This document shows positions 1-64,000 of a stretch of 64,000 nt of DNA, piece by piece. Origin of the DNA: Minisyncoccota bacterium (GTDB lineage: Bacteria > Patescibacteriota > Minisyncoccia > Phycocordibacterales > UBA918); assembly GCA_041389025.1 (NCBI GenBank), contig JAWKSP010000002.1, forward strand, positions 105,279-169,278. Direction: 5' to 3'. Each line of letters starts with the position of its first letter. Positions within the stretch are counted from its first letter, which is position 1. Below the pieces are notes generated by a model that searched no databases, was not told where the DNA came from, and was given only the letters and a program-made list of their open reading frames with translations. The position numbers were made by a program, and so were the translations under genes.

Positions 1-1141
1 TCTTAATCTGATCGCTAGTTAGAGGCACTCCAAAACCGGACATTAATATTTCGGCAGTTGTTATTTGCTCACTACCTGCAACACCTTCACTATCAACCTG
101 TTTTGTTTTTTGATTTTTTATATCTTTGTTGGGTTTTTCCTCAACATTTATATCTGCCTCACTACTTGAAGCTACGTTACTGGTTGTGTTAGTCGCAACA
201 TCCTCCTTAGTCACCACAATCGGACTAGTTGAAGCGGCATTTAAAAATTCTTGTTCATCGATTTCTTCGTCATCAATTCCATTTTCATTTATTAGCACTT
301 CATTGTCCGACTTACTTTCTTCCTCAGATTCAGACAAAGTGTCTTTTTTCTCCTCTGTTACCAAAGATTCTGATGGTTCAGACTTAGGTTTTATCTCAGA
401 TTCTTCAGTAGGTTCAGTTTCCTCATCAGATTGGCTATTTTCAACTTCTTCAGTAACCAACTCTTGTAACAACGGATACCTGTGTTTAGCATCAACAAAC
501 ACACCCCAAACTAAACTGTTGTTTTGGATAAATGAAACCTCACTGTCAACTATATCTTTATCACTTTCTTCAGATACCTGTTCAGGCTCTTGTTCAGGTT
601 CAAGTTCCGTTTCTAATTTCTCTGTGTCAGGATCCGGATTCGACACATCCTCATTTAAATCATTATTAAAAGCGTTATCCTCATCGACTTCGGTAGTTTC
701 TTCCAAATCAACAGATTCTAAAGACTCTCCAGAGTCGTGATCCATTTCTGTATCAATAGTACTTGTACTTTTTTCACTGGTTGTTGAATTGTTATTATCA
801 TTTGTTACGTCAATCCCACTTACAGTTTGCGGAGTTTTTTCTTTTTGTTTAAGAACATTTTTTTCTTGTTTAACTTCCTCTTTTTGTTCCACTGTAGTAT
901 ATAAAAATGCTGAATTCTTTTTCGAAAATTCTTGATACAAAGCGTATTCAGAAACATCTTGTTCATAGATATGTTCAATATTTGACCAAGTTGTTGACGT
1001 TATTGAATCAGGAATTACTTTCAATGTCTCAGACACAAATTCTGTTTTTGCCACTGAGCCATAAGCAAACAACCCTGCACACAAACCAAGCAGTAGCAAA
1101 ATCACCGATACGAATTTTTTATGTATCTTTATATGTGTCAT
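1..1141 (-). CDS. Partial (C-terminus off window) acidic, Glu/Asp/Ser-rich secreted or membrane-anchored protein. N-terminus MTHIKIHKKFVSVILLLLGLCAGLFAYGS has a signal-peptide/TM character.
   Basis: I translated the minus strand by hand from the ATG at 1141-1139 and found no stop down to position 1. The + strand ORFs 126..740 and 907..1215 in the provided track are Ser-rich antisense shadows of this gene. Hydrophobic N-terminus followed by acidic low-complexity sequence. Confidence 0.5.
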   Translation of the reverse strand, partial: MTHIKIHKKFVSVILLLLGLCAGLFAYGSVAKTEFVSETLKVIPDSITSTTWSNIEHIYEQDVSEYALYQEFSKKNSAFLYTTVEQKEEVKQEKNVLKQKEKTPQTVSGIDVTNDNNNSTTSEKSTSTIDTEMDHDSGESLESVDLEETTEVDEDNAFNNDLNEDVSNPDPDTEKLETELEPEQEPEQVSEESDKDIVDSEVSFIQNNSLVWGVFVDAKHRYPLLQELVTEEVENSQSDEETEPTEESEIKPKSEPSESLVTEEKKDTLSESEEESKSDNEVLINENGIDDEEIDEQEFLNAASTSPIVVTKEDVATNTTSNVASSSEADINVEEKPNKDIKNQKTKQVDSEGVAGSEQITTAEILMSGFGVPLTSDQIK

Positions 1142-1197
1142 TTAGTATTACAAACCAAACCCTATTTCATAAGTTAGAAATCGGGCTATTATATTAT

Positions 1198-1236
1198 AAC
1201 GCGCCAGTCTTTTAGACTGGCGCGTTATTAGTTATT
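1198..1236 (-). terminator. Rho-independent terminator hairpin. 13-bp perfect stem AACGCGCCAGTCT / AGACTGGCGCGTT with a 3-nt loop and flanking A/T runs. Located downstream of gene 1259..2824; a TATAAT-like box follows on the minus strand.
   Basis: Perfect inverted repeat 1198-1210 / 1214-1226, followed by TTATTAGTTATTTTTTG on the + strand. It lies in a 118-bp intergenic gap. Confidence 0.55.
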
Positions 1237-1258
1237 TTTTGTGGATTTGTCTGTTTTT

Positions 1259-2824
1259 CTACTTCAAGATCGTCTTTACATCATTAATTTCTTTTTCTAT
1301 CAATGTCTCGGATACCTCCAAAGCTTGGTTCAATCCCTCCACCGCTTCTTTCTCATTTTTAGAAAGACGTTTTCGTTTAGTAATAGTATTTATTTGGTCA
1401 TAAATTTCGTCTCTTAAGGCTGAGAATATTTTTTCCATTTGATCCTGTATTTCTCTAGTTTCCTTTCTTAATTTTTCTTCTTTAAGTTTGATTTGTTTTC
1501 GTTCGTACCAAATGTAAATACTTTGTAGAATGATAATTAATATCAGGAAGAAAATCAAAACATTTATTGGCGTAATATAGCTAAGCAAACTCTTATTTTC
1601 CTCGACCTCAAACGGCTTTATCCAGCCAGCCGTTATCAGTACTGCTTTTGTACTTTCGGTTTTGTTTCCGGCCATATCATAGGCGGTGACTTTTACAGTG
1701 TAAGTACCATCTTCAAGCTCCTTTAGTAGATAACCCAACTTTGCTTCATCAGGAGTAACAGTGACTGGCTCCTTATCGGCAATAGTCATTTCATAGTAGT
1801 CAATGCCTGAAGTTTCATCCATTGCTTCAAATTCAATTGTTGGGAATGATGAAGGTGTGGTTCCGGTTTTTACCGCTATGACAAAGGGCTCCGGTGATCT
1901 GGTGTCTATCTGAAGTTTTCTATTCGTTACCGCACCCCAACCTACTTGGTTTTTGAAGTTTACACTTATATACTGCACACCTTCCACCAAATCTTCTTTA
2001 GTTACCCTAAATTCATCTATCGGAGGATCATAAACAACGTTATTATTTAGTTCAGGTTTATTTTCAGCAGAAGTGGCAATTTCTACCGCTACTTCAGTTA
2101 CATCAAACGGTAATGTCCAATTAAACACTCCTTCAGTGCTTGAATACCAAACCTCGGGATCCAAGAAAGCTTGTGAACCTACCTCAGGCGCTCTTGGTGG
2201 ATCTCCAAAAACAATCGCCTCATCATCATTTTCATTTAAACTAGCTGGAGCCGAAGTTTGAGTCGGTACAGGCTCTGGTGTTGGTGCCGGAACCGGAGCC
2301 TGAGCCAAAGAAACGGTATATGAAGCTGGAACACCAGATTTATACACATCGGTTCCTTGTCCGTCTGCAGCCAAAACAGAGGCATCAGAGAAAGTTACTT
2401 TACCATTTCCTTCACTAACTGTTCGCCAAGTGATAGTTACCAAATTTGATGCTGTAGAAAATGGAGTTGGACTTCCACCACCAAAAGAGACAGTACCGGC
2501 ACTATTAGAAAAAGTCGGCTCAACTGTCCAAAGAGAAAAGGCTGAGCCATTTTTGTTTACATTAACTACCGATAAGGTAGCTGGATCGAATTTCAAAGTA
2601 GCTTCAACAGCGTTAATTTTTTGACCAGAGGGCAGAACTTTAACTACAGTAGTAAAAGTTTGTCCTGCTGAGTAGGAACCACTAGCCGGAGAAACCTCCA
2701 AGGTAGCAGCTGATGCAAAGTCAAACCACAGAAAAGACAAAACAACAAAAACAATGACTTTGAGAGAAATTACTGTATTTAAATTTATTTTATCAAAAAT
2801 CATAATTAGACTATTTATTTGCAA
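1259..2824 (-). CDS. Type-I membrane surface protein. Domain order: N-terminal signal/TM, cohesin-like domain, Pro-rich linker (APVPAPTPEPVPTQTSAP), Ig/Fn3-like domains, a single C-terminal TM, then a coiled-coil cytoplasmic tail.
   Basis: The segment ATLEVSPASGSYSAGQTFTTVVKV...INAVEATLKFDPATLSVVNVNKNGSAFSLWTVEPTFSNSAGTVSFGGG...GKVTFSDASVLAADGQGTDV matches the cohesin-domain consensus pattern. The TM is LIFFLILIIILQSIYIWY and the tail is basic and helical. A likely alternative start at Met-8 (2803) removes the 14-bp overlap with the hsp20 gene. Confidence 0.65.
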   Translation of the reverse strand: MQINSLIMIFDKINLNTVISLKVIVFVVLSFLWFDFASAATLEVSPASGSYSAGQTFTTVVKVLPSGQKINAVEATLKFDPATLSVVNVNKNGSAFSLWTVEPTFSNSAGTVSFGGGSPTPFSTASNLVTITWRTVSEGNGKVTFSDASVLAADGQGTDVYKSGVPASYTVSLAQAPVPAPTPEPVPTQTSAPASLNENDDEAIVFGDPPRAPEVGSQAFLDPEVWYSSTEGVFNWTLPFDVTEVAVEIATSAENKPELNNNVVYDPPIDEFRVTKEDLVEGVQYISVNFKNQVGWGAVTNRKLQIDTRSPEPFVIAVKTGTTPSSFPTIEFEAMDETSGIDYYEMTIADKEPVTVTPDEAKLGYLLKELEDGTYTVKVTAYDMAGNKTESTKAVLITAGWIKPFEVEENKSLLSYITPINVLIFFLILIIILQSIYIWYERKQIKLKEEKLRKETREIQDQMEKIFSALRDEIYDQINTITKRKRLSKNEKEAVEGLNQALEVSETLIEKEINDVKTILK

Positions 2825-3281
2825 AAGTTCTTCTTTCTTGTTTTATTTTCAATTTTACTTTTTCCTTCTCGGTTGGTTTTAGTAAAGGTAAAATTAAAAT
2901 TAAGACTCCATTCTTGATTTTTGCTTCCGCTTTTTCAATATTTACACTTTCAGGTAGAATAATTCTTCGATAAAAATCTCCCCAAGTGCATTCTTCAGCA
3001 AAGTACGAGCCGGCTTCTCTTTTTTTTGTAAACACAAGGTACTCTGGCCTAACACGCCTGCCTTCAATCAAAACGATATCAGCATCTCCTTCAATAGACA
3101 CATTTATATCATTCATGTCGGCTCCTGATGCTTGGGCATAAATAATAACCGATCGTTCAGTTTGATAAACATCCACATTTAACTGAGCAACTTTATCGAC
3201 CGCTGTTTCCTCAGAATCAGACTGTAAAGAAGCCTGCTCAGAACGAACTCCTCTGTTTTTTAATCTTTGCAGAAATGACAT
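2811..3281 (-). CDS. Small heat shock protein, Hsp20/alpha-crystallin family.
   Basis: Alpha-crystallin domain motifs: SVIIYAQASGADMNDINVSIEGD..LIEG, and a C-terminal AEAKIKNGVLILILPLLKP (GVL-I-LPK-like). About 156 aa. Confidence 0.8.
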   Translation of the reverse strand: MSFLQRLKNRGVRSEQASLQSDSEETAVDKVAQLNVDVYQTERSVIIYAQASGADMNDINVSIEGDADIVLIEGRRVRPEYLVFTKKREAGSYFAEECTWGDFYRRIILPESVNIEKAEAKIKNGVLILILPLLKPTEKEKVKLKIKQERRTFANK

Positions 3282-3352
3282 ATTCGTTACTTATTATAGT
3301 ACATAGAATTTATATGTTTTGTTTGACTTGGGGATTTGTTTCATTTTCTTCA

Positions 3353-5161
3353 CTAACCGGTCCAATTAAATAAAAGAATCGAAAAGTCGGTTAGATTTAC
3401 TTTTCCGTCACTGTTTAGATCGGCCGTCGTTGGTTTGTCGGCCTTTTGACCAATTCCATAGAATAGATAATCGGAAAAGCCGGCCTTGCTACCATCCGAT
3501 TGCTCAGCTTTTGCTCTGACTTTATACGTACCTGTATTGAAATCAGTAGCATCTAGAGTTGTTTTCCATGCGCCATTTGAGTCAGCTGTAACATTGATAG
3601 TTTTTAAACTTGGAGCTGATTTATCTTTCATGTTTTCAATCGTTACCTCAGAACTAGCCAAGGCGTAACCACTTATCTCAAAAGTTTGACCAGACTGAAC
3701 TGGGTCTGGATCAACTCTTATTGTTGGAGTAACAACAATATTTGAAAGAGAAGTTGTTCTGGCACCGGAAACTGTAAACGAAGTATTGAAGGTTGAAGAC
3801 TTTGTGTCATTTTTATCCAATACATAAACACCAAAGGTGTATACACCTCGGGCTATTTCATCTAGAGTTACAGAAAATATTCCATCTGCATTACCTTTCT
3901 TAGTTGCAACTTCAGTTCCATCGACCAAAGCTACTATAGTTGAATTCGGATAAGCCTTTCCGGAAATAATAACTCTACCATCACCACTTCTATAAGGTCC
4001 TTCGGATGACTCAAAACCACCACCACCGGAACTACCGCTACCGCCACCAGACCCACCACCACCACCACCACCGGAACCTCCAGAACCTGAATCACCACCA
4101 GAAGTTGGTTTTTCGCCGTCTGACGAACCTGATGTTCCTCCACTACCATCACCACTTCCGGTACCGTCATCACCACTTCCGGTACCATCACCTTCAGTTT
4201 CTCCTTCGGTATTTGAAGTTCCGGTTGGAATATCCGTCACTTGAAATTGTATAAGATAGTCATCAATATTAAAGTTTCCTTCATCATCAATACACCTAAC
4301 GTAAAATGATTGAGTGGAGTTTGGTGTGACAGAAACCACTGTAGTGTGGTAAATCAAACCGGTATTGGAAAAACCGTTGATCATAGAAGCATAGTCAGTT
4401 CCCGGAACGGTGTCGTATCGACAGAAAGCAAACTCGTCGGTTTCCAAAAATATTTCCACACTTTGTGTTACACCGGTAACTGTGGAAGATGGAGCTCCGT
4501 TAAAACGGTATGGGGGGATTTCCTCAGTAGTATCAATCGGACCCACTCCAATCTGACTTATCAGTGCGATAACGGGTTTAGCGCTAGCTACCAAACTACC
4601 ATCGTATATGTTTAAAGTCATTTTTTTTGTTCCCACCGTATCCGCATTCACAATCGGAACTATATCCGCCGGCGTAGTGGTAGTGCCGGTTGAGGTACTA
4701 TAAGTAACACTAAAGTTATTTGCCTTTGACGTATGATTGCCAATCATTAATTTTAATTGTGAGTCAGCTGATATTCCACTCGAGGTATTTAAAGTATACT
4801 TGATAAGGCCTGGTGTACCAGAAAAAATCTCTACCCCATCACTACTAGCCGACCGTGTAGCCGAAGAATTTCGCAGTACCTCGTCAACATAAAGTTCCAC
4901 GTTTCGATCAGCTGAAAATGTTGATGTGCCTAACGTTTCAAAACCAGTCGGCGGCACCACTTCAATGTAACTATTTGGTCCAATTCCGGTTTTTAATGTA
5001 AAAGAAATCGTGTGATTTGCAGCTTGGTCAGGAGCAGAGTTAGAAATTACATTTTTATAATTAATTATATTGGCGGCATTGACTTGTTCTGTTGAAAAAA
5101 ATAAGAACAAAAAACCAAAAACCAACCCAAGGAGATAAGTTTTTTTTAAAAACCAGTTCAT
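3353..5161 (-). CDS. Large secreted protein with a signal peptide, Ig-like beta domains, a long Gly/Ser/Asp linker, and a C-terminal dockerin-like calcium-binding repeat.
   Basis: Signal peptide MNWFLKKTYLLGLVFGFLFLFFSTEQVNA. The linker is GTGSGDDGTGSGDGSGGTSGSS...GGGGGGGSGGGSG. The extreme C-terminus TADLNSDGKVNLTDFSILLFNW fits the dockerin type-I repeat (D-x-N-x-D-G-x-V-N-x-x-D). Only one repeat is visible. Confidence 0.65.
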   Translation of the reverse strand: MNWFLKKTYLLGLVFGFLFLFFSTEQVNAANIINYKNVISNSAPDQAANHTISFTLKTGIGPNSYIEVVPPTGFETLGTSTFSADRNVELYVDEVLRNSSATRSASSDGVEIFSGTPGLIKYTLNTSSGISADSQLKLMIGNHTSKANNFSVTYSTSTGTTTTPADIVPIVNADTVGTKKMTLNIYDGSLVASAKPVIALISQIGVGPIDTTEEIPPYRFNGAPSSTVTGVTQSVEIFLETDEFAFCRYDTVPGTDYASMINGFSNTGLIYHTTVVSVTPNSTQSFYVRCIDDEGNFNIDDYLIQFQVTDIPTGTSNTEGETEGDGTGSGDDGTGSGDGSGGTSGSSDGEKPTSGGDSGSGGSGGGGGGGSGGGSGSSGGGGFESSEGPYRSGDGRVIISGKAYPNSTIVALVDGTEVATKKGNADGIFSVTLDEIARGVYTFGVYVLDKNDTKSSTFNTSFTVSGARTTSLSNIVVTPTIRVDPDPVQSGQTFEISGYALASSEVTIENMKDKSAPSLKTINVTADSNGAWKTTLDATDFNTGTYKVRAKAEQSDGSKAGFSDYLFYGIGQKADKPTTADLNSDGKVNLTDFSILLFNWTG

Positions 5162-5229
5162 TTAGATGATTATACATTTAAATGAACTGCAAAATAAGTC
5201 GTGTTACACACAGGAAAAATCACGACAAA

Positions 5230-5900
5230 TAAATTTGCCATAATTTTTGACAACCGATGATTTCAAGTGACAAACCACCGGGACTAAGGTCCGGTGGCTT
5301 CTTAATAGCTGGCGATGCCAGCATCACTTAAAGAGGTTAAATAGAGATGGTTGTTCTAGTTGATTCTTATCGTACTGATGACGTACATAACGTCGTATTA
5401 AGTGTTCGTCTAGTCCGATACTGGAGACAAAGTATCCTCTAGCCCAGAGTGAACCTCTATCATAGAGCTTATCGATGTTTTTAACTTTCTTTTTCATCCA
5501 AGCTGATGATTTACCTTTAATTATCTGCGTTACGTACGATATGGAATATCTAGGTTATGTGAGTAGTATAAGATGAATATGATCGTCTTGTATATTTAAC
5601 TCTATAATCTCCCACTGTTTCCATTTGCATATTTGATTAATAACTCTTGTTACTTCTTGTTTTATCTTTGGTTTATCCAGTACCTTACCTCGGTACTTTG
5701 GTGTCCAGACGATATGATATTTTAGATCGTAGAAACAGTGTGATAATGTTCTAATGGTATGTTTGTGGTATGACATACGTATTATGATATTAAGCGAATA
5801 AGTCCTTCCTTTCGGAATGGACTTATTCGTTATACGACGTTGTCTTTAAACGTACACCCCAGTGAGACTGGGGGTTTTTAGGGTTAATGAACTACCCTAA
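5230..5900 (-). mobile_element. IS200/IS605-family insertion sequence carrying tnpA only, with subterminal hairpins at both ends. Probably decayed.
   Basis: Y1-transposase ORF with HxH (HIHLIL) and the YHIVWTPKYR motif. Right-end hairpins at about 5245-5320 (CCACCGGGAC..GTCCGGTGG; GCTGGC-GAT-GCCAGC). Left-end hairpins at 5797-5835 (CGAATAAGTCC..GGACTTATTCG), 5857-5874 (CCCCAGT-GAG-ACTGGGG) and 5883-5904 (TAGGGT..ACCCTA). Confidence 0.6.
5324..5776 (-). pseudogene. tnpA: IS200-type transposase tnpA (Y1 HUH transposase) interrupted by an in-frame TAA at 5555-5557.
   Basis: N-terminal part (5776..5558) reads MSYHKHTIRTLSHCFYDLKYHIVWTPKYRGKVL...DDHIHLILLT, then TAA. The same frame continues PRYSISYVTQIIKGKSSAWMKKKVKNIDKLYDRGSLWARGYFVSSIGLDEHLIRRYVRHQYDKNQ, which is the conserved C-terminal half of IS200 TnpA. 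The stop sits exactly where a hydrophobic residue is expected. Confidence 0.65.
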
Positions 5901-5928
5901 TGCAGAGCATGCGGGGTAAAGATGGAAT

Positions 5929-7737
5929 CTAATCCAATAAAAAACCTCCGGATTGATGTTGCCACAATTTAGCATATACTCCGTTTGCATCTTTAAGTTC
6001 GGTGTGTTTCCCGTCTTCAATTATTTTCCCTTCTTCCAAAACAATTATTCGGTCCATTTCCCTTAAAGTAGAAAGTCTGTGAGCAATGGCAATTACTGTT
6101 TTCCCTTCCATCAGATTATGAAGAGCTTTTTGTATAAGAATTTCACTTTCACTATCGAGAGCTGAGGTGGCCTCATCTAATATAAGTATTGGAGCGTTTT
6201 TAAGCATTGCTCTAGCTATGGCTACTCGTTGTTTTTGACCACCGGACAATTTCACTCCACGCTCTCCTACCAAAGTATCATAACCCTCCGATAATTTACT
6301 GATAAATTCGTGAGCATGGGCTTGTTTCGCCACTTCGATAATCTCTTCGTCAGTAGCATTTGTATTACCGTAAGCAATATTTTCTCTTATCGTCCTATGA
6401 AACAAAGCCGGTTCTTGTGGTACCACGGCTATATTTTGCCTTAAAGAATCCTGTGTTACTTTTGAAATATCTTGTCCATCGATTTTTATTAAACCAGAAT
6501 CAACGTCATGTTGGCGTAAAAGCAATGACACAAAAGTAGACTTACCAGCTCCGGACGAACCAACCAACCCAACTCTTTGACCACCCTCTATACTTAAGTT
6601 AAAACCTGTAAAAACTTCATTATTCTCAAACTGAAACGACACGTCGTTCCAATCAATTCTTCCATTATTTACCACCATATCTGTTGCATCTTTGACATCC
6701 ACAATTTCGTGATTTACTAGTAAATCATCAAGGGCCTCCTGTAACTCACCAATTGTTTTAGCCATAGCATTAAAAGCTCTACCTATAAATATAAGTGATC
6801 CAGAAATATTAAATATTAAAGCCGCTACCATCACAAAATCACCAGTACTTATTTCTCCTAACGACCACTTGTTAGTAACTAACCAGAAAATACTAAAGGA
6901 AAAAGTAAATAATATAAAAGTATTGATAATTAATAACTTTTCTGTATAAAACCAATTATTTTTATGTGCTATCCTTCGTTTATCAGTTAATTCTTTTAAA
7001 TCATTTATCTCTTGTTCGTACTTAGTATATTGTCTAACTGCACTTATATTTGTTAATCTATCAATTATTCCTCCACCTAGTAAAGTATTAGCCTCTGAAC
7101 TTATTTTTGAAAGCCTAGTTTTCTCAGGAGCAAGTTTTTTATTTGTAAGATAAAGCACAAATATCAAAATTATGAATAAAAAAGATGATGTGCCATCTAC
7201 TGAAAATATAAGTGAAAAAGTAACTAAAAAGCCAACAAATGAAGCTAGTTGGGCCCACAAAAAATCAGGAATAATTTCATCTACAGCTCCTATAATGTTT
7301 CTCAGTTTACTTGAAATTGAACCAGCAAATCTATTCGAGTAATATGAATGACTATGTTTAAAAATATACGAATTAACGGTGTCTACAGCCGTTTTTGCAG
7401 TTTTTGTTGTCCAATTTGCAGCTACAAAACCACTTAAACGATAAGTTGCTTGTATAACAAATAATGTAAGTGGTAATACTACACCCCAAAACATTGCTGA
7501 TTTTGTATCACCTTTTTCTGCAGCATCAACTATAAGTTTAAAAATATAGCTTGTACCAGAACCAACTGAAGAAGCAATTATTACCAAAAAAATAGCCGAA
7601 AAAGCCCAAATCTTATGAGGTTTTGATGAATACACAAAAAACCGCCACGGAGTTTTGGGAATAGTATTTTCTTTTTCGTTTATTGTTTTATTCATAAAGT
7701 AAATTAACGCCTTAATCAGCGCTATTTTAATATACAC
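5929..7737 (-). CDS. ABC exporter, fused permease plus ATPase (MsbA/multidrug type).
   Basis: N-terminal 6-TM domain. Walker A GSSGAGKST, ABC signature LSGGQKQRVAIARA, Walker B ILILDEATSALD. Confidence 0.9.
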   Translation of the reverse strand: MYIKIALIKALIYFMNKTINEKENTIPKTPWRFFVYSSKPHKIWAFSAIFLVIIASSVGSGTSYIFKLIVDAAEKGDTKSAMFWGVVLPLTLFVIQATYRLSGFVAANWTTKTAKTAVDTVNSYIFKHSHSYYSNRFAGSISSKLRNIIGAVDEIIPDFLWAQLASFVGFLVTFSLIFSVDGTSSFLFIILIFVLYLTNKKLAPEKTRLSKISSEANTLLGGGIIDRLTNISAVRQYTKYEQEINDLKELTDKRRIAHKNNWFYTEKLLIINTFILFTFSFSIFWLVTNKWSLGEISTGDFVMVAALIFNISGSLIFIGRAFNAMAKTIGELQEALDDLLVNHEIVDVKDATDMVVNNGRIDWNDVSFQFENNEVFTGFNLSIEGGQRVGLVGSSGAGKSTFVSLLLRQHDVDSGLIKIDGQDISKVTQDSLRQNIAVVPQEPALFHRTIRENIAYGNTNATDEEIIEVAKQAHAHEFISKLSEGYDTLVGERGVKLSGGQKQRVAIARAMLKNAPILILDEATSALDSESEILIQKALHNLMEGKTVIAIAHRLSTLREMDRIIVLEEGKIIEDGKHTELKDANGVYAKLWQHQSGGFLLD

Positions 7738-7793
7738 GTATAAAATAAGTAATTCTTACCAAATTAATTTACTAATACAGTATTTTGAACATT

Positions 7794-8204
7794 TTAAGCC
7801 TCAGTTTTTAAAATAGGACGTGCTCGCAAATAATCCAAAATATAATTAAGAACAATTAGAACCAATAAAATAAACAATATTATACTTAAAATCAAGGTGG
7901 AACGGTCAGTTGCTGAGGCGTTTTGTTCACCTTCAGTATTACCAATATTTACTGCTATTAGTCTATCTTTGGCTTCAACTTCTTGTTCCAACTCCGTAAT
8001 CCTAGCTGTTAGTTGATTTACTTGAGTTGGTGCTACACCAACTCTCACTCCTACTGCTTGCGCCAAATAATCTTGTGTTCCAGTGGATAAAGTTCTTGTT
8101 TTTTCAGAAATAATCCCACTATCAAATACCAACAGGAAAGCAAATACCACCACTGCTATCCGTAGAAAACTATGATAAGTAGAATGCTCTATGCTATTTT
8201 TCAT
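7794..8204 (-). CDS. Small bitopic membrane protein with an N-terminal TM, a coiled-coil middle region, a C-terminal TM and a basic tail. Function unknown.
   Basis: Tightly packed between the surface-protein genes and the ABC exporter. Hydrophobic segments AVVVFAFLLVF and LILSIILFILLVLIVLNYIL. Confidence 0.5.
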   Translation of the reverse strand: MKNSIEHSTYHSFLRIAVVVFAFLLVFDSGIISEKTRTLSTGTQDYLAQAVGVRVGVAPTQVNQLTARITELEQEVEAKDRLIAVNIGNTEGEQNASATDRSTLILSIILFILLVLIVLNYILDYLRARPILKTEA

Positions 8205-8223
8205 TAGTACTATTTTACCACTA

Positions 8224-9321
8224 TTAAGAGAATAATAAGAGTAAAATTATCATCAAAAGTGCCGTGATAACCAACATAGTAACAAACACCAACAAAACCG
8301 GGAATTGTGTATTCTTATGTCGTCGACTAACAAGACGTCTAGTCGAACCTCCGGTCATGACAGCTACTGTTCTTTTAATATAAATTTTAACCCCAAAATA
8401 CACTACTAGGAAAAATACGAGTAGACCAACCAGAGCCGGACCAACTATTTTCATTGGTAAAACCCAAAAAGTAACTGTACTGGTCATGGTTTTCATAGCT
8501 CCGGCATCGCCATATACAGCACTTAAAACAGCTTCATATCGTCCAAAACCAGGTGTCTCGTCTTGCCAATTTATTTCATAGTCTCTGACGGTCGGTCCGT
8601 TTTTAGTCATTGGAAATACCCCAGCTCCGTTCTCATTAAAGGTTATATTAGCTACTTGTTTTCCAAACATATTTGTCACTTCCAACGGTCCGATTGGCTT
8701 TACCAAAGTATTACCTTCATTTTCAATCCTGACTAAAAAATTTACATCAATACTCGAGTGTATATACTTTTCAGTTGAAAACTGTCTTATTTGTGCGGAC
8801 TCTACAACCTCTCCAGCGATGCGCATGCTTATTATATTTGCCACCTCATAACCGATACTGGCTCCACTAGAACGCATTTCAGGAGGTTCTACCGAAACCA
8901 CAATTGCACCAAAGTGTCCACCGGGAGTAGCGTCTTCCGGTGCCTGTAGGACAAAGGGTACAGCTCGTGCTTCTCCAGCTGGTATAAACACAGAGTCTTG
9001 CTCTAAGGTAATCCATTCACTAAGTTCATATCCGCTACGCTCTGTTTTTGAGTTTGCAAAAACTGGAACGCCACCCGGAGCAACATCAACGATATCTCTT
9101 CTTGATAAATAAAAAGTCTGATCGATACCACTTAGGTTACTAACTGAAACAGAAAAAGATCTGGTTTCACCCGGCTCCAACTTATCAGTTATACTAGCCG
9201 GTTTTATACCAACACCAGCTTCCTCTTGTGCGCTTACAATACTAATAAATGAAACAAATAATAAAAAAATAATTACCGCCAACCTAAATGTAATAGTGGC
9301 AAAATGATGTGCAAAATTCAT
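8224..9321 (-). CDS. Cell-surface protein with signal peptide, Ig-like body, a C-terminal TM anchor and a basic tail. The architecture resembles DUF916/DUF3324 proteins of WxL loci (inference).
   Basis: Signal peptide ...ISIVSAQEE. Beta-rich body GIKPASITDKLEPGETRSFSVSVSNLSG. C-terminal anchor LVGLLVFFLVVYFGVKIYIKRTVAV followed by RRLVSRRHK. Confidence 0.45.
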   Translation of the reverse strand: MNFAHHFATITFRLAVIIFLLFVSFISIVSAQEEAGVGIKPASITDKLEPGETRSFSVSVSNLSGIDQTFYLSRRDIVDVAPGGVPVFANSKTERSGYELSEWITLEQDSVFIPAGEARAVPFVLQAPEDATPGGHFGAIVVSVEPPEMRSSGASIGYEVANIISMRIAGEVVESAQIRQFSTEKYIHSSIDVNFLVRIENEGNTLVKPIGPLEVTNMFGKQVANITFNENGAGVFPMTKNGPTVRDYEINWQDETPGFGRYEAVLSAVYGDAGAMKTMTSTVTFWVLPMKIVGPALVGLLVFFLVVYFGVKIYIKRTVAVMTGGSTRRLVSRRHKNTQFPVLLVFVTMLVITALLMIILLLLFS

Positions 9322-9438
9322 AATTAAAACACATATATAATATCATTTGACTGTATAAAAAAATAAAACAAATTAACAGTTTACCAAATAAAAAACCACC
9401 AATAATATGGTGGTTTTTTATTTGGTAAATGAAATTTA

Positions 9439-10524
9439 CTAGAAAGTTGGTGTAGCAATATACATAAGTGTTGCTGTATAGTCGTCAGCTGCTTCCTGAA
9501 GCGGTGTCACTTCAATTTGGTAGCCAACTTTTGCCAAACCGTAGTCTTGTGTAGTTCCGTCAGACGGACCGTTGTGTGAAAAAATCTGACGTGGTGTAGT
9601 ACTTGCCGCGACCCATCGATCCCCGCCTGTGCCTACATTGAACTCATTGGCATTCAAGTCTGAGTCATCAGAAGTAAGACCCCAGTGTCCCCATGTATTC
9701 TCATCCAGCAAAGAATCTCCGGGTGACTGCCATGCTGCAGGTGTATCTACATAAGTTCCGTCAGTAAATCCGTCAATATCGGCACCAGTTGATGATTGCA
9801 AGTTACCGTCCTGTTCTACAGTAACAACAAATCCATTAATAGCGTTGGTTGTAACTCTAAGCTCTTGTCCAAGAGTGTATACAGTGTCTGATGAAAGTAC
9901 ACCGAACGGTATGGTAGTTGTACCAGTAGTTCCGGTGGTACTAGCGTTATTAACTGAGGTAGAAGTTGCCAAACCTGAAATTGTAAAGTCAAAAGTGGTA
10001 TCAATCACAGCACTGACTGTTACATAATCTACAATTGCTACTCTTGTCTGACCACTATCTGATGCTGTGGTAACGGTAAATTCATAAGATTGAATTGAAG
10101 CTGGGTTTGTCACCACACCATCAGCTATAACAATTCTCACCTCTTCTCCAGCAGCCGCAGCGACGTTATCAAAAGAGACATCCTGTCCAACCGCCGAAAA
10201 GTTTCCAATTGTTTCCGGAGCACCTCCCTCAACCGTCACAGTTAGGTTTCCAGATACTAGAGTGTTTACTCCAGTGAAGCCGGTTGGGAAATTAACATTT
10301 ACAGTATCGCCTGTTCCTAGTGATGAACCGGTAGGAATAGTAAATTTGATATCATGACCGGAAGTTACACTTGGTCCTGAGTCGGTTAATGTGTTACTAA
10401 CTTCTGTTAGGTTAGCTGCTTGTGCGGTCGAGTAAGCTCCGAGTGACCAGAGTACGACAGCGCACGCAACGAGCATCGCGACTACCCGGTGCGTAAAGCC
10501 AACTTTTGTTGGTATTACGTACAT
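9439..10524 (-). CDS. Secreted beta-rich surface protein with a Thr-rich segment (TTGTTGTTT). The C-terminal region is WxL-domain-like (inference).
   Basis: Signal peptide ending AYSTAQA. C-terminal motifs NTWGHWGLTSDD and DYTATLMYIATPTF resemble the two conserved WxL motifs (W-x-L ... Y-t-x-t-L-t-W-t-L-t-x-x-P) with W replaced by Y in the second. Confidence 0.4.
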   Translation of the reverse strand: MYVIPTKVGFTHRVVAMLVACAVVLWSLGAYSTAQAANLTEVSNTLTDSGPSVTSGHDIKFTIPTGSSLGTGDTVNVNFPTGFTGVNTLVSGNLTVTVEGGAPETIGNFSAVGQDVSFDNVAAAAGEEVRIVIADGVVTNPASIQSYEFTVTTASDSGQTRVAIVDYVTVSAVIDTTFDFTISGLATSTSVNNASTTGTTGTTTIPFGVLSSDTVYTLGQELRVTTNAINGFVVTVEQDGNLQSSTGADIDGFTDGTYVDTPAAWQSPGDSLLDENTWGHWGLTSDDSDLNANEFNVGTGGDRWVAASTTPRQIFSHNGPSDGTTQDYGLAKVGYQIEVTPLQEAADDYTATLMYIATPTF

Positions 10525-10852
10525 GTTTATTTATTTATTATTTTTACTAAATAACTGAAGTCATTTTTTCATTTGATAGAGAATGAAATAGCGACTAGTC
10601 GGTTGAAATTTTTTCTGTGGAGAGACATTTAAAAAAATTTTGTTTGAAAAGTAAGCCAAAATTTTTAATGTCAACCTCAACCGTCTGAGACCATTATAAT
10701 TTTAATAAGACGTTTTGTCTGAAATCTTATGTTGATAACTTGTAAAGAACAAGACAATATTATTAAATTTAACCTTATTTTTAAATTTGTTTTTAAATTT
10801 TAAGAGACTTACTTTTACAACTTTGTTAAGTACTAATGTCTGTTTTATTTTT

Positions 10853-12133
10853 CTAATGTACAATTTTTATTTTTTGCCAATCAGTAGTGTAAGCAGGTGA
10901 AATACGGTCTTTTTTGTTTAGCCAAATTCTTTTTTTACGATCAGGTAAGCTCCCTAACCTCAACATATCTTGCCTGTTTTTTTGGTTTACTGAAAAGAGT
11001 AAGTTGGTCAGTTCCGCCTTATTTTTAGTATTATCAGGAATTGGGAATAATGAATTTGTTTTTTCCTGTTCAACCACCAATCCAGATAACATAACCCCAG
11101 CTTTTTTATACTGAATAGAAGGTTTGTAATTTATTTCAAGTAAATTTATTGCTTCTTTTGTTAAAGTAAATAAATCTCTAGTTGACTCATTTAAAATAAC
11201 TTCTAATTTAGAATTGAGTATAAGGGATTTATTATTAAAACTGGGTTTAATACTTATTCGCAAAATTTTTGCTTCTAATTTGGTTGCATACAAGGTACTG
11301 ACACATTTAAAAACGTGGTATTTTATAGCTTCTTTTAAATCATTTATGTCATTTGTAGATTGACTAAAAGAACGTGAGTTCATAATACTTTTTTGTAAAT
11401 CTTTCTTAAAATTAATCGGAAAAACTATCTCTCCCATAAGCTCGTCTTGCAGCCTAACACCAAAAACCCCAAACCAGTCATTGAGTTGACGTTTTGAGAC
11501 ATTAAATAAATCTTTTACTGTTACTAAACCATAATCATTAAACATCCTTACCTTATCTTGACCAACTCCCCACAACTCTGAAAGTTTAATCTTCTCAGAT
11601 CTTTGTTTCCAGGTCTTCATCGACCAAACTTCTACTCCAGTTTTTGTCTTTTTAGAAATCTTGTTTACATATTTAGCTTGTGTCTTTGATGAAGCTACGC
11701 CAATGGAGACCGGAACGCCTACGTGTCTTTCCACCTTATTTTTTACTCTAATCATTTCTTTAAAATCAAAATCTGTTTTAAAAAAACACTCATCAATTGA
11801 ATATCTTTCTACCTTACCCACTTCACCTTCTACGGTTACAAAAACACGCTTTGCTATATCTTTATATAAAGCAAAGTTAGCTGGAAAAGTTACTATTTTT
11901 CTGTCCTTTATTATGTCTTTTATATGGAAATAAGGGACACCCATTGCTATACCCATGTCTTTTACTTCCTGAGATCGTGCTACCACACAACCTTCATCAC
12001 TAGAAAGTACTAGAACTGGTTTTTCTCTTAAATCTGGTCTAAACAACCGCTCACAAGAAACAAAGAAATTATTACAATCTAAAACACCGATTTTATCGGT
12101 GTTCGCTTCTAATATTTCTCTATTATCTAGCAT
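10853..12133 (-). CDS. umuC: Y-family translesion DNA polymerase, UmuC-like.
   Basis: LDCNNFFVSCERLFRPDLREKPVLVLSSDEGCVVARS aligns with E. coli UmuC CDVNAFYASCETVFRPDLWGKPVVVLSNNDGCVIARN. Other matches: YSIDECFF (YSIDEAF) and YKKAGVML (YQKAGVML). Confidence 0.9.
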   Translation of the reverse strand: MLDNREILEANTDKIGVLDCNNFFVSCERLFRPDLREKPVLVLSSDEGCVVARSQEVKDMGIAMGVPYFHIKDIIKDRKIVTFPANFALYKDIAKRVFVTVEGEVGKVERYSIDECFFKTDFDFKEMIRVKNKVERHVGVPVSIGVASSKTQAKYVNKISKKTKTGVEVWSMKTWKQRSEKIKLSELWGVGQDKVRMFNDYGLVTVKDLFNVSKRQLNDWFGVFGVRLQDELMGEIVFPINFKKDLQKSIMNSRSFSQSTNDINDLKEAIKYHVFKCVSTLYATKLEAKILRISIKPSFNNKSLILNSKLEVILNESTRDLFTLTKEAINLLEINYKPSIQYKKAGVMLSGLVVEQEKTNSLFPIPDNTKNKAELTNLLFSVNQKNRQDMLRLGSLPDRKKRIWLNKKDRISPAYTTDWQKIKIVH

Positions 12134-12158
12134 TAGCTATATTGTAACCTGTCTCTAT

Positions 12159-13346
12159 TTATCTCCAAATTTTCTTATCTTCTTCACCGTCAATTTTAAA
12201 ATATGCCACTCCAGCTAAATTATATTTTTCAGCTAATTCTATTTTTTCTTTTGCTGCTTTTGCATCAGAATAGGTAATGAAACGTACAGTCACTTCTTGA
12301 CCAGTCATATTAGCGAACAATAGTGCTCTAGCGGCATTTTCAAACCCTTCTGGTGTTCCTTCGGGTACCGGCAAAGCTGTTAAAACTCTATAAGGTGAAG
12401 TGTCTGGAAAGTAACTGATAACCGCCTCCCCACCGGCAGTTCGACCAATTGGTGAATCGTATTTTTCAGCCAACTCCTTAATTCTTGGTATATTTAAAGA
12501 AGCTACTTTAATGTAATCTCTATACCAATTCGGAGAAACTTTTACATCCCAAGCTCGACCATAAGTCGGTACTCCTAAAAAAACTTTTTCTTCCGGAAAA
12601 TCTTCCAAAGCTAAGACGAGAACCTTCTCTACCCAATCAATATCAGCCACCGGCATATACGGTACACCAGCTCTTTCTTCATTAAGCTTTATATCAGCTC
12701 GTTGCTGATCATAGGCCATTATTTCAATTCGATCACAATAACGTCCAATTTTGTTGTAATTATTGGCATATTCTATTTTTTCCGGCACTTCTCGCCAACG
12801 AGATTCTGTAGGAGTCCGTGCTTCTATTGCGCAAGTTAGTTCTTTAGAACCTAAAGCTTGATTTAATTCACGTAAAAAATCTGAAAAATAATCTATAGTT
12901 TCAGACTTTTTTTGTTCATAATCAATGTTTATCCCAGCAAAATCATTATCATCTACCAAGTCTTCAATTTCTTTTATATGTTGTTTTCTTTTCTTTTTAT
13001 CACTTAAGACCTCATGAATAGCTTCACCATCAAACCAAGCAATAGTAGGAATAACTTCTACTCTTTTCTTTTTAGCTTGCCGAAACAAATCTTTCCATTC
13101 CTTAGAATCTAAGTCAGTTTTTGCTACGATTTCTTCCTTCTCATTAATTTCATAGACAAATGGGTAAATAGTATCTAATTTATTAAGATTCTTCTTGGTA
13201 CTTGCTATACCTTCCTTATCTTGCCACCACGGTATCCAGCCAGCTGTCTCCAAGCCTTTAGCGCTAGCTGTTGGTAAAATACTAAAAGATACTAATAAAA
13301 TTAGCAAAAAAGCCGTAGTTTGTTTTAAAATCACTTTATTATTCAT
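12159..13346 (-). CDS. Secreted glycoside hydrolase family 18-like protein (chitinase or chitin-binding type). The catalytic motif is variant: [10 protein letters not shown].
   Basis: Signal peptide ...ILPTASA. GWIPWW is an N-terminal GH18 motif. AGINIDYE corresponds to DGxDxDWE with the first Asp replaced by Asn. [10 protein letters not shown] matches the GH18 LGxPxYGR motif. Confidence 0.65.
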
Positions 13347-13391
13347 ATTTTTTAGTTATTAATCTTTAATGACGTTTTCTTACCCTAAAAC

Positions 13392-13868
13392 TTACCTAAA
13401 ATCACGCACACTAGCAGTTACTACACCCCAAACAAAACAATCGTCATTTTCGTTGATAATAATTGGCTTATAGTCTTTGTTGGCTGATACAAGCTCAGTT
13501 TGATTGTTTTTTATCTTTAGATACTTTACCACCATTTCTCCATAAACAGCAGCAATAACTATTTTTCCCGAAACTAAAGGCAATGAACGGTCTACTACTA
13601 AGATATCACCAGAAAAGATACCAGCCCCTTCCATTGAATCTCCTTCAATTCTGACAAAGAAAGTTGAATTTGGGTTATTTACCAGCAATTCATTTAAATC
13701 TAAAGTTTTTTCAACCAAGTCATCTCCCATCATCGGAAAGCCAGCCGCAGGACGTGAGCTATACAAGGGTAAATCAATTTTAAAATCAGCTGAATAAGTC
13801 ATTACAGCGGTGACTTTTAAAGTTTTTTCCATACTCTTAATTTTAGCATTAAAATTAAGTAAACTCAT
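13392..13868 (-). CDS. umuD: UmuD, an S24 LexA-like self-cleaving peptidase and translesion-polymerase accessory subunit.
   Basis: AAGFP (Ala-Gly cleavage site), RIEGDSMEGAGIFSGDILVVDRS, and IVIAAVYGEMVVKYL align closely with E. coli UmuD. Confidence 0.85.
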   Translation of the reverse strand: MSLLNFNAKIKSMEKTLKVTAVMTYSADFKIDLPLYSSRPAAGFPMMGDDLVEKTLDLNELLVNNPNSTFFVRIEGDSMEGAGIFSGDILVVDRSLPLVSGKIVIAAVYGEMVVKYLKIKNNQTELVSANKDYKPIIINENDDCFVWGVVTASVRDFR

Positions 13869-14136
13869 TAAGAGTTTAGATTTTTTAAATACTTTATTTT
13901 TTAAAGTTATTTTATAATATATACTTATATATACATTTGTGATATAATCGTACTCTCGCTAAATAGCTTGGCTATGAAGCGAGATATTTTGTTTATTAAA
14001 AAGGAGATATTATGACAAAAAAGTTCTTTTAGTAGTACTGGTTGTTTTTTTACTTTTTATAAACCACACAAAAGCCGGACTAATTGCTGTAAATGTTCTC
14101 TATGAACACACCCTAGCAACTAACGAAGGCTTAGTT

Positions 14137-14352
14137 ATGGCGATCGGAATAACACAAGATAGTAATTTTGATTTTCCTAATTTTGATCATACCGACCTTA
14201 TACATACCGTAAAGGATGTACAGACCGGTAGAACTTGGGATTTTCATTCTGTTTCTAACAACAACGTACACACAGTAGATGAACCTGAAACTTGGTTTCT
14301 GTTACTAACTAGTATGTTGATTGTGTTATTTATTATCACAAGAAAAGTTTAA
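14137..14352 (+). CDS. Small protein with a C-terminal sorting-signal-like tail (DEPETW, then a hydrophobic stretch, then RKV). The reading frame stays open upstream to an RBS-bearing ATG at 14012 that is out of frame at an A6 run.
   Basis: AAAGGAG-N5-ATG at 14012 gives MTKKFF then a stop. The +2 frame from 14014 reads DKKVLLVVLVVFLLFINHTKAGLIAVNV... continuously into the 14137 ORF. This suggests a frameshift or sequencing error in AAAAAA at 14017-14022. Confidence 0.35.
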   Translation: MAIGITQDSNFDFPNFDHTDLIHTVKDVQTGRTWDFHSVSNNNVHTVDEPETWFLLLTSMLIVLFIITRKV

Positions 14353-14443
14353 GCAACCATGAGGGCAATCCTTTTATTTTAGAGGATTGTCCTCTTTTTT
14401 ATATTTTTATTACACTGAAAGGCTAAAGTACGAACAGGTTTAA

Positions 14444-15337
14444 TTAGTAACCATAATTAAACCGACTAAATACCATCATTTCCTGACAAGGAGTTTTATA
14501 GGTATCTATATCCTTTAATTTGGAACTTTCTTCGTTCCTAAAATAATACTGAGCTCTTTTCTTCATTATTTCGCGTTGTTCTCGCATTTCTTCACGACTA
14601 TGAAAATCATCATAAAACCAAGGAAATACTCCACAAACATGTATTTTGGGTGGTTTAATTCCCAAAACTTGCCCCACCACTTTCACATTTTGACCGGTAC
14701 CAAGCCTTTTTATATCATCGTCATCCAATTCAGTAGTAACTAAACCCCAGCGAGTATTATATATATCGACAAACAAAGCTTCTGAATTATCATTATTCAT
14801 TTCATAAACCTGACCGATTATGCGACCAGCCACTGGGCTTTGCCAAAGTCTAAGCTCAATTTTCTCCTGTGAATTATATAAAGAAATATAATGCCCTAAC
14901 CACCTATCTGCACTAAAACCGATTCCACTAGTTTGCAACAAGACACCACCGACAAAACTAACTCCCACACTTAAACCAACTACCACCAAAAGCGAATAAC
15001 GATAACCTCTCTTAGTATGCCTTATGTTGTAAGTAGCTAAAATAATCATTAAAAATAGTAAAAAAAACCATAAAAAAGGTAAGACCTCTACCATAAAAGT
15101 GAGGAAATTATCGTGAGTGGCTTCATATAAGGCATATTGACGATAACCAATCACAAACAAAGTAATAGCTACAGCTATCGCTCCTACTCCAGTACTTAGA
15201 AACCAGAAAAACCAGAAAATTATTTCTTTAACTAGAAAAAAAGCCTTTGGTCGGGGATTTAAATCGTTCTCTTTTAAACGCTCCAAGACACTGGTTTTTA
15301 AGTCTTTCTCTGGATTTTTACCATTCATACTTTTCAT
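14444..15337 (-). CDS. Membrane protein, putative anti-sigma factor. Its start overlaps the stop of the ECF sigma gene by 4 bp.
   Basis: ATGA overlap with the upstream sigma gene. Multiple TM helices. No recognisable enzymatic motif. Confidence 0.45.
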   Translation of the reverse strand: MKSMNGKNPEKDLKTSVLERLKENDLNPRPKAFFLVKEIIFWFFWFLSTGVGAIAVAITLFVIGYRQYALYEATHDNFLTFMVEVLPFLWFFLLFLMIILATYNIRHTKRGYRYSLLVVVGLSVGVSFVGGVLLQTSGIGFSADRWLGHYISLYNSQEKIELRLWQSPVAGRIIGQVYEMNNDNSEALFVDIYNTRWGLVTTELDDDDIKRLGTGQNVKVVGQVLGIKPPKIHVCGVFPWFYDDFHSREEMREQREIMKKRAQYYFRNEESSKLKDIDTYKTPCQEMMVFSRFNYGY

Positions 15338-15975
15338 ATACGTATATAATCTTGATTTAATGCATTTAAAAGTTGTTTTTTTCCACGATGTATCAGTGTA
15401 CCAACCGATCCAATAGGAATCTTGAGCACATCTGAAATCTCATCATACTCCAGATGCTCAAAATACCGCAAAATTAATACTTGTTTATATTTTTCATCAA
15501 TCCTTTCTAAGGCCTTGCCTACTTCTTCAATGTTTATTTTTTGATCAAAAGCAATATCGGGAGTATCATCAGATGAATCGATCAACTTTAAAACTTCGTC
15601 GCTATCAGCAATCAAATGTCCCTCTGGTCTTACCGTATGCTTACGGTACCAGCTAATTGCTTCATTATGAGCTATCCTATATATCCAAGCAGAAAAAGAC
15701 AAAGACCTATCAAAACTATTTAAATTTTTATAAGCTTTTATAAATATTTCCTGCAACACATCCAATTGATCATCTGGATTCTTAACACCCAAGCGGTTGA
15801 TATAACGCTTCAACTTAGCTTCATAACGTTCCACAATAAAACCAAAAGAACTCCGTTCACGGAGTGTCATTTCAACTAATTCTTTATCAGTTGGCTGATT
15901 CTGTTCCATACACGATAGAGTATTTACTATGGTGACACAGATCAGAGTAAAATAAAAACAATAAAACTCATACAA
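15334..15975 (-). CDS. RNA polymerase sigma factor, ECF (sigma-70 group 4) type. The likely true start is the internal Met at 15909.
   Basis: Region 2: FSAWIYRIAHNEAISWYRK. Region 4 helix-turn-helix: YKQVLILRYFEHLEYDEISDVLKIPIGSVGTLIHRGKKQL. Confidence 0.8.
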   Translation of the reverse strand: MYEFYCFYFTLICVTIVNTLSCMEQNQPTDKELVEMTLRERSSFGFIVERYEAKLKRYINRLGVKNPDDQLDVLQEIFIKAYKNLNSFDRSLSFSAWIYRIAHNEAISWYRKHTVRPEGHLIADSDEVLKLIDSSDDTPDIAFDQKINIEEVGKALERIDEKYKQVLILRYFEHLEYDEISDVLKIPIGSVGTLIHRGKKQLLNALNQDYIRI

Positions 15976-16035
15976 AACATATCTGATTCTCGGTCAAACT
16001 TGCAATATTCATGTTTTTATTGCATTGTATAAGGT

Positions 16036-16746
16036 ATGAGTTTCCCTATGCGAATAAACAAATACCTAGCTGAACAAAAAATCGCCTCCAGACGTGAGGC
16101 CGACGCCATGATTGAGTCTGGAGAAGTACTGGTTAACGGTAAAAAAGCGGTACTTGGCCAACAAGTGTCCGAAGGTGATACGATAGAGCTCGTGGGCAAG
16201 CCCAAAAAACACATCTACCTTGCCTACTACAAAGGCCGTGGTGTTATTACTCATTCTCCAGCCGAACACGAAATTGATATCGCTACTAGACTTAAAAAAG
16301 ACTACGGTATTACCGGAATTGCTCCAATTGGTCGTTTAGACAAAGACTCTGAAGGATTAATGATACTAACAGACGACGGCCGTCTAACCGGACCGCTTCT
16401 TGACCCAGAAGCTAAGCATGAAAAAGAATATGACGTGACTTTGGATAAAGTAATTTCGACTAGTTTTCAAAAAATAATGAGTTTGGGAGTGGATATAGAA
16501 GGTTATAAAACTAAGCCAGCTAAAGTAGATCCTAATCCCAAAAATCCTAAACGTTTTAAGTTAACGATTACTGAAGGTAAAAAGCATCAAATTAGACGGA
16601 TGTGTGCAGCTCTAGGCTTTCAAGTACAGTCACTAAAACGAGTGAGGATTATGAATGTAGAGCTTGGTAGTTTAAAGCCAAATCAGTATCGAAAAATTAC
16701 CGATACTGAACTAAATACACTTTTAGGAAGCTTGGACTTAAAATAA
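16036..16746 (+). CDS. Pseudouridine synthase of the RsuA/RluB family, with an N-terminal S4 domain.
   Basis: INKYLAEQKIASRREADAMIESGEVLVNGK is the S4 domain. The catalytic motif is GRLDKDSEGLMILTDDG. EGKKHQIRRM is also conserved. Confidence 0.85.
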   Translation: MSFPMRINKYLAEQKIASRREADAMIESGEVLVNGKKAVLGQQVSEGDTIELVGKPKKHIYLAYYKGRGVITHSPAEHEIDIATRLKKDYGITGIAPIGRLDKDSEGLMILTDDGRLTGPLLDPEAKHEKEYDVTLDKVISTSFQKIMSLGVDIEGYKTKPAKVDPNPKNPKRFKLTITEGKKHQIRRMCAALGFQVQSLKRVRIMNVELGSLKPNQYRKITDTELNTLLGSLDLK

Positions 16747-16790
16747 TAAAAACAGTCGAAACTAAAAGTTTCAACTGTTTTTTTATTAAT
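16747..16790 (+). terminator. Rho-independent terminator after the pseudouridine synthase gene. It is bidirectional with the convergent gene 16794..16976.
   Basis: Stem AACAGTCGAAAC / GTTTCAACTGTT (11 of 12 bp paired) followed by TTTTTTTATT. Confidence 0.6.
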
Positions 16791-16793
16791 TTA

Positions 16794-16976
16794 TTATCTA
16801 AGCTCAGCCCAGTCTTTTTCGAAGCGTTCCATCCATTGCTTTTTACCTTCCTCACTGATGTCAGTAATAATCTCATTATGATCTTTCATATAGTGATTAT
16901 AAAGTTGTTTTAAAATATCATCTCTATTCTTAGTTTCAAAAGTAAGTTCACAATCATAACATTTAAATCTTTTCAT
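16794..16976 (-). CDS. Small conserved-looking hypothetical protein of 60 aa.
   Basis: MKRFKCYDCELTFETK... It has no TM segment and sits tightly between the terminator and typA. Function unknown. Confidence 0.4.
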   Translation of the reverse strand: MKRFKCYDCELTFETKNRDDILKQLYNHYMKDHNEIITDISEEGKKQWMERFEKDWAELR

Positions 16977-17003
16977 ATTACGTAATTATTATTATCAATA
17001 TGA

Positions 17004-18788
17004 TTACTTTCCTCGCTTTCTCTCACTTTCTTTTAGCTGAGACTTGCGTAATCGCACACTTTCTGGCGTAACCTCTAAGTATTCATCGTCTGCCATAATT
17101 TCTAGACCTAACTCAATAGTAATTAGTTTTGGTGGCACTAGATTTATGGCATCATCAGAACCAGAAGCACGCATATTGGTAAGTTGCTTGCCCTTAGTTG
17201 GATTTACCGTCATTTCTTCACCTTTGGAAGTATTACCAATCACCATACCTTCATATACTTCGGTACCGGCTCCTATATATAGTTGTCCACGGTCTTGAAG
17301 ACCATAAAGAGCAAACCCCAAAGCTTTACCTTGTACCATAGAAATCATTGAACCTACTTGACGTTTCTTGATCTCCCCAGCGTAAGGACGAAAACCAAGT
17401 ACTCGTGAGGCTAAAATACCTTCTCCTTTAGTATCAACTATAAACTGATTCTTATAACCAAGTAGTCCACGAGTCGGGCCTTCAAAAATAAGTCTTACCT
17501 GATTATCATGCACCACCATATTCATCATGACAAAACCTCGATTTCCTAGTCGTTCAATCACTGCCCCTTGAAATTCTGACGGAATATCTACTGTCACCTC
17601 TTCAAACGGTTCCATCTTTTGCCCTTCTTCTTCCTTAATGATCACTTGTGGTTGAGATACTGCCAGCTCATAGCCATCCCGTCGCATATTTTCAAGTAAA
17701 ATAGCAATATGCATCTCACCACGCCCCCGTACCTCAAAAGTGTCTCCTTGGGAAAAATCTACTTGTAGTCCAACGTTTACCTCCAGCTCCCTCTCCAAAC
17801 GCTCGCGAATTTGGCGTGAAGTCACATATTTTCCTTCTCTCCCCGCAAACGGTGAGGAGTTTGGCATAAATTGTAGAGCGATGGTTGGTTCATCGACCGC
17901 AATCGCTGGCAAAGGCTCCGCTTCCTCATTGTCAGTCAAAGTGTCCCCAATATTTATATCAGCAAATCCAGCAATCATCACAATATCACCAGCAAAAGCT
18001 TCCGTTGTATCAACTTTTTGTATGCCTTTAAAAGTAGAAAGCTTCACCACTTTTCCTTTACTAGTCTCAGTACCTTTATGCTTTATAAATAAAGGTTGAT
18101 TAGTTTTAATTGACCCTTCGTAGACACGTGCAATGGCCAAACGACCAAGGAAATTATCATAAGCCAGATTAAATACTTGAGCACGCAAAGCTTCTCCCTC
18201 AACATAAGCACGAGCTGCCGGTACTTCTTCCAAAATCACATCGAGGAGTGGAGACAAGTCTTTAAATTCATCTTCAAGTTTACGTTTCGCTACTCCATCG
18301 CGACCAATAGCGTATACCACTGTAAAATCTGACTGATTATCATCAGCTCCTAACTCTAAGAAAAGTTCCAGCACTTGCTCTTCTGCTCGAACCGGATCAG
18401 CAGCTGGTTTGTCAATTTTATTCAAAACCACTATTGGCTTAAGTCCTAGCTCTAGTGATTTCTTTAGTACAAAGCGTGTCTGTGGCATTGGCCCCTCCTG
18501 AGCATCTACCACCAATAACACCGAGTCAATCGAGCGAAGTACTCGTTCTACTTCAGATCCAAAGTCGGCGTGACCAGGAGTATCCACAATATTGATTTTA
18601 GTGTCTTTGTACTCAATAGAGGTATTTTTGGCATAAATAGTAATACCACGCTCACGCTCAAGCGCATTGCTATCCATTGAACTCTCACCATCACGCGCGC
18701 CAGTTTGCTCCATTAAAGCGTCGGTTAGAGTAGTCTTGCCGTGGTCTACGTGAGCAATAATAGCGATATTACGAATTTCCTGTGCCAT
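17004..18788 (-). CDS. typA: Translational GTPase TypA/BipA.
   Basis: The G-domain IRNIAIIAHVDHGKTTLTDAL and DTPGHADF. The overall EF-G-like organisation is that of BipA. Confidence 0.95.
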   Translation of the reverse strand: MAQEIRNIAIIAHVDHGKTTLTDALMEQTGARDGESSMDSNALERERGITIYAKNTSIEYKDTKINIVDTPGHADFGSEVERVLRSIDSVLLVVDAQEGPMPQTRFVLKKSLELGLKPIVVLNKIDKPAADPVRAEEQVLELFLELGADDNQSDFTVVYAIGRDGVAKRKLEDEFKDLSPLLDVILEEVPAARAYVEGEALRAQVFNLAYDNFLGRLAIARVYEGSIKTNQPLFIKHKGTETSKGKVVKLSTFKGIQKVDTTEAFAGDIVMIAGFADINIGDTLTDNEEAEPLPAIAVDEPTIALQFMPNSSPFAGREGKYVTSRQIRERLERELEVNVGLQVDFSQGDTFEVRGRGEMHIAILLENMRRDGYELAVSQPQVIIKEEEGQKMEPFEEVTVDIPSEFQGAVIERLGNRGFVMMNMVVHDNQVRLIFEGPTRGLLGYKNQFIVDTKGEGILASRVLGFRPYAGEIKKRQVGSMISMVQGKALGFALYGLQDRGQLYIGAGTEVYEGMVIGNTSKGEEMTVNPTKGKQLTNMRASGSDDAINLVPPKLITIELGLEIMADDEYLEVTPESVRLRKSQLKESERKRGK

Positions 18789-18856
18789 ATAAAAATGATT
18801 AAAATTAAAATATTAAACCTCCATTACCCGCTTACCAAAATTATTAAACGAGAAAG

Positions 18857-18885
18857 GCGCGTATCACTGCAAGGCGAACGCGCCC
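18857..18885 (-). terminator. GC-rich hairpin (GGCGCG...CGCGCC) downstream of the GIY-YIG gene and upstream of typA. It is a candidate terminator.
   Basis: Inverted repeat 18857-18862 / 18880-18885, followed on the minus strand by TTTCTCGTTT. There is a second 9-bp inverted repeat CAAAAGTGA..TCACTTTTG at 18886-18923. Confidence 0.4.
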
Positions 18886-18913
18886 AAAAGTGACTGTAGA
18901 ATACAAAGAAAAA

Positions 18914-19189
18914 TCACTTTTGTCTAGCGAAAAGTTGTATTTTTTTAACTTTATTAAGTTTTTTTAGTGACAACTCACATTTTGTGGCTTCACTACGAGA
19001 TTTAAAAGTTTTTTTGTAGACTAACTCCACTGGACGGCGAACTTTAGTATATTTGGCACCAAGTTTATCATCTTCATTATGCTCTTTGACGCGCCTTTTT
19101 AAGTCTGTAGTAATACCAGTATACAGAGTATCATCGGCACACCTAAGCATGTAGACATACCAGACTACTTTATCACTATTTTTTTTCAT
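18914..19189 (-). CDS. GIY-YIG nuclease-family protein (UPF0213-like).
   Basis: VVWYVYMLRCADDTLYTGITTDLKRRVKEHN is the GIY-YIG motif. Confidence 0.8.
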   Translation of the reverse strand: MKKNSDKVVWYVYMLRCADDTLYTGITTDLKRRVKEHNEDDKLGAKYTKVRRPVELVYKKTFKSRSEATKCELSLKKLNKVKKIQLFARQK

Positions 19190-19258
19190 AAACTACCGTT
19201 AAAAGCCTGATCACCATACCAATAAAGCCAAACCAAAAAAATCACTACCACTAAAATT

Positions 19259-19948
19259 TTAATTAGAGTTTTGAACATTATTAAAGTTAGTTTTGACTCT
19301 TTGTCGCTTTCGCCAAACCAGATAAAATAAAATTGTAATAGTAATTATCCCTAAAGGATAATAAACATATGACGAACGAAAAATACTAAAAAATGAGTCG
19401 TCTAAGAAGGAATTTATTGTCTTTATGTGTAATAATTCAGAAAAATAGCTATGATTACTATCATCCTGACCGATGGTTAACATGTATTTTCCTCTATTTT
19501 CCGGTGTACTAACTTCAATTCTATATGTGCCAGAAGTTACTTTGACACTTAAATCATTACTAACCTTTAGCTTGAGACCTAATTTTCCATCCGATATCGT
19601 GTTCCATTCTATATTTTTTTGATTAAGACGTCCTACTTCTTGGACACCCCCACCCTTTTCTTTCTCCTTTACTACAATTAAAGAAAAAGGAATTGGTGAA
19701 TTTAAATTTGTCGCTAACTGAGCTAATGATAAAGTAAGTTCAGTGGTGGTACTGGAATTAAATTCATACATGTGTGGGTCATTTTTTAGTTCCCCTAAGT
19801 ACTGATATTTAGTTTGAATATCTGAATTTATCGAGGTTAACTCATAAGGGATTGTAGTGGTGTTTATAGACGGATTATAAGCCAAAGAAACCAACGGCAG
19901 AAACAACAGAGGCAAGCTCATTAAAAATATACGTGGAGTAAGTGACAT
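19259..19948 (-). CDS. Hypothetical secreted or membrane protein with a signal peptide and a C-terminal TM.
   Basis: N-terminal LMSLPLLFLPLVSLA. C-terminal ITITILFYLVWRKRQR. Confidence 0.5.
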   Translation of the reverse strand: MSLTPRIFLMSLPLLFLPLVSLAYNPSINTTTIPYELTSINSDIQTKYQYLGELKNDPHMYEFNSSTTTELTLSLAQLATNLNSPIPFSLIVVKEKEKGGGVQEVGRLNQKNIEWNTISDGKLGLKLKVSNDLSVKVTSGTYRIEVSTPENRGKYMLTIGQDDSNHSYFSELLHIKTINSFLDDSFFSIFRSSYVYYPLGIITITILFYLVWRKRQRVKTNFNNVQNSN

Positions 19949-19964
19949 AATAAAATAATAGCAA

Positions 19965-19999
19965 AGAAACAGCCGGCGACAAAGTCGCCGGCTGTTTCT
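19965..19999 (-). terminator. Terminator hairpin with a 16-bp perfect stem, AGAAACAGCCGGCGAC / GTCGCCGGCTGTTTCT, and loop AAA.
   Basis: Perfect inverted repeat located downstream of gene 20053..20655. Flanks are A/T-rich. Confidence 0.6.
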
Positions 20000-20052
20000 T
20001 TCTTAAACTATTAACAATTTTAATATTCAGTAGAATAAAATTTTACAAACTT

Positions 20053-20655
20053 TTAATTAGCCAATCCTGCCTCTTTTAAAATTTCTTTTATAGTTTCTTT
20101 GTCGTTTGATTGTCTGGCTACCATTAACGCGTCTTGCTGTTCAGGAGTCAGATCAAGCCACTTTTTACCTTTTTTTCCATGATGTTTTCCTTGACTACCA
20201 AATTCCTCACCAACACCAAGCTTATCTAATTTTACCTTTGCTTCTTCAAATTCTCCATTTTGCCTTAATTTCAATGCTTCTTTAAAAAGTTCAAAGTCGG
20301 CTTCAGTGGTGACTATATCACTTAATGGAGTGCCTACAATTAAACCTTTGAAATTGTCATAATCACCAGATAAAACAGACTCATACAATTCATGACGCAG
20401 ATTATGAGATAATTTTTTTAGCTCTTTCAGTTTTTCTTCATCAACCCCAGCTTCTAATAATATATCTCTGGCTTTTTTATTATCACCATGCGCTCTTAAT
20501 TCTCGAGCTTCAGCCAAAGCTTCAATTTGACTTGGTGAAAAACCAGCTTTTTCCAGCCTATCTACACCAACATAAGCTTGTACACCAGTAGCGGTGACAG
20601 CAAAAGCGGCGATAGCTATTAGTAATGATTTTGATTGCATATTTTCAATTTTCAA
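20053..20655 (-). CDS. Hypothetical secreted helical protein.
   Basis: Signal peptide ...ATGVQA. Lys/Glu-rich helical repeats. Confidence 0.5.
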   Translation of the reverse strand: MKIENMQSKSLLIAIAAFAVTATGVQAYVGVDRLEKAGFSPSQIEALAEARELRAHGDNKKARDILLEAGVDEEKLKELKKLSHNLRHELYESVLSGDYDNFKGLIVGTPLSDIVTTEADFELFKEALKLRQNGEFEEAKVKLDKLGVGEEFGSQGKHHGKKGKKWLDLTPEQQDALMVARQSNDKETIKEILKEAGLAN

Positions 20656-20668
20656 ATTTCAATAAAAT

Positions 20669-20710
20669 AAGAGTAACAAGACGTCTCTTGTTACTCTTAT
20701 TTTTACGTAA
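20669..20710 (-). terminator. Rho-independent terminator: AAGAGTAACAAG-ACGTCT-CTTGTTACTCTT followed by a T-run.
   Basis: 12-bp perfect stem. ATTTTATTG follows on the minus strand. Located downstream of gene 20732..21238. Confidence 0.6.
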
Positions 20711-20731
20711 TTTTAAACACCCTATTTCACT

Positions 20732-21238
20732 TTAAATAGTTTCAAAATAACTCCACAATTTTTCAAGGCTTGTCCAAGTCCTACTGTTATAGTCTACTGT
20801 TGTTCTACAAGTATCCAGTATATACTCCTCACTATCAATAGTTATTTTGAAATTATAATCAACTCCCCCCTCTTTTGAATCACATTTTTGTACCAAACGG
20901 CGAGAAGTTTGTTTTTCTAACTCATTCAAATTTACCATTCTTTGCAATTCATTTCTTAAACTCCTATCGATCACTCCTTCTTTTATGATATCTCCGACTT
21001 CAGTTTTAGTGGTAAGTAAGCGATAAGAACCAGTCGAGACAATAAGCTGAAAAGACATACAACCTTTTACACTGCAAGATCCATAAGCTTCGGCTTCAAT
21101 TGTATAATCGTCATAAATTTTACTATCAGGAATTAAGGAGAACTCAAAATGAAAGCCAGTTAGAAAAAAATAAAAACCAGCGACAAATCCCATTATAAAG
21201 GTTATGAGTATACTCAACTTATCTTGTCTGGTTATCAT
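20732..21238 (-). CDS. Hypothetical membrane-anchored, Cys-containing protein.
   Basis: N-terminal TM ILITFIMGFVAGFYFFLTGF. Confidence 0.45.
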   Translation of the reverse strand: MITRQDKLSILITFIMGFVAGFYFFLTGFHFEFSLIPDSKIYDDYTIEAEAYGSCSVKGCMSFQLIVSTGSYRLLTTKTEVGDIIKEGVIDRSLRNELQRMVNLNELEKQTSRRLVQKCDSKEGGVDYNFKITIDSEEYILDTCRTTVDYNSRTWTSLEKLWSYFETI

Positions 21239-21265
21239 GTTTGATAAAATTATAACATTGAAAGG

Positions 21266-21310
21266 GAAAATAAAAGCCCCGCGCCTACGGCGCGGGGCTT
21301 TTATTTTCCC
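21266..21310 (-). terminator. Rho-independent terminator: AAAGCCCCGCGCC-TACG-GCGCGGGGCTTT followed by a T-run.
   Basis: 13-bp GC-rich stem and TTTTATTTTCCC on the minus strand, downstream of the cupin gene. Confidence 0.75.
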
Positions 21311-21313
21311 ACC

Positions 21314-21724
21314 TTATTCTCTATCAGCAGTAGTCACACCGTCAAAGTGCTCTTCTTTTTCATCAGCTTTGGTTGGTTGCACAACCCCGTCTTTATGCTC
21401 TGGTGTTGAGTAAATAGTGTAAAGTTTTAAATCTTCACTTCCTTCATTTACTACATTATGCCAAGTTCCAGCCGGAATAATCACCACATGATCAGCTGGT
21501 AACTCATATTCATCTTTATTGTTAAGTATCACTTTACCAGTACCGGCCTCTGATCTGATAAATTGGTCTAAACCGTGAATTTCATTTCCAATTTCTTCCC
21601 CTGGTCGAATATTCATGACCACTAACTGCATATAGCGACCAGTATAAAGTACTCGACGATAATCAGTATTGTTTATTGTTTCTTCTTCAATATTAGCTAA
21701 ATATTCTTTCATAAGACTAACCAA
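21314..21724 (-). CDS. Cupin-domain protein.
   Basis: GEEIGNEIHGLDQFIRSEAGTGKV...IPAGTWHNVVNEGSEDL is the cupin 2 conserved barrel. Confidence 0.7.
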   Translation of the reverse strand: MVSLMKEYLANIEEETINNTDYRRVLYTGRYMQLVVMNIRPGEEIGNEIHGLDQFIRSEAGTGKVILNNKDEYELPADHVVIIPAGTWHNVVNEGSEDLKLYTIYSTPEHKDGVVQPTKADEKEEHFDGVTTADRE

Positions 21725-21777
21725 GAATTAAGGTAATAATTCACAATAATAACACAACTAACTAGTTTTTGTTAAAA

Positions 21778-22317
21778 CTATTCAGACAATAATTTTCCAA
21801 GTTTAATCCCTAAAACCAAATCATCAACCGCTCCAAACAGTATTTCTCTTAATTTTCCTTGTTTATCAATGATAATTAATGAAGGAGTACCATTCAAAGC
21901 AAAATTTTTCATACTTTCTGGTAATCGACTGTTATCATTGTGCTTATCAATTGCCACCGGAAAAGTATAACGAAATTCTGACAAAAAAGCCTCAAGAGAC
22001 TCTTTTTGCATAGCTTTATGATGTTCAAAAACTGAATGTAACCCTAAAACTACTAACTTTTCCTCATCAGCAAACATTGAATGAAGTCGTTTGGCTTGAG
22101 GTAAGCTATGCGTTACACACCCTGGACAAAGCATTTGAAAAGCTTCGATAATAATCACTTTACCTTTTAGGTCAGTTAAATTAATATTCTTTCCTCCAGT
22201 ATTTAACCACTCACTAACCACCAATTCCGGCAGTTGTGTCATAACACCATCATTATCGTCTTTTACCTCACAAACCCCATCTTCACAGTTAACCTCTTTT
22301 TTTTGTTTATCAGTCAT
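21778..22317 (-). CDS. Thioredoxin-fold thiol-disulfide oxidoreductase (TlpA/redoxin-like).
   Basis: CxxC motif in FQMLCPGCVTHSLPQA. Thioredoxin-like length and context. Confidence 0.65.
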   Translation of the reverse strand: MTDKQKKEVNCEDGVCEVKDDNDGVMTQLPELVVSEWLNTGGKNINLTDLKGKVIIIEAFQMLCPGCVTHSLPQAKRLHSMFADEEKLVVLGLHSVFEHHKAMQKESLEAFLSEFRYTFPVAIDKHNDNSRLPESMKNFALNGTPSLIIIDKQGKLREILFGAVDDLVLGIKLGKLLSE

Positions 22318-22331
22318 GTACTTATTGTAAC

Positions 22332-23000
22332 TTATATCAAATCAAAGGAAACTTCTTCAATATTGGTTACACACACCGCTTGCAATTCATTAGTCTCACT
22401 AAATTTTGGCTCCAAACTAAACTGCACCACTCCTTGTACATCAGTTCCTGGAGCAAAGCTGATTTTTTCCTTGCTTAGACTATGAGTACCACTAAACATA
22501 GCCGGTACCTCAGCCATCACCACACCCTGTTCCTTGACTTCAATATCTCCTGGAGATTCAAAAGTAATATCAACTACCCCCGGATTCTCACCACACATAG
22601 CTACTTCACCCAACCTTACAATGTGATTATGCCAAATTGGATCAGAAGCATCTTTTTGCATCTCACTATCCAAGACTCCACCATGAGTAGTGGCTACAAT
22701 CACTTGGTCAGTACCCTTGTCAGTAATAATACCGTAACCAACTGCTCCATTCTCGCCATTTAAAGGCATAAGTCCCATGGCTTTCAAATCAGCAGTAAAA
22801 TCAGCTGATTTTTTTGTTATTTTTGCTTCAGATAAATGATGGTCAATTCCCATTTCATGACTTTCCATATCAGACATTTCTTCTGACATAGCTGTATCAA
22901 TATTTTTTTCAGCAATTTCTTTTTCATCACTGCCAATGAATAAAAATACTCCGATTAGCGCAACAGCAATGACTCCAAAGATCAAAACATTATTGTTCAT
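22332..23000 (-). CDS. Hypothetical membrane-anchored extracytoplasmic protein.
   Basis: N-terminal TM VLIFGVIAVALIGVFLFIG followed by an acidic, Met/His-rich segment. Confidence 0.5.
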   Translation of the reverse strand: MNNNVLIFGVIAVALIGVFLFIGSDEKEIAEKNIDTAMSEEMSDMESHEMGIDHHLSEAKITKKSADFTADLKAMGLMPLNGENGAVGYGIITDKGTDQVIVATTHGGVLDSEMQKDASDPIWHNHIVRLGEVAMCGENPGVVDITFESPGDIEVKEQGVVMAEVPAMFSGTHSLSKEKISFAPGTDVQGVVQFSLEPKFSETNELQAVCVTNIEEVSFDLI

Positions 23001-23145
23001 ATTATTTAATTTAGTTTAAATTTTTAAGTTAATTAATTCATGTCACCCAACATGTACCTGAAGTATAGCCCATTGATTTATTTTTTAAAGTAGCTATAAT
23101 AAAGTAACCTAGTTAGAATTACTAAAGTTTTATTGATTTATAAGC

Positions 23146-23484
23146 ATGAAAACAGATAACCAATTGGGGATAGAATTTAATAAAGATTGCTCCATTCGCA
23201 AAGCTATTGAGATAATTGGCCAAAAACACTCAATTTTAATTTTTAATGAACTGTTAAAACATCAAGTTTTACGCTTTGGCGAACTAAGAAGAGTACTTGG
23301 TAATCTAAATACCGGTACTCTTAGTATAACTTTAAAGCAACTGGAAGATTCTGGTTTAATTAGACGTACAGTTTTTAGTGAAATACCACCTCGAGTTGAA
23401 TATTCTTTAACCGATAAAGGTAAGGAATTGGAAAAAGTCTTAATTCAACTCCAATTATGGTATGAAAAATGGTACAAAGATTAA
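23146..23484 (+). CDS. HxlR-family winged-helix transcriptional regulator.
   Basis: CSIRKAIEIIGQKHSILIF..LRFGEL...PPRVEYSLTDKGKEL is the canonical HxlR signature. Confidence 0.85.
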   Translation: MKTDNQLGIEFNKDCSIRKAIEIIGQKHSILIFNELLKHQVLRFGELRRVLGNLNTGTLSITLKQLEDSGLIRRTVFSEIPPRVEYSLTDKGKELEKVLIQLQLWYEKWYKD

Positions 23485-23581
23485 AATTTTAAAAAAATTA
23501 AAATAAAATTGACTGCCCATCAAAAAGATGGTATTTTTGGCGCCAGTAGTTTTTTAAAAATACTTTTTTACGAGGTGTAGG

Positions 23582-24304
23582 ATGAACACAGATGTTAAAT
23601 GTAGTAGTCACACAAGATTCCCTTTAACAGTTTACTACATAATTTCAATTGGAGTATTTGGTATTTTTTGTCTTTCATACGGGTACGATTTAAAGGTCTT
23701 AGAAAAAACAACCTGGACTACAATAAATACCGTTTTATTTTTTCTACTTTTTTTAGGAGCTATTATCACTCTAGTGATATCATCTTTGCTAAATAGTGGA
23801 AATTTTATAAAATATTTTTTTGTATTTCTAGTTCTTTTCCTGTTGGTTGGATTATTGACAATCATATACCTACCCAATAACAATCATTATTCAGTTATTG
23901 GTAACAAGACAACATACTCTAAGCTTGTTTTTAGAAACCCATTAAAGCATAGCCACGCTATTACCATAAATAAAGAATATGGTTTTGACCGTTTGACTTT
24001 TGAAGTGACAAGACAAGATTTGACAAAATACAAGATATCTTTAATTGGTAATCATAAACTTAATCTAGAGAATGAGGAAGAATTACTGCAGATAGTACGA
24101 TTGGCAGAAGCTGCAAATCTTACTCCAAACGAATTTATTAATAAATATCAAACGAAGCAAATAGTAAATGTTGTAAAAAACTATTTCCTTGATGAAAAAT
24201 CTAAAAATCTTCAATTATTCCTACAAAAGAATCTTGATTTAAGTGAATGGTTTTTAGTCCATAAAAAAGGAAGTATTCAGATATTGGAGTTAGAAGAATT
24301 ATAA
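23582..24304 (+). CDS. Hypothetical polytopic membrane protein.
   Basis: About 4 TM helices in the N-terminal half. Confidence 0.5.
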   Translation: MNTDVKCSSHTRFPLTVYYIISIGVFGIFCLSYGYDLKVLEKTTWTTINTVLFFLLFLGAIITLVISSLLNSGNFIKYFFVFLVLFLLVGLLTIIYLPNNNHYSVIGNKTTYSKLVFRNPLKHSHAITINKEYGFDRLTFEVTRQDLTKYKISLIGNHKLNLENEEELLQIVRLAEAANLTPNEFINKYQTKQIVNVVKNYFLDEKSKNLQLFLQKNLDLSEWFLVHKKGSIQILELEEL

Positions 24305-24445
24305 AATATTTTATGGCAATAACTTACGGGTACTGAAACATTTTGGTACCCATTTTATTTTCACAGTTTACACAAACCCACCACTTATGATATAAAGTTG
24401 ATCTAAGTGGTTCTTTTTATTTTTTAAAGTAAAGAAAGGAAAAAA

Positions 24446-24712
24446 ATGAGTGTGACAACACATGAAGTTTTAGTTTTTTTAAACAAACAAAGTAACACAA
24501 CTGATATAAACTATCAAACTCTTAGGAAATTAAGTGTTTCATTAAGTACATACTTCAGTAAGATAGCAGTTGAATTAAAAGATATAGTTATTGAAATATA
24601 TAGTATTCAATATCTCCAAAACTCGAGTCACTGTACTATATTGTGTGAGATAAATGGTGAGAAACTTAAAATTTTCACTCCAAGAAACACAGTGACCAAA
24701 GTTAAAGTATAA
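24446..24712 (+). CDS. Small hypothetical protein.
   Basis: ORF only. Precedes the sipW cluster on the opposite strand. Confidence 0.3.
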   Translation: MSVTTHEVLVFLNKQSNTTDINYQTLRKLSVSLSTYFSKIAVELKDIVIEIYSIQYLQNSSHCTILCEINGEKLKIFTPRNTVTKVKV

Positions 24713-24814
24713 AATACTCCACTTAGAAAACCGGCAGTAAACATATGTTTCTGTCGGTTATTGTTTTAATAACAACTTAGTAACATTTAGCTTTTAAATT
24801 AAAGCAATCTAAAA

Positions 24815-26518
24815 CTATATTTCAATCTCATCTATAACCACTGTTTCCTCAATCTTTTTTTCTGGTTCTTCTATCACTTCTTCTACAACTTCATTATTCT
24901 CCTCAACTAATTCTTCTACCACCTCCTCAACAATAATTTCTTCCACAACATCAACCTTAGTTTCGCTAGATTTATCATTTACATCGGCTTGTTCATTAAT
25001 ATTATTTTCTTTTTCTTCTTGGTTATTTTGATTAGTATTTTGCTCTATTTCATTTTCATCTATTTGTCCTAACATCTCTTCTTTATCTTCGGTTGGTATG
25101 GTTGGCTTTTCGATAAATTCCTCTATTGTCTGTTCTTCTCCATTTTTTTCTTCACTATCGTTACTAGAAATAAAGGTTTGACTATCAATTACCAGTGGTA
25201 GAGTCATGGCTGGCTCAGCAATATTTCTAGTAAATTCAAAAGTTACAATTTCAGTGTCAATATAACCGCTGCCAGCCGTCTCACCATCAAGATAAGCGGT
25301 AAATATTAAATCTACTATACAAGGTGTTACTCCATAATAAAAATCAGATAAAGAAAAATCTAGTAAGAAGTCATTACCAATAATGGTCTCAGTTTTATTT
25401 AAATTAAGCAGATTTCCATTGTAAGAAAGCGGCGCTTCTGCTTTAACAGTAATCAAACCACACAAAGCAGAAGCGCCGCTTTCTTTTACTTCAATTTTAT
25501 AAACCAAACTCTCTTTTACTCGATTATCTAAATCAATACTAACCTCTGTAGTAGTGGTACCCAAAATATTATCATCTTCAGTCAAGAAATTTGTCTTAGA
25601 AGCAAAAATTGAAAAATCAACAGCTGTTGCCTGCATGCTGTTTGCAAAACTAATTTCTGTATCAGTTGGATAAGCAAAGGTAGTCATGTCTCCCAACATT
25701 TGCATAGAAACAAAAACCAGCAATACAAACCCCGCCACTACTGTTGAAGCCTGCGGTCTAATATCATGTGAAAAATTATAGCTATTTTTTTGTTCAACTA
25801 TCTTACCAGTAGAAGGTTCTATCATTTTTCTAGTTTTACCAGTTGGTTCTATATCCATTTTTTTTGTTTTAACGACTCTAGTTGGTAAATCAACTTTTAA
25901 GTTAACTTTTCTTAATGAATTTGCTGTTTGTATTTTTTTTACTTTTTGCTTTGAGCTATTTGGATCATAAGGAGTAATCACCAGCGGCACGACCATATCT
26001 TTATCAAATCTAAGTCCACGCATTCTTCTCACTTCCAACCAAATTTTTATTAGTTCATCTAGAACAATCAAAAAAGCCGGAATACCAACCAAAAGCCCAA
26101 AACCCAATGGTTGTCTGGCAAAATCAAGCATAAAACCAACGTACGGTATATCAAAGACTACTTTTCCAATAACATCACCGGCCGGTACCGGTTTTGCGTC
26201 TCTATCTTCGTTGGCGTCACCTTTGGTTATAAAATAACTCTTTCCATTTATATTTTCAGTATCAATTATCCTATGTGTAGTCGGAATCTTAGCGTTTTTA
26301 TCTGCAAAAGTGATAATATCACCAACTTTATAACTTTCAATTTCATGAATAGCCACCACTGCTCCAGTCATAATAGTTGGCTCCATCGAACCAGATTTCA
26401 CTATTTTAACTTCAATATTTCCAACCCCTGGAATTGGTGGCGCCATTAGCAAGAAAACCAAACCCAAAACGATTAGGATAAAAATTGTATAGGTGATATT
26501 ACTAATAATTTTTTTCAT
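24815..26518 (-). CDS. sipW: Archaeal/ER-type signal peptidase I (SipW-like, S26B) fused in frame to a TasA-like module that has its own internal SipW-cognate-type signal sequence and an acidic C-terminal tail.
   Basis: N-terminal 190 aa: TM, then VKIVKSGSMEPTIMTGAVV...IPTTHRII...FITKGDANEDRDAKPV..GKVVFDIPYVGF, then a second TM. These are the SipW / S26B catalytic Ser and His boxes. It is followed by a basic linker and VVAGFVLLVFVSMQMLGDMTTFAYPTDTEISFANSMQATAVDFSI, which resembles the GAFFSDTETS..N.FTAG..DL motif of the downstream paralogues. No stop codon separates the two parts. Confidence 0.8.
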   Translation of the reverse strand: MKKIISNITYTIFILIVLGLVFLLMAPPIPGVGNIEVKIVKSGSMEPTIMTGAVVAIHEIESYKVGDIITFADKNAKIPTTHRIIDTENINGKSYFITKGDANEDRDAKPVPAGDVIGKVVFDIPYVGFMLDFARQPLGFGLLVGIPAFLIVLDELIKIWLEVRRMRGLRFDKDMVVPLVITPYDPNSSKQKVKKIQTANSLRKVNLKVDLPTRVVKTKKMDIEPTGKTRKMIEPSTGKIVEQKNSYNFSHDIRPQASTVVAGFVLLVFVSMQMLGDMTTFAYPTDTEISFANSMQATAVDFSIFASKTNFLTEDDNILGTTTTEVSIDLDNRVKESLVYKIEVKESGASALCGLITVKAEAPLSYNGNLLNLNKTETIIGNDFLLDFSLSDFYYGVTPCIVDLIFTAYLDGETAGSGYIDTEIVTFEFTRNIAEPAMTLPLVIDSQTFISSNDSEEKNGEEQTIEEFIEKPTIPTEDKEEMLGQIDENEIEQNTNQNNQEEKENNINEQADVNDKSSETKVDVVEEIIVEEVVEELVEENNEVVEEVIEEPEKKIEETVVIDEIEI

Positions 26519-26523
26519 GTTTT

Positions 26524-27726
26524 TTATGTATTTTTATTCCAATCAAAACGGAAAAATAAACTATTAAATCTATCTCTTATTGACTTAGTAAAGAAATTTT
26601 CTTCAACTACCACTGGATAAAAATTTTCACTTTGCCCAGAAGGAAGACCATCATCGTCAGTATTATCGTTTTCGTCGTTAGAATTCCCTGGGTTTGAGTC
26701 ATCATTATGATCATCATCATTACCATGACCGTTATTACCTTTTGGTATACATGGTTTGCCATTTTGATCTACATATTCTTGTCCTAAAGCTTCGTATTTA
26801 ATCTGCCCAGAAGGAAGACCCTCATCGTCAGTATTATCGTTTTCGTCGTTAGAATTTCCTGGGTTTGAGTCATCATTATGATCATCATCATTACCATGAC
26901 CGTTATTACCTTTTGATTTTAATTTACAATAATTTTGTGGCGGTACTTTTTTATCACAAGAAAAACCTTCATTATATTTAGCTTGTACTGCTCGCAAGGA
27001 AACATCAACTGTCATTGAATCAGTTTGGCTTTCGTTACCCATCATTTTTCCGTCACAATTAACTTCTGCCGTATCAGTATTTACCATCAAATCTCCAGCA
27101 CACCATAATATACCCACATAATTAACCGAACCAGCCTTACAATAATTACCAGAATTAGAATAAGTGTTAGCTACAGCGTAAGTAGTACTAGCCAATAATA
27201 CATTAGCAGTTTTTGTACTGGTACCAAAAATTATCCTTTCACCAACCTCAAATTTATTGTCTCCATCGTCTTGCCAAGCAAAAAATTGTAGGTTTTGTGA
27301 TAATTCTCCACCAACTTCAGTATCCACCAATCCTTCCGGCTCGTTTGTACCATTTTCATGATCTTCTAAGTTGCTAAAATCAAGGCAAACATAAGCATCA
27401 TTCTTTTTTACATGCAAACTAATCAAATGTTCTCCTAAGTCACCTGGTTTAACATCATTAAAATTGAAAAATTTATCTGCTTTTGGTACTAGATTTTTAG
27501 CTTCCCAAGTAAGTGACGGTTGCAAAACACCATTATAAATTGCTTTACTTTCTACTGTTAGTTCTAATCCGGTTTTTTTATCTTTAGAATTATTATCTTG
27601 ATAATTACCGGTAGCAAAAGTGTAGCCGGCGTTAGCTCCGCTAACGCCGGCTACCACCAACAATAAAACTACTACTCCAACCAAAAGTGAAACTTTAACT
27701 CCTTTCTGGTAGATAAAACTTGTCAT
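26524..27726 (-). CDS. Secreted TasA-like paralogue. It shares the FNFNDVKPGD..ISLHV..NDAYVC...ENGTNEPE core with the other paralogues. It contains a duplicated 57-aa His/Asp/Asn-rich module.
   Basis: Core homology to the three upstream paralogues, including LGNESQTDSMTVDVSLRAVQAKYN. The N-terminus ...VAGVSGANAGYTFATGN is atypical. Confidence 0.7.
   Translation of the reverse strand: MTSFIYQKGVKVSLLVGVVVLLLVVAGVSGANAGYTFATGNYQDNNSKDKKTGLELTVESKAIYNGVLQPSLTWEAKNLVPKADKFFNFNDVKPGDLGEHLISLHVKKNDAYVCLDFSNLEDHENGTNEPEGLVDTEVGGELSQNLQFFAWQDDGDNKFEVGERIIFGTSTKTANVLLASTTYAVANTYSNSGNYCKAGSVNYVGILWCAGDLMVNTDTAEVNCDGKMMGNESQTDSMTVDVSLRAVQAKYNEGFSCDKKVPPQNYCKLKSKGNNGHGNDDDHNDDSNPGNSNDENDNTDDEGLPSGQIKYEALGQEYVDQNGKPCIPKGNNGHGNDDDHNDDSNPGNSNDENDNTDDDGLPSGQSENFYPVVVEENFFTKSIRDRFNSLFFRFDWNKNT
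26635..26919. repeat. 171-bp tandem direct repeat, about 1.7 copies and over 95% identical, inside gene 26524..27726.
   Basis: The unit starting CCCAGAAGGAAGACC at 26635 recurs at 26806. It encodes KGNNGHGNDDDHNDDSNPGNSNDENDNTDD(E/D)GLPSGQ twice. Confidence 0.85.
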
Positions 27727-27788
27727 GTAATAGTTTTTTTAGACTTTATACTACTTTAATGATTAATTTACTAAACCTTTTTTTAAAC

Positions 27789-29168
27789 TTAATTTGGTAT
27801 AACCGCACAGTTAAGTGCACTAATAGCATCTAGGTCATAACCATCGGCGGTTGCTTCAAATGGTGCTCGTGGTGATACGTCAGTTATTCTTACATATTTG
27901 GCCCAAGACAAACCAGAGCTTGCTAAATCAGCTTCTGAGTCACGATCTACACTAGCGGTTACTAAATACCAATCAAGCCCATCCTGACTTACCTCAATTT
28001 TAATTTTTTCTACCGGATAACTACTACCACCAGTTACTTCCCAAGCTCGCAAATCATTACCTGGCCCATCCACTATATAACCATCATCAAACTCAACTGT
28101 AATCCACCCTCCTTCAGTCTCGTTTTCATCTGGGTTAAAACCAAGACTAAAGAAGCTATTTGGTACAACTGGATTATCAAATGGTGTACCAAGACTTTGT
28201 GGAGCACCGATTACGTAAGATTCCACTGAACGACCAGCGTCTACTGGAGCACCATTTTTCTTTACTCCCTGTGACACTGCTATTACCTTGGTGGCGTATG
28301 ATTGTTCTGGTGTACAAGCCACTTGATTTGGTCTACATACAAAATCAGAATTATGTCGCGCTTGTACCGCACTAAATGACACATCTGCAGTTAAAGAGTC
28401 GGTTTGACTTTCGTTACCAAGCTTCGCTCCACTACATAGAAATCCTCCATCAGCTGGTTCACCCGCTTCTCCGTTATTATCGTTATCGTCAGCTGGACTC
28501 CATTCGTCCACCTCACCATCCTGATCTAAAGCTTGTGGTTCCATATCACCAAAACACCATGCTTTACCAATATAATAGGTCTCAGTTCCATTTATAGGAC
28601 CACCAAGAGCATTTTCATTCCAAATGTTAGTGTTTGAGTCGGCTAGCGCGATTGAATATGCTTGACCAATCGGTAGAGACCCAATTGGGGCTGGACCGGA
28701 AATTATCTCTTCATCATCCTCATAGACATTATCACCATCGTCAGCCCACCAAATGAAGTTTACCAAACCAGCCAACTCACCTTCGTCATCATCGATTGTT
28801 TGGTCAACCAAAGCCTCCGGCTCTGTTTGACCATTTTCATTATTTGAAGTTAGGGTTACATCAGCACAAACAAAAGAATCATTATTTTCTACGTGGATAG
28901 AAATAGTATCTTCACCATAATCCCCTGGCTTCACATCATCAAAATCAAAGAATTTTTCAATGGTTAAATCTTTCTTTTCCCATGATGTATTGTCGTTAAA
29001 AAGACCATTGTAATAGCTTTCGTTGTCTATCAGCAAGTCAATTGCTCCGGCGGTAAAGATGTTGTCGGTGGAGTTTTCTGTATCATTAAAAAAAGCTTTA
29101 GTCACCCCAAAAGCCGTAACACTGGCGGTTACCAAAATCATTGCCAAACTTAGAAAAATACGTCGCAT
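27789..29168 (-). CDS. Secreted TasA-like protein with a SipW-cognate signal peptide and a C-terminal beta-sandwich (galactose-binding/discoidin-like) domain.
   Basis: N-terminus MRRIFLSLAMILVTASVTAFGVTKAFFNDTENSTDNIFTAGAIDL. Core FDFDDVKPGDYGEDTISIHVENND. The C-terminal domain ...GGWITVEFDDGYIVDGPGNDLRAWEV...WAKYVRITD...ADGYDLDAISAL is called from its pattern only. Confidence 0.7.
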   Translation of the reverse strand: MRRIFLSLAMILVTASVTAFGVTKAFFNDTENSTDNIFTAGAIDLLIDNESYYNGLFNDNTSWEKKDLTIEKFFDFDDVKPGDYGEDTISIHVENNDSFVCADVTLTSNNENGQTEPEALVDQTIDDDEGELAGLVNFIWWADDGDNVYEDDEEIISGPAPIGSLPIGQAYSIALADSNTNIWNENALGGPINGTETYYIGKAWCFGDMEPQALDQDGEVDEWSPADDNDNNGEAGEPADGGFLCSGAKLGNESQTDSLTADVSFSAVQARHNSDFVCRPNQVACTPEQSYATKVIAVSQGVKKNGAPVDAGRSVESYVIGAPQSLGTPFDNPVVPNSFFSLGFNPDENETEGGWITVEFDDGYIVDGPGNDLRAWEVTGGSSYPVEKIKIEVSQDGLDWYLVTASVDRDSEADLASSGLSWAKYVRITDVSPRAPFEATADGYDLDAISALNCAVIPN

Positions 29169-29278
29169 AATCAGATTTCTTAATTATTAAATTAAATATT
29201 TTTTAATTTATAAAGCCCCCCAGCTAATAATCTTAATAAATTTATAAACTCAACGCGCTGATTCCCCTTTTCAGCCCA

Positions 29279-29307
29279 CTGAACATCTTAAACTTTAAGA
29301 TGTTCAG
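29279..29307. promoter_or_regulatory. 29-bp near-perfect palindrome, CTGAACATCTTAAA-C-TTTAAGATGTTCAG, in the intergenic leader between two tasA-like genes. Candidate operator or attenuator hairpin.
   Basis: Two 14-bp perfect inverted arms. It is embedded in a leader element conserved with the region 30860-30920. Confidence 0.45.
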
Positions 29308-29330
29308 AACGGCTAAATATAATCAGTTTT

Positions 29331-30812
29331 TTAGTTAATTGGGCAATCTGCCAAACCAGCTAAAATATTTTCAAGATCAGAAAACTCAGCGGCTGTAAAG
29401 TAATGAGCTGGTGAAGTAGCAATACCTTCTAGGAAAGTATTATTTACTCCATCACCAATACCAACTACGTATATAGTAGTACCGGCAGCTTTAGCGGCGT
29501 TAGCAGCTATTACAGCTGTTCCTTCGTCATCTGGTACACCATCAGTCATGATAAGCATAAAATCCGGTGCTTCTAAGACATCATCCCGGTCGCGTACACC
29601 AGAAAGCTCGGTTGATGCTAGACTAATACCAGCAGCTAGATTGGTAGTACCCCCTGAAGACAAGGCGTCAATAGCGGTATTGATATCAGCTAACACGTCA
29701 GTCAATTGTGAGTTTAAGGTAGCACCAAAATCAAAGTCCACCACACCAATGTGGTTGCCAGGGGTAGCTGGGGCTAATGCAGAAGCAAAAGCTTTCGCTG
29801 CAGTAGACATAACCCCTAACTCAGCAGGACTAATGCTACCTGATGAGTCAAGTACAAACACTACGTCATTTTCTTCGTTACAAGCCAATCCTCCATCTCG
29901 CTCATCACAAACAAAGTTTGGATTATTTCGAGCTTGTTCAACTCGAAAAGCAATATCAGCTGTCATACTGTCTGTTTGAGCTTCGTTCTTCATAGTTGAG
30001 CCATCACAAGTAACAGTTCCTTCAATTGAGGCGTCGATAGTACCAGCACACCAAGCTAACCCAATATACTGTGTAGTAGCCCCAGGGAAAGGAGTACCAG
30101 TAGTTGAATCTGCCAAAGTATAAGTTCGTCCACCAAGTACATCACTAGCTGGCCCAGAAACATTTGAGAATAGTTTTGGTTCTCCAGTCTCCCAAATATT
30201 GTCTCCATCATCAGCCCACGCAAAGAAAGTCATATTTTGAGCCAACTCTCCATCAAAATCATCGTTATTGTCCTCCGCCACGTCACCACTTTCAAGTTCC
30301 GGCTCAGTTGAAGAGACATCATCATTTTTAGTAATATCTACATCAACACACATCCATGCATCGTTATTTTCAACGTGTAATGAAATAGTGTTTTCACCGT
30401 TATCACCTGGTTTAACATCTTCAAAATCAAAGAAAGTATGAACTCCATCTTCAAGATCAGTCAAAGACCAAGTTCCAGCACAAGCATCACCAGCTTGTGG
30501 GACGTTAGCTGGGTTGGCAGTGTTGTAAGCAGTGTTGGCTGTGTCAATATCTTCACCATCTTTTAGTGCCAAATGAGCTGGTGTATCACCTTCTTCTGGC
30601 ACCCATTCAATAATATCTTCATCAGTCCAAGCACCATCAAAACAAACCAAACCATTGATATGCGCTACGCTGTCAACTTTTAGATCTAAAGCACCGGCGG
30701 TAAAGACGTTACCGGTAGAAGTCTCGGTGTCAGAGAAGAAAGCTCCAGTACCAGAAGCGACCAAAGCGACCGCAAATACGATCATTCCTAGACTTGTAAC
30801 AATTTTTTTCAT
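29331..30812 (-). CDS. Secreted TasA-like protein with a SipW-cognate signal peptide and a C-terminal von Willebrand factor A (vWA) domain carrying a MIDAS motif.
   Basis: N-terminus MKKIVTSLGMIVFAVALVASGTGAFFSDTETSTGNVFTAGALDL. The vWA part is VVFVLDSSGSISPAEL... (D-x-S-x-S MIDAS) ...MIMTDGVPDD...IYVVGIG. Confidence 0.8.
   Translation of the reverse strand: MKKIVTSLGMIVFAVALVASGTGAFFSDTETSTGNVFTAGALDLKVDSVAHINGLVCFDGAWTDEDIIEWVPEEGDTPAHLALKDGEDIDTANTAYNTANPANVPQAGDACAGTWSLTDLEDGVHTFFDFEDVKPGDNGENTISLHVENNDAWMCVDVDITKNDDVSSTEPELESGDVAEDNNDDFDGELAQNMTFFAWADDGDNIWETGEPKLFSNVSGPASDVLGGRTYTLADSTTGTPFPGATTQYIGLAWCAGTIDASIEGTVTCDGSTMKNEAQTDSMTADIAFRVEQARNNPNFVCDERDGGLACNEENDVVFVLDSSGSISPAELGVMSTAAKAFASALAPATPGNHIGVVDFDFGATLNSQLTDVLADINTAIDALSSGGTTNLAAGISLASTELSGVRDRDDVLEAPDFMLIMTDGVPDDEGTAVIAANAAKAAGTTIYVVGIGDGVNNTFLEGIATSPAHYFTAAEFSDLENILAGLADCPIN
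30690..30812. repeat. Copy B of a roughly 125-bp duplicated gene 5' end, 2 mismatches from copy A at 32450..32572.
   Basis: Base-by-base comparison shows only 2 substitutions. It encodes the identical signal peptide MKKIVTSLGMIVFAVALVASGTGAFFSDTETS. Confidence 0.9.
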
Positions 30813-30922
30813 AGCTATTTATTATTTGTAAAGTAATTAATTTTTTACTAAATATCATGCTGTCCCCTCCAGCCCGCCAAATTCCAGCCACCAGACTGAA
30901 ATTCGGAACGGCTGAGTAGGAT

Positions 30923-32572
30923 TTAGTTGTGCGGAAAAGCACTCACTTCTTCAGGTATAAAGTCAACCTCGTCTGTGCCACCAGTTTGAGCAGCTCCACC
31001 ATTTGGACCCCAGAAGTTGTTAATAGCGTTAACATTTCCTGCTAAGGCGCCATAGGTATTTAACATTGTTCCATCCAAGAAATTATTGAACTGCACAGTG
31101 GCTGGATTCGCATCGTGTGTCGAATCTGCCCCAACAGCTTCTGAACCAGGTACTGTATGTTCAAATTCATTGTATTGAACAGTTACTCCATTAAGTCCAC
31201 CAATACCGGCAGTGTTACCGTCGATGTCGTTATACTCGATTACAATAGTTCCAGTGTGTGGATTGGTGTAAATACCAGTTGTTAAATCGTGAATATGATT
31301 TCTAACAATATCTACATTTGAATAGGTAGCAGCGGTTACTGTCTCAACTCCACGTGAACTAGCCTCACTTAAACCATCAATGTCGTTGTAAGAGACTTCA
31401 ACGTTACTTAAATCACCATTAAGGTAAACAGCAGCGTTGGTTCCCAAGAAAGAACCTGGATTAATCACAAAACCAGTAAGTGTCACATCATCTGCCTCAA
31501 TAATCACACCGTTCTGGATGGTAGCTGTATTAGTCGGGCCATTCACAGAAGCTAGGGTTAACGGTTTATCAATAGTCACTGTTTCATCATAGCTACCGTC
31601 CCCAACACAAACAACGTCACTTGGTGTAGCACTATTAACCGCATCTTGAATTGACTGACTATCATCAGCTACCGTAACGTCACAACTTGGTGCCACATAG
31701 TCAGACAAGGATGCTCCTACCAGTTGACGTGGCTCTTGCCCTCCATCAAGTGGTGGTAAAGAAGCACATCTAAACGCATCGTTGTGACGAGCTTGCACCG
31801 CATGGAAAGCTACATCAACTTCGATACCATCGGTTTGAGCATCATTATGGTCGCCTTGCGCGCCAGTACAAGCAAATCCGGTATTATCAACAGTCGGTGC
31901 CCCATAATCATCTTGAGGCACTGCATCAGGTGAAATATCACCAAAACACCATCCTTTTCCAATGTAAGCGGTTTCTCCACCAGAGAACGGTTCGTCACCT
32001 GACTCAGCCAAAGCTAGCCAGTTACCTGTAAAGATTTCACTTGAAAGACCACTTAAAGCGTCGATGATTTTTTCATCATCTTCCAAGACATTGTCTCCGT
32101 CATCGTGCCAGAAAAGGAAAGAAAGATAATTTTGCAGCTCTCCTTCGTCAGCGCCGGCTGTGTTATCAACGTCCACTTCTGGCTCAGTCTGATCATTTTC
32201 CGGCGTTCCGGTCAAGTCAAACGCCATACAGGCATAAGCGTCATTGTCGTTCACATGCAAGGAGATAGTATCTTCACCATAATCCCCCGGTTTTAAATCA
32301 CGGAAGTTAAAGAAGAGCTGATCCGTCAAATCAGACAACTCCCACGAATTACTGTCGTTTGGTCCCCATACACCAGTCGCCTGATCTAGCGGGATAGCTG
32401 GGTTATTCCAATCAAACCCATAGCTGGAATTATCAATCAAAAGATCAATAGCTCCGGCGGTAAAGACGTTACCGGCAGAAGTCTCGGTGTCAGAGAAGAA
32501 AGCTCCAGTACCAGAAGCGACCAAAGCGACCGCAAATACGATCATTCCTAGACTTGTAACAATTTTTTTCAT
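30923..32572 (-). CDS. Secreted TasA-like protein with a SipW-cognate signal peptide and C-terminal right-handed parallel beta-helix repeats (pectate-lyase/NosD-like).
   Basis: Same N-terminus as the downstream paralogue. Core NFRDLKPGDYGEDTISLHVNDNDAYACM. The C-terminal part has repeated V/I-x-N-x-I segments: VTLTGFVINP, VEVSYNDIDG, DIVRNHIHD, IVIEYNDIDGN, VTVQYNEFEH. Confidence 0.75.
   Translation of the reverse strand: MKKIVTSLGMIVFAVALVASGTGAFFSDTETSAGNVFTAGAIDLLIDNSSYGFDWNNPAIPLDQATGVWGPNDSNSWELSDLTDQLFFNFRDLKPGDYGEDTISLHVNDNDAYACMAFDLTGTPENDQTEPEVDVDNTAGADEGELQNYLSFLFWHDDGDNVLEDDEKIIDALSGLSSEIFTGNWLALAESGDEPFSGGETAYIGKGWCFGDISPDAVPQDDYGAPTVDNTGFACTGAQGDHNDAQTDGIEVDVAFHAVQARHNDAFRCASLPPLDGGQEPRQLVGASLSDYVAPSCDVTVADDSQSIQDAVNSATPSDVVCVGDGSYDETVTIDKPLTLASVNGPTNTATIQNGVIIEADDVTLTGFVINPGSFLGTNAAVYLNGDLSNVEVSYNDIDGLSEASSRGVETVTAATYSNVDIVRNHIHDLTTGIYTNPHTGTIVIEYNDIDGNTAGIGGLNGVTVQYNEFEHTVPGSEAVGADSTHDANPATVQFNNFLDGTMLNTYGALAGNVNAINNFWGPNGGAAQTGGTDEVDFIPEEVSAFPHN
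32450..32572. repeat. Copy A of the duplicated gene 5' end. See 30690..30812.
   Basis: Near-identical to 30690..30812. Confidence 0.9.
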
Positions 32573-32951
32573 AACTAAGATTTTGTTATTAATTATTTAA
32601 TTAAGTTTATAAATTCACCACGAATTTTGTTAAAAACGCTGGAGACAAAACCAACCATTAAACGTTTTGTCACCCATAAGGAATAGTGTAAACCGTCTGA
32701 CACAAAGCTTTAAATCGTTCAATAGTTACCTGAAGCAACTAAAAACTTGACAGTCTTTTTGTGGAAAACTTTTAATTAAATTGCTAGAAATAAAAATACT
32801 TTAAAAAATAAACCTGTTGATAAAGTGTAGATAAACTATGCATAACCTCTGTATAAAGTGTGGATTTCGGGTTAATAAAATGTTTATTGTAAAAATACGA
32901 CACAATTTTGTAGAGAAGTAAATAATTTTTTTGGTTTTTTTGAGTAATTTG

Positions 32952-32985
32952 ACTTGAAAAGCGTGGCGCCGTAGGCGCCACGCAA
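32952..32985 (-). terminator. GC-rich hairpin GCGTGGCGCC-GTAG-GCGCCACGC with flanking A/T runs. Candidate bidirectional terminator downstream of gene 33047..33424.
   Basis: 10-bp perfect stem. AAAAAAAA follows on the + strand and CTTTTCAAG on the minus strand. Confidence 0.5.
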
Positions 32986-33046
32986 AAAAAACCGATTGAG
33001 CACAAAACTCAATCGGTGTTATCTTAATATCATAATTTAATCCTTT

Positions 33047-33424
33047 TTACTTCCCTCTTTTCCCTCTCAACCACAATGCAAAGCAAAGTAATGGAAACAC
33101 GTTGTCATTATCTTTAAACTCATCGTTAAAAGAAGTAACCTTGTTGATCCAGCTTTTAATGTTTTCACTACTTAAGATATCCTTACTGGACAATATATCC
33201 TTAAACTCATCAAGTAATATCAATACAGTAAGGTTAGCCCCTGAGGCTTTCTCTTCAATTTCTACTTTATGAAACTTATCGGCAATAAAGTTTATATCCC
33301 GATAGAACCATTCCATAAAGTTAGGTTCATTAATACGTGGATGATTTTTTTTATCGGTATTTAAAAATTTATTGCGCAAATTTGTAAAGAACTCTGTAAT
33401 TGGACTTTGTTTTATAGATTCCAT
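33047..33424 (-). CDS. Hypothetical protein.
   Basis: ORF of 125 aa with no recognisable motif. It is divergent from gene 33613..33987. Confidence 0.45.
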   Translation of the reverse strand: MESIKQSPITEFFTNLRNKFLNTDKKNHPRINEPNFMEWFYRDINFIADKFHKVEIEEKASGANLTVLILLDEFKDILSSKDILSSENIKSWINKVTSFNDEFKDNDNVFPLLCFALWLRGKRGK

Positions 33425-33515
33425 TTCTCCACCCTCCTCAAAAAAGTTTTATCATGAAATCAATAATATTTAAGCAGACAAACTACAGACCTGTCAACTT
33501 TTTTAATACTTTAAT

Positions 33516-33544
33516 TTGACTTTTTGCATAAAAATGTAATAATT
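33516..33544 (+). promoter_or_regulatory. Sigma-70-like promoter TTGACT-N17-ATAATT upstream of gene 33613..33987.
   Basis: A -35 TTGACT at 33516-33521, a 17-bp spacer and a -10 ATAATT at 33539-33544, about 70 bp upstream of the ATG. Confidence 0.45.
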
Positions 33545-33612
33545 TTAATTGGAATAAAGTAGTTTCCAAATTAATCTTTACATATGCTCATATTAACAAA
33601 AGAGGCTATGAA

Positions 33613-33987
33613 ATGAGACAAATAATTTGTAGAGTCAACAACGGATTTCATTACGTTTTAAGAAGAGGACTCAGAGAAGACGAAAAAGTGCTGAAAAGAC
33701 AAGGTGTTTTTAAGGACAGCACAGAAAACAGATCCTTAACAGAATCTGAAACCAAGAAGGTTTTAGAAGTTTTTAAGAATAAAGCTGATTTAATCGGTAG
33801 AGATTGGTTAAATAATCCAGCGAAACGAGGAGTAATAAAATTAGTATACCTATTGAGAAATGGATGCGAAGTTATCATAAGAGTAACCAATAAAGAGACA
33901 AAAAAGACAGAGCAATTCTCAATAATATTTGGAATAAGAGAGTCAAAACTGAGTACTTTTAGTCCAACAAATCCAATTAATTACTAA
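33613..33987 (+). CDS. Hypothetical protein.
   Basis: ORF of 124 aa with a promoter and a terminator. No recognisable motif. Confidence 0.5.
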   Translation: MRQIICRVNNGFHYVLRRGLREDEKVLKRQGVFKDSTENRSLTESETKKVLEVFKNKADLIGRDWLNNPAKRGVIKLVYLLRNGCEVIIRVTNKETKKTEQFSIIFGIRESKLSTFSPTNPINY

Positions 33988-34004
33988 ATAAACCAACTGA
34001 AAAA

Positions 34005-34045
34005 AGCCGGTAGCGTATTTAAAACTACGCTACCGGCTTTTATTA
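34005..34045 (+). terminator. Rho-independent terminator: AGCCGGTAGCGTA-loop-TACGCTACCGGCT followed by TTTTATT. It is bidirectional between convergent genes.
   Basis: 13-bp perfect stem at 34005-34017 / 34026-34038, then a T-run. Confidence 0.75.
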
Positions 34046-34426
34046 CATCGGCACAAGGTTTCTCTTATCAACCATTATCGACTCTGGCCAAAATAATGTA
34101 TTGTTTCCACCTCTACTACAAATATTTATGTCAGAACTTCCGTTGCCCTGATCTACAAATTTCATAATGTCATTCCATGAACGATCGGATTTTATGTTAA
34201 TTCTATTACCGTTTACAGTAACAATAATCGAGACACCCTCTTTTTCTCCAAGGGCTATACCGAGAAGCTTTGCTTCCACACATTTCTCAGCTAGACCCAT
34301 ACTTGCCCACAGGTCAGTTAAAAAATCGGATTCTTTATAAGTACTTATACTTATACCAAAAACAGTGAGTAGAAGGACCAATAACGCAATGTATTTATAA
34401 GAATTCACAACACAACCTCCTTTCAA
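34043..34426 (-). CDS. Hypothetical secreted protein with a signal peptide.
   Basis: N-terminal KYIALLVLLLTVFGISIST. Confidence 0.45.
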   Translation of the reverse strand: MKGGCVVNSYKYIALLVLLLTVFGISISTYKESDFLTDLWASMGLAEKCVEAKLLGIALGEKEGVSIIVTVNGNRINIKSDRSWNDIMKFVDQGNGSSDINICSRGGNNTLFWPESIMVDKRNLVPM

Positions 34427-34512
34427 AGTAAAAACAAAAAAACTATTTCCTAGAAGTAAATCATAAAAAATGTTTTTGTAAATAGTTAAAGGCCTAGTTT
34501 GTAGCTAGGCCG

Positions 34513-34860
34513 TTATTTGTTTTCCTCCTTTGTTTTATATTTTTTATCCAAATGTAATACAAGACCTCTATCACCAGAACATATTATGATTTTATTATTA
34601 ACATAAATATTAAAATCATCGCCTTCACTTACAAAACTTAGATTGATTATGTCAGGTCTATGTATACATGCAAAGTACCAACCATCACCGCCCATAACGT
34701 AAAAAGAATGATCATATTCTTCTTCGCTGACAACAAGCCTTGTATTTGGTGGCATTTTTATGCTACATGATAATTCAATTCCTGATTGTCTGAAACACCT
34801 TTCTTCTTCTATAATAATTTTTGGTAAATCAGATTCAAAATACGTATCTATAATTCCCAC
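34513..34860 (-). CDS. Hypothetical protein.
   Basis: ORF of 115 aa with no motif. Confidence 0.4.
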   Translation of the reverse strand: MGIIDTYFESDLPKIIIEEERCFRQSGIELSCSIKMPPNTRLVVSEEEYDHSFYVMGGDGWYFACIHRPDIINLSFVSEGDDFNIYVNNKIIICSGDRGLVLHLDKKYKTKEENK

Positions 34861-34992
34861 TAAATTCCTCCAAAATCTTTTATTTGTACTAATTTAGTAT
34901 TTTTTATACCATATTTATAGTCTTTTTCAAGAGTCTTTGTGTGTGATTAATTAAAGCCGTCGCGGAGTGACGGCTTTAACCTTTCTATTTTT

Positions 34993-35139
34993 ACTTACTC
35001 TATCTCTTTTTCCCAAGAAAATTCAAGCGGCTCAAATGAATTTGCATTTACAGAACTAACTTTACTTTGTAGCCAACTGTTAATATTAAAAAGAATAACT
35101 ATCAAAATAATTAACACCACATAAAATTTCACAGACTTC
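34993..35139 (-). CDS. Small 48-aa single-TM peptide (MKSVKFYVVLIILIVILFNINSWLQSKVSS...) with a GAGGTG RBS and a downstream terminator hairpin. Not in the provided ORF track.
   Basis: Hand translation of the minus strand. RBS GAGGTGTGAG immediately 5' of the ATG. A terminator-like hairpin AAAGCCGTC-GCGGAGT-GACGGCTTT lies at 34958-34982. Confidence 0.3.
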
Positions 35140-35398
35140 ATCTCACACCTCTTTTAACAAAAAACTAATATTCTTATTGAGTCTATAACACATAATTCTA
35201 TAATAAGCAATATTAAAAGCGTGACAAACCATTGCCACGCTTTCATCCATCTTTGTTAAAAGAAAACATTATAAACAGTTATAGCTAATACACCACCAAC
35301 TATAACAAAAAATACTACCCACTTAGTAGACATAAAATAGTTCCTTTTGACCAAATTAATCGAATGAAAAAACAACCTTCACTTATTATAGCATTTAA

Positions 35399-35809
35399 CT
35401 AGAGTGCTGATGAGTCTTCTTGATATAAACCAAATGTATTACCCTCAGGATCCTTAGCGTATGCTAGCCAAGCAGTATTTGGGATAGCCATTTTAGCTAC
35501 TGCTACCGTACCACCAGTTGACTTTACCCTTTCTAAATATTCATCTATATTTTCCACCGAAATAGTACACACAAAAGACGATACCGGAACCCCTTCCTGT
35601 GGAAGCTCACCACGACGCACTACCATACCACCATTTATTCCAGGCTCTTTACTATCTTCAGGAGCTGTTAAAACAAACCAATAACGGTTCTCTTCACTCA
35701 CCCCTGGCATTTCCCACTCTTTTATTTCCCAACCAAATACCTCGCTGTAAAAAGTACCAATTTTTTCTGGATCAGAAGCATGGATTTCAAAATGTACAAC
35801 ACGATTCAT
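35399..35809 (-). CDS. VOC/glyoxalase-family protein.
   Basis: MNRVVHFEIHASDPEKIGTFYSEVFGWEI...GGMVV...AYAKDPEGNTFGLYQ is the glyoxalase/bleomycin-resistance fold pattern. Confidence 0.7.
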   Translation of the reverse strand: MNRVVHFEIHASDPEKIGTFYSEVFGWEIKEWEMPGVSEENRYWFVLTAPEDSKEPGINGGMVVRRGELPQEGVPVSSFVCTISVENIDEYLERVKSTGGTVAVAKMAIPNTAWLAYAKDPEGNTFGLYQEDSSAL

Positions 35810-35977
35810 ATTTTTTAATTATATAAAGTTGATTTAATAAACTTATATTAAGTTTAACATAGACAGCCAGCATATAAAGGTATTTTTACATAAAATTAAA
35901 ACAACTGACCAAGCTTAACAGCTTGGTTTTTTAATATTCCTTAGATTATATGGTGTTTTACCCATCTTTTTCACTCT

Positions 35978-36065
35978 GCGGAGAGAGGGGGATTCGAACC
36001 CCCGAAGGGCGTAAACCCTTACACGCTTTCCAAGCGTGCGCCTTAAACCGCTCAGCCATCTCTCC
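35978..36065 (-). tRNA. tRNA-Ser (anticodon GGA) with a long variable arm.
   Basis: Reverse complement GGAGAGATGGCTGAGCGGTTTAAGGCGCACGCTTGGAAAGCGTGTAAGGGTTTACGCCCTTCGGGGGTTCGAATCCCCCTCTCTCCG. The 7-bp acceptor stem is GGAGAGA/TCTCTCC. The anticodon loop is TTGGAAA. The T-arm is GGTTCGAATCC. CCA is not encoded. Confidence 0.85.
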
Positions 36066-36195
36066 AATTTTTATTTTTGATTCCTCAAAAGACGAAAGTA
36101 TATTAGCATATGGTTTAACAGCTTCATAATTTAGAATTTACATATATTATTAATTAGCCTAGGTGCCCTTTTTACCATTGTAAAATTTTAATTTA

Positions 36196-36783
36196 ATGGT
36201 ATATTTTGAATCAGCTCTTTACACAAGGAACAAAATAATGGATATAAATATGATTGGTTATTTGCAAGCAATCAAACAAATTGACCATATTGGTTTTTGT
36301 ACTTTAGTAGAATTTTTAGACTATTATGAAATTCAATATGATGCTAAAAGTCTTGATAAGCTAAAACGGGCGAAGTTTAAACTTAAAACTCTGGAAAAAT
36401 TAAAAGACACTCATCTTTTAATTCCAGTATTTCAGATTTCAGTTTTAAACTTAGCCCAGTTAACTAACTGTACACTTGATTTCTCCAACAATGAAAAAGG
36501 TGGTTTAATAAAAAGAGAACCGTTTATCTGTGACGGTTATACTACTAATTGGTTTTTTATCAGTAAAAAGCTTTTAACGGATCCAATTTATCAAGCCAAA
36601 ATTTTACCTTTACGAATTATATTGTTTACACTACTCATACTTGACTATGCTGGTGTAAAAAAATTTGAAATATGTAAGAAAAAAATTGAACTTCCAGAGG
36701 TTGCATGTATTGAAAGAATGAATGGTAAGCTTACAATTTCATCGTATACCGGAAGTAAAACGACTGCCCCAGAAATTATTTAA
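36196..36783 (+). CDS. Hypothetical protein.
   Basis: ORF of 195 aa adjacent to the tRNA. No motif recognised. Confidence 0.45.
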   Translation: MVYFESALYTRNKIMDINMIGYLQAIKQIDHIGFCTLVEFLDYYEIQYDAKSLDKLKRAKFKLKTLEKLKDTHLLIPVFQISVLNLAQLTNCTLDFSNNEKGGLIKREPFICDGYTTNWFFISKKLLTDPIYQAKILPLRIILFTLLILDYAGVKKFEICKKKIELPEVACIERMNGKLTISSYTGSKTTAPEII

Positions 36784-36796
36784 GCTATTAGCTTTA

Positions 36797-36840
36797 AACG
36801 GCGTCAATTCTTATGAATTGACGCCGTTACTTATTATATT
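36797..36840. terminator. Bidirectional rho-independent terminator AACGGCGTCAATTC-TTAT-GAATTGACGCCGTT between convergent genes.
   Basis: 14-bp perfect stem. Both flanks are A/T-rich. Confidence 0.75.
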
Positions 36841-36842
36841 TT

Positions 36843-37742
36843 CTATTTATCCATCTGTCTCAACAGTCTAATTCTATCTTCAGCTGGTGGGTGAGTAGCA
36901 AATAACCTGCTTATTTTTTGACCAAATGAGACTTTTCCCTCTTCCTTTCCAAACGGATTTGAGATAAACAAATGTGCAGTAGCATGAGACGCTTTTTTCA
37001 TTGGTCTAGCGTGAGCTGATATTTTTTCTAGAGCTGAAGCTAAGCCTTCCGGATAACGTGTAAGTAGTGCGCCCGAAGCATCAGCCAAGTATTCACGTTT
37101 TCTAGAAATGGCCATTTGAATCAAATTGGCGGCAATTGGCGCCAAAATAATACCGACTATTCCAATAATAAGAAACGCTGGATGACGATCACGATTTCCT
37201 CCACCATACATTAAAGTACGAGCAAAAAAATCCGCCAGAATAGCCACAAATCCAGCCAGAACCACCGCCACCGTCATTACTAACATGTCTCTATTACCAA
37301 CGTGAGACAACTCATGCGCCATCACTCCTTCAAGCTCATTTCTATCTAATATCTCTAAAAGACCAGTGGTAGCAGCTACTACTGCATGCTCAGGGTCTCG
37401 TCCGGTAGCAAAAGCGTTTGGCACCGAATCATTTACTATATATAGTTTTGGCATTGGTAAACCAGCAGTAATAGAAAGATTTTCCACTATATTGTATAGC
37501 TCCGGTGCTTCAGCTTTAGACACCGGCTTGGCATTAGTCATTTTCAATACCAATTTATCTGAAAACCAATAACTACCTATGTTCATTACCATTGCAAAAA
37601 TTATTGCTATGTAAAGTATAATCGGTGAATCCATATACCAGCTAATACCGTAACCGATAGCAATAACCACCACCAAAAAGACAGTCATTAGAAGCCATGT
37701 CTTTCTAACGTTTGCGTCTTGTTGAGTGTATAAAGTTGACAT
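36843..37742 (-). CDS. htpX: Membrane zinc metalloprotease HtpX (M48 family).
   Basis: HEXXH appears as MAHELSHVGNRD. There are four TM helices. The C-terminal region has the distal zinc-ligand Glu (LADASG). Confidence 0.85.
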   Translation of the reverse strand: MSTLYTQQDANVRKTWLLMTVFLVVVIAIGYGISWYMDSPIILYIAIIFAMVMNIGSYWFSDKLVLKMTNAKPVSKAEAPELYNIVENLSITAGLPMPKLYIVNDSVPNAFATGRDPEHAVVAATTGLLEILDRNELEGVMAHELSHVGNRDMLVMTVAVVLAGFVAILADFFARTLMYGGGNRDRHPAFLIIGIVGIILAPIAANLIQMAISRKREYLADASGALLTRYPEGLASALEKISAHARPMKKASHATAHLFISNPFGKEEGKVSFGQKISRLFATHPPAEDRIRLLRQMDK

Positions 37743-37773
37743 AATTAATGATTATACACTTAATTTAGAAAAA

Positions 37774-38157
37774 TTACAGAGGTATACCTTGCGGACTTTC
37801 ATTTGATTCATATTCAACATCTTCAGACCATTTTAAGAAAAATCGACGATTATAAGCTCCTTTTTTAAGGTTATTGTCCTCTTTTACATTTCTAACTTCC
37901 TCCGGGGTTATTTCCAGCTGTTGCATAATAGTATTCAACACCATCATCAAGTCAGCATACTCACCTAAAAACTCCTTTTTTGTTCTTGCCATCGAAAGTG
38001 ATGTGGCCTCTTCTTTTATTTTTTTGAATAATTCTTGTTGATATTCCTGCATATCAGTCAATTGAACAACCTCGCAGTTTTTACGCTTAGCTTTTATCAT
38101 ATCAGGAATATTGTCACGAACTAATTTGTTGTAGTAGATACGAGTTACTTGAGACAT
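37774..38157 (-). CDS. MazG-like nucleoside-triphosphate pyrophosphohydrolase-family small protein (inference).
   Basis: YNKLVRDNIPDMI and EE..E....LGEYADLMMVL are typical of house-cleaning MazG/YpjD-like pyrophosphohydrolases. Confidence 0.5.
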   Translation of the reverse strand: MSQVTRIYYNKLVRDNIPDMIKAKRKNCEVVQLTDMQEYQQELFKKIKEEATSLSMARTKKEFLGEYADLMMVLNTIMQQLEITPEEVRNVKEDNNLKKGAYNRRFFLKWSEDVEYESNESPQGIPL

Positions 38158-38185
38158 AAAATAATCAAATATTTAATTTAATTAC

Positions 38186-38764
38186 TTAAAAAGAAACCTT
38201 TACCGGTTCGCGCTCTTCACTTCCTTCCTCCAACTCGAAGTACTGTTCTTCCTTGAAGTTAAAAGTTTTACCAACTATATTTGATGGAAATTGTTGTAAA
38301 GCTATCGCCAAATCACGTACATTTCCGTTATAGAAACGACGAGCAGCTTGAATTTTGTTTTCGGTATCGGTAAGCTCGGTTTGTAACTGTGAAAAGTTTT
38401 GATTTGCCTTTAAATCAGGATATGCTTCAGCCACCGCCAAAAGCTTTCCAAGTGATGCGGTTAACGCTGATTCAGCTCCAGCCATCGCAGTAATCTGCTC
38501 GGCGGTAATATTTGAAGGATCAACATGAACCTGAGTAGCCTTGGCTCTAGCTTGTGTAACTTCTTCAAATACTCCTCGCTCATGAGCAGCATAGCCTTTT
38601 ACAGTTTCTATGAGGTTTGGAATCAAATCATAACGACGCTTTAATTGAACATCGATATCCGCCCACGCTTCCTTGGTACGTTGTACCAGATTAACAAAGT
38701 TGTTGTATGCATAAATTACATACAAAATAATCACTGCAACTATTCCTAAAATTACCCAAGTCAT
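38186..38764 (-). CDS. lemA: LemA-family membrane protein.
   Basis: N-terminal TM plus NNFVNLVQRTKEAWADIDVQLKRRYDLIPNLIETVKGYAAHERGVFEEVTQAR is the LemA signature. Confidence 0.85.
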   Translation of the reverse strand: MTWVILGIVAVIILYVIYAYNNFVNLVQRTKEAWADIDVQLKRRYDLIPNLIETVKGYAAHERGVFEEVTQARAKATQVHVDPSNITAEQITAMAGAESALTASLGKLLAVAEAYPDLKANQNFSQLQTELTDTENKIQAARRFYNGNVRDLAIALQQFPSNIVGKTFNFKEEQYFELEEGSEEREPVKVSF

Positions 38765-38810
38765 AAAAAATTAACTAAAGTTATAATAATTCACTTAAAT
38801 TATACCAAAA

Positions 38811-38862
38811 ACTAAAAAATAATAAACAAATAACCGCGGAAAACCGCGATTATTTGTTTATT
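38811..38862 (-). terminator. Strong rho-independent terminator downstream of groEL. 19-bp stem with one mismatch, loop AAAA, then a T-run.
   Basis: AATAAACAAATAACCGCGG-AAAA-CCGCGATTATTTGTTTATT, followed on the minus strand by ATTATTTTTTAG. Confidence 0.75.
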
Positions 38863-38882
38863 AAATACTTAATAAAGAAATT

Positions 38883-40538
38883 TTAATACATACCTCCACC
38901 CATTCCGCCCATACCACCCATATCAGGCATACTAGGCTTTTCTGGTTCCGGCTCATCGGCTACCGCACACTCACTGGTCAAAAGTATCCCCGCTGCTGAA
39001 ACCGCATGTTGCACACCAGCTCTTTCCACCTTTACTGGGTCAATAATACCGGCTTTTATCATATCATCTATCATTTCGCCTTTAGCAGCATCAAATCCAG
39101 CGTTACCACCCGCCTCTTTAACTTTTTGTACAATTACGGCTCCGTCAATTTTACCGGTGTTGTCGGCAATTTGTTTTAATGGCATTTCGAGAGCTTTAAG
39201 TACGATACTATAACCAATTAATTCTTCTTTTGGTAAATCTTTCTTAGATAAAATATCTTTTTCTACTATAGCTGCTGCTCGAGCCAGTGAAGTACCACCA
39301 CCTGGCACAATTCCCTCTTCAATCGCCGCTTTAGTAGCGTTTACTGCGTCTTCTATTTTTAGCTTCAAATACTTCATTTCCGTCTCAGTGGCGGCTCCTA
39401 CTCTTATCACCGCTACTCCACCAGACAACTTGGCAATTCTTTCTTCTAATTTTTCTTTATCAAATTTAGATGAAGTGTTTTCTAGCTGTGATTTTAGAGC
39501 TTTTACTCGATCTTCAATCGCGCTTTTTTCACCGGCTCCCCCAACTATCACTGTATCCTCTTTACTGGAGACTATCCGATCAGCTTTTCCAAGTTGTGAT
39601 AATTCAGTGTTTTCTAGTTTTAAACCTAAATCTTCTGAAATAACCTGTCCACCGGTGGTCACAGCAATATCAGACAATATCTCCTTCTTGCGATCACCAT
39701 AGCCAGGAGCTTTTACAGCTAGAACAGAGAAACCACCCTTAAGTTTATTCACCACAAAAGTTGCTAAGGCCTCACCCTCTACATCATCAGCAATAATCAC
39801 TAATTCTTTTTTTCCAGTCTGAGCGATTTTTTCTAACAACGGTAATATTTCTTGAACTGAAGAAACTTTTTTGTCGGTAATAAGAATCTGAGCGTCCTTG
39901 TACTCAGCCTCCATTCGCTCCGGATTAGTAACCATATATGGAGAAACATACCCCTTATCAAACTGCATACCTTCAGTCAGCTCAGTTTCAATACCGAAAG
40001 ATTGCGATTCTTCTACCGTTACTACTCCATCTTTTCCTACTTTATCAATCGTTTCAGCGATTTTTTCACCCAACTCAGCACTTTCAGCTGAAATGGTGGC
40101 TACTTGTTTGATCTCATCAACTGAATTTATTTTAGTAGACATTCCTCGCAACGCCTCGACCACATCATTTGAAGCATGCTCCATACCGGCTTTTACCGCC
40201 ATAGAGTTGATACCCATAGTAGTTTGTTTTAAACCCTCGGTTACTAAAGCCTGAGTTAAAACTGTCGCGGTAGTAGTACCGTCACCGGCCAATTCATTGG
40301 TTTTATTAGCTACTTCTTTGATAATCTCAGCTCCCATATTCTCAAACTTATCTTTAAGAGAAATTTCTTTAGCTATAGATACACCATCGTTAGTAATAGT
40401 TGGTCCACCATACCCTTTATCCAAGACCACGTTACGTCCTCGTGGACCAAGAGTAACTTTTACTGCATTAGCTACAGTATCTACTCCTTTTTGTAGTTTT
40501 TTCTTTACTTCTTCACCATAAATTACTTCTTTTGCCAT
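38883..40538 (-). CDS. groEL: Chaperonin GroEL (Hsp60).
   Basis: [40 protein letters not shown]... with the C-terminal [11 protein letters not shown] tail. Confidence 0.97.
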
Positions 40539-40573
40539 ATCTTTATTTCTTCTTTACTACTTAATTAAATAAA

Positions 40574-40903
40574 TTAGCTAATAACAATACCTAAAATACT
40601 GCTTTCTCCAACAATAAAGTACTCATCATTTCCGAATTTTACTTCATCATAACCATACTTTGAAAACACCACCTTATCACCCACTTTAACATCCAAAGGA
40701 ATTCTTTTTTCTCCATCTTCATCCCATTTTCCAGCTCCTACTGCAATCACAATTCCTTGTTCTGGCTTTTCTTTCTTGGCGGTATCAGGAATAATAATGC
40801 CAGAAGGTGAGGTCGTACCAGCCTCTTCGTCGGTCAATGGCCGTACAATAATTCTGTCACCCAATGGTTTGATTGGACTTTCGGTATTTGTTTTCTCTGA
40901 CAT
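40574..40903 (-). CDS. groES: Co-chaperonin GroES (Hsp10).
   Basis: IKPLGDRIIVRP...GIIIPDTAKKEKPEQGIVIAVG...VKVGDKVVFSKYG. It is immediately upstream of groEL. Confidence 0.95.
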   Translation of the reverse strand: MSEKTNTESPIKPLGDRIIVRPLTDEEAGTTSPSGIIIPDTAKKEKPEQGIVIAVGAGKWDEDGEKRIPLDVKVGDKVVFSKYGYDEVKFGNDEYFIVGESSILGIVIS

Positions 40904-41086
40904 ATAAATAAATATTTTAGTTAATGATTTTTATAAAAATTAAATAATTTAAACAAATAATTGTAATAAAAACCTACAATTCTAAATTCAAAACCACGTC
41001 AAAATGTCGTCAATTACCTCCGTGGTGCTCGTATTATATTGGATATAATATTGATGTCAAAATATTTATAGAGGTATTCACAAAAG

Positions 41087-41392
41087 TTGTCTGAACCTAC
41101 AGTCGTTCAACAACCTTGCACTCAAACCACCTTTCTGCTACCATACTCACACATGGAAATCATACAGACAGTGCAGCCAGCGCTGCCATACGTTCAAATA
41201 ATTCTCTCCATCATTCTCATCGCCGGTATCTTGCTACAACAGCGAGGTTCTAGCTTAGGAGGTGCGTTTGGTGGTGACAACTTCAGCTCAGCTTTTCACA
41301 AGCGACGTGGAGCGGAATTATTTCTGTTTCACTTTACTATTGGCGTGGCTATCTTGTTTGTACTTGCTACTTTCTTGAATATTCTTGTCTAA
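41087..41392 (+). CDS. secG: Preprotein translocase subunit SecG. The likely true start is Met-23 at 41153.
   Basis: IILSIILIAGILLQQRGSSLGGAFGGDNFSSAF is the conserved SecG TM1 plus Gly-rich loop. The protein is about 79 aa from the internal Met. Confidence 0.8.
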   Translation: MSEPTVVQQPCTQTTFLLPYSHMEIIQTVQPALPYVQIILSIILIAGILLQQRGSSLGGAFGGDNFSSAFHKRRGAELFLFHFTIGVAILFVLATFLNILV

Positions 41393-41508
41393 AAGAAGCA
41401 TTCCAGGTAATTTTTATTTTATTGCCTAAAAATTAGATTACAAACAGTTTTTAAGCCTGTTTATAATCTAATTTTTACAAAAGTTTATTCAAAACTACAT
41501 CCAAAATT

Positions 41509-43242
41509 ATGATTACGCGTAAAACACGCTTCTCAATTATTGATAAGTTACTTAATCTAATTGAAAAACAACGAGCCAGCGACCGTTTGGTTATGCGCCT
41601 TTTGTTTTTTACAATTATAATCTTTGGTATTTTGTTCGCTTTATCATTAAACGATAAATACAGTGTAATTATCCCTACCAGTGGTGGCTCACTAACAGAA
41701 GGAATTGTCGGTATCCCTCGTTTTGTTAATCCAGCTCTGGCCATCACCCGAGCCGATCAAGATGTTACTTCGCTTATTTATGAAGGACTACTAAGAATCG
41801 GTCAAAATGGTGAACTGGAGCCAGCTTTGGCTAAAAATGTTACAGTTTCTGAAAACGGTTTAATCTATGATATAGAACTAAGACAAGATATCTTTTTCCA
41901 TGACGGCACACCAATTACCGTTGAAGACGTTGTTTTTACTATTGATTTAATAAAAAATCCCGACTTAAAAAGCCCTTTACGTGGTAACTGGACAGATACA
42001 GTAATCGAGCCTATTAACGACAATGAGTTGAAAATAATTTTAAAGGAACCTTACTCTCCTTTTATTGAGAACCTGACTGTTGGTATTATGCCCAGTCATG
42101 TTTGGGGTGATTTATTGATAGAACAGCTCCCTTTCAGCCAATATAATACTGAACCAATTGGTTCCGGCCCTTTTGCGATTACTAGTATCTCTCGAGACGA
42201 ATCAGGTTTGATAAAAACTTATACCTTGAAACCAAACCAATACAGTGACACTAAAGCTAACTTAAATGAAATCAAGCTCCGCTTCTTCCAAAATGAAAAA
42301 TCATTAAGTTCCGCTCTGCAAAACAATGAAATAACCAGCACCGTTTACCTACCAACCAGTGAATTAGCGAAACTTGAACCAGACAAATTTCAGGTTATTT
42401 CAAGACCTTTACCAAGAATATTCGGCATATTTTTTAACCAAAACCGCTCAACCGCTTTAAGAGACAAAGCTGCCAGAGAAGCCCTAAACTTAACAATAGA
42501 TAGACAACTGATTATTGCAGAAACCTTAGATGGTTATGGTGTACCCACCTTAAGACCTGTCTTATTTAAAGAAAATACGTTAGAATCTAACGACACTGAT
42601 CTGACAAACTCCTCCTCCACCTTAGAACAAGCCACAGAAGTGCTTAAAGCCGGCGGTTGGAATAAAAATGACTCTGGTGTTTGGGAGAAAGAGATTGACA
42701 AATCCGTTGAAACCTTAAGTGTTACCATAAAAACCAGTAATTCTGAGCTATTTAACAAAACAGCCAATTTAATAGCTAAAAACTGGCGTGAACTAGGAGT
42801 AGAAGTACAAGTAGAACAGTATGAACAAGCCGGTTTAGTACAGTCGGTTATAAGATCAAGAGACTTCCAAGCTTTACTCTTTGGTGTTGATATGAACCGA
42901 ACTCAAGACCTATATCCATTTTGGCACTCATCACAAAAAGACGATCCAGGGCTTAATGTCTCACAATATACCAATGTATCTGTTGACGACTTACTGGAAA
43001 AAATCAGAACGACCACCGACGCTTTTGAACGCCAAGAAATAATGCTAGAGGTAAATGACACCATAACCAAAGAAGTACCAGCCATATTCTTGTTTGCTCC
43101 GGAGGTTAATTATGTAGTCAGTAAAGATATTAATATAGACATGATTGACAACTTAGGAAAACCTTCAGACCGCTTTACTAATATAGCTAAATGGCACGCA
43201 AAAACTGAAACTCTTTGGCCTATTTTTCATAATAATGAATAG
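41509..43242 (+). CDS. ABC transporter substrate-binding protein, family 5 (oligopeptide/dipeptide/nickel OppA/DppA type), membrane-anchored.
   Basis: N-terminal TM, then SGGSLTEGIVGIPRFVNPALA...DVTSLIYEGLL and PIGSGPF...Y are conserved SBP_bac_5 segments. Confidence 0.85.
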   Translation: MITRKTRFSIIDKLLNLIEKQRASDRLVMRLLFFTIIIFGILFALSLNDKYSVIIPTSGGSLTEGIVGIPRFVNPALAITRADQDVTSLIYEGLLRIGQNGELEPALAKNVTVSENGLIYDIELRQDIFFHDGTPITVEDVVFTIDLIKNPDLKSPLRGNWTDTVIEPINDNELKIILKEPYSPFIENLTVGIMPSHVWGDLLIEQLPFSQYNTEPIGSGPFAITSISRDESGLIKTYTLKPNQYSDTKANLNEIKLRFFQNEKSLSSALQNNEITSTVYLPTSELAKLEPDKFQVISRPLPRIFGIFFNQNRSTALRDKAAREALNLTIDRQLIIAETLDGYGVPTLRPVLFKENTLESNDTDLTNSSSTLEQATEVLKAGGWNKNDSGVWEKEIDKSVETLSVTIKTSNSELFNKTANLIAKNWRELGVEVQVEQYEQAGLVQSVIRSRDFQALLFGVDMNRTQDLYPFWHSSQKDDPGLNVSQYTNVSVDDLLEKIRTTTDAFERQEIMLEVNDTITKEVPAIFLFAPEVNYVVSKDINIDMIDNLGKPSDRFTNIAKWHAKTETLWPIFHNNE

Positions 43243-43276
43243 ATAAGAAAATAAGAATTAAGAAATAAATTGATTT

Positions 43277-45214
43277 ATGAACAAAAAAGAACAAAACAAC
43301 ACATATAGAAGAACTAACACTAGAACCAGCAATTATAAAAGACCACAATCACCAACCAGAAAAACCGGTACTAGCACTGGTACTACCGGAACACACAGAA
43401 CGACAGCCAGAAAAACCGCCACCAAAGGTGGTAGAACTAAACGTCATCAACAGAGACGACGGTCTACTTCTGCACCAGCTTTGACTCACCGACTAAATAT
43501 AACCACCGAAAAACATCCAACTCTTCCAGAAATTACCGATGAAGACACAGTGAGAATTATTCCAGTTTCAGGCGTAGAAGAAATTGGACGAAACATGAAT
43601 ATCATTGAAACAAAAGACGACATTATTGTTATAGATGCCGGTTTTCAGTTTGTCTCAGAAGAAAGTAACGCACCAGGAATTAATTATATCCTACCAAATA
43701 CTCAGTATCTGGAGGAACGAAAACACAAAATCCGTGCTCTTGTAGTTACACATGGTCACTTAGACCATATTGGTGGCATTCCATTTGTTATGGAACGTAT
43801 CGGTAACCCACCGATTTACACTCAATACTTAACCTCACTCATGATACTTAAGCGTCAAGAGGAGTTTCCACACATGGAAAAAGTTAATATAAATGTAATC
43901 AACGAAGGTGAAAGTTTTACTGTTGGTAAAACTAAAATTAAAACCTTTCGGGTTACTCACTCTATACCTGACGCAATGGGTGTGTGTGTAGAAACTAAAC
44001 ACGGTGATGTAGTAGTGACTGGTGATATCAAGTTGGTACACGAAAACGGCCAAGTGGTGGTGGAAGAGCGATCTTCATGGGAAAAGATTGGTCAAAACAA
44101 TAATCTAGCCTTACTTTGTGACTCAACCAACGCTGACCGCGAAGGGTTTTCGGCTTCTGAAAGTAAGGTATACGAAACTTTGGAGAATATTATAAAAAGT
44201 GCTACTGGTAGACTAATTATTGGCACCTTTGCTTCCCAATTTGATCGCTTAACCAATATTATTAAAACTTGTGAAGAAACTGGTAAGAAGGTGGTCCTTG
44301 AGGGACGTAGTATTAAAACCAATGTTGATATTGCTATTACCGCTGAATTAATGAAGATTAAGCCAGGCACGATAATCAACGCCAACGACATGGATCAATA
44401 TCCAAATGATAAAATAGTTATTTTATCCACCGGTGCACAAGGAGAAGAATTTGCTGCTCTTATGCGCATGGCTACTGATAAGCATAAATTTGTTACCTTA
44501 AATGAGCGTGATACTATCGTTTTATCTTCTTCAGTTATTCCAGGTAATGAAATTGCTGTACAGAAACTAAAAGACAATATTTACCGCAAAAATGTTAAAG
44601 TGGTTAACTATAAAGGCTCACATGTTCACTCTTCTGGGCACGGTAACTCAGGAGAACTGGTTTGGATACACCAGACCTTAAAACCAAAGTATTTAATACC
44701 AGTGCACGGACACCACTTCCACTTAAAAAGCCAAATGTATGCAGCTATAGAAAATGGTTTTCCAAAACAAAACATAGTAGTGCCAGACAACGGTTCAATT
44801 ATAGATATCAAAAACGGTGAAGAAATAATTAAACATTCAGTCAAAATACCTACCGAGCTCTTGATGGTGGATGGTTTTACTGTTGGCACAAAACAAGAAG
44901 TTGTACTTAGAGACCGTATGTCTTTGGCTCAGGATGGTATGTTTGTGGTAATCGCTACTGTTAATAGTAAAACTGGACGGTTACGAAAATCACCAGATAT
45001 TATCTCTAGAGGCTTTGTTTACCTACGTGAAAATCAACAACTACTTTCTGAGGCTCGCGTCCTAATTAAACGCACCGTTGAAAAAACTACTGAACGAATG
45101 AATCCAATTGATCTTGATTACGTAAAAGAAGAACTGACCGATGTACTTAGTGGTTTTTTAATGCAAAAAACTCATAAAACACCAATGGTAATACCGGTAT
45201 TAATTGGAGTTTAA
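43277..45214 (+). CDS. rnj: Ribonuclease J (metallo-beta-lactamase / beta-CASP) with an N-terminal basic low-complexity extension.
   Basis: HGHLDHIGGIPFV is the HxHxDH motif. VTHSIPDAMGV. There is a beta-CASP region and a C-terminal domain. Confidence 0.9.
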   Translation: MNKKEQNNTYRRTNTRTSNYKRPQSPTRKTGTSTGTTGTHRTTARKTATKGGRTKRHQQRRRSTSAPALTHRLNITTEKHPTLPEITDEDTVRIIPVSGVEEIGRNMNIIETKDDIIVIDAGFQFVSEESNAPGINYILPNTQYLEERKHKIRALVVTHGHLDHIGGIPFVMERIGNPPIYTQYLTSLMILKRQEEFPHMEKVNINVINEGESFTVGKTKIKTFRVTHSIPDAMGVCVETKHGDVVVTGDIKLVHENGQVVVEERSSWEKIGQNNNLALLCDSTNADREGFSASESKVYETLENIIKSATGRLIIGTFASQFDRLTNIIKTCEETGKKVVLEGRSIKTNVDIAITAELMKIKPGTIINANDMDQYPNDKIVILSTGAQGEEFAALMRMATDKHKFVTLNERDTIVLSSSVIPGNEIAVQKLKDNIYRKNVKVVNYKGSHVHSSGHGNSGELVWIHQTLKPKYLIPVHGHHFHLKSQMYAAIENGFPKQNIVVPDNGSIIDIKNGEEIIKHSVKIPTELLMVDGFTVGTKQEVVLRDRMSLAQDGMFVVIATVNSKTGRLRKSPDIISRGFVYLRENQQLLSEARVLIKRTVEKTTERMNPIDLDYVKEELTDVLSGFLMQKTHKTPMVIPVLIGV

Positions 45215-45230
45215 TCTAAAGTTTTACGGA

Positions 45231-45284
45231 CCAAACAATGTAAAAGGCGGCAAAGCAAAGCTTTGCCGCCTTTTACATTGTTTG
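45231..45284 (+). terminator. Exceptionally long perfect inverted repeat (26-bp arms): CCAAACAATGTAAAAGGCGGCAAAGC-AA-GCTTTGCCGCCTTTTACATTGTTTGG. It lies downstream of rnj and upstream of the MFS gene. It may be a terminator or a structured element.
   Basis: Perfect reverse complementarity between 45231-45256 and 45259-45284. There is no immediate T-run after the hairpin. Confidence 0.5.
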
Positions 45285-45361
45285 GCTACCTCAATCTCTT
45301 GATTTATTTACACACCCAAACCACCAAAATTAGCTATAATTTAGTACACTACATATAATCT

Positions 45362-46561
45362 ATGGACTTTTACCGACACCTACTTTTAACTGACGGCCCT
45401 GAAAAAACTATAAGCTTTTTTCAGATTTATTTAATTTCAACCATCTTTTCTTTTCAAACTCTTCTTACCGCCTATATCGGCTCATCCTACATGGAAAGAT
45501 TTGTTGACGAAGAATCAGTCGGCACAATTTTTGCCATCGGATCACTAGGAGCGATCTCTTTTATTTACTTTTCTTCAAGAATTCTTAGATCCGTTGGTAA
45601 CGTTCGTTATGTAATTGCCACCATGGTTACCATCGCTTCTCTTCTAATCATCATCGGTTTAGCCCCTACTCCAGCCATAGCCGTTGTCGCTTTTACTTTA
45701 TTTTTAATGATAAATCCACAGATTTATTTAGCTATTGATATATTTTTAGAAACCTTAATTGGTGACGATGAAGCATCAACCGGTAGCAAACGAGGTCTAA
45801 TACTAACTTTTATGGGAGTAGCAGCTTTTTTGGCTCCACTGACCATGGGTTATTTAATTGGTGAAACTGATAACATGCCTTTGGTATTTTTTACCGCAGC
45901 CGGAATTGGTCTTATTTTTAGCTTAATTGTACTTGTAGGCTTTAGAGGTTTTAAAGATCCTCAGTATCGCACGGTTAAGTTGAAAGACATGTTACTTAGC
46001 TTATCAGGTAATACCAGTATAAAAATAGTTCTTTATTGTCAATTTTTACTTCAATTATTCTTTACTTGGATGGTGATTTACTTTCCTTTATATTTAGCTA
46101 CAGAAGTTGGAATGGATTGGGATTCTATCGGTAAAATTATCGCCGCCGGATTATTTGCTTATGTTATTTTTGAATATCCAACCGGTCGCTTAGCAGACCA
46201 GAAACTCGGTGAAAAAGAATTAATGGCTCTCGGTCTGGTTATTTTAGCTATTAGTTCTTCTTTTATTTCTTTTCTTGAAGGAGTCACCATTACAACTTGG
46301 ATGATGCTTATATTTGTAAGCCGTATTGGCGCTAGCATGCTCGAAATTACTACTGAAAGTTATTTTTTCAAACAAGTAAAAGGTGGTGACCCTTCGCTTA
46401 TTAGTCTTTTTAGACTAACTAGACCAATCGCTAACTTACTCGGAGCCTTGATTGGTAGCTTCACTTTATTATTTTTACCTTTTAACCTCATTTTTGTCGT
46501 TCTAGGACTCATCCTAGTAACCGGTGCTTTTGCTACTATAAAACTTGTAGATACAAAGTAA
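45362..46561 (+). CDS. MFS-type transporter.
   Basis: Twelve predicted TM helices with MFS-like spacing. Confidence 0.7.
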   Translation: MDFYRHLLLTDGPEKTISFFQIYLISTIFSFQTLLTAYIGSSYMERFVDEESVGTIFAIGSLGAISFIYFSSRILRSVGNVRYVIATMVTIASLLIIIGLAPTPAIAVVAFTLFLMINPQIYLAIDIFLETLIGDDEASTGSKRGLILTFMGVAAFLAPLTMGYLIGETDNMPLVFFTAAGIGLIFSLIVLVGFRGFKDPQYRTVKLKDMLLSLSGNTSIKIVLYCQFLLQLFFTWMVIYFPLYLATEVGMDWDSIGKIIAAGLFAYVIFEYPTGRLADQKLGEKELMALGLVILAISSSFISFLEGVTITTWMMLIFVSRIGASMLEITTESYFFKQVKGGDPSLISLFRLTRPIANLLGALIGSFTLLFLPFNLIFVVLGLILVTGAFATIKLVDTK

Positions 46562-46566
46562 AAAAT

Positions 46567-47520
46567 ATGCAATCAAAAAAATATATTTTGTTATTTTTTA
46601 TTTTTCTTACGCTGTTGTTTTTTGTTATTTTTATCACCCAAAATAAAACTAATCAAAATATCTTCTCAATAAAAACCAACCCAATACCACATCTTCACGC
46701 TCATAACCATGCTCACGGAGATTCATTAACCCAAAGTACTCATCATGAATTTTCAAAATCAAATGAAATAGAAACGGAAAAAGATCTATGGATTAAAGCC
46801 ATAAATTTTGACATCGTAAACGCTGACGACACTGTTTTACACCACATGGTTTTAGGTCGATTAGATATGAAAAACCAAATCTGCAACCGTTACAAACCAT
46901 TGTTAATTATGGGTGAAGACCAAATGCACCAACCAAACATATCCTTTCCCACAGGTTATGCGATTCACATACCCAAAGGCACACCACTAATGGCTGATAC
47001 TATGCTACACAATCCAAACCCACCGATTGGTTATGGTAGGGAATACTACAACGTATCTAGTAAAATTAATTTTACTTTAGCTAATGAAAAAGAAATAAAC
47101 AACTTAAAACCAGTCGATTTTATACAACTATATATTGCCAATAAAAATGATCCTTGCGACTACACCTTTACTGTTCCAGCCAACACCGCTAATTTCACAG
47201 CTGGATTCAAAAATGAGACAAATTATTTTACCAGCTACCAATTCCCTACTGATGGAAAAATCATTTACATGGGTGCTCATGTGCACGGCTGGGAAGGCGG
47301 ACAATCACTTGAGGTTTACTTAAACGAAGAGCTAATTAAAAGTTATCGAACTGAGAAATCAAAAGCTGAATATGGTTATAACACTCCACACGGACAAGAA
47401 AACATTCCTGTTAAGTTTGGTGACACCATTTCCATAATATCCACCTATAATAATCCTTATCCGGAAGAAATTGTTGGTGCAATGGGTATGCTCGGCATCT
47501 ATTTTTCACCCGATAAATAA
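46567..47520 (+). CDS. Secreted hypothetical protein with a His-rich N-terminal segment (HLHAHNHAHGD).
   Basis: Signal/TM ILLFFIFLTLLFFVIFI. His cluster after the anchor. Confidence 0.5.
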   Translation: MQSKKYILLFFIFLTLLFFVIFITQNKTNQNIFSIKTNPIPHLHAHNHAHGDSLTQSTHHEFSKSNEIETEKDLWIKAINFDIVNADDTVLHHMVLGRLDMKNQICNRYKPLLIMGEDQMHQPNISFPTGYAIHIPKGTPLMADTMLHNPNPPIGYGREYYNVSSKINFTLANEKEINNLKPVDFIQLYIANKNDPCDYTFTVPANTANFTAGFKNETNYFTSYQFPTDGKIIYMGAHVHGWEGGQSLEVYLNEELIKSYRTEKSKAEYGYNTPHGQENIPVKFGDTISIISTYNNPYPEEIVGAMGMLGIYFSPDK

Positions 47521-47543
47521 AATTTAATAAATATAAAAAAATA

Positions 47544-48248
47544 CTATAGATGATAAATAACGTCTTTACTTTCCACCACCACTTCCCATTTCATACGGTT
47601 AGCGTGCTTATACAAGGTCTCGTTTGGATTAAAACAAATAGGATAAGTAACCATCTCCAATATCGGTATATCAGACTCCGTATCACCCACTGCTAAAGAT
47701 TCTTTTTTTGATAAATTAGGATTTTGATCAAATACCCTTTTTACAATATTAGCTTTATTGTTAAGTAAATGACCGTTTGTGACCACGCCGGTAAAACGGT
47801 CTTGTGGACCAATATCATAAAGTCTGCCGTATACTTTATCAAAGCCATAATCCGCACAAAAATCATCAAGTATAGTCTTGGGTGAATGAGAAATCGCCAC
47901 CAAGTAATATCCTTCGTCTTTTAAATTGCCGATTAAATCTCTAGTGTAACGATAAACTCGCCGATGCTGCTTAGCCACTACTAAACGACCAATATCTGCT
48001 AATTCGCCATAATGAACCCCTTTTATGTAACGCACAAAAGTTTTAACTACTGTATCAACATAATCTTCATACTCACCTTCTCGGTTCCACCAATCTTCAT
48101 ACTCATTACGAAATTCATCAACCGCTTCTTGAGGGAAAATTTTTTCTCTTATTAGAGCTTGTACTAATTCGATTAAAAGACTAGATCGAAAAACTGTTCC
48201 GTCAATATCAAAAAAAGCCACTTTTTTCATACATAGATGATAACACAA
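47544..48248 (-). CDS. HAD-superfamily hydrolase (subfamily IB-like).
   Basis: Motif I FFDIDGTV and motif IV AVGDTESDIP. Confidence 0.75.
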   Translation of the reverse strand: MCYHLCMKKVAFFDIDGTVFRSSLLIELVQALIREKIFPQEAVDEFRNEYEDWWNREGEYEDYVDTVVKTFVRYIKGVHYGELADIGRLVVAKQHRRVYRYTRDLIGNLKDEGYYLVAISHSPKTILDDFCADYGFDKVYGRLYDIGPQDRFTGVVTNGHLLNNKANIVKRVFDQNPNLSKKESLAVGDTESDIPILEMVTYPICFNPNETLYKHANRMKWEVVVESKDVIYHL

Positions 48249-48256
48249 GAAATAAA

Positions 48257-48577
48257 ATGTTGATAAAAAGTAAATTTATTTTAGTAAATTTTGTTAAAAT
48301 CAAAATAATGGAGAGAAAAACCAAAAATCAAGAATCGGCTTCTGCTACAAGTATCGTAAATAACGAAGTAATACACGAAACACCAAACCTAGACACTCAC
48401 AACTACAAAGGTTGGTTAAATTCTGACCATTTCTGGAAACGATCTTTAGGAATATTTTTATACTATTCAGTTTCTTCGTTTGTTATTAGTGCTATAATAA
48501 TTTTTATTATAATCATTATTATGCTTGGTATAGGTTACCCTTTACCAATTATTATAAATAAAATATTAACTGCCTAA
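48257..48577 (+). CDS. Small hypothetical protein with a C-terminal TM.
   Basis: C-terminal VSSFVISAIIIFIIIIIMLGIGY. Confidence 0.35.
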   Translation: MLIKSKFILVNFVKIKIMERKTKNQESASATSIVNNEVIHETPNLDTHNYKGWLNSDHFWKRSLGIFLYYSVSSFVISAIIIFIIIIIMLGIGYPLPIIINKILTA

Positions 48578-48626
48578 ATTATCTTTTTGGCACTACTTTC
48601 ATTTATACCCCATCAAAACATGTCGA

Positions 48627-49727
48627 CTAACCTCTAAAAAGTCGATAAGTTATTATTGATAATGAACCAAGTGTTAACATAAATAATCCCATCAAAACAA
48701 ACCAACCAACTACCGGAATGTAAAACATAGCATTAACCGCAAACACACCCAATACAATAAAACCAATCGAGACTGAACCGGTTGGTGAAAATCTAGTTAA
48801 GAAAGAGGCGGTTATTATTCCCATCATGACTAGTGACAATAAAACCAAAGAAGCATAAACAAACATCAGAATAAGTCCCAAAATACTACCAAGTGTACTG
48901 ATTAGTAAAATTAACGAAGCAATTGGTGCTAAAAACATAATACCAAAACCAATCAATACACTACGTAAAGTATGGTTTCTCGCGTACAATACTATGTTTC
49001 TGGTATAGCGGTTAAAAATAAGATGAACAACCAAAGAAGCAAAAGCTGTGATTAAGAAGAAAATTAAAAAGCTTTTGATAAAATTATCACTTTCAGCAGA
49101 CGCAACCGGATCATTCCGCACTATTTCATTTGCTACTTTAGCATTTTGTGCTCTAGTCAGGTTATTTGAGCTAGTATACTTAATTCCCGCGCCAATATCT
49201 GCTTGATCACCTAAAACCAAACCACTGGTAGTAACCTCGATTCCACCCAACACCTTAGCATCTACTCTTACGTTATCTATAAAACCATAAATATCACCAC
49301 CGACTTCACCGGAAATATCTGCCTTACTACCAAAAAACATAATATCTCCATCAATTTTAGCGGTTGGTAAAACTTTTAAGGAACTACCAACCACGACTAA
49401 ATCACCGAGTATTTCTCCGGCAATTGTAACTTCACCAGCAACAATTCTAGCATCATCAGCTACTTGACCATGAATATCCACCAAGCCAGCTAAAATAAGA
49501 GTGTCTGCACCAGCTTGTCCGTTTAAAGTAATGTCTCCCCCAGCGAGTAAAACATCACCCTTAACCTCACCGGAGATAGCTACATTTTCTCCTAAAGCAT
49601 AAAAATCGTCTTCCACTGTTTGTTCCGGCGAAATCATTACCATTTCACCAGTCCTCACGATAGATGCACCATAAACTGTAGTTGGTATAAGAAGTATTAG
49701 AAAAGACAAAATTAAAAAACGTTTCAT
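48627..49727 (-). CDS. Secreted beta-helical-repeat (bactofilin/DUF4097-like) domain protein with a C-terminal polytopic membrane domain.
   Basis: Signal peptide, then repeated G-x-V-x-I-x-G-x-V-x-G-D segments (ISGEVKGDVLLAGGDITLNGQAGADTLILAG...), then about 4 TM helices. Confidence 0.5.
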   Translation of the reverse strand: MKRFLILSFLILLIPTTVYGASIVRTGEMVMISPEQTVEDDFYALGENVAISGEVKGDVLLAGGDITLNGQAGADTLILAGLVDIHGQVADDARIVAGEVTIAGEILGDLVVVGSSLKVLPTAKIDGDIMFFGSKADISGEVGGDIYGFIDNVRVDAKVLGGIEVTTSGLVLGDQADIGAGIKYTSSNNLTRAQNAKVANEIVRNDPVASAESDNFIKSFLIFFLITAFASLVVHLIFNRYTRNIVLYARNHTLRSVLIGFGIMFLAPIASLILLISTLGSILGLILMFVYASLVLLSLVMMGIITASFLTRFSPTGSVSIGFIVLGVFAVNAMFYIPVVGWFVLMGLFMLTLGSLSIITYRLFRG

Positions 49728-50143
49728 GAAATTTTATATTAAAACACCATTGAAATGACAAAAATCAAACCCAAATGTGTGCAAAGAATAGCTACATATA
49801 ATAATTTAAAGACACTAAACTATAACATAGATTAGGTATTATTTCTATATCTATCACTGGCAGATCTACATTATTTTTTGAATATAAAAATAAAGTAAAA
49901 AAGTAACTACCAGTGCTAAAGAGAATAATAGTAAATTAGTTAATATAAATTTTTTCACACAGCAATATACTTTACCGGCATCTGTAATATAGATATAGAC
50001 ACCACAATCAACAAGAACAAGACTATTGACGACAAAAACAAAACCACTCTAGGGCGAGACAATTCCATTTTTCCGGTATGCCAATTTCTAGTATATAAAA
50101 AAGAAAAAATATAGCGCCAAAAACTCATGTTAACGATATTAAA

Positions 50144-50485
50144 CTACTTATCATATTTACTCATATTTTTGTATAAAGTACCAGTAAGCAATAGAATAGT
50201 GACGCCTAGAAATAAAATAAACCATGGATGTTGTCGTAATATATCATACTGCAACAAAACCTGTTCAAACCCCAGCAAGGTGGTAACAACTCCAAAAGTA
50301 ACCAGTAAAGAAAACAATACAGGATAACGCTTCAGCGCACTTTTCCTTAGTGGTGAAATGTACGTATCTGCTTCTTTGGTAGCTTTTTCTACCTCTTTTT
50401 CAACCAAATCAGCCATATCCAACGTCACTTCCGTTACTTCTTTAGTTATTTTTGACGCTCCTTGTTTTAGTTTTTGTACCGCCAT
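50144..50485 (-). CDS. Hypothetical membrane protein with 2 TM helices.
   Basis: ORF plus TM segments VLFSLLVTFGVVTTLLGF and WFILFLGVTILLLTGTL. Confidence 0.45.
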   Translation of the reverse strand: MAVQKLKQGASKITKEVTEVTLDMADLVEKEVEKATKEADTYISPLRKSALKRYPVLFSLLVTFGVVTTLLGFEQVLLQYDILRQHPWFILFLGVTILLLTGTLYKNMSKYDK

Positions 50486-50560
50486 AATAAATATAAATGG
50501 GTATTATAAGTAAGGTAATTTTATTATAACATTTTATTCAATTAGATTTGGCTCCTAAAT

Positions 50561-51781
50561 TTAATTTAAATTTGGCATTTCTTTTAAAATAACTTGTTTT
50601 TCTATTTTTTCCCCTTTGTGGAGAAAAAGTATTTTAATACTGTCATTAACTTGTTTTTCTCTTAAAACTGTAGCTAAGTCACGTTTATCCAATCTTTCTC
50701 CATCAATCTCAAGAATTATATCGTTCTCCACAATTCCAGCTAAATCAGCTGGTGAACCAGGCATAACAGCCAACTCTCCATTATCTTGTCCACGCACCAC
50801 TAAAGCTCCGTAATCAACTAAGATATTATTTTTCTTCTGTAGTTGTTGATCTATCATCGTATATCGAACTCCCAAATAAGGTCTCACTATTTTCCCATGT
50901 TCCTTAACTGACTGTACCACCCCTTTTACAACATGTGCCGGTAAAGCAAAGCCAATATTATCTGCTCCTCGTGAAGTAGCGACATTTACTCCAACCACCT
51001 CACCTTTTATATTTAAAAGTGGACCACCTGAATTACCTGGATTTATGGCAGCATCAGTTTGAATCACTTGATCTAAATTTTCACTTCGACCAAACTCATC
51101 TGAAGCGACAATAGATCTAGCTAATCCCGATACCACTCCAACCGAAACAGAATTTCTAAATTCGGCTAAAGCATTACCAATAGCAACAACTTTTTCGCCT
51201 AATTTAAGATTTTCTGAATCACCAAAATCTAAATACTTAAGCTTTTTATCATTAGGCAAATCAATAATTTTCAAAACAGCAATATCAAGTACTTGGTCAC
51301 GAGCCAATACCTCCACCTCATAAGATACCCCGTCATTCATCAAGACCGAATAATGAGCATCTTCACCACTTACCACATGTCTGTTTGTCACCACCAAACC
51401 ATCTTCACTAACGATAAACCCTGAACCGCCACCAACCTCTTTTTCTTCAGTACCAATTTCTCGTTGCCGAGGAACAGAAAAACCACCGAAGAACCCCCAT
51501 GGATCAAATTGCTCATAATACTGCTCATAAACAGGCACGTCTTTAGTAATAACTACTGACACCACGGCGGGATTAACTCTTTCAATCATCGTCACCACTG
51601 GATCTTCAACTAACTCCGTCTTTAAAACTTGATTATTTTCTTTGTCATCATCCACAAAAAAATCATTATTTAAATGACTATAAAAAACTTCCGGATGAAA
51701 AGCAAAGATAAAACTTAATCCGATCAATATAGTAAATAAACTACTGGTAACTGAAGTGAAAAGTAATTGTTTTAAATTCAT
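50561..51781 (-). CDS. htrA: HtrA/DegP-family serine protease with a PDZ domain.
   Basis: Catalytic-triad context ...TNRHVV..., D..AVLK, and GNSGGPLLNIKGEVVGVN. The C-terminal PDZ is LGVRY...GSPADLAGIVENDIILEIDG. Confidence 0.9.
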   Translation of the reverse strand: MNLKQLLFTSVTSSLFTILIGLSFIFAFHPEVFYSHLNNDFFVDDDKENNQVLKTELVEDPVVTMIERVNPAVVSVVITKDVPVYEQYYEQFDPWGFFGGFSVPRQREIGTEEKEVGGGSGFIVSEDGLVVTNRHVVSGEDAHYSVLMNDGVSYEVEVLARDQVLDIAVLKIIDLPNDKKLKYLDFGDSENLKLGEKVVAIGNALAEFRNSVSVGVVSGLARSIVASDEFGRSENLDQVIQTDAAINPGNSGGPLLNIKGEVVGVNVATSRGADNIGFALPAHVVKGVVQSVKEHGKIVRPYLGVRYTMIDQQLQKKNNILVDYGALVVRGQDNGELAVMPGSPADLAGIVENDIILEIDGERLDKRDLATVLREKQVNDSIKILFLHKGEKIEKQVILKEMPNLN

Positions 51782-51846
51782 ACAAAAACAGAAAATTATA
51801 ACTTACAAATAATTATGACACTAAACTATACGAAAAATACGTATAA

Positions 51847-52848
51847 TTATTTCATATAAAGTTGTTTACCCTTTTCCCAAAATTCTTCATAACCATTTTG
51901 CTTCAACCAATACCACCACTCAGCTCCCCATAAATACTGTCTATCAAACCGAGTATTTTCTGCATACTCAAGAATATTGGTAAATTTTTCTAAGTCCATA
52001 CGTGAAAACTGAGCCTCTACCGGCACATCACGAACCGGTGCCACCAACCATGGTTCGGCCGATAATTCAATCAAAAATACTGGTTTTTTACCGTATATTA
52101 AAGACAGCCAATTACTTTTTACTCGATAAGACCAAGCCGGCAAAACAGTTTTGAATTGTCCCAATTCCGGATTCCAAAAATATACATAAACACTAGTGCC
52201 AAATATATCAGCTCGTTTATAAGGTTCAACCCAAAGACCAAGATTGCCACTATCCGTAACAATCACCGATCTAGTCGGATCAAGTTCACGTACCAAGGCA
52301 ATTTCTTTATCCAATAAATCTACATCTAACTCACCACAATGCTCATAGGCAAATAACTCTAAATATGGCTCATTTTCTACCTGCCAGTATTTTACCGCCG
52401 GACTATCTTTATAACGTTCAACTACTTGTTCAAAGTATTCCAATTGAGCTTGATTACGTTCTTCTGGTTTTAAATTTTTAGCCCAATCAGGTACATGACA
52501 TTCCGGCCACCGTGGCAATCTTCGACCAACCGCCAAAATCACTTCTGTCCCAGTAATTTCGGCTCGGTTAATCTGATAATCCATTTCAGTAAAATTATAA
52601 TTGCCTTGCACGGGCTCAATCATCGGCCAATGTGCGGCCAAGCGAATATGCCTAACTTTTAGATCATCTAAAATTGCATCGTATGTTTCTTGCCAATCAA
52701 GTCCCAATTCTTTAGCGTATAAAACGTTAAACGACATTCCATAAGTGATCGAGCTCGGCTTCTTTTTATAAGCTAAAAAAGCAGTGGCAATAACTAAAAT
52801 AAATATTAAAAATAAAAATATTTTTATAATTTTTTTCCACCAAGACAT
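51847..52848 (-). CDS. Membrane-anchored clan GH-A (GH5/GH113-like) TIM-barrel glycoside hydrolase.
   Basis: AHWPMIEPVQGNYNF (W..IEP..G.Y), the acid/base WQVENEP and the nucleophile context VFLIELSAEP. Confidence 0.6.
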   Translation of the reverse strand: MSWWKKIIKIFLFLIFILVIATAFLAYKKKPSSITYGMSFNVLYAKELGLDWQETYDAILDDLKVRHIRLAAHWPMIEPVQGNYNFTEMDYQINRAEITGTEVILAVGRRLPRWPECHVPDWAKNLKPEERNQAQLEYFEQVVERYKDSPAVKYWQVENEPYLELFAYEHCGELDVDLLDKEIALVRELDPTRSVIVTDSGNLGLWVEPYKRADIFGTSVYVYFWNPELGQFKTVLPAWSYRVKSNWLSLIYGKKPVFLIELSAEPWLVAPVRDVPVEAQFSRMDLEKFTNILEYAENTRFDRQYLWGAEWWYWLKQNGYEEFWEKGKQLYMK

Positions 52849-52851
52849 AAT

Positions 52852-53790
52852 CTATAAAAATAAAATGAAGTATCCAACCGCAATAACCGCCACATACAAC
52901 ACTTGTCGAAAAACTTGTCGTGGTCTAGTATCAGCATTTACTGTGGTTTGCGGTAAAAACGATCCAAACAAAATAGTTATTAACAAAATAAAAACAAATT
53001 TTAGACCATCAAGAGCTTGTACCACTGCTACCTCACCCAGATCAGTGGCTTTAAGTAATAAGAAAGCTGCTATACCAGCCAATATCTTAGTAAAGATAAT
53101 GAGTATAACTGTTTTTAAATTAGCCTGTTTGCTCTCCTCGGTTACTTTTTCATAATAAACCGGCACCAATAATAGTGACAAAGCAAAAATAACCAAACCA
53201 ACTCTCGACCAAAAGAAACCATCATCAAAACTAGTTTCCTCAAACAAACCTTTCATAGCAATAACATGTAAAGCGAAGAAAAGACCACTATGAAAAAGAT
53301 TTATTACAGTACTACGCTTTGGTATAGTTTGTGCTACCAAAAGTGTACCTAGCGCTAAAACAATCACTCCCCAAGTGAAATTAGCTGGTAATGTCACATC
53401 CTCTAAGAAAAGATAGCTTAGAAGAAGTGACATAAAAGCGGACACTGCTCCCACCACCGGCATTACGTTTACTGCCTCTGTCCGCTTTAAAGCATCATAT
53501 AAAGACACTAAAGCCATAAAAAAAGTATAGGCCGCCAAAGAAGACATACCAACCACCTGGATAGTTGGCCACTGTATATTGGAAAAAGTAGGAATACCTA
53601 AACTAGCTAAACTAGGAATATAACCAAGTAAGAAAATAAGTACCCAAAAACCGGTCAGAAGACAAGAATAAAAAGCATACACGAAAGGCCGCGGCAATGC
53701 CTTTTCGTCAGTAACTATATATTTATCTAAGAAAGCTACAATGGCATTAATAAATTGTCCAATTGTAGCCAACAATATCCAAGACATCAC
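52852..53790 (-). CDS. DMT-superfamily (EamA-like) permease.
   Basis: Ten TM helices in two 5-TM halves. Confidence 0.55.
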   Translation of the reverse strand: MMSWILLATIGQFINAIVAFLDKYIVTDEKALPRPFVYAFYSCLLTGFWVLIFLLGYIPSLASLGIPTFSNIQWPTIQVVGMSSLAAYTFFMALVSLYDALKRTEAVNVMPVVGAVSAFMSLLLSYLFLEDVTLPANFTWGVIVLALGTLLVAQTIPKRSTVINLFHSGLFFALHVIAMKGLFEETSFDDGFFWSRVGLVIFALSLLLVPVYYEKVTEESKQANLKTVILIIFTKILAGIAAFLLLKATDLGEVAVVQALDGLKFVFILLITILFGSFLPQTTVNADTRPRQVFRQVLYVAVIAVGYFILFL

Positions 53791-53792
53791 TA

Positions 53793-55019
53793 CTATTCTA
53801 CCACCTGATTTTCCTCACAGATTTTCTTATACACGTACGCCGACGGACGGATTTTCCGCTCTAAGGTGTCATAGTCTATTTTTACTAAGCCAAACCTTTT
53901 TTCAAAACCCAATGCTAATTCATAGTTATCCAGCAACGACCAATACATATGTCCACGAACATCCACGCCAGCCTGGAGGGCCCTCCAAGTACCTTTCGTT
54001 TGTTCAGTTATATATTTAGCTCGCCTAGTATCTGAAGCATCAGCAAGTCCTGCCTCAGAAATAAAGATAGGTTTATTATATCGAGCCAAATATTTTAGAG
54101 CAAGTTCTATTTTATCTGGATTGATATTCCAATCCATATCGGTTTTAGGATAAATTTGAGTATCTCCAAACTTTTGGTAGCGATAATAATTAAGACCTAT
54201 CGAATCCAGATATTTGGCTACACGATTCATAAAATAGCCACTTTGTACATAAGCACCCACTTTAGCTACAAGCTTATTTAAAGGATTCCAATTGGCATCA
54301 AAGACACGGACATGTTTTACAATACTTACATCCACACTTGAGCGTTTTACCTTAATCAATTGATAAGCCTTATTGTGAGACTCTATTAAATTTTCCACCA
54401 CCTTAAAGTAAGTTAGAGTGTTCTTAAAGCTTAAAGTTTGCGCTGATTGCCAAGTTCCATCCGGCTTACCAAACTTAATCCACAAAAAACGTCCTCGCTT
54501 AAAAGGCGGCCATGCTCCAAAAAGCCAACCGTGACTGGCAAAAACATTTGGTTCGTTGATGGTAGAAAAATATTTACAGTCATCAGCCAACTTATCGACC
54601 ACATAAGCACAATACTTAGCAAATATTGATGGTGAATCAGGATGTTCAAAACCACCCTTATCGGCAAACCACTGCGGTAAAGTAAAGTGCCAAAGAGTTA
54701 TAAATGGTGTTAGGTCACGTTTTTTAAGTGCTTTTAGTACTTGCCGATAATGTTCAATCGCTTCCTCATCAAATTTCCCTTCCTCCGGCTCAATTCTCGC
54801 CCACTCAATAGAGAAACGATGGGAATTATGACCAAGCTCTTTTGCAATATCAAAATCCTCCTCATAGCGATTATAGTGATCTGCCGCCCTGCCAATCTTA
54901 GGAACCAAACCTTTATTAGCTGCCGTCTCCCAATCCATTCCAGTAATACCACCTTCAACCTGAAAAGCTGAAGTAGCCGCCCCCCAATAAAATCCTTCAG
55001 GAAACTTTTTTTCGGTCAT
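53793..55019 (-). CDS. Glycoside hydrolase family 1 beta-glucosidase or 6-phospho-beta-glucosidase.
   Basis: N-terminal FPEGFYWGAATSAFQVEGG. TLWHFTLPQW. The acid/base is INEPNV. The nucleophile region is IFISEAGLA. Confidence 0.8.
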   Translation of the reverse strand: MTEKKFPEGFYWGAATSAFQVEGGITGMDWETAANKGLVPKIGRAADHYNRYEEDFDIAKELGHNSHRFSIEWARIEPEEGKFDEEAIEHYRQVLKALKKRDLTPFITLWHFTLPQWFADKGGFEHPDSPSIFAKYCAYVVDKLADDCKYFSTINEPNVFASHGWLFGAWPPFKRGRFLWIKFGKPDGTWQSAQTLSFKNTLTYFKVVENLIESHNKAYQLIKVKRSSVDVSIVKHVRVFDANWNPLNKLVAKVGAYVQSGYFMNRVAKYLDSIGLNYYRYQKFGDTQIYPKTDMDWNINPDKIELALKYLARYNKPIFISEAGLADASDTRRAKYITEQTKGTWRALQAGVDVRGHMYWSLLDNYELALGFEKRFGLVKIDYDTLERKIRPSAYVYKKICEENQVVE

Positions 55020-55246
55020 AAATAATAAGTGAATTATAACAAAAAGTCACATTGAAATGCGACTTTTAAAAAACAACATTAAATTAAAGTTACTAGGTCT
55101 TTTTCTTGGTTTCTAAATTTTCTGACTTCAAGCCAATTGAGACTTTCATTTGAATATAAATTCAAATGAACTTCCTTATTGTTTATACTGGATATAGCAA
55201 TGAATTTTAAATTTTAGCTCTATTTCTTGCATAATTTATATATTAC

Positions 55247-56014
55247 CTAAAAATCAATTTCCTCTTCATTTCGCGAGCGAAAATCAAGGAAGTTTTGCCA
55301 TTTTTTGTACAATTCAACAGTGGCAGTGACATCACGGGCGTTGTAGCGGGCGATGTCGCGGAACTTTTTCTTTAAAAAAAGTTCCGCGACATCATCACCA
55401 CCCACCTCTTCTTTTGGACTCTCAATTCCGTAAGCACGGCAAAACAAATGTAAATTAGGCCTCCTCGACATCGCACCAAAAAAAGTTAGTTCATCTTGCA
55501 AATCAATGTGCCGACAACTTATCTGCTGAGACGGATAACGTCCTTCCATCAGATTCTTGGTCGGCATCACCTTATGCGTCACCGAACGATGTAATAAAAA
55601 CGGTACATCAAACACTCGACCATTAAATGTCACAAAAGTATCATAATGCTTGGCCCCAGCCCAAAATTCATAGAGCATCTCAGCTTCGGTTCGTTGTTTA
55701 TATACATAATCATCGATTTCCTCATCTTTTTCACCACCCTTTCCAGTGTAATAGACAGCGCCTTTCCCTCTTTCCAAATCATAAATACCGATAGCTACCA
55801 CAAAGCCGGTTAAGGGAGAAAAGCCTAAACCAGCTTTTATATCAAGCAACATAGCTTCTTTGTCGGACTCAGTACGAGTGGTGCGTTCCACCCAACGAGA
55901 TAAAGTCTTTTTTGTTACCTCGTCCAAAGCACCCCAGTCTTCACCCACTGTCTCAATATCAAACACCAAAGTAGCCATAAAAACTAAAGGTTTACCGGCA
56001 GTCCTGAATAACAA
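55247..56014 (-). CDS. RNase H-like 3'-5' exonuclease related to the PolB exonuclease domain. The likely start is Met-13 at 55978.
   Basis: Exo I VFDIETVG, Exo II FNGRVFDVPFL and Exo III YNARDVTAT. Confidence 0.7.
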   Translation of the reverse strand: MLFRTAGKPLVFMATLVFDIETVGEDWGALDEVTKKTLSRWVERTTRTESDKEAMLLDIKAGLGFSPLTGFVVAIGIYDLERGKGAVYYTGKGGEKDEEIDDYVYKQRTEAEMLYEFWAGAKHYDTFVTFNGRVFDVPFLLHRSVTHKVMPTKNLMEGRYPSQQISCRHIDLQDELTFFGAMSRRPNLHLFCRAYGIESPKEEVGGDDVAELFLKKKFRDIARYNARDVTATVELYKKWQNFLDFRSRNEEEIDF

Positions 56015-56766
56015 CCAATCATCCCTTCTCTATCTGAAGATAAGTAATATCGATACTGACCAGCCTCCACCACACCACCACACCGATCAGTCTCAACAGA
56101 ATCATTTAATCCATAAATCGGAAAGCCATCAAGCGCGTACCCAACCAGAGTTTCTTTACCGAAAATACCATATACGCCTTGCTCATCATTTCTAATCAAT
56201 GAGCCATCAAGCGCAATACCAACGATATCATTAGCTAAACATTTTTTAGAAGCAAGAGGCATAGTCCGCACCGGTAACTGAAGAACTATATTTTTTCCAC
56301 CAACCATTACAGAATCAACATCAGAATTTTCTACTTCTTTATAAATAATCCTTGCTCCTTCGACCACTTCAAACTTAAGATTGTATGGAGACCAACTAAC
56401 AAACATATCAGAATAACCAACACAAGTATCAATAGATGCCTGACCTCCTATCAAATCATTATCCAAAGCTTCATCTTTATCGTTCACATCCTCTACATCA
56501 TTTTCTATATCAGAAGCTATAACACTAGCCAGATTACTATTTAAATCCAACTTAGCAATTTTTTTGGTTAAATCTTTCAACCTTTCTGACCTTTTATCTG
56601 GTTCTTTTTCTGGTAAAACTGCTTCATAAATAACTTCATCAGTTTTATTAAAAGTTTTCTCTTCAGAAAATACTTTTGTACCACCATCTTCTACCGTAAT
56701 TGTAATTGCCAACACTAAAAAACCAACCGTCAACAAAAATAACAAAAAATCACGAGTTCTTACCAT
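55984..56766 (-). CDS. Secreted protein with a C-terminal YHYH-like domain (variant YRYY).
   Basis: Signal/TM, then ...GYALDGFPIYG...DRCGGVVEAGQYRYYLSSD..GCYSG resembles the YHYH family pattern. Confidence 0.45.
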   Translation of the reverse strand: MVRTRDFLLFLLTVGFLVLAITITVEDGGTKVFSEEKTFNKTDEVIYEAVLPEKEPDKRSERLKDLTKKIAKLDLNSNLASVIASDIENDVEDVNDKDEALDNDLIGGQASIDTCVGYSDMFVSWSPYNLKFEVVEGARIIYKEVENSDVDSVMVGGKNIVLQLPVRTMPLASKKCLANDIVGIALDGSLIRNDEQGVYGIFGKETLVGYALDGFPIYGLNDSVETDRCGGVVEAGQYRYYLSSDREGMIGCYSGLPVNL

Positions 56767-56796
56767 ACTTAAGTCACATAATAACAGAAAAAGCTG

Positions 56797-58131
56797 TTAT
56801 TGTTTATTTGTGTCCACTTTTTTCTTACGAGAAGCCACTTTAATCTCTACCAATTGTTCTACCCGCCTAATATCAGCTAAAAGTTTGGAGTGATCCTTGT
56901 TGTTTAAAATTAGATTGAATACTGAACGACCACCATTTCTCGCAAAAACAGCTCTGTCACCAATCTTCTTATTCACATCAATTCCATGAAAAGAATCTAG
57001 TTGTTCAATCTTTTTAATACCTTTCATTTCTACGATTTTTCCTTCTTCTTTAGCAAACCATTTCATGGCACATGCATAACTGTTACATTTTTTTGGCACA
57101 TTAACCTTTTGCGGAATCCGGTTCAGCATATCATTTAAATAATGGTTAATACCACAAGTCAAACTATACAAAGTATGCCTAAAACCACCAATTCGCGCGC
57201 CGATTTCTACCACCTTCCAATCATCATCAACTTTCATCAACTCAGTATGGGTTATAGTGTTACGCAAACCAAGAGCATGAATAGCTTTTTTAGCTGTTTC
57301 TTCTGCTCTTTCTACCGTGGTCTTTTTTAAAATTGGTGGAGTAATTTGTAGATAGCCATAAAAGTCATCATGTCCAATTTTTTTACCAGTTACCACTTTT
57401 ACCAATGGACAATGTTCGACTCGCCCGCGTGGACCAACATAAGAATCAATTGAATACATATCACCGTCCATATATTCTTCAGCAATTAACTTTGGTTCCT
57501 CAACTCGTTTATCATTTTCGTAAGCTTTGCGCAATTTCTTAAAAGTTGAACGCAACGACTTTTCAAGATCTTCTTCATGGTAACAAATAGACACCAAAAG
57601 GCTACCAGCCATGTTAGTTGGCTTAATAATCATTGGAAAACCGATTTTCTTTATAACTCTCTGTCGCTCAACTTTTGTATTATTTTTTATTAGAGTGAAC
57701 TTAGGTGTAATACTTGGATCATACAGGTTCATTCGCCGACGCATCATATACTTATCGCTGGCCCAGCGAAGGGATTCTGTAGTTGGTGTGTAGATATAAG
57801 GCACATGTGGTAAAACTTCTGCAAAACGGGCCATGCCTTGCTCACGCCTACAATTTATAGCTAATAATTGATTTTGATAAGGAAGTAAAGCTTTAGCAAT
57901 TTCATCTGGTTTAGAAAAATCAACCTGAATAGAAATATCATTTTCACCTAAACCTCTTACTAGATCACTGTCTTTTTTTAGTCGACTATCCCAAATCGAC
58001 ATTATTCTACAACTATTTCCAGTTAGTTTTTCGTATTCTTTTACATTTCTTATAACGACTGGAGTTATCCCCATCACAAAAGCAAAAATATTCTTTTCAA
58101 CCAGCTTATCATCGTTTGTTTCTTCAGACAT
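56797..58131 (-). CDS. ATP-grasp-domain ligase.
   Basis: KIGFPMIIKPTNMAGSLLVS, AEEYMDGDMYSID and HTELMKV..DWKVVEIGARIGG are ATP-grasp B/C-domain motifs. Confidence 0.6.
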   Translation of the reverse strand: MSEETNDDKLVEKNIFAFVMGITPVVIRNVKEYEKLTGNSCRIMSIWDSRLKKDSDLVRGLGENDISIQVDFSKPDEIAKALLPYQNQLLAINCRREQGMARFAEVLPHVPYIYTPTTESLRWASDKYMMRRRMNLYDPSITPKFTLIKNNTKVERQRVIKKIGFPMIIKPTNMAGSLLVSICYHEEDLEKSLRSTFKKLRKAYENDKRVEEPKLIAEEYMDGDMYSIDSYVGPRGRVEHCPLVKVVTGKKIGHDDFYGYLQITPPILKKTTVERAEETAKKAIHALGLRNTITHTELMKVDDDWKVVEIGARIGGFRHTLYSLTCGINHYLNDMLNRIPQKVNVPKKCNSYACAMKWFAKEEGKIVEMKGIKKIEQLDSFHGIDVNKKIGDRAVFARNGGRSVFNLILNNKDHSKLLADIRRVEQLVEIKVASRKKKVDTNKQ

Positions 58132-58262
58132 AAAAATTATTTGAAATTGAAAATTATTTGTATCTATTCAATCTTCACAATGTCAAACAGCATACTATAA
58201 ATTTAAGCAAAATATCTTTACAGTACAAAACAAAATAAAATCAAGACTTGACTTTTAAAACA

Positions 58263-58958
58263 TTATCCACCCGTTTCAGTACCATTCGGTAAACTAAATT
58301 CCACCTCCGGATTTACAAGATCTTCAATCGTACTAGCTAGTTGATCAAACGATATACCGGACACAACTTCACCGTTTATTACAAAAGTTGGAGTAGCATT
58401 TATACCAAGAGAGCGACCTTCATTGAGCTCTGATCGGACTTTATCCTTAATCAAAGATGATTTCATATGCTGCTCAAAAAGCTCAACGTTCAAACTTAAC
58501 TCTTCAGCATATTCCTCGAAATCACCGGTAGGGTTCAAGCTGTTTTTCCAGCTATTTTGATTCTCAAACAGAAGATCGTGAAATTCATAAAACTTATCTT
58601 GCTGACCAGCTGCTTCCGCTGCTCTAGCCGCTATTTCAGCTGAGGGATGAATCGGTAAAGGAAAATGTTTATATTCAAATCTTACCTGATCACCATATTT
58701 ATCCATAATATCGGAAACTACCGGAAACCAACTGGCACAAGCCGGACATTCAAAATCACTAAACTCAACTAAAGTTATATTGGCATCAGGATTACCTTTT
58801 ATATATTCCTTAGTAACATCGACTCCTTCATCATAATTTTTACTAACACTATTAGAATAAATAATAGAGCCACCAACTAAAACTACCGCTACTAGCCCAA
58901 CCACTGTCCATGCATTTTTCATATGACTATAATAATAACATAACATTTTCAGCGGCAA
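58263..58958 (-). CDS. DsbA-like thiol:disulfide oxidoreductase, membrane-anchored.
   Basis: N-terminal TM. CxxC in VEFSDFECPACASWFP. DsbA-like fold length. Confidence 0.8.
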   Translation of the reverse strand: MPLKMLCYYYSHMKNAWTVVGLVAVVLVGGSIIYSNSVSKNYDEGVDVTKEYIKGNPDANITLVEFSDFECPACASWFPVVSDIMDKYGDQVRFEYKHFPLPIHPSAEIAARAAEAAGQQDKFYEFHDLLFENQNSWKNSLNPTGDFEEYAEELSLNVELFEQHMKSSLIKDKVRSELNEGRSLGINATPTFVINGEVVSGISFDQLASTIEDLVNPEVEFSLPNGTETGG

Positions 58959-59025
58959 ACAACTTTCTCCTACCCACCAGTAAAGTTAGAGTCTGTCAAA
59001 ATTTTTTGGTAAACTTAAAAATATT

Positions 59026-61671
59026 ATGGACAATATAAAACTTTCTGAACATCCGTGGACAATTGAACCAAATGAGTTAGAAAAACACTTTAAAACCAAT
59101 ATTGAAAAAGGTTTAGATAATAAAGAGGTTGAACAAAGGTTAAAATTTTATGGCAGCAATGAGTTTACAGAAAATAAAAGTCGTGGTGCATTTGGTATTT
59201 TTTTTCACCAATTAAATAATCCTCTCATTATTGTTCTTATCATAGCTGTCGGCCTAACCATCTATCTAAATGAATGGGTTGACGCAACAGTAATTGCTTT
59301 AGCTGTCATTATCAATGCACTTTTAGGTTTTATTCAAGAATACAAAGCTGAGAGAGCTATTGCTGACTTAAAGTCCTATGTTCGCGACCGAGTCAGAGTA
59401 GTTAGAGATGGAGTAGAACATGAAATTGATGCTAAATTATTAGTACCAGGTGATCTTATTCACGTCGTTCGTGGTACCAGAATATCAGCTGACGCCAGAA
59501 TAATTCAAGAAACTAACTTAACTGTTGACGAATCTCTTTTAACCGGTGAATCATTACCCGAAACAAAGTCAACAGAGACGATCCCAGAAACCACCCTTTT
59601 AGCCGACCGTACCAACATGATTTATGCTGGCACCCTAACAGTTGATGGTTCAGCTTATGCTTTGGTTACCAAAACCGGTAACCATACCGAGATTGGTAAA
59701 TTAGCTTATTTAGTATCAGAAACTATTACTGAAAAAACTCCTTTACAAAAAGCAGTTGAGAAACTGACCTGGGTGATAATGATAGTAATTTCTTTGGTAG
59801 TTTTAGCGGTTTTTGGGGTCGGAGTAATGCAAGATCAACCAGTATATGAAATGTTGTTGATTTCTATTGCTATTATTGTTGGCGCAGTACCGGAATCATT
59901 ACCGATTGGCATAACTTCAGTCTTGGCTATCGGGGTTGGTAGAATTGCCAAAAAACGTGGCATTATGCGCAGCCTAACCGCCGCAGAAACACTTGGTTCT
60001 ACCACTCTTATCATGACTGACAAAACCGGTACCTTAACCCAAGCGGACATGCAATTAGTCGATATCACAACTCTGTCTGATCTATCAGAAAAACCGGTAC
60101 CCACTACCATCAGAGAGCGTTACTCCGGCGAACAAAAAGAACTTCTGACGATGGCTTTATGTTCTTCTGATGTAGTTATAGAAAACGATGAAGATGACCC
60201 AAGGAACTGGGAAATGTCCGGCTCAATACTTGAAAAAAATATTGTAAAAAGTGCAGCTCTGCACGGTCTTCGTTTAACCAGAGATGACCGAGCGAATAAT
60301 CAAGTCCGTATTCCATTCAATTCAAAACATAAGTTTTCAGTTATAAAAATTAATAAAGAATTTTTACCAAAAAAGTACGCTAAAGATAATTTTCATGTAG
60401 TGATGGGCGCTCCCGACATACTGCTTGGACTATCTAAAATGGATAAAGAAATTTTTCACAAAACTACCGACACCATCACACAAATGAGCGAAAATGGGCG
60501 ACGACTACTAGGTTTAGCTGTTATTAATTTATCAGAAAAACAAAACGATTTAAAACCAAAAGATATTACTGAGTTAGATTTTCTTGGAGTTTTGTCTTTT
60601 TACGACCCAATTAGACCGGAAGTGAAAGACGCCTTACAAAAAATTTATTCTTATGGCGTAAAAGTAGTAATGGCTACTGGTGATTTACCTGGCACAGCAC
60701 TAAATGTTGCTAAAGAAGCCGGTTTTATAGTCGATGAAAAATCAGTTTTAACCGGAAAAGAAATTAGACAACTAAATGACAAGGAACTGACCGAATCCCT
60801 TTCTTACGCTAAAATTTTTGCTCGAGTTACTCCTGAAGACAAGTTAAGAATAGTTAGACTATACCAAAATCAAGGCGAAATAGTGGCCATGACCGGTGAT
60901 GGAGTAAATGATTCACCTTCCTTAAAAGCTGCCAACATTGGTGTAGCTGTTGGATCTGGTAGTGATGTTGCTAAAAGTGTAGCTGATTTGGTATTACTAG
61001 ATGATAACTTCCAAACCATTGTTGCCACCATTGAAGAAGGTAAAAGAATGTTGGTAAACATTAAGAAAATCTTTGTTTATCTGATGTCTAACTCACTGGA
61101 TGAAGTGGTTTTAATTGGTGGTGCTATTTTGTCTGGTTTTGCCTTACCATTATCTGCTATTCAGATTATTTGGGTAAATCTATTTACCGGTAGTATACCA
61201 GCCATTGCTTACGCTTTTGATCGTCAACCGGTACCGAAAGACAATCACGCTTCTCGCTCCTTTTTTGACGGACCAGTGAAATTCTTAACTATCGGCACTG
61301 GCATTGTCACTTCACTTTTATTGTTTTTGCTTTATGTGGTTTTAATTGAACTTGGAATAGAAATTGAGGTAGCACAAAATGTTGTCTTTGCTTGTTTTGG
61401 TTCGTACATATTACTAATAGCTTTTTCTTTTAGAAACCTAAATTTACCACTTTTTAAGTATTCTTTAACTGAAAATAAAATTTTACTTTATGGAGTAATT
61501 GGTGGGTTGATTCTACTTTTGGCTACACTATATGTGCCATTTTTACAAAACATTTTTGACACTGAAGCTCTTAGTTTACCTTGGCTAATATTTGTAATAT
61601 TTTGGCTTATCCTTAACGTTGCGATTATCGAAGGTGCTAAATGGATTTCTTACACTTACTTGAAAAAGTAG
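59026..61671 (+). CDS. P-type cation-transporting ATPase (type II, Ca2+/Mg2+-like).
   Basis: Phosphorylation motif DKTGTLT. TGD. GDGVNDSPSLKAANIGVA. Ten TM helices. Confidence 0.9.
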   Translation: MDNIKLSEHPWTIEPNELEKHFKTNIEKGLDNKEVEQRLKFYGSNEFTENKSRGAFGIFFHQLNNPLIIVLIIAVGLTIYLNEWVDATVIALAVIINALLGFIQEYKAERAIADLKSYVRDRVRVVRDGVEHEIDAKLLVPGDLIHVVRGTRISADARIIQETNLTVDESLLTGESLPETKSTETIPETTLLADRTNMIYAGTLTVDGSAYALVTKTGNHTEIGKLAYLVSETITEKTPLQKAVEKLTWVIMIVISLVVLAVFGVGVMQDQPVYEMLLISIAIIVGAVPESLPIGITSVLAIGVGRIAKKRGIMRSLTAAETLGSTTLIMTDKTGTLTQADMQLVDITTLSDLSEKPVPTTIRERYSGEQKELLTMALCSSDVVIENDEDDPRNWEMSGSILEKNIVKSAALHGLRLTRDDRANNQVRIPFNSKHKFSVIKINKEFLPKKYAKDNFHVVMGAPDILLGLSKMDKEIFHKTTDTITQMSENGRRLLGLAVINLSEKQNDLKPKDITELDFLGVLSFYDPIRPEVKDALQKIYSYGVKVVMATGDLPGTALNVAKEAGFIVDEKSVLTGKEIRQLNDKELTESLSYAKIFARVTPEDKLRIVRLYQNQGEIVAMTGDGVNDSPSLKAANIGVAVGSGSDVAKSVADLVLLDDNFQTIVATIEEGKRMLVNIKKIFVYLMSNSLDEVVLIGGAILSGFALPLSAIQIIWVNLFTGSIPAIAYAFDRQPVPKDNHASRSFFDGPVKFLTIGTGIVTSLLLFLLYVVLIELGIEIEVAQNVVFACFGSYILLIAFSFRNLNLPLFKYSLTENKILLYGVIGGLILLLATLYVPFLQNIFDTEALSLPWLIFVIFWLILNVAIIEGAKWISYTYLKK

Positions 61672-61720
61672 CGCCGTGTTTTTTTGCATATATTTGTTTT
61701 TTGTGTTCTAATACTGACAA

Positions 61721-62464
61721 ATGGCCATAAAACCAAATTTTACTCACAAAAAAAAGCGCAAAAAACACGGCGCTACTTTTTGGGATGCTGAATACACCAA
61801 GCCGGAGCACTTAAAGTTATCCGAAAAACCTAGTGAAGATTTAGAAAAATTTACTCGTTGGCTAATACGCAGAAAACGTGAAGATATTCTTTCAAACGAT
61901 GCTAATGTTCTTGATGTTGGCTGTGGTAATGGACGAAACTTAGTATTTCTAGTGGAAAATTTTGGCCTAAAAGGTATCGGTTATGATATTTCAACTGCCG
62001 CTATTGCCCAAGCAATAGCAATGTCAAAAGGCTTACCAATAAAATATACCGCTAGAAGCATAGCCGGAGATTTAGAAATAGAAAATGAATCACAAGATCT
62101 AGTTTTGGATATGATGACTTCTCACTTTTTAAATCAAGACGAACGACTGACATTGCGCGATGAAATATTTAAAATATTAAAACCAGGTGGTTTTTTATTT
62201 ATTAAAACCTTTCTAAAGGATAAAGATTTACATACAGAAAGATTGATAAAGAGTCGCCCTGGTACCGAAGACAGTTCATATATACATCCAGTCATGGGTG
62301 TACAAGAATATGTATATAGTGAAGAAGAACTAACTGATTTTCTTTCAGAAAAATTTATAATCCACAAAATCTATCGCTCACATAAACACGCTTTTCGTGG
62401 TCGAGCCCGCAAGCGTCGCACTATAACCATATACGCAGAAAAACCTTTTATTAGACACAAATAG
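61721..62464 (+). CDS. Class I SAM-dependent methyltransferase.
   Basis: Motif I VLDVGCGNGRN and post-I acidic residue context. Confidence 0.75.
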   Translation: MAIKPNFTHKKKRKKHGATFWDAEYTKPEHLKLSEKPSEDLEKFTRWLIRRKREDILSNDANVLDVGCGNGRNLVFLVENFGLKGIGYDISTAAIAQAIAMSKGLPIKYTARSIAGDLEIENESQDLVLDMMTSHFLNQDERLTLRDEIFKILKPGGFLFIKTFLKDKDLHTERLIKSRPGTEDSSYIHPVMGVQEYVYSEEELTDFLSEKFIIHKIYRSHKHAFRGRARKRRTITIYAEKPFIRHK

Positions 62465-62484
62465 TTAATCCTTAATTATTAAAA

Positions 62485-63204
62485 CTAAGGTAAGACAATT
62501 CCTGCTTGTGGATCTTCATAAATAGTGCCGTATTCCATACCAGTGTTTACAATCTGCCCAAAATCAGTAAATAATATATCTGTCGGCGGCTCGAAAATAC
62601 TACCATCAATTGAAGTCCATTTTTTACAATTATACTTAACCTTTTCATCGCTAGGTATCGATTCTTTAAACCCAATACCCTCTTGCTCTTTAGACATATT
62701 AATATCTGCTACACTGGCTTTTATTCCATATTTTTGTCCCTCCAATTCAGACCACATATAAACCATTTCACTATTATTAATTATTGATGAGACTATTCCA
62801 TCTGGTAAAACAAAGTCTCCGCGAGATCGACCATTACTAGTAAAATAAGTTCCTTGCACCACTGTCTCGTCAGTTGGCTCTGTGTAAGTAATTGTACATT
62901 CTAAGTTCTCGTTTCGAGCCAATATATCAGTTAGGCTATCACTACCAACAATGTTTTGTGACTCTTCTTCTATTTGCAGAGGTGGTTGGTTATTGTTATC
63001 TTTCAAATCATTTTGATCACCAGTCTCATCTACGTCAAGTAAGATAGCTATAAAAATTACAACCAAACCAATCAATATCAAACTTCCTAGGGTTATTTTC
63101 TTACTTTTTAAATTGTACAAATTCATGCGACTATTATAGCTTATTAGATACTGAATTTGTGATCTTGTTTTTTTGTAAAAATGTTGTATTCTGTCGAAAG
63201 ACAA
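62485..63204 (-). CDS. Hypothetical secreted protein. The likely start is the internal Met at about 63126.
   Basis: TM/signal LGSLILIGLVVIFIAIL. Confidence 0.45.
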   Translation of the reverse strand: MSFDRIQHFYKKTRSQIQYLISYNSRMNLYNLKSKKITLGSLILIGLVVIFIAILLDVDETGDQNDLKDNNNQPPLQIEEESQNIVGSDSLTDILARNENLECTITYTEPTDETVVQGTYFTSNGRSRGDFVLPDGIVSSIINNSEMVYMWSELEGQKYGIKASVADINMSKEQEGIGFKESIPSDEKVKYNCKKWTSIDGSIFEPPTDILFTDFGQIVNTGMEYGTIYEDPQAGIVLP

Positions 63205-63222
63205 TTTAAAGAGGTGTTTGCC

Positions 63223-64000
63223 GTGAGTAAAATATCACATGTAAAAACTCAGATGAATTTATTGAGATGTAATACCAAATTCATAAGAGCAGTTGAGTTG
63301 TTGTCACACAAATACAACGTCAAAGGGCGTTTTATAAGAAAGATTTTGCTGTTAGAGATTCGAATTCTTATCAGACAGTTTGATGAAGCTTCATTAAGTG
63401 ATCTAAACATACAAAATAAACTCCTTTGCGTATTACTTTGGAGAAATGTATGTAAAGAGATCGAACTAATACAAGCAAAAGCACTTTCATGTACAGATCC
63501 ACTAACCGGTCTTCCCAACAGAAGATCCACCAATTCAATACTTGATAAATCTATAAAAAAAGTTATTAGGTCAAGACATAAGAAGTCCAAAAAACCGAAA
63601 CTTCTATACCTAATGACTATAGATATAGATCACTTTAAAAATTTTAACGACACATACGGACACGAAGTTGGTGATAGGGTTCTGGTCTTGGTAGCAAAGA
63701 CTTTAAATAGCTTAACCAGAGTAGAAGACCATTGTGGAAGGTATGGTGGCGAAGAATTTATCATGTCGGTTATGTTAGATCCTTGCGATAATACAAATAT
63801 CGCAACGATTGCTAAAAGGATATTGAGTAACATATCTAGTCTCAACCTTCACAAAAAAGGTATTGATGACAAAATAACCGTCAGCATAGGAGTGAGTGCT
63901 TATGCGGATGGTGACACACCAGAAGATCTAAAAAGTCGTTCTGACAAAGCACTTTATCAAGCCAAGAAAAATGGACGAAATTGTTTTGTTTTTTATGACA
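63223..64000 (+). CDS. GGDEF-domain diguanylate cyclase (partial; 3' end off window).
   Basis: Hand translation of the + strand from GTG at 63223 (RBS AAAGAGGTG). The alternative ATG is at 63253. Motifs: DPLTGLPNRRS, DIDHFKNFNDTYGHEVGDRVL, RYGGEEF (the GGEEF active site) and DKALYQAKKNGRNC. The minus-strand track ORFs 63249..63590 and 63630..63845 are antisense artefacts. Confidence 0.8.
   Translation, partial: MSKISHVKTQMNLLRCNTKFIRAVELLSHKYNVKGRFIRKILLLEIRILIRQFDEASLSDLNIQNKLLCVLLWRNVCKEIELIQAKALSCTDPLTGLPNRRSTNSILDKSIKKVIRSRHKKSKKPKLLYLMTIDIDHFKNFNDTYGHEVGDRVLVLVAKTLNSLTRVEDHCGRYGGEEFIMSVMLDPCDNTNIATIAKRILSNISSLNLHKKGIDDKITVSIGVSAYADGDTPEDLKSRSDKALYQAKKNGRNCFVFYD

Follow-up and report, generated by a model that had tools for sequence, protein, structure and literature searches.

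The window analyzed here, a 64-kb stretch of DNA, holds ordinary chromosomal genes, among them those for BipA, GroEL, RNase J, and a P-type ATPase. Its GroEL gene (38883-40553) encodes a product 100% identical to NCBI entry MEZ4104393.1, from a Candidatus Paceibacterota MAG. The present work concerns a 768-bp spacer between two genes of the minus strand. The upstream neighbor (5929..7737, minus strand) encodes an ABC exporter, with Pfam matches to ABC_tran (E 9.5e-36) and ABC_membrane (E 1.2e-15). The downstream neighbor (3353..5161, minus strand) encodes a secreted surface protein with a Pfam Big_6 match (E 9.3e-07) and a low-complexity Gly/Ser linker. The spacer is occupied by an IS200-type element of about 620 bp (5267..5886), also on the minus strand, so that exporter, element, and surface-protein gene all point in the same direction. 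A first, sequence-only reading of this DNA had placed the element between a dockerin-protein gene and the ABC exporter. Its location was right, but the dockerin label is not supported: at E ≤ 0.001, Pfam detected no dockerin family in the surface protein, only the Big_6 Ig domain.

The element carries a Y1/HUH transposase frame, tnpA, which on translation comprises 150 codons plus a TGA stop (5776 to 5324, minus strand). Its ATG lies at 5776-5774, its natural TGA stop at 5326-5324, and its conceptual product begins MSYHKHTIRTLSHCFYDLKYHIVWTPKYRGK. The minus-strand orientation of tnpA amends the sequence-only reading. Translation bore out the earlier description of a frame intact except for one in-frame TAA at 5555-5557, and both TnpA peptides quoted there are present exactly as given. 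Profile searches were run with the 150-aa conceptual product bearing X or S at codon 74. This product matched Pfam PF01797 (Y1_Tnp) with 119.7 bits (E 1e-34) over profile positions 2-121 of 121, and the NCBIfam equivalog NF033573 (transpos_IS200) with 129.2 bits against a cut-off of 55. Because the Y1_Tnp match crosses the TAA without a change of frame, the lesion is a single nonsense codon and not the accidental juxtaposition of two ORFs. A database search returned 760 homologues of TnpA, nearly all of about 150 aa, and the best solved structures were PDB 2ec2 (E 7e-23), 2f4f/2f5g (2e-20), and 2a6m/2vhg (E 3.7e-18). Alignment with 2a6m/2vhg equates the HUH motif H66-I67-H68 (5573..5581, minus strand), upstream of the TAA, with H64/H66 of IS608 TnpA; alignment with 2a6m equates the catalytic Tyr130 codon (5387..5389, minus strand), downstream of the TAA, with Y127. 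The columns of the HUH motif and of Tyr130 are invariant in the relatives aligned. The profile matches and the structural relatives together establish the similarity to IS200 TnpA on which the earlier assignment to an IS200/IS605 Y1 transposase depended.

No tnpB was found in the element, whose only ORFs of family size are the two halves of tnpA. Judged by these sequence features, the element is a tnpA-only IS200-group insertion sequence of the IS200/IS605 family. An autonomous element would have an intact transposase frame, and this one is interrupted by the TAA at codon 74; the family assignment is unaffected. The locus is better annotated as an IS200/IS605-family pseudogene or non-autonomous IS than as two small ORFs.

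We located the boundaries of the element by comparison with its relatives, since similarity to at least 20 other copies starts and stops there. In addition, the contigs of several relatives break exactly at the element ends. On the right side, similarity stops sharply in 19-20 copies after ...GGTGGT(C/T)GTTTAC, where the window reads ...GGTGGTTTGTCAC, and the last base of the element is therefore 5267. On the left side, similarity starts about 12 nt before the first hairpin, which puts the first base at about 5886. The right end is fixed to the base, whereas the position of the left end is uncertain by some 2-4 nt. No inverted repeats join the two termini, and no direct repeat or target duplication flanks the element. 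Within the 64-kb window, neither a second copy of the element nor a repeat of its hairpins was found.

Both ends carry subterminal hairpins. The left-end hairpin, IP_L (5857..5873, minus strand), reads CCCCAGT-CTC-ACTGGGG, and its helix is 97% paired in 19 copies, with changes on both sides in four of seven pairs. The right-end hairpin, IP_R (5275..5297, minus strand), reads CCACCGGAC-CTTA-GTCCCGGTGG. Its 3' arm contains an extra C, one of 5280-5282, which is private to the window copy and missing from 19 of the 19 other copies; the arm is thus GTCCCGGTGG in the window and GTCCGGTGG in all 19 others. Two further stem-loops belong to the element. One lies in the 5'UTR, 19 nt before the ATG (5795..5829, minus strand), and has an 11-bp perfect outer stem together with an inner stem; in relatives, changes on both sides are seen in nine of the 12 pairs of this helix. 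By analogy with Salmonella IS200, this stem-loop may occlude translation initiation. The other follows straight after the tnpA stop (5308..5322, minus strand; GCTGGC-ATC-GCCAGC), with 100% of cells paired in 20 copies and both-side changes in three of six pairs. A 30-nt stretch of 73% complementarity between the 5'UTR (5812-5841) and the region near Y130 (5389-5418) was also considered but is taken as chance, its core ACGTCGTAT being unmatched by eye in the related locus L001.

These structures were evaluated by folding and by covariation. Folded as single-stranded DNA, the left end (125 nt) gave z = -7.0 and the right end (71 nt) z = -5.3, and none of 200 shuffles folded as well as the element ends. 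In end alignments built from the flanks of 19-20 copies from other genomes, 98.8% of cells at the right end form standard pairs, with seven pairs changed on both sides, and at the left end the values are 91.2% and 15 pairs; at each end, 0 of 500 shuffles were as good. For the subterminal hairpins at the two ends, 97-98% of cells are paired, with compensatory changes, in the 19-20 copies. When partners were slid by 1-3 columns as a control, pairing fell to 13-52%. The flanking hairpins thus recur at other copies and with compensatory changes; a failure to recur would have refuted the sequence-only reading. The earlier statement that both end hairpins are retained was correct as to their presence on both flanks, but the right one, with its extra C, is not pristine.

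In IS608, a guide 5' of each hairpin pairs with a cleavage tetranucleotide, AAAG with TTAC at the left end and GAAT with TCAA at the right end (PMC5934647). At the right end of the window element, the corresponding guide is GAAG (5298..5301, minus strand; clade consensus AAAG), which covaries with the terminal tetranucleotide TCAC (5267..5270, minus strand; clade consensus TTAC). These four are the last bases of the element, and conservation ends there in 20 copies. The variants at this end are matched: AAAA/TTAT in L010 and L013, GAAA/TCAT in L002, and GAAG/TCAC in the window copy, L001, and L023. Columns 91/122 hold G-C in 17 copies and A-T in three (L002, L010, L013), while columns 88/120 hold A-T in 17 copies and G-C in three, so that two guide/cleavage column pairs covary perfectly across 20 of 20 sequences. 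From this matched covariation, we conclude that the right end follows the IS608-type family rule, here seen as natural covariation obeying the IS608 base-pairing scheme.

The left end offers a less direct picture. A putative left guide, AAAA (5875..5878, minus strand), is recognized by positional homology with the right guide, and its role is assigned on the model of IS608 (PMC5934647). The three bases AAA immediately 5' of the left hairpin do not vary, and the guide is AAAA or TAAA among the copies. Just outside the element lies a putative target and left cleavage tetranucleotide, TCAT (5887..5890, minus strand; clade consensus TTAT), which emerges from the pattern of junctions. With ^ marking the junction, the left end reads TTAT^TA in the clade and TCAT^TA in the window; across independent insertions, it is semi-conserved as T[TAC][AG]T^T(A), and the contig starts of L003, L010, and L014 agree. 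The expected sequence of the empty site would be ...GGGTAGTTCAT^TTGAAATCATCGG.... No clear signal of covariation was seen between the left guide and the putative target. On the strength of the junctions, we propose a TTAT-like tetranucleotide as the left-end target.

We then considered the origin and effect of the stop. The in-frame TAA at codon 74 (5555..5557, minus strand) derives from an ancestral TCA (Ser) by a C-to-A change on the coding strand. The aligned codon is TCA in five of the five nearest copies with DNA (L001, L002, L016, L021, and L023), which makes the TAA a single C-to-A change private to the window copy. Of 120 homologues, 89 have Thr and 21 have Ser at position 74, and Ser is also the residue in the closest relatives P0242 (95% identity), P0241 (93%), P0001 (92%), and P0002 (87%). 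A stop at codon 74 is absent from all 23 related loci. The TAA falls six codons past the HUH motif and 56 codons ahead of the catalytic tyrosine, and the HUH motif and Tyr130 are consequently not in one polypeptide as assembled. Two papers on IS608 describe an active site built in trans, with HUH supplied by one monomer and Y127 by the other (PMC3597680, PMC5934647). Translation of the window copy would end after 73 residues, keeping HUH and losing helix alpha-D with Tyr130. Since a 73-residue product without Tyr130 could not be an active transposase, the product of tnpA as assembled is, by its sequence, most likely inactive, and a copy so truncated could not transpose itself. We assign a probability of roughly 0.8 to the reading that the locus is a defective, tnpA-only IS200-group copy in a Candidatus Paceibacterota MAG, with TCA changed to TAA at codon 74 and its cis-acting ends mostly retained.

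The remainder of the tnpA frame carries little trace of decay. Against L001, its dN/dS is 0.031 (0.016 for codons 1-73 and 0.037 for codons 75-150), and against L016 it is 0.019. Window TnpA deviates at two columns that are at least 95% conserved, and at least two such deviations are found in 24% of intact homologues. Relaxed selection after the stop was not detectable by dN/dS or by deviations at conserved columns. The low dN/dS and the lack of excess deviations at conserved residues imply that nearly all of the divergence accumulated under transposase-type selection. These values, together with the lack of excess private changes, support the option of a very recent nonsense mutation, which the sequence-only reading gave beside sequencing error and population heterogeneity. 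They fit a lesion that is recent relative to the divergence from the sampled relatives, a bound that is loose because synonymous sites are saturated against the nearest relatives (dS about 1.8). The nonsense change would then be the first step of ordinary IS decay.

The clade to which the element belongs is found mainly in Patescibacteria MAGs, and its identity to tnpA genes annotated as IS200/IS605 on plasmids from cultured bacteria does not exceed about 47%. The nearest intact copies are P0242/L023 (95% aa identity), P0001/L001 (92%), and P0002/L002 (87%), and two of the nearest relatives, L016 (95%) and L021 (94%), both from Parcubacteria bacterium OLB19, are frameshifted. At the DNA level, the nearest relatives are only about 84% identical to the window copy. 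They are the same element end to end, with the same hairpins, a TGA stop (TAA in L002), and TCA at codon 74 throughout, but they sit at unrelated insertion sites and carry either no lesion or a different one, an 11-nt deletion. This frameshifting deletion is common to the two OLB19 copies, which differ from each other at seven of 375 bases and in their flanks, a pattern suggesting that duplication is still possible after a copy has become defective. Elsewhere in the clade, L019 has a nonsense codon at position 48 and L022 is truncated. Counting the window copy, L016, L021, L019, and L022, about five of 24 copies are defective. Pseudogenized copies are routine in this clade, and genomes as small as these appear to harbor defective ones commonly.

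Several other explanations of the stop and of the element were weighed. In one, the TAA would not be fixed: it would come from faulty base calling or consensus building in the MAG, or be one of the alleles of a polymorphic population, with the element being wholly or partly an intact, active IS200. The sequence source is indeed a MAG consensus, the tnpA frame is, apart from one base, indistinguishable from those of functional relatives, and the one further private lesion alters the length of a C run by a single base, the type of change that homopolymer errors produce. Moreover, the low level of decay fits an assembly error or a polymorphism just as well as it fits a recent mutation. Against this, the window is free of other signs of error: it contains 47 long uninterrupted ORFs, and none of six adjacent ORF pairs is a split gene, each pair representing distinct genes. 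The frequency of defective copies in the clade also speaks for a true lesion. Substitution errors are rare in consensus assemblies. Scans of metagenome DNA for the sequence around the stop and the left-end hairpin gave no match, exact-protein look-ups with the N-terminal TnpA fragment, both neighboring proteins (the exporter with two start choices), and the identical GroEL led to no contig, and within this scope a second assembly of the same genome was not found. An error or an unfixed allele appears unlikely to us, and, on prior grounds, we infer that the stop is probably a real nonsense allele rather than an assembly error.

A programmed stop, in which readthrough or recoding would hold transposase levels low in a manner comparable to the frameshift control of IS1 and IS3, is hardly credible. 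IS200 expression is very low, but a stop at codon 74 is found in neither the related loci nor the homologues, two other defective lineages bear different lesions, and TAA is the commonest stop codon of the host. Nor was a recoding signal found, and Rfam yielded no IS200-related or other RNA family, its one chance match (E 0.41) falling below the gathering score. Among the 47 ORFs of at least 150 aa in the window, TAA is the stop in 27, TAG in 19, and TGA in one. Reassignment of TAA in the host was considered as well and rejected, given that TAA terminates 27 of these 47 ORFs. Genes of the window contain no internal in-frame TGA. A literature search on rare TGA stops or IS200 in Patescibacteria returned nothing useful.

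The element might also have been exapted, that is, a dead IS might be kept for its structured ends, which would serve as a terminator or insulator between the exporter and surface-protein genes. Both subterminal hairpins do resemble terminators when read on the plus strand, and the IS lies in the middle of three co-directed units. However, none of the relatives shares the insertion at the orthologous position, every other copy lies between different flanks, and the tnpA frame shows transposase-type purifying selection instead of drift. Such selection marks the copy as having been a normal IS until recently, and we judge exaptation to be very improbable. The idea that the element is a REP-associated tyrosine transposase (RAYT, or TnpA_REP) rather than a mobile IS draws on a weak match to NCBIfam REP_Tyr_transpos (NF047646), but its score of 33.9 bits is far under the cut-off of 80 and compares with 129 for the IS200 model. 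In addition, no REP-like hairpin repeats occur elsewhere in the 64-kb window, and many genomes carry this unit, bounded by the same pair of ends, at unrelated loci, leaving this idea a nearly negligible probability.

Taking the window copy, then, as a defective IS200-group element, we asked what its parts could still do. Single-strand "peel and paste" transposition, the mode of the family, can be ascribed to the element by homology with IS608 as its probable mode of movement. Under the scheme established for IS608, a TnpA dimer would bind the subterminal hairpins on one DNA strand, and the guide 5' of a hairpin would pair with the 4-nt cleavage site. A single-stranded circle would be excised and then pasted 3' of the target tetranucleotide. 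Apart from the extra C in the right hairpin, the cis-acting parts are retained: both end hairpins, the GAAG guide with the TCAC terminus, the stem-loop ahead of the ATG, and the hairpin behind the tnpA stop. At best, an intact relative could mobilize the window copy in trans. The proteins of this genome are in the protein database, as the entry identical to its GroEL indicates, which gives the scope of the search for such a relative. No intact sibling TnpA was detectable among the annotated proteins of the genome, and the best from any source was 95% identical (ENA). MAGs often lose repeated elements, which makes the lack of an intact sibling a weak argument.

The insertion point is also informative. 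Directly 5' of it, 3' of the ABC exporter stop, lies a host hairpin (5892..5919, minus strand; -12.6 kcal/mol, z = -2.5) that resembles a weak terminator. Of the 17 loci of the clade for which sufficient sequence upstream was available, 15 have a stable host hairpin with a T run that stops 0-5 nt short of the left end. The mean fold z was -3.5 upstream versus -1.3 downstream, both means taking in the artefactual rows L010 and L019. As a rule, the flank on the downstream side opens with T's, and the flanks are T-rich on both sides. Adjacency to terminator-like hairpins has been reported to be strongest for IS200/IS605 (PMC13548323), and the present locus illustrates at base resolution this published statistical association of the family with terminators lying upstream. 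Reading these observations jointly, we tentatively suggest, as a possibility somewhat less probable than its converse, that the clade may target T-tracts after terminators by means of its A-rich guide (AAAA/TAAA) and a TTAT-like target, and that defective copies that retain their ends, the window copy and the OLB19 pair among them, may be mobilized in trans. If this were true, the window copy would be a dormant, still mobilizable element behind the exporter terminator and not a dead relic.

The significance of the locus itself extends little beyond its annotation. Of modest use are the side results, through which the ends, the hairpins, and the guide/cleavage pairs are now defined for an IS200 lineage centered on Patescibacteria.

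Among known systems, the element is closest in organization to IS200 of Salmonella and E. coli and IS1541 of Yersinia (~0.7 kb), which, like this element of about 620 bp, consist of tnpA only, with about 150 codons and no tnpB. The left end is likewise IS200/IS1541-like in having one hairpin close to its tip and another stem-loop immediately ahead of the start codon, and neither those elements nor the window element have inverted terminal repeats or a target duplication. The window copy differs from IS200 and IS1541 in its distant sequence and in its nonsense codon. The IS200-type TnpA proteins of Sulfolobus (2ec2, 2f4f/2f5g) align over nearly their full length, including the loop that holds codon 74, although they are archaeal and have Pro where the window clade has Ser or Thr.

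The comparison with IS608 of Helicobacter pylori concerns mechanism. Protein similarity between IS608 TnpA and window TnpA is modest (E 3.7e-18), but H64, H66, and Y127 align with H66, H68, and Y130. IS608 also carries tnpB. At the right end of the window element, the inferred cleavage site lies about 8 nt 3' of the hairpin, and at its left end the putative site lies about 12 nt 5' of the hairpin; IS608 differs in this respect, its cleavage distances from the hairpins being 10 and 19 nt. IS608 and the window clade both have subterminal hairpins at either end, on the strand with the sense of tnpA, and a 4-nt guide lies 5' of the hairpin foot, a putative one at the left end of the clade; covariation of the guide with the cleavage site in the window clade is seen at the right end only. 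Whereas the right-end pair of IS608 is GAAT/TCAA, the right-end pair of the clade, AAAG/TTAC, is identical to the left-end pair of IS608.

The right-end guide of the element covaries naturally with its terminal tetranucleotide. In an alignment of the right-end flanks of the IS copies, in which columns 88-91 hold the guide and columns 119-122 the cleavage tetranucleotide (window 5298-5301 and 5267-5270, respectively), we found the guide/terminal tetranucleotide pairs AAAG/TTAC, AAAA/TTAT, GAAA/TCAT, and GAAG/TCAC. The commonest of these right-end pairs in the clade is the one that IS608 uses at its left end as guide and cleavage site. A separate stretch of the element, 5812-5841 in the 5′UTR, is 73% complementary over 30 nt to the part of the tnpA coding sequence that surrounds the codon for the catalytic tyrosine (5389-5418). 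We took this complementarity to be due to chance, since by visual inspection its core is unmatched in the related locus L001.

For a gene of this host, tnpA has an unusual stop codon, TGA. Among the 47 ORFs of at least 150 aa in the window (1-64000), 27 end in TAA, 19 in TAG, and only one (114-740, + strand) in TGA; translation termination there hardly ever relies on TGA. Genes across the same 64,000 nt contain no in-frame TGA, even though the trinucleotide itself is frequent (2468 occurrences on both strands). A literature search for the rarity of TGA as a stop yielded no explanation. Elsewhere in the window, four tandem paralogous genes of 405-558 aa lie at 26524-32596 (− strand), and they contain repeat families spaced by about 1.48-1.88 kb. 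The first of the four had no Pfam match; together they probably constitute a surface-protein gene family.

Several related loci lie at contig boundaries. The contigs of L001, L005, L010, and L023 end exactly at the right end of the element, those of L003, L010, and L014 start exactly at its left end, and the entire L010 contig consists of the element alone (625 bp). Breaks of this kind are typical of assemblies interrupted by repeats and suggest that the IS is multi-copy in the genomes concerned. Two copies from the Parcubacteria bacterium OLB19 genome, L016:307-745 (JZEL01000031) and L021:3-372 (JZEL01000006), carry an identical 11-nt frameshifting deletion (AAACAAGAAGT) and differ at 7 of 375 bases; their flanks are unlike. 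Judged from these sequences, the shared deletion within dissimilar flanks implies that the copy was already defective when it was duplicated, by either mobilisation in trans or recombination. Decayed copies of the same clade also occur in Saccharibacteria MAGs, one (L019:61-501) interrupted by a nonsense codon at position 48 and again by a premature stop close to the C-terminus, the other (L022:1501-1677) truncated after residue 59.

Of 17 related copies of the IS, 15 are preceded, at a distance of 0-5 nt, by a stable hairpin of the host with T's after it. Such left flanks were found at L002, L004-L009, L011-L013, L015, L018, L020, and L023, and at window 5892-5919; the right flank of related copies usually opens with T's as well. 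The insertion site thus looks like the T-tract of intrinsic terminators. Terminators are enriched upstream of IS200/IS605 elements (PMC13548323), and the hairpins and T's preceding the related copies here are consistent with that enrichment.

What the first reader, a model, noticed from the sequence alone, without database searches (positions are those of the whole stretch)
5929..10524. WxL-like, DUF916-like and small membrane protein genes followed by an ABC exporter in one operon
Four tightly packed minus-strand genes. The first (9439..10524) encodes a secreted protein whose C-terminus carries two motifs reminiscent of WxL domains (NTWGHWGL and ...YTATLMYIATPTF). The second (8224..9321) has a signal peptide, an Ig-like body, a C-terminal TM and a basic tail, like the DUF916/DUF3324 partners of WxL loci. 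The third is a small bitopic protein. The fourth is an MsbA-type ABC exporter. From established knowledge, WxL (csc) clusters are a Firmicutes feature for non-covalent peptidoglycan-attached surface complexes. A divergent version linked to an exporter in this AT-rich genome would be notable.
Basis: inference. Interest (0 to 1): 0.55.

Follow-up and report, generated by a model that had tools for sequence, protein, structure and literature searches.

The report
Minimal pilin-chaperone locus in Paceibacteria
This locus most likely encodes a stripped-down version of the recently described 'Pam' pilus of ultra-small CPR bacteria (one fibre subunit, one membrane-anchored chaperone, one small membrane protein), and its chaperone proves to be a true relative of the WxL-interacting proteins of Gram-positive bacteria, while the neighbouring ABC exporter is only an occasional neighbour.

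Summary
The four minus-strand genes are present as described, in a Paceibacteria/Nomurabacteria-like CPR genome.

**Protein 2 (8224-9321)** is a WxLIP (DUF916) homologue:
- Pfam PF06030 hits 43 of 43 orthologues.
- hhalign against Firmicute WxLIPs gives 96% probability, E 4.7e-9, across both beta-domains.
- The best PDB fold matches are E. faecium WxLIP, followed by chaperone-usher pilus chaperones.

**Protein 1 (9439-10524)** is not a recognisable WxL protein:
- Pfam WxL hits 0 of 70 family members.
- The solved WxL chain is absent from the top fold hits.
- 53 of 70 members match NCBIfam 'CPR_Pam_pilin_C' (best E 7.6e-11, all below the curated cut-off).
- It has the Pam pilin layout: a variable Ig N-domain, a conserved linker strand and a conserved C-domain.

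**Synteny.** Pilin, chaperone and a small membrane protein form a triad kept in 39 of 44 related loci. The ABC exporter is present in 11 of 22 and directly adjacent in 3.

**Best reading.** This is an usher-less donor-strand fibre of the Pam type, in minimal form. Polymerisation and the roles of the chaperone and protein 3 are inferred, not shown.

**WxL domain versus pilin C-domain.** The relationship is suggestive only: a co-linear alignment, P about 0.02.

**Verdict.** This is a new variant of a known kind.

The parts
10693..10721 (-). Promoter-like site (CAGACA-17-TATAAT) in the 330-nt AT-rich region upstream of the pilin gene
   Evidence: Consensus scan, 10 of 12 matches. The number of such sites in the region is no higher than in shuffled sequence, so this is weak evidence.
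9439..10524 (-). Protein 1: secreted two-domain pilin-like protein (361 aa), a distant member of the CPR Pam pilin superfamily
   Evidence: ORF. AF2 model pLDDT 83.5. 53 of 70 family members match NF058581 CPR_Pam_pilin_C, best E 7.6e-11, with full-length coverage of the model. The window protein itself scores only 18.2 bits.
10417..10524 (-). Sec signal peptide of protein 1 (aa 1-36, cleavage after AQA), unusually conserved among close orthologues
   Evidence: Alignment A1: M17-A22, G29 and A34-L39 are invariant. The cleavage site is read from the sequence, not predicted by a tool.
10045..10413 (-). Pilin N-terminal Ig-like beta-sandwich domain (aa 38-160), BslA/YweA/YcnI-like; the variable, presumably exposed part
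9973..10044 (-). Conserved inter-domain linker (aa 161-184, RVAIVDYVTVSAVIDTTFDFTISG) with alternating hydrophobic residues: candidate donor strand
   Evidence: Among the most conserved segments across 70 diverse members. Residues 165-177 have no assigned secondary structure in the monomer model. The preprint reports that in PamA/PamB the donated linker is the most conserved region. The donor role is inferred.
9442..9972 (-). Pilin C-terminal beta domain (aa 185-361): candidate strand-accepting domain, homologous to the Pam pilin C-domain; ends in the conserved DDYxxTLxYIATPTF
   Evidence: Divergent family members align to NF058581 positions 3-148 of 148. Conservation peaks at aa 221-240, 271-285 and 331-361. 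There is a weak co-linear hhalign match to the WxL domain (P about 0.02).
9381..9428 (-). Intrinsic-terminator-like hairpin plus T-run directly after the pilin stop codon
   Evidence: 20-bp stem with 6 G-C pairs; read directly. It would give a high pilin-to-chaperone transcript ratio. That effect is inferred.
8224..9321 (-). Protein 2: WxLIP-like, PapD-like membrane-anchored chaperone candidate (365 aa)
   Evidence: AF2 model pLDDT 85.9.
8818..9216 (-). Protein 2 domain 1 (aa 36-168), DUF916/WxLIP_PGBD-like beta-sandwich
   Evidence: PF06030 match at aa 47-142. Aligned to EfmWxLIP1 residues 27-145.
8818..8889 (-). Protein 2 loop plus strand (aa 145-168, EPPEMRSSGASIGYEVANIISMRIAG): candidate complementing strand
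   Evidence: The most conserved window of the family. Residues 145-158 have no assigned secondary structure and lie in the model's lower-confidence blocks (pLDDT 78 for aa 141-150, 72 for aa 151-160). The segment aligns with the EfmWxLIP1 loop. AF2 modelling in PMC10599100 predicts that a long WxLIP hairpin loop becomes a strand that completes the WxL sandwich. That the two loops are the same, and the strand-donating role here, are both inferred.
8461..8796 (-). Protein 2 domain 2 (aa 176-287), second Ig-like domain, positionally equivalent to DUF3324
   Evidence: The hhalign alignment against WxLIPs spans 24-281, and Foldseek aligns 270 columns to 9i1y. There is no Pfam PF11797 hit.
8230..8454 (-). 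Protein 2 membrane hairpin: TM helix, basic cytoplasmic loop (GSTRRLVSRRHKNTQFP), second TM helix
   Evidence: Helices 290-324 and 340-364 in the AF2 model. Conserved in 43 orthologues.
7794..8204 (-). Protein 3: small membrane protein (136 aa), N- and C-terminal TM segments flanking about 70 residues with a conserved VVGVxVGVAP(N/T)xVNQLTARITELE motif; third member of the conserved triad
   Evidence: Conserved in five relatives. It follows the chaperone in 39 of 44 loci. No family match. A role as anchor or terminator is speculative.
5929..7737 (-). ABC exporter half-transporter (likely start at 7695): a facultative neighbour, not a core part of the system
   Evidence: ABC_membrane plus ABC_tran domains; MsbA-related at 358 bits, below every equivalog cut-off. 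Present in 11 of 22 related loci and adjacent in 3.

Best explanation
The core of the locus is a three-gene surface-fibre module of a Paceibacteria-type CPR bacterium. It is a minimal, divergent form of the Pam pilus system.

**Shown.**
- Protein 1 is a Sec-exported two-domain protein whose C-domain is homologous to the Pam pilin C-domain.
- Protein 2 is a homologue of the WxL-interacting proteins. It has two beta-sandwich domains that resemble chaperone-usher chaperones, and it is held in the membrane by a helical hairpin.
- Pilin, chaperone and protein 3 form a conserved triad.

**Inferred.**
- After export, the incomplete C-domain of protein 1 is capped by the conserved loop and strand of protein 2 (aa 145-168). 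This is donor-strand complementation at the membrane surface.
- The conserved linker strand of the next pilin (aa 161-184) then displaces the chaperone. Subunits join head to tail into a thin fibre without an usher or ATP.
- The variable BslA-like N-domain faces outward and makes the contacts with a host or surface.
- The terminator after the pilin gene keeps pilin in excess over chaperone.

**Speculative.** Protein 3 supplies the last strand or a platform that anchors the fibre base in the membrane.

The ABC exporter is an unrelated or accessory neighbour.
For: **Pilin.**
- 53 of 70 diverse family members hit NF058581 CPR_Pam_pilin_C (best E 7.6e-11). The alignments cover positions 3-148 of 148 over the whole C-domain.
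- The AF2 model shows an N-terminal sandwich, a linker and a C-domain.
- The N-domain is variable while the linker and C-domain are conserved. The preprint reports the same pattern for PamA/PamB.
- Whole-chain Foldseek hits are two-domain adhesins and pilins, including FimH, PapG, CsuE and EbpB.

**Chaperone.**
- PF06030 hits 43 of 43 orthologues.
- Foldseek ranks WxLIP 9i25 and 9i1y first (E 7e-11, TMt 0.5). CfaA, CsuC, Caf1M, CupB2 and YadV chaperones and RbmA follow.
- hhalign against WxLIPs gives 96% probability, E 4.7e-9.
- The C-terminal membrane anchor matches what is described for PamC/PamD.
- AF2 modelling in PMC10599100 predicts that WxLIP completes the WxL sandwich with a strand.

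**Context.**
- The triad is present in 39 of 44 loci.
- Expanded loci have several pilins and chaperones, plus a protein of more than 1000 aa ending in the pilin C-domain.
- A terminator hairpin follows the pilin gene.
Against: - No fibre has been seen in this lineage.
- No multimer model could be run, so strand exchange is inferred from homology and conservation only.
- The window protein scores just 18.2 bits on the Pam pilin model (cut-off 55), and no family member reaches the cut-off.
- No PamT, PamE or PamR equivalents are present.
- The mature pilin has no cysteine, whereas PamA/PamB have 2-3 paired cysteines (sequence; preprint).
- I could not compare protein 2 directly with PamC/PamD, or protein 1 with the PamA/PamB structures. 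They are not in the PDB copy I searched, by sequence or by fold.
- Ig-like folds give many non-specific fold hits.
Confidence: 0.62

Rival explanations
1. A WxL-type surface complex. Protein 1 is a monomeric surface protein whose C-domain is a very divergent WxL domain. It is held non-covalently on the wall or membrane by the WxLIP homologue (protein 2), with no polymerisation.
For: - Protein 2 is a true WxLIP homologue.
- The gene order small WxL, WxLIP, small anchored protein recurs in Firmicute loci and mirrors pilin, protein 2, protein 3.
- The C-domain is about 180 aa, the same size as a WxL domain (160-190 aa).
- hhalign gives a co-linear 160-column alignment with matching landmark motifs, including the C-terminal Y..tLt[WY].l..P.
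- That score is exceeded by 0 of 150 column shuffles and 3 of 120 block shuffles.
Against: - Pfam WxL hits 0 of 70 members.
- hhalign probability is only 2.5-3.3%, P 0.013-0.019, and a deeper profile did not improve it.
- The family does match the Pam pilin model significantly.
- The strongly conserved linker strand is unexplained in a monomer model.
- This rival is not fully exclusive. WxL systems may themselves use strand complementation.
Confidence: 0.2
2. A BslA-like coat or S-layer-type protein. Protein 1 forms a two-dimensional hydrophobic or protective layer on the cell through its BslA/YweA-like N-domain, and protein 2 acts as its membrane tether.
For: - One family member hits Pfam BslA weakly (E 0.0066).
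- The same N-domain heads another surface protein in the window.
Against: - The BslA-like part is the least conserved part of the family, whereas the linker and C-domain are the conserved, family-defining parts.
- The C-domain is homologous to a pilin domain solved in filaments.
- BslA needs no dedicated chaperone (established knowledge).
Confidence: 0.08
3. An ABC-exporter-coupled secretion operon. The MsbA-type exporter exports or matures proteins 1-3 or a linked product, making the four genes one functional unit.
For: The genes are adjacent and co-oriented in this window. An ABC exporter lies downstream of the triad in 11 of 22 relatives.
Against: - Proteins 1 and 2 carry Sec signal peptides.
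- The exporter has no C39 peptidase domain, and no membrane-fusion partner gene was seen in the ORF list around it.
- The exporter is absent from 11 of 22 loci. In most others it is separated from the triad by 2-4 FGE-sulfatase-like genes.
- A hairpin and a gap of about 98 nt precede it.
Confidence: 0.05

Closest known systems
Pam pilus system of Candidatus Mycosynbacter amalyticus (Saccharimonadia), Troman et al. 2026, bioRxiv 10.64898/2026.03.03.709456; NCBIfam NF058581 and NF058579
   Same: [quoted passage not shown]
- The C-domain is homologous by sequence at family level.
- Conservation is concentrated in the linker and the C-domain.
- A PapD-like two-domain chaperone with a C-terminal membrane anchor is encoded next to the pilin.
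- There is no usher and no dedicated secretion machine.
- It occurs in CPR bacteria.
   Different: - It comes from a different CPR class (Paceibacteria-type; the preprint names neither Paceibacteria nor Parcubacteria).
- It has one pilin and one chaperone, not PamA/B/E/T plus PamC/D/R.
- A small two-TM protein takes the place of the RbmA-like PamR.
- The chaperone has a TM hairpin where PamC/PamD have a single helix.
- The mature pilin has no cysteine.
- Scores are below NCBI's cut-off, so the automated annotation that uses these models would not name it a Pam pilin.
- The ATP-synthase neighbourhood the preprint describes was not seen in the genes examined around the triad (window 1-16000; flanks).
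WxL / csc clusters of Lactobacillales and Bacillales (small WxL, large WxL, WxLIP = DUF916 + DUF3324 + TM, small LPXTG protein); PDB 9i25, 9i1y; Hassan et al. 2023
   Same: - Protein 2 is a WxLIP homologue by sequence, by profile and by fold.
- The gene order is the same: the partner protein gene comes first and the WxLIP gene second.
- A small anchored protein is present in the cluster.
- The partner's C-terminal domain has the same size and a similar C-terminal motif.
- WxLIP is predicted to complete its partner's sandwich with a strand.
   Different: - Protein 1 does not match the WxL model and has no Trp in the aligned motifs.
- There is no LPXTG protein and no sortase link.
- The conserved WxLIP motif NQIDKxxxYFDLK is absent from protein 2.
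- Pfam does not detect DUF3324 in protein 2.
- The organism is a CPR bacterium, not a Firmicute.
- WxL proteins are described as peptidoglycan-bound monomers, not fibres.
Chaperone-usher pili (Pap/Fim; class 5 CFA/I CfaA-CfaB; archaic Csu)
   Same: Protein 2 has the fold of a two-domain chaperone (CfaA E 1.7e-8, TMt 0.47). The inferred mechanism is donor-strand complementation and exchange, with an incomplete Ig-like acceptor domain in the subunit.
   Different: - The cell is monoderm, with no outer-membrane usher.
- The chaperone is membrane-anchored.
- The donor strand is internal (an inter-domain linker), not an N-terminal extension.
- The subunit has two domains.
- No sequence similarity was detected.
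BslA / YweA / YcnI Ig-like domains

Membership tests
WxL domain proteins (Pfam PF13731) | Significant match to the WxL domain profile | tested here: not met
   0 of 70 diverse family members match at E<=1. There is no hit for the window protein.
WxL domain proteins (Pfam PF13731) | Two Trp-x-Leu motifs at the proximal and distal positions of a 160-190 aa C-terminal domain | tested here: not met
   In the hhalign alignment the proximal motif aligns with G-F-V-V-T-V and the distal one with L-M-Y-I-A-T-P. Neither aligned position has Trp. The literal W-G-L in NTWGHWGL is not at the aligned position. The domain length (about 180 aa) does fit.
WxL domain proteins (Pfam PF13731) | Profile-profile or fold similarity to known WxL domains | tested here: inconclusive
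WxL domain proteins (Pfam PF13731) | Encoded next to a WxLIP (DUF916/DUF3324) gene | tested here: met
   Protein 2 lies immediately downstream and is a WxLIP homologue.
WxLIP (DUF916 + DUF3324 + TM helix) | DUF916 / WxLIP_PGBD (PF06030) domain | tested here: met
   The window protein scores E 6.3e-6, 26.7 bits, against a gathering score of 27.3. 43 of 43 orthologues match, best E 3e-9. About a third of orthologues carry a precomputed PF06030 call.
WxLIP (DUF916 + DUF3324 + TM helix) | Second Ig-like domain of the DUF3324 / WxLIP_HBD type (PF11797) | tested here: inconclusive
   No PF11797 hit in 43 members. However, hhalign against WxLIPs aligns 239 columns through the second domain, and Foldseek aligns 270 columns to 9i1y.
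WxLIP (DUF916 + DUF3324 + TM helix) | Signal peptide and C-terminal membrane anchor | tested here: met
   The AF2 model and alignment show an N-terminal hydrophobic helix and C-terminal helices 290-324 and 340-364. The second TM helix is an addition.
WxLIP (DUF916 + DUF3324 + TM helix) | Fold similarity to the solved WxLIP | tested here: met
   9i25_C and 9i1y are the top three PDB hits, E 7e-11 to 2e-10, TMt 0.49-0.50. By sequence profile they are the only significant PDB hits.
WxLIP (DUF916 + DUF3324 + TM helix) | Conserved N-terminal NQIDKxxxYFDLK motif (Hassan et al. 2023) | tested here: not met
   The consensus of 43 orthologues at that position reads AGVGIxPAxIxExxxPGE. The motif is described.
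Pam pilus system (CPR) | Pilin C-domain matching NF058581 at or above the curated cut-off (55 bits) | tested here: not met
   The window protein scores 18.2 bits. The best family member scores 42.3 bits. Below the cut-off the match is significant and full-length in many members (53 of 70).
Pam pilus system (CPR) | Two-domain pilin: N-terminal beta-sandwich, single linker strand, C-terminal open Ig-like domain | tested here: met
   AF2 model: strands 40-164, linker 165-184, C-domain 216-359.
Pam pilus system (CPR) | Linker and C-domain are the most conserved regions | tested here: met
   Per-column information over 70 diverse members, compared with the preprint's statement.
Pam pilus system (CPR) | Adjacent PapD/FimC-like chaperone with a C-terminal TM helix | tested here: met
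   described for PamC/PamD.
Pam pilus system (CPR) | Accessory subunits (tip PamT, PamE, RbmA-like anchor PamR) | tested here: not met
   The window has only one pilin-family ORF and one chaperone-family ORF. Protein 3 has no family match.
Pam pilus system (CPR) | Assembly into helical filaments by donor-strand exchange | not testable with these tools
   This needs multimer modelling or microscopy.
TasA / archaeal bundling pili (Peptidase_M73, PF12389) | Match to PF12389; jelly-roll subunit | tested here: not met
   PF12389 is not among the families listed for the 70 members scanned (the first 25 of 41 are shown). TasA is not among the fold hits.
Type I / ABC-dependent secretion | Substrate without a Sec signal; exporter with a C39 domain or a membrane-fusion partner; strict co-occurrence | tested here: not met
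   Sec-type signal peptides. The exporter has only ABC_membrane and ABC_tran domains. It co-occurs in 11 of 22 loci.

The most novel reading that the evidence does not exclude
The WxL clusters of Firmicutes and the Pam-type pili of CPR bacteria may be two branches of one ancient, usher-less donor-strand system of monoderm envelopes.

On this reading:
- WxLIP and the Pam chaperones are the same chaperone family.
- The WxL domain is a derived or truncated pilin C-domain.
- This Paceibacteria triad (pilin, chaperone, small membrane anchor) is the minimal ancestral-like form.

It would follow that 'peptidoglycan-binding' WxL proteins are held, and perhaps chained, by strand complementation.
Probability: 0.3. 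Interest if true: 0.75.

Novelty: new variant of a known kind. Interest (0 to 1): 0.55.

Why it matters
Pam pili were described only in 2026. The preprint places them mainly in Saccharimonadia and Microgenomatia, and the fibres are thought to make first contact between these ultra-small parasites and their hosts.

- **A minimal form in another CPR branch.** A three-gene form is conserved across Paceibacteria-type genomes, with 54 species-level loci and 630 sequence clusters. This widens the system to another large CPR branch and offers the simplest version to reconstitute.
- **A link to Gram-positive biology.** The chaperone is a demonstrable homologue of WxLIP/DUF916. This ties the CPR system to the WxL clusters of enterococci, listeriae and lactobacilli, which are linked to virulence and adhesion. 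I found no paper in the searched library that makes this connection.
- **A mechanistic hypothesis for WxL proteins.** The link suggests that WxL proteins are mounted on the surface by strand complementation from a membrane-anchored chaperone.
- **Annotation.** Proteins 1 and 3 have no significant Pfam or NCBIfam assignment. Protein 2 has only a just-below-threshold DUF916 hit, and its identical NCBI entry is named 'hypothetical protein'.

Tried and rejected
- **Pfam WxL on protein 1 and 70 relatives:** no hit.
- **Sequence searches of protein 1 and its profiles against PDB chains:** nothing. No link to the solved WxL chain or to any deposited Pam pilin could be made that way.
- **TasA/ABP-type fibre:** rejected. 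PF12389 is not among the families listed, and there are no fold hits.
- **ABC-coupled secretion:** rejected on synteny and signal peptides.
- **The search for related loci with the diverse alignment:** failed because no stretch was conserved enough. The closer alignment worked.
- **Seeding a protein search with the EfmWxLIP1 fragment:** returned only gene fragments. One of them still led to an enterococcal WxL locus.
- **Enlarging the WxL profile** from 14 to 38 domains and the pilin C-domain profile to 264 sequences: the hhalign score did not improve.
- **Plain HMM searches in both directions:** weak.
- **Cluster-member look-up for taxonomy of divergent members:** almost uninformative. One Falkowbacteria name came back.
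- **NCBIfam on the protein 2 family:** found no Pam chaperone model.

Full report
**1. Observation**

The four minus-strand ORFs exist exactly as listed: protein 1 at 9439-10524 (361 aa), protein 2 at 8224-9321 (365 aa), protein 3 at 7794-8204 (136 aa) and an ABC exporter at 5929-7737. Both quoted motifs are present.

The window has 31-43% G+C. Its best homologues are from Candidatus Nomurabacteria and Paceibacterota MAGs. Protein 2 is identical to an NCBI entry named as a hypothetical protein from a Paceibacterota MAG.

Refinements:
- Protein 2 ends in a TM helix, a basic loop and a second TM helix.
- The ABC gene most likely starts at the ATG at 7695, because orthologues are 588-590 aa.
- The 117-nt gap after the pilin gene holds a 20-bp terminator-like hairpin with a T-run at 9428-9381.

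**2. Protein 2 is a WxLIP homologue with a pilus-chaperone fold**

- Pfam gives PF06030 (DUF916/WxLIP_PGBD) at E 6.3e-6, just under the gathering score. All 43 orthologues tested match it, best E 3e-9. None matches DUF3324.
- The AF2 model (pLDDT 85.9) shows two beta-sandwich domains and a C-terminal helical hairpin.
- Foldseek against the PDB ranks the solved E. faecium WxLIP first (9i25_C, 9i1y; E 7e-11, TMt 0.5). Chaperone-usher chaperones follow (CfaA, CsuC, Caf1M, CupB2, YadV), along with RbmA.
- The family profile finds EfmWxLIP1 as the only significant PDB sequence (E 2e-4).
- I fetched 17 Firmicute WxL loci. A local hhalign of six WxLIPs against the protein 2 family gave 96% probability, E 4.7e-9, over 239 columns spanning both domains.
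- The most conserved stretch of protein 2 is aa 145-168. Its loop part (aa 145-158) has no assigned secondary structure and lies in the model's lower-confidence blocks (pLDDT 72-78). It aligns with the EfmWxLIP1 loop. Hassan et al. 2023 predict that a long WxLIP hairpin loop becomes a strand that completes the WxL sandwich. That the two loops are the same is my inference.

**3. Protein 1 is not a recognisable WxL protein; it belongs with the Pam pilins**

- Pfam WxL hits none of 70 diverse family members at E<=1.
- NCBIfam NF058581, 'CPR_Pam_pilin_C', hits 53 of 70, best E 7.6e-11. In divergent members the alignment covers the whole model over the whole C-domain.
- All scores are below NCBI's 55-bit cut-off. 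The window protein scores only 18.2 bits.
- The model behind that name comes from a 2026 preprint. PamA and PamB of Ca. Mycosynbacter amalyticus are two-domain pilins with an N-terminal sandwich, a donated linker strand and an open Ig-like C-domain. [quoted passage not shown]
- Protein 1 fits this layout. The AF2 model (pLDDT 83.5) has an N-domain (aa 40-164), a linker and a C-domain.
- Across 70 diverse members the N-domain is variable, and the linker (aa 161-180) and the C-domain are the most conserved parts. The preprint reports the same for PamA/PamB.
- Residues 165-177 of the linker have alternating hydrophobic residues but no assigned secondary structure in the monomer model. That is what a donated strand would look like.

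**4. Synteny**

- In five contigs and 54 species-representative loci, pilin, chaperone and the small membrane protein form a triad in 39 of 44 loci that have enough downstream sequence.
- Of 22 triad loci with at least 4.3 kb further downstream, 11 have an ABC exporter (3 directly adjacent), 15 have tandem FGE-sulfatase-like genes, and 18 have the dockerin-bearing protein.
- The ABC exporter is therefore a facultative neighbour. It has no C39 domain, and no membrane-fusion partner gene was seen nearby. Proteins 1 and 2 carry Sec signal peptides.
- The window holds one pilin and one chaperone only.
- Two relatives have expanded clusters with several pilins and chaperones, plus a protein of more than 1000 aa that ends in the pilin C-domain. 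Both a tip adhesin and a 'long WxL' protein look like this.

**5. Are the WxL domain and the pilin C-domain related?**

- The context says possibly. The partner proteins are homologous, the gene order is the same, the domain sizes are similar, and the C-termini resemble each other (FTADLTWNLVAGP against YTATLMYIATP).
- hhalign of 14 and then 38 WxL domains against the pilin C-domain gives scores of 21.8-22.6, P 0.013-0.019. Control comparisons score 9.8-17.7.
- The relaxed alignment is co-linear over 160 columns, with five landmark motifs in order.
- 0 of 150 column-shuffled profiles and 3 of 120 block-shuffled profiles reach the observed score.
- The solved WxL chain does not appear among the top fold hits.
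- I rate this as suggestive, not shown.

**6. Mechanism**

Shown:
- the homologies in sections 2 and 3;
- the domain layout;
- the conservation pattern;
- the triad.

Inferred:
- the chaperone caps the pilin C-domain at the membrane;
- the linker of the next subunit displaces the chaperone, building a thin fibre with no usher;
- the variable N-domain is the exposed, contact-making face;
- the terminator sets a high pilin-to-chaperone ratio.

Speculative: protein 3 anchors or terminates the fibre. It has two TM segments and a conserved VVGVxVGVAP strand-like motif followed by a helix.

**7. Novelty**

The Pam system is known (preprint, NCBIfam models). This locus is a divergent, minimal form in a CPR class that the preprint does not name, and it falls below the curated cut-offs. 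The homology of its chaperone to WxLIP/DUF916 is not mentioned in the preprint. I found it in no paper in the library.

I class the locus as a new variant of a known kind, of moderate interest.

Noticed in passing
window 5324-5776 (-): An IS200-like Y1 transposase is split into two ORFs: 5555-5776 matches the N-terminal half and 5324-5497 the C-terminal part of Pfam PF01797. This is a disrupted insertion sequence between the ABC gene and the dockerin-protein gene.
   Followed up: partly
window 3353-5161 (-) and 1259-2824 (-): A possible cohesin-dockerin surface pair.
- The 602-aa secreted protein has an N-domain homologous to the pilin N-domain (E 4.7e-15), a Gly/Ser-rich linker, Big_6 repeats and a dockerin-like C-terminus.
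- The 521-aa protein has a cohesin-like N-domain, fn3, a TM segment and a coiled-coil tail.
- The dockerin protein is a steadier neighbour of the triad (18 of 22 loci) than the ABC exporter.
   Followed up: partly
L002 10699-13203, L003 10681-14102, L004 10700-13188 and 12 further related loci: Two to four tandem FGE-sulfatase-like (PF03781) genes sit between the triad and the ABC or dockerin genes in 15 of 22 relatives. They are absent from this window. They might modify the pilin, since PamA carries a modification on Ser356 according to the preprint, but this was not examined.
   Followed up: no
L046 1-8708 and L047 1-10116: Expanded clusters in two MAGs (one labelled Paceibacterota, one labelled Saccharibacteria). 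Each has two or three pilin paralogues, two or three chaperone paralogues, and in L047 a protein of more than 1016 aa ending in the Pam-type C-domain (31 bits). This is closer to the multi-subunit pam operon.
   Followed up: partly
window 10853-12133, 12159-13346, 13392-13868 (-): A Y-family polymerase (UmuC/IMS) and an S24 LexA/UmuD-like peptidase are separated by a secreted GH18 chitinase-like gene. Relatives keep the same neighbourhood, with a NUDIX gene added.
   Followed up: no
window 14444-15975 (-): An ECF-type sigma-70 factor (15334-15975) overlaps the start of a 297-aa multi-TM protein with no family match (14444-15337). This is probably a sigma/anti-sigma pair. It is conserved upstream of the pilin locus in relatives (L001, L003).
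   Followed up: no
L002 1-2463, L004 1-2958, L005 2690-3340: Relatives carry a sortase gene next to very large SpaA/SdrD_B-like surface proteins a few kb upstream of the triad. These genomes may therefore make sortase-dependent fibres as well.
   Followed up: no
window 10417-10524 (-): The pilin signal peptide is almost invariant among close orthologues (MFVIPTxVGFTHRVVAMLVACA...AQAANL). That is more conserved than most of the mature N-domain and unusual for a Sec signal. It may mean dedicated processing or a regulatory role for the 5' coding region.
   Followed up: no
L060 3475-3792; L063 3204-3515; L065 4565-4930; L067 4374-4703: Firmicute WxL clusters carry a small (about 100-120 aa) LPXTG-type anchored protein. 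In L060 it contains a short strand-like segment (GTITFYD). It could be the functional counterpart of protein 3 as an anchor that donates a strand. This is pure conjecture.
   Followed up: no

Follow-up and report, generated by a model that had tools for sequence, protein, structure and literature searches.

In the textbook case, umuD and umuC form a tightly coupled operon that is repressed by LexA. Two further described systems bear on the locus presented here: the promoters of the Bacillus ECF sigma factors sigW, sigX, sigM and sigV, which follow the pattern TGaAAC-N16/17-CGTc, and the glycosidases SleL/YaaH, which carry N-terminal LysM repeats. SleL of B. anthracis is listed as a glucosaminidase, citing Lambert & Popham 2008 (PMC10653849). 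In the DNA analyzed here, a 64-kb stretch of the Minisyncoccota bacterium contig JAWKSP010000002.1 (hereafter the window), umuD (13392-13868), a gene encoding a secreted glycosidase of family GH18 (12159-13346) and umuC (10853-12133) follow each other co-directionally on the minus strand, as had been annotated at first, with gaps of 45 nt between umuD and the GH18 gene and 25 nt between the GH18 gene and umuC. Unlike their E. coli counterparts, umuD and umuC are therefore neither adjacent nor overlapping, and a 1.2-kb gene for a secreted enzyme is located between them. We consider it likely that this arrangement is an inherited layout of a large Paceibacteria clade, in which the two genes for DNA polymerase V (Pol V) flank that of a cell-wall enzyme and all three are independently promoted.

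The predicted UmuD protein of 158 aa (146 aa if counted from M13) has Peptidase_S24 as its sole Pfam domain (E=1.7e-30, residues 34-150), and it reaches 140.5 bits against the NCBIfam model for the autoproteolytic Pol V subunit (cutoff 110), compared with 68 against the LexA model, under that model's cutoff of 111. The position equivalent to M13 is the start of the umuD orthologs in several relatives, and the ATG at 13832 is the probable true start. In a pairwise alignment, the protein is 42% identical to E. coli UmuD; A42-G43 is paired with C24-G25 of the E. coli protein, S78 with S60, and K115 with K97. Hence, the S24 domain, the cleavage site and the Ser/Lys dyad are shared with E. coli UmuD, the cleavage site being Ala-Gly in the window and Cys-Gly in E. 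coli, and both the identity of umuD and the conservation of these residues were annotated correctly. Similarly, the umuC product is a Y-family translesion polymerase with matches to IMS (95.5 bits) and IMS_C (45.4 bits) and, as in E. coli, a UmuC-type C-terminal tail (DUF4113). When it is aligned to a DNA polymerase IV of solved structure, LDCNNFF (D19) and SIDE (D113-E114) fall on the conserved acidic motifs DMDAFF and SIDE of that enzyme, and the IMS palm and fingers with the catalytic Asp and Asp-Glu are present along with the little-finger domain. The top NCBIfam model is that of UmuC (E=2.8e-63, 214 bits), the Pol IV models scoring at most 116 bits. As the score lies under the curated cutoff of 431, the strong similarity to E. 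coli UmuC claimed in the first-pass annotation is somewhat overstated; its assignment of the gene to umuC is supported in the sense of a UmuC-like protein. Across the relatives the two genes are either both present or both absent, a further trait in common with the E. coli pair. Together, umuD and umuC would encode a translesion polymerase of the UmuD'2C type, which is apparently functional since the cleavage site, the Ser/Lys dyad and the catalytic acidic residues are all present.

About 58 of 80 Paceibacteria genomes at the species level share the order umuD-GH18-umuC on one strand, among them the complete relative CP060229.1 (L018), and the three genes are part of a longer block with envelope genes that is conserved as well, CAP-umuD-GH18-(Nudix)-umuC-p361-p365-p136. 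The last three genes encode surface or membrane proteins that are located 3' of umuC in most relatives, and the window holds this part of the block completely on its minus strand (7794-10524), with p361 at 9439-10524, p365, which has a weak match to WxLIP_PGBD, at 8224-9321, and p136 at 7794-8204. In a neighbor-joining tree of the GH18 proteins, the umuD-GH18-umuC state fills a large clade, and umuD and umuC have been lost together at scattered places within it. The first-pass annotation had viewed the GH18 gene as an insertion into an SOS operon, and it had itself named an ancestral and widespread three-gene order as evidence to the contrary, which is what the relatives and the large clade in the GH18 tree display. 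That a GH18 cassette or a mobile element was inserted recently, and in this genome alone, has nothing in its favor other than the unusual gene order; given dozens of species with the same order and with GH18 proteins only 52-79% identical to that of the window, it is extremely improbable, and it was rejected based on the synteny data and the tree. The close relative L081 (CP060227.1), whose genome is complete, retains the GH18 gene with its promoter, the genes for an ECF sigma factor and a candidate anti-sigma factor, and p361-p365-p136, while no trace of umuD or umuC was found in it. Thus, the GH18 gene is independent of umuDC.

The protein encoded between the two polymerase genes matches Glyco_hydro_18 (PF00704), its sole Pfam domain, with 92 bits (cutoff 29.6), and the N-terminus, read by eye, resembles a signal peptide with predicted cleavage before KG. 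The GH18 relationship proposed earlier was thereby confirmed, the GH18 hallmark sequences listed at first are all present, and the reading of the N-terminus agrees with the secretion signal proposed then. With the AlphaFold model (pLDDT 87) as query, the top Foldseek matches in the PDB were to SleL (4s3k, 4s3j; E ~2e-22), and all matches listed were GH18 or chitinase-like proteins; accordingly, profile and fold search agree on a GH18 (beta/alpha)8 catalytic domain. Of 1112 homologs, the best 120 are 60-79% identical to the protein, which by its sequence is a member of a well-conserved Paceibacteria family of its own. Its catalytic motif lies in the stretch FAGINIDYE and reads A137-x-x-N140-x-D142-x-E144, the family consensus being DGINIDYE. 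The replacement of Asp by Asn in N-I-D-Y-E had thus been noted correctly, and the full DxxDxDxE motif is absent while its D-x-E core is kept. From this, a lectin-like or reduced-activity chitinase function had been suggested. Such a non-catalytic or crippled protein would be in line with A137 and N140 standing where the canonical motif has its first and second Asp, and chitinase-like lectins do appear lower in the list of the fold search. However, N140 is found in at least 90% of the family members, and D142, the proton donor E144 and the MxYDQ motif are invariant among 28 diverse members, whereas GH18 lectins without catalysis typically lose the Glu. In addition, those two Asp residues are also missing from the nearest relatives by sequence and fold, among which is the enzyme SleL (PMC10653849), and the corresponding motifs in the PDB are GVTIDFE in YdhD, GINLDFE in 4q6t, GINVDFE in 5jh8 and DIHFDFE in YaaH. 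We therefore hold a lectin-like or crippled protein to be rather improbable. As N140 is a feature of the whole family, D142 and E144 are invariant and the closest solved relatives also lack the Asp, the variant appears to mark a peptidoglycan-type GH18 subfamily and not a loss of catalysis.

The Bacillus proteins SleL/YaaH and YdhD (4s3j, 4s3k, 3cz8) gave the best fold matches and are among the best PDB sequence matches to the GH18 protein; all of them share with it the D-x-E core and the lack of the upstream Asp residues, which places the window protein in the SleL/YaaH/YdhD subfamily. In contrast, sequence identity to these proteins amounts to 18-22% only, and the window protein possesses a signal peptide and has no Pfam LysM domain, whereas SleL/YaaH belong to a spore-coat context; unlike Bacillus, its host is a non-sporulating CPR bacterium. 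Thus, with a signal peptide and without LysM repeats, the protein is related to SleL but does not qualify as its ortholog. It is predicted to be, most likely, a peptidoglycan N-acetylglucosaminidase.

Upstream of the GH18 gene, a predicted ECF-like promoter, GTAAGT-N15-CGTC, is located on the minus strand at 13371-13395, where its -35 element shares bases with the stop codon of umuD. It is the single match in the window, and its GTAAGT differs from the GTAAGA of the relatives. The consensus, tG(t/a)AAGA-N15-CGTC, precedes the GH18 gene in 72 of 82 loci. Its spacer measures exactly 15 nt in 63 of 65 scored matches, and CGTC most often precedes the ATG by 9 nt (24 nt in the window). Throughout 909 kb of sequence the motif has 77 matches, about 69 of them at GH18 genes, compared with 1-6 in shuffled sequences; umuD and umuC, and likewise the CAP gene, p361 and the ECF gene, had none assigned upstream of them within these 909 kb. 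Hence, a -35 block and a CGT-containing -10 block at fixed spacing are strongly enriched and specific to GH18. Written as tG(t/a)AAG-N16-CGTC, the motif resembles the Bacillus ECF promoters in its bipartite build, its rigid spacing and its position before a cell-envelope gene, but it differs from these in the last base of the -35 element, which is G and not C, and in the predicted, mostly leaderless mRNA of the GH18 target. The motif might alternatively be a transcription-factor binding site or a 5' RNA element. Such a role would fit a -35 element ending in AAG, where AAC is usual for ECF sigma factors, and an adjoining ECF gene without the motif, but it is hard to reconcile with two short blocks at a rigid distance of 15 nt that form neither a repeat nor a palindrome, or with the modal 9 nt between CGTC and ATG, as fits the -10 element of a leaderless gene. 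Furthermore, no Rfam family reached its gathering score in the window except for one tRNA, and none did so in the umuD-GH18-umuC region. We regard a function other than that of a promoter as unlikely; the GH18 gene is probably transcribed from its own alternative-sigma, ECF-like predicted promoter, and tGtAAGA-N15-CGTC is a concrete motif with which predicted promoters of an alternative sigma factor can be tested.

A candidate for this factor is encoded nearby. The ECF sigma factor gene (15334-15975 on the minus strand, probable start 15909; Sigma70_r2 and r4_2) overlaps by 4 nt with a minus-strand gene (14444-15337) for a membrane protein of 297 aa, a candidate anti-sigma factor by position only. 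In about 11 loci, and in L081 too, the pair lies in front of the cluster, and a gene pair of an ECF sigma factor and a membrane protein close to the GH18 gene is again reminiscent of the Bacillus ECF systems. However, the neighboring ECF gene, unlike those in Bacillus, is not preceded by an autoregulatory copy of the GH18 motif. The ECF genes of the window and the relatives instead share another upstream box, TGTCACCATA. Autoregulation of the neighboring sigma factor through the GH18-type motif was consequently rejected, and without the motif at the ECF gene there is no direct link between the sigma factor and the GH18 promoter. The ECF sigma factor and the 297-aa membrane protein are possibly regulators of this promoter.

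For umuD and umuC, promoters of a different kind were read from the sequence. A predicted extended -10 element, TGcTAAAAT, is located at 13840-13848 on the minus strand, with 7 nt between it and the umuD start codon at 13832, and a predicted umuC promoter, TTGGAG-N16-TACAAT, at 12141-12168 on the same strand, 7 nt from the ATG at 12133, with its -35 element within the final GH18 codons. Among the orthologs, 34 of 61 umuD genes have this arrangement (tTGgTATAcT) at a distance of 5-10 nt from the start codon, and 48 of 61 umuC genes have a -10 box at the same distance. This position implies leaderless umuD and umuC mRNAs, and the two predicted leaderless promoters, one for each gene, set the locus apart from E. 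coli umuDC. A generic scan for sigma-70 promoters and terminators between 10400 and 14500 performed no better than on shuffled sequences, and no promoter or transcript data for this lineage were found in the literature searched.

The question arises whether umuD, the GH18 gene and umuC could nevertheless be a single SOS operon read from the umuD promoter, with a LexA operator of a type not recognized in this phylum and a damage-induced cell-wall function of GH18. The short gaps in the window, between which no terminator-like hairpin was found on the minus strand, would allow this, and the gene order is kept in many genomes. The papers found to cite Sanchez-Osuna et al. 2017, a study of the SOS response of Patescibacteria, give no LexA motif. 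Erill and co-workers cite work on the Patescibacteria DNA-damage network (reference 52, PMC7739468), from which it follows that LexA exists somewhere in the superphylum. In the literature searched, neither umuC nor umuD was found mentioned for Parcubacteria/CPR. With at most one mismatch, GAAC-N4-GTTC and CTGT-N8-ACAG, classical patterns that may not be those of this phylum, were absent from 13869-14100, in agreement with the first-pass annotation, which had seen no LexA box upstream of umuD. Window-wide counts of both patterns were at or under shuffle expectation; one exact GAAC-N4-GTTC at 11370-11381 lies within the umuC coding sequence and was dismissed as a chance match. No second S24 gene was found in the window, which is part of the genome. 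A logo starting at -50 for 80 orthologous umuD and umuC promoters revealed the extended -10 element alone as conserved, and a 4-mer dyad test on the same promoters found no enriched dyad shared by both genes, although a degenerate operator could escape these two tests. Enriched dyads in the 300 nt upstream of umuD came solely from the 3' end of the CAP-domain gene. Unlike at E. coli umuDC, no LexA operator was thus detected at the umuD promoter, neither a classical nor a de novo one.

Further evidence against a common operon comes from the relatives. A terminator-like hairpin is located between the GH18 gene and umuC in 18 of 25 directly adjacent pairs, and 35 further pairs are more than 400 nt apart, with inserts of up to 3.8 kb and often an opposite-strand Nudix gene between them. 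Terminators, own promoters and opposite-strand genes indicate that the three genes are not one operon there. In the window, the canonical arrangement with umuC directly after umuD in one transcription unit is absent, as the GH18 gene lies between them. The GH18 gene has a highly conserved predicted promoter of its own that is not of the sigma-70 type, and gene and promoter are kept where umuDC is absent. Finally, about 27 of 61 umuD genes lack a -10 box of their own, most of them abutting the upstream gene for the CAP-domain envelope protein. A single SOS operon therefore seems unlikely to us, and umuD, the GH18 gene and umuC are probably three transcription units.

In the favored arrangement of three units, umuD and umuC would each be expressed from an extended -10 promoter of ordinary type, situated 5-10 nt ahead of the start codon, yielding leaderless mRNAs. 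As no conserved repressor site was found, mutagenesis might be controlled mainly through the RecA*-stimulated self-cleavage of UmuD. The GH18 gene would be expressed from its tG(t/a)AAGA-N15-CGTC promoter, possibly served by the nearby pair of ECF sigma and anti-sigma factor. Since the gaps in the window are short and free of terminators, read-through across all three genes may also occur in this genome. A bolder proposal, to which we assign a low probability, is that Pol V of Paceibacteria escapes LexA-type control altogether, being constitutively expressed from leaderless mRNAs and gated by UmuD cleavage alone, and that read-through from the GH18 promoter couples envelope stress to umuC. If this were true, firing of an envelope-stress (ECF-type) promoter would read into umuC in compact genomes without a terminator after the GH18 gene, and selection for this coupling would explain why the odd gene order has persisted. 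The known workings of Pol V and of GH18 enzymes are unchanged by these results, and no new mechanism is shown. What the locus adds is a class of ultra-small uncultured bacteria in which umuDC is split by an unrelated envelope gene with a predicted promoter of its own and has no detectable operator, which bears on how mutagenic polymerases are restrained in streamlined CPR genomes.

Other genes of the block, too, have a -10 box at this distance of 5-10 nt from the start codon. It precedes 61% of the CAP genes, 84% of the p136 genes and 74% of the Nudix genes, compared with 2.2% of internal ATGs, which suggests that this lineage makes frequent use of extended -10 promoters that yield leaderless mRNAs.

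The two outer genes of the locus, which like the gene between them lie on the minus strand, are best read as encoding a Pol V-type polymerase. The product of umuD (13392-13868) is a UmuD-type S24 peptidase (Pfam E=1.7e-30) that scores 140.5 bits against the NCBIfam model of the Pol V autoproteolytic subunit (cutoff 110) and shares 42% identity with E. coli UmuD; in the alignment of the two, Ala42-Gly43 occupies the cleavage-site position and Ser78 and Lys115 the dyad positions. The umuC product (10853-12133) is a UmuC-type Y-family polymerase with IMS, IMS_C and a UmuC-type DUF4113 tail, and it keeps the conserved acidic active-site motifs; its best NCBIfam model is clearly UmuC, the score of 214 bits lying under the curated cutoff of 431. 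These matches and motifs support the identities assigned to both genes by the first-pass annotation.

The middle gene (12159-13346), separated in the ORF map by 45 nt from umuD and by 25 nt from umuC, matches the Pfam Glyco_hydro_18 profile with 92 bits (cutoff 29.6), confirming the proposed GH18 relationship. Its N-terminus reads as signal-peptide-like, the motifs quoted earlier are present, and the first Asp of the catalytic motif is indeed replaced by Asn (Asn140). An identical protein is annotated in a 'Candidatus Paceibacterota' MAG at NCBI, and the homologues number 1112, the best 120 of which share 60-79% identity and a length of about 400 aa; the gene product therefore represents a well-conserved family of the Paceibacteria CPR class. 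Among 28 diverse family members, Asp142, Glu144 and MxYDQQ are invariant, and Asn140 occurs in at least 90%. The upstream Asp is likewise missing in the nearest solved proteins (YdhD, GVTIDFE; 4q6t, GINLDFE; 5jh8, GINVDFE; YaaH, DIHFDFE), and the AlphaFold model (pLDDT 87) gives the spore cortex-lytic SleL as top fold match, followed by 4wiw, 5jh8, 4q6t and YdhD. The activity listed for B. anthracis SleL is that of a peptidoglycan N-acetylglucosaminidase (PMC10653849, citing Lambert & Popham 2008). Taken together, the near-constant Asn140, the lack of the same Asp in the nearest solved proteins and the SleL fold match indicate that the variant is the mark of a peptidoglycan-type GH18 subfamily, the substrate class being predicted. 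A lectin-like or reduced-activity protein, as which the Asn variant had been interpreted, is thus not supported, since Asp142 and Glu144 are invariant and peptidoglycan-type relatives of the SleL/YdhD kind lack the same Asp. Identity to SleL and YdhD is only 18-22%, and GH18 is the sole Pfam domain, so that the protein lacks the LysM repeats typical of SleL and YaaH; both features rule out a SleL orthologue. The product is best read as a secreted peptidoglycan-type GH18 protein. Some relatives (L001, L040, L042, L071) hold a further GH18 paralogue, only distantly related (about 25% identity), beside family f20, a large multi-pass membrane protein; in L001 and L071 a second secreted protein (f22) also lies there. 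Judged by sequence, f20 and f22 resemble a glycosyltransferase and a polysaccharide deacetylase.

Relatives were scanned with one genome per species (231 returned), and 80 loci were kept. By tblastn with the window proteins as queries, the order umuD-GH18-umuC on one strand was found in about 58 of the 80, usually followed by homologues of the surface/membrane protein genes p361, p365 and p136. Clustering of all ORFs revealed the conserved block (large surface protein)-(sortase)-CAP-umuD-GH18-(Nudix)-umuC-p361-p365-p136, CAP being a CAP-domain membrane protein gene; the Nudix gene, on the opposite strand, is present in about 19 loci, and a gene pair for an ECF sigma factor and a membrane protein precedes the block in about 11. 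In a neighbor-joining tree of GH18, the copies flanked by umuD and umuC make up one large clade, within which both flanking genes have been lost together at scattered points; in a second clade lacking umuDC, GH18 adjoins a gene whose sequence suggests a putative truB-like pseudouridine synthase. The close relative Ca. Nomurabacteria CP060227.1 retains ECF sigma (79% identical), GH18 (63%), p361 (78%), the anti-sigma candidate, p365 and p136, and its locus holds no trace of umuD or umuC. The conserved order and its clade-wide state argue that the arrangement is ancestral and widespread, and not the unusual insertion into an SOS operon that had been suggested. GH18 belongs with the envelope genes, and umuD and umuC behave as a pair inherited and lost together; most likely the split arose once, when a GH18 unit came between them in the clade ancestor.

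Some features of these loci stand apart. At 13869-14443, the window lacks the CAP and large surface-protein genes that precede umuD in most relatives (L004, L051 and others), and umuD and the anti-sigma-like gene are only 576 bp apart, with a small divergent ORF between them. The Nudix start codon lies only about 5-30 nt from that of umuC in several loci (among L005, L006, L009, L011, L030 and others), forming a very tight divergent pair in which both genes are apparently leaderless. The Paceibacteria-typical CAP-umuD-GH18-umuC-p361 block also occurs on contigs labelled Acidimicrobiales (L013), Azotimanducaceae (L023) and, in many cases, 'uncultured Candidatus Saccharibacteria', records that are probably mis-binned or mislabelled.

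All transcription signals of GH18, umuD and umuC described here are predicted from sequence conservation. Just upstream of GH18, G[TA]AAG[AT]-N15-CGTC was found in 72 of 82 loci, with a spacer of exactly 15 nt in 63 of 65 scored matches. CGTC and the in-frame ATG are at a modal distance of 9 nt, implying that the mRNA is leaderless. The element occurs 77 times in 909 kb of loci (1-6 times in shuffles); about 69 copies lie at GH18, and no copy was assigned to the region ahead of umuD, umuC, CAP, p361 or ECF genes. Its sole copy in the window (13371-13395, minus strand) overlaps the umuD stop codon with its -35. The consensus tG(t/a)AAG-N16-CGTC is closely similar to Bacillus ECF-sigma promoters, and GH18 is best read as being under a predicted ECF-like promoter. 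The adjacent ECF sigma gene carries no copy of this motif. A TGTCACCATA box is common to ECF sigma genes, located about 20 nt ahead of their probable start (window about 15910-15940, minus strand; L001, L004, L051); the window gene probably starts at ATG 15909 (MEQNQ...), the listed TTG at 15975 probably being too far upstream.

An extended -10 (tTGgTATAcT) lies 5-10 nt ahead of the ATG in 34 of 61 umuD and 48 of 61 umuC orthologues; umuD orthologues without it mostly abut CAP directly. In the window, we read a predicted extended -10 TGcTAAAAT for umuD (13840-13848, minus strand; probable start 13832) and TTGGAG-N16-TACAAT for umuC (12141-12168, minus strand). As a -10 also immediately precedes the ATG of CAP (61%), p136 (84%) and Nudix (74%) genes, compared with 2.2% of internal ATGs, leaderless architecture appears generic in these genomes. 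Neither GAAC-N4-GTTC nor CTGT-N8-ACAG, classical rather than Patescibacteria-specific patterns, was found upstream of umuD at up to one mismatch, in agreement with the first-pass annotation. Likewise, a sequence logo from -50 of the relatives' umuD and umuC promoters had no conserved position besides the extended -10, a search for enriched dyads that reached 60 nt into the coding sequence yielded nothing common to both genes, and the 64 kb window holds no second S24 gene. With no sign of LexA-type repression of umuD and umuC in the clade, Pol V control would rest on UmuD cleavage.

Where GH18 and umuC are directly adjacent (25 relatives), a terminator-like hairpin separates them in 18; in 35 others they lie more than 400 nt apart, often with an opposite-strand gene between. 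None of these loci is as compact as the window, whose 25-nt gap contains no terminator, and read-through from GH18 into umuC is possible there. The best reading of the locus is that of three genes, each with its own promoter, that stand in an inherited order, the sequence data offering no evidence of functional coupling of umuD/umuC with GH18 past the conserved neighbourhood.

The small ORF at 14137-14352 (plus strand) encodes 71 aa with a PEP-CTERM-like tail at the end, PETWFLLLTSMLIVLFIITRKV, and its frame runs on upstream as a signal peptide, KVLLVVLVVFLLFINHTKAG. An ATG at 14012 (plus strand), preceded by the ribosome-binding site AAGGAG, is shifted out of this frame by one base within an A-run, pointing to a pseudogene, phase variation or an error in sequencing the homopolymer. 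Finally, p361 has a conserved leader (10525-10640, minus strand; about 50 related loci) without an Rfam match, in which tCTCCACAgaaaCTTCAAtCG, at about 85-95 nt ahead of the ATG, is followed by a variable hairpin-like stretch and then by AGTTATTTAA at about 20 nt from the ATG; the leader may serve the surface-protein genes as their own promoter or as a 5'UTR element.
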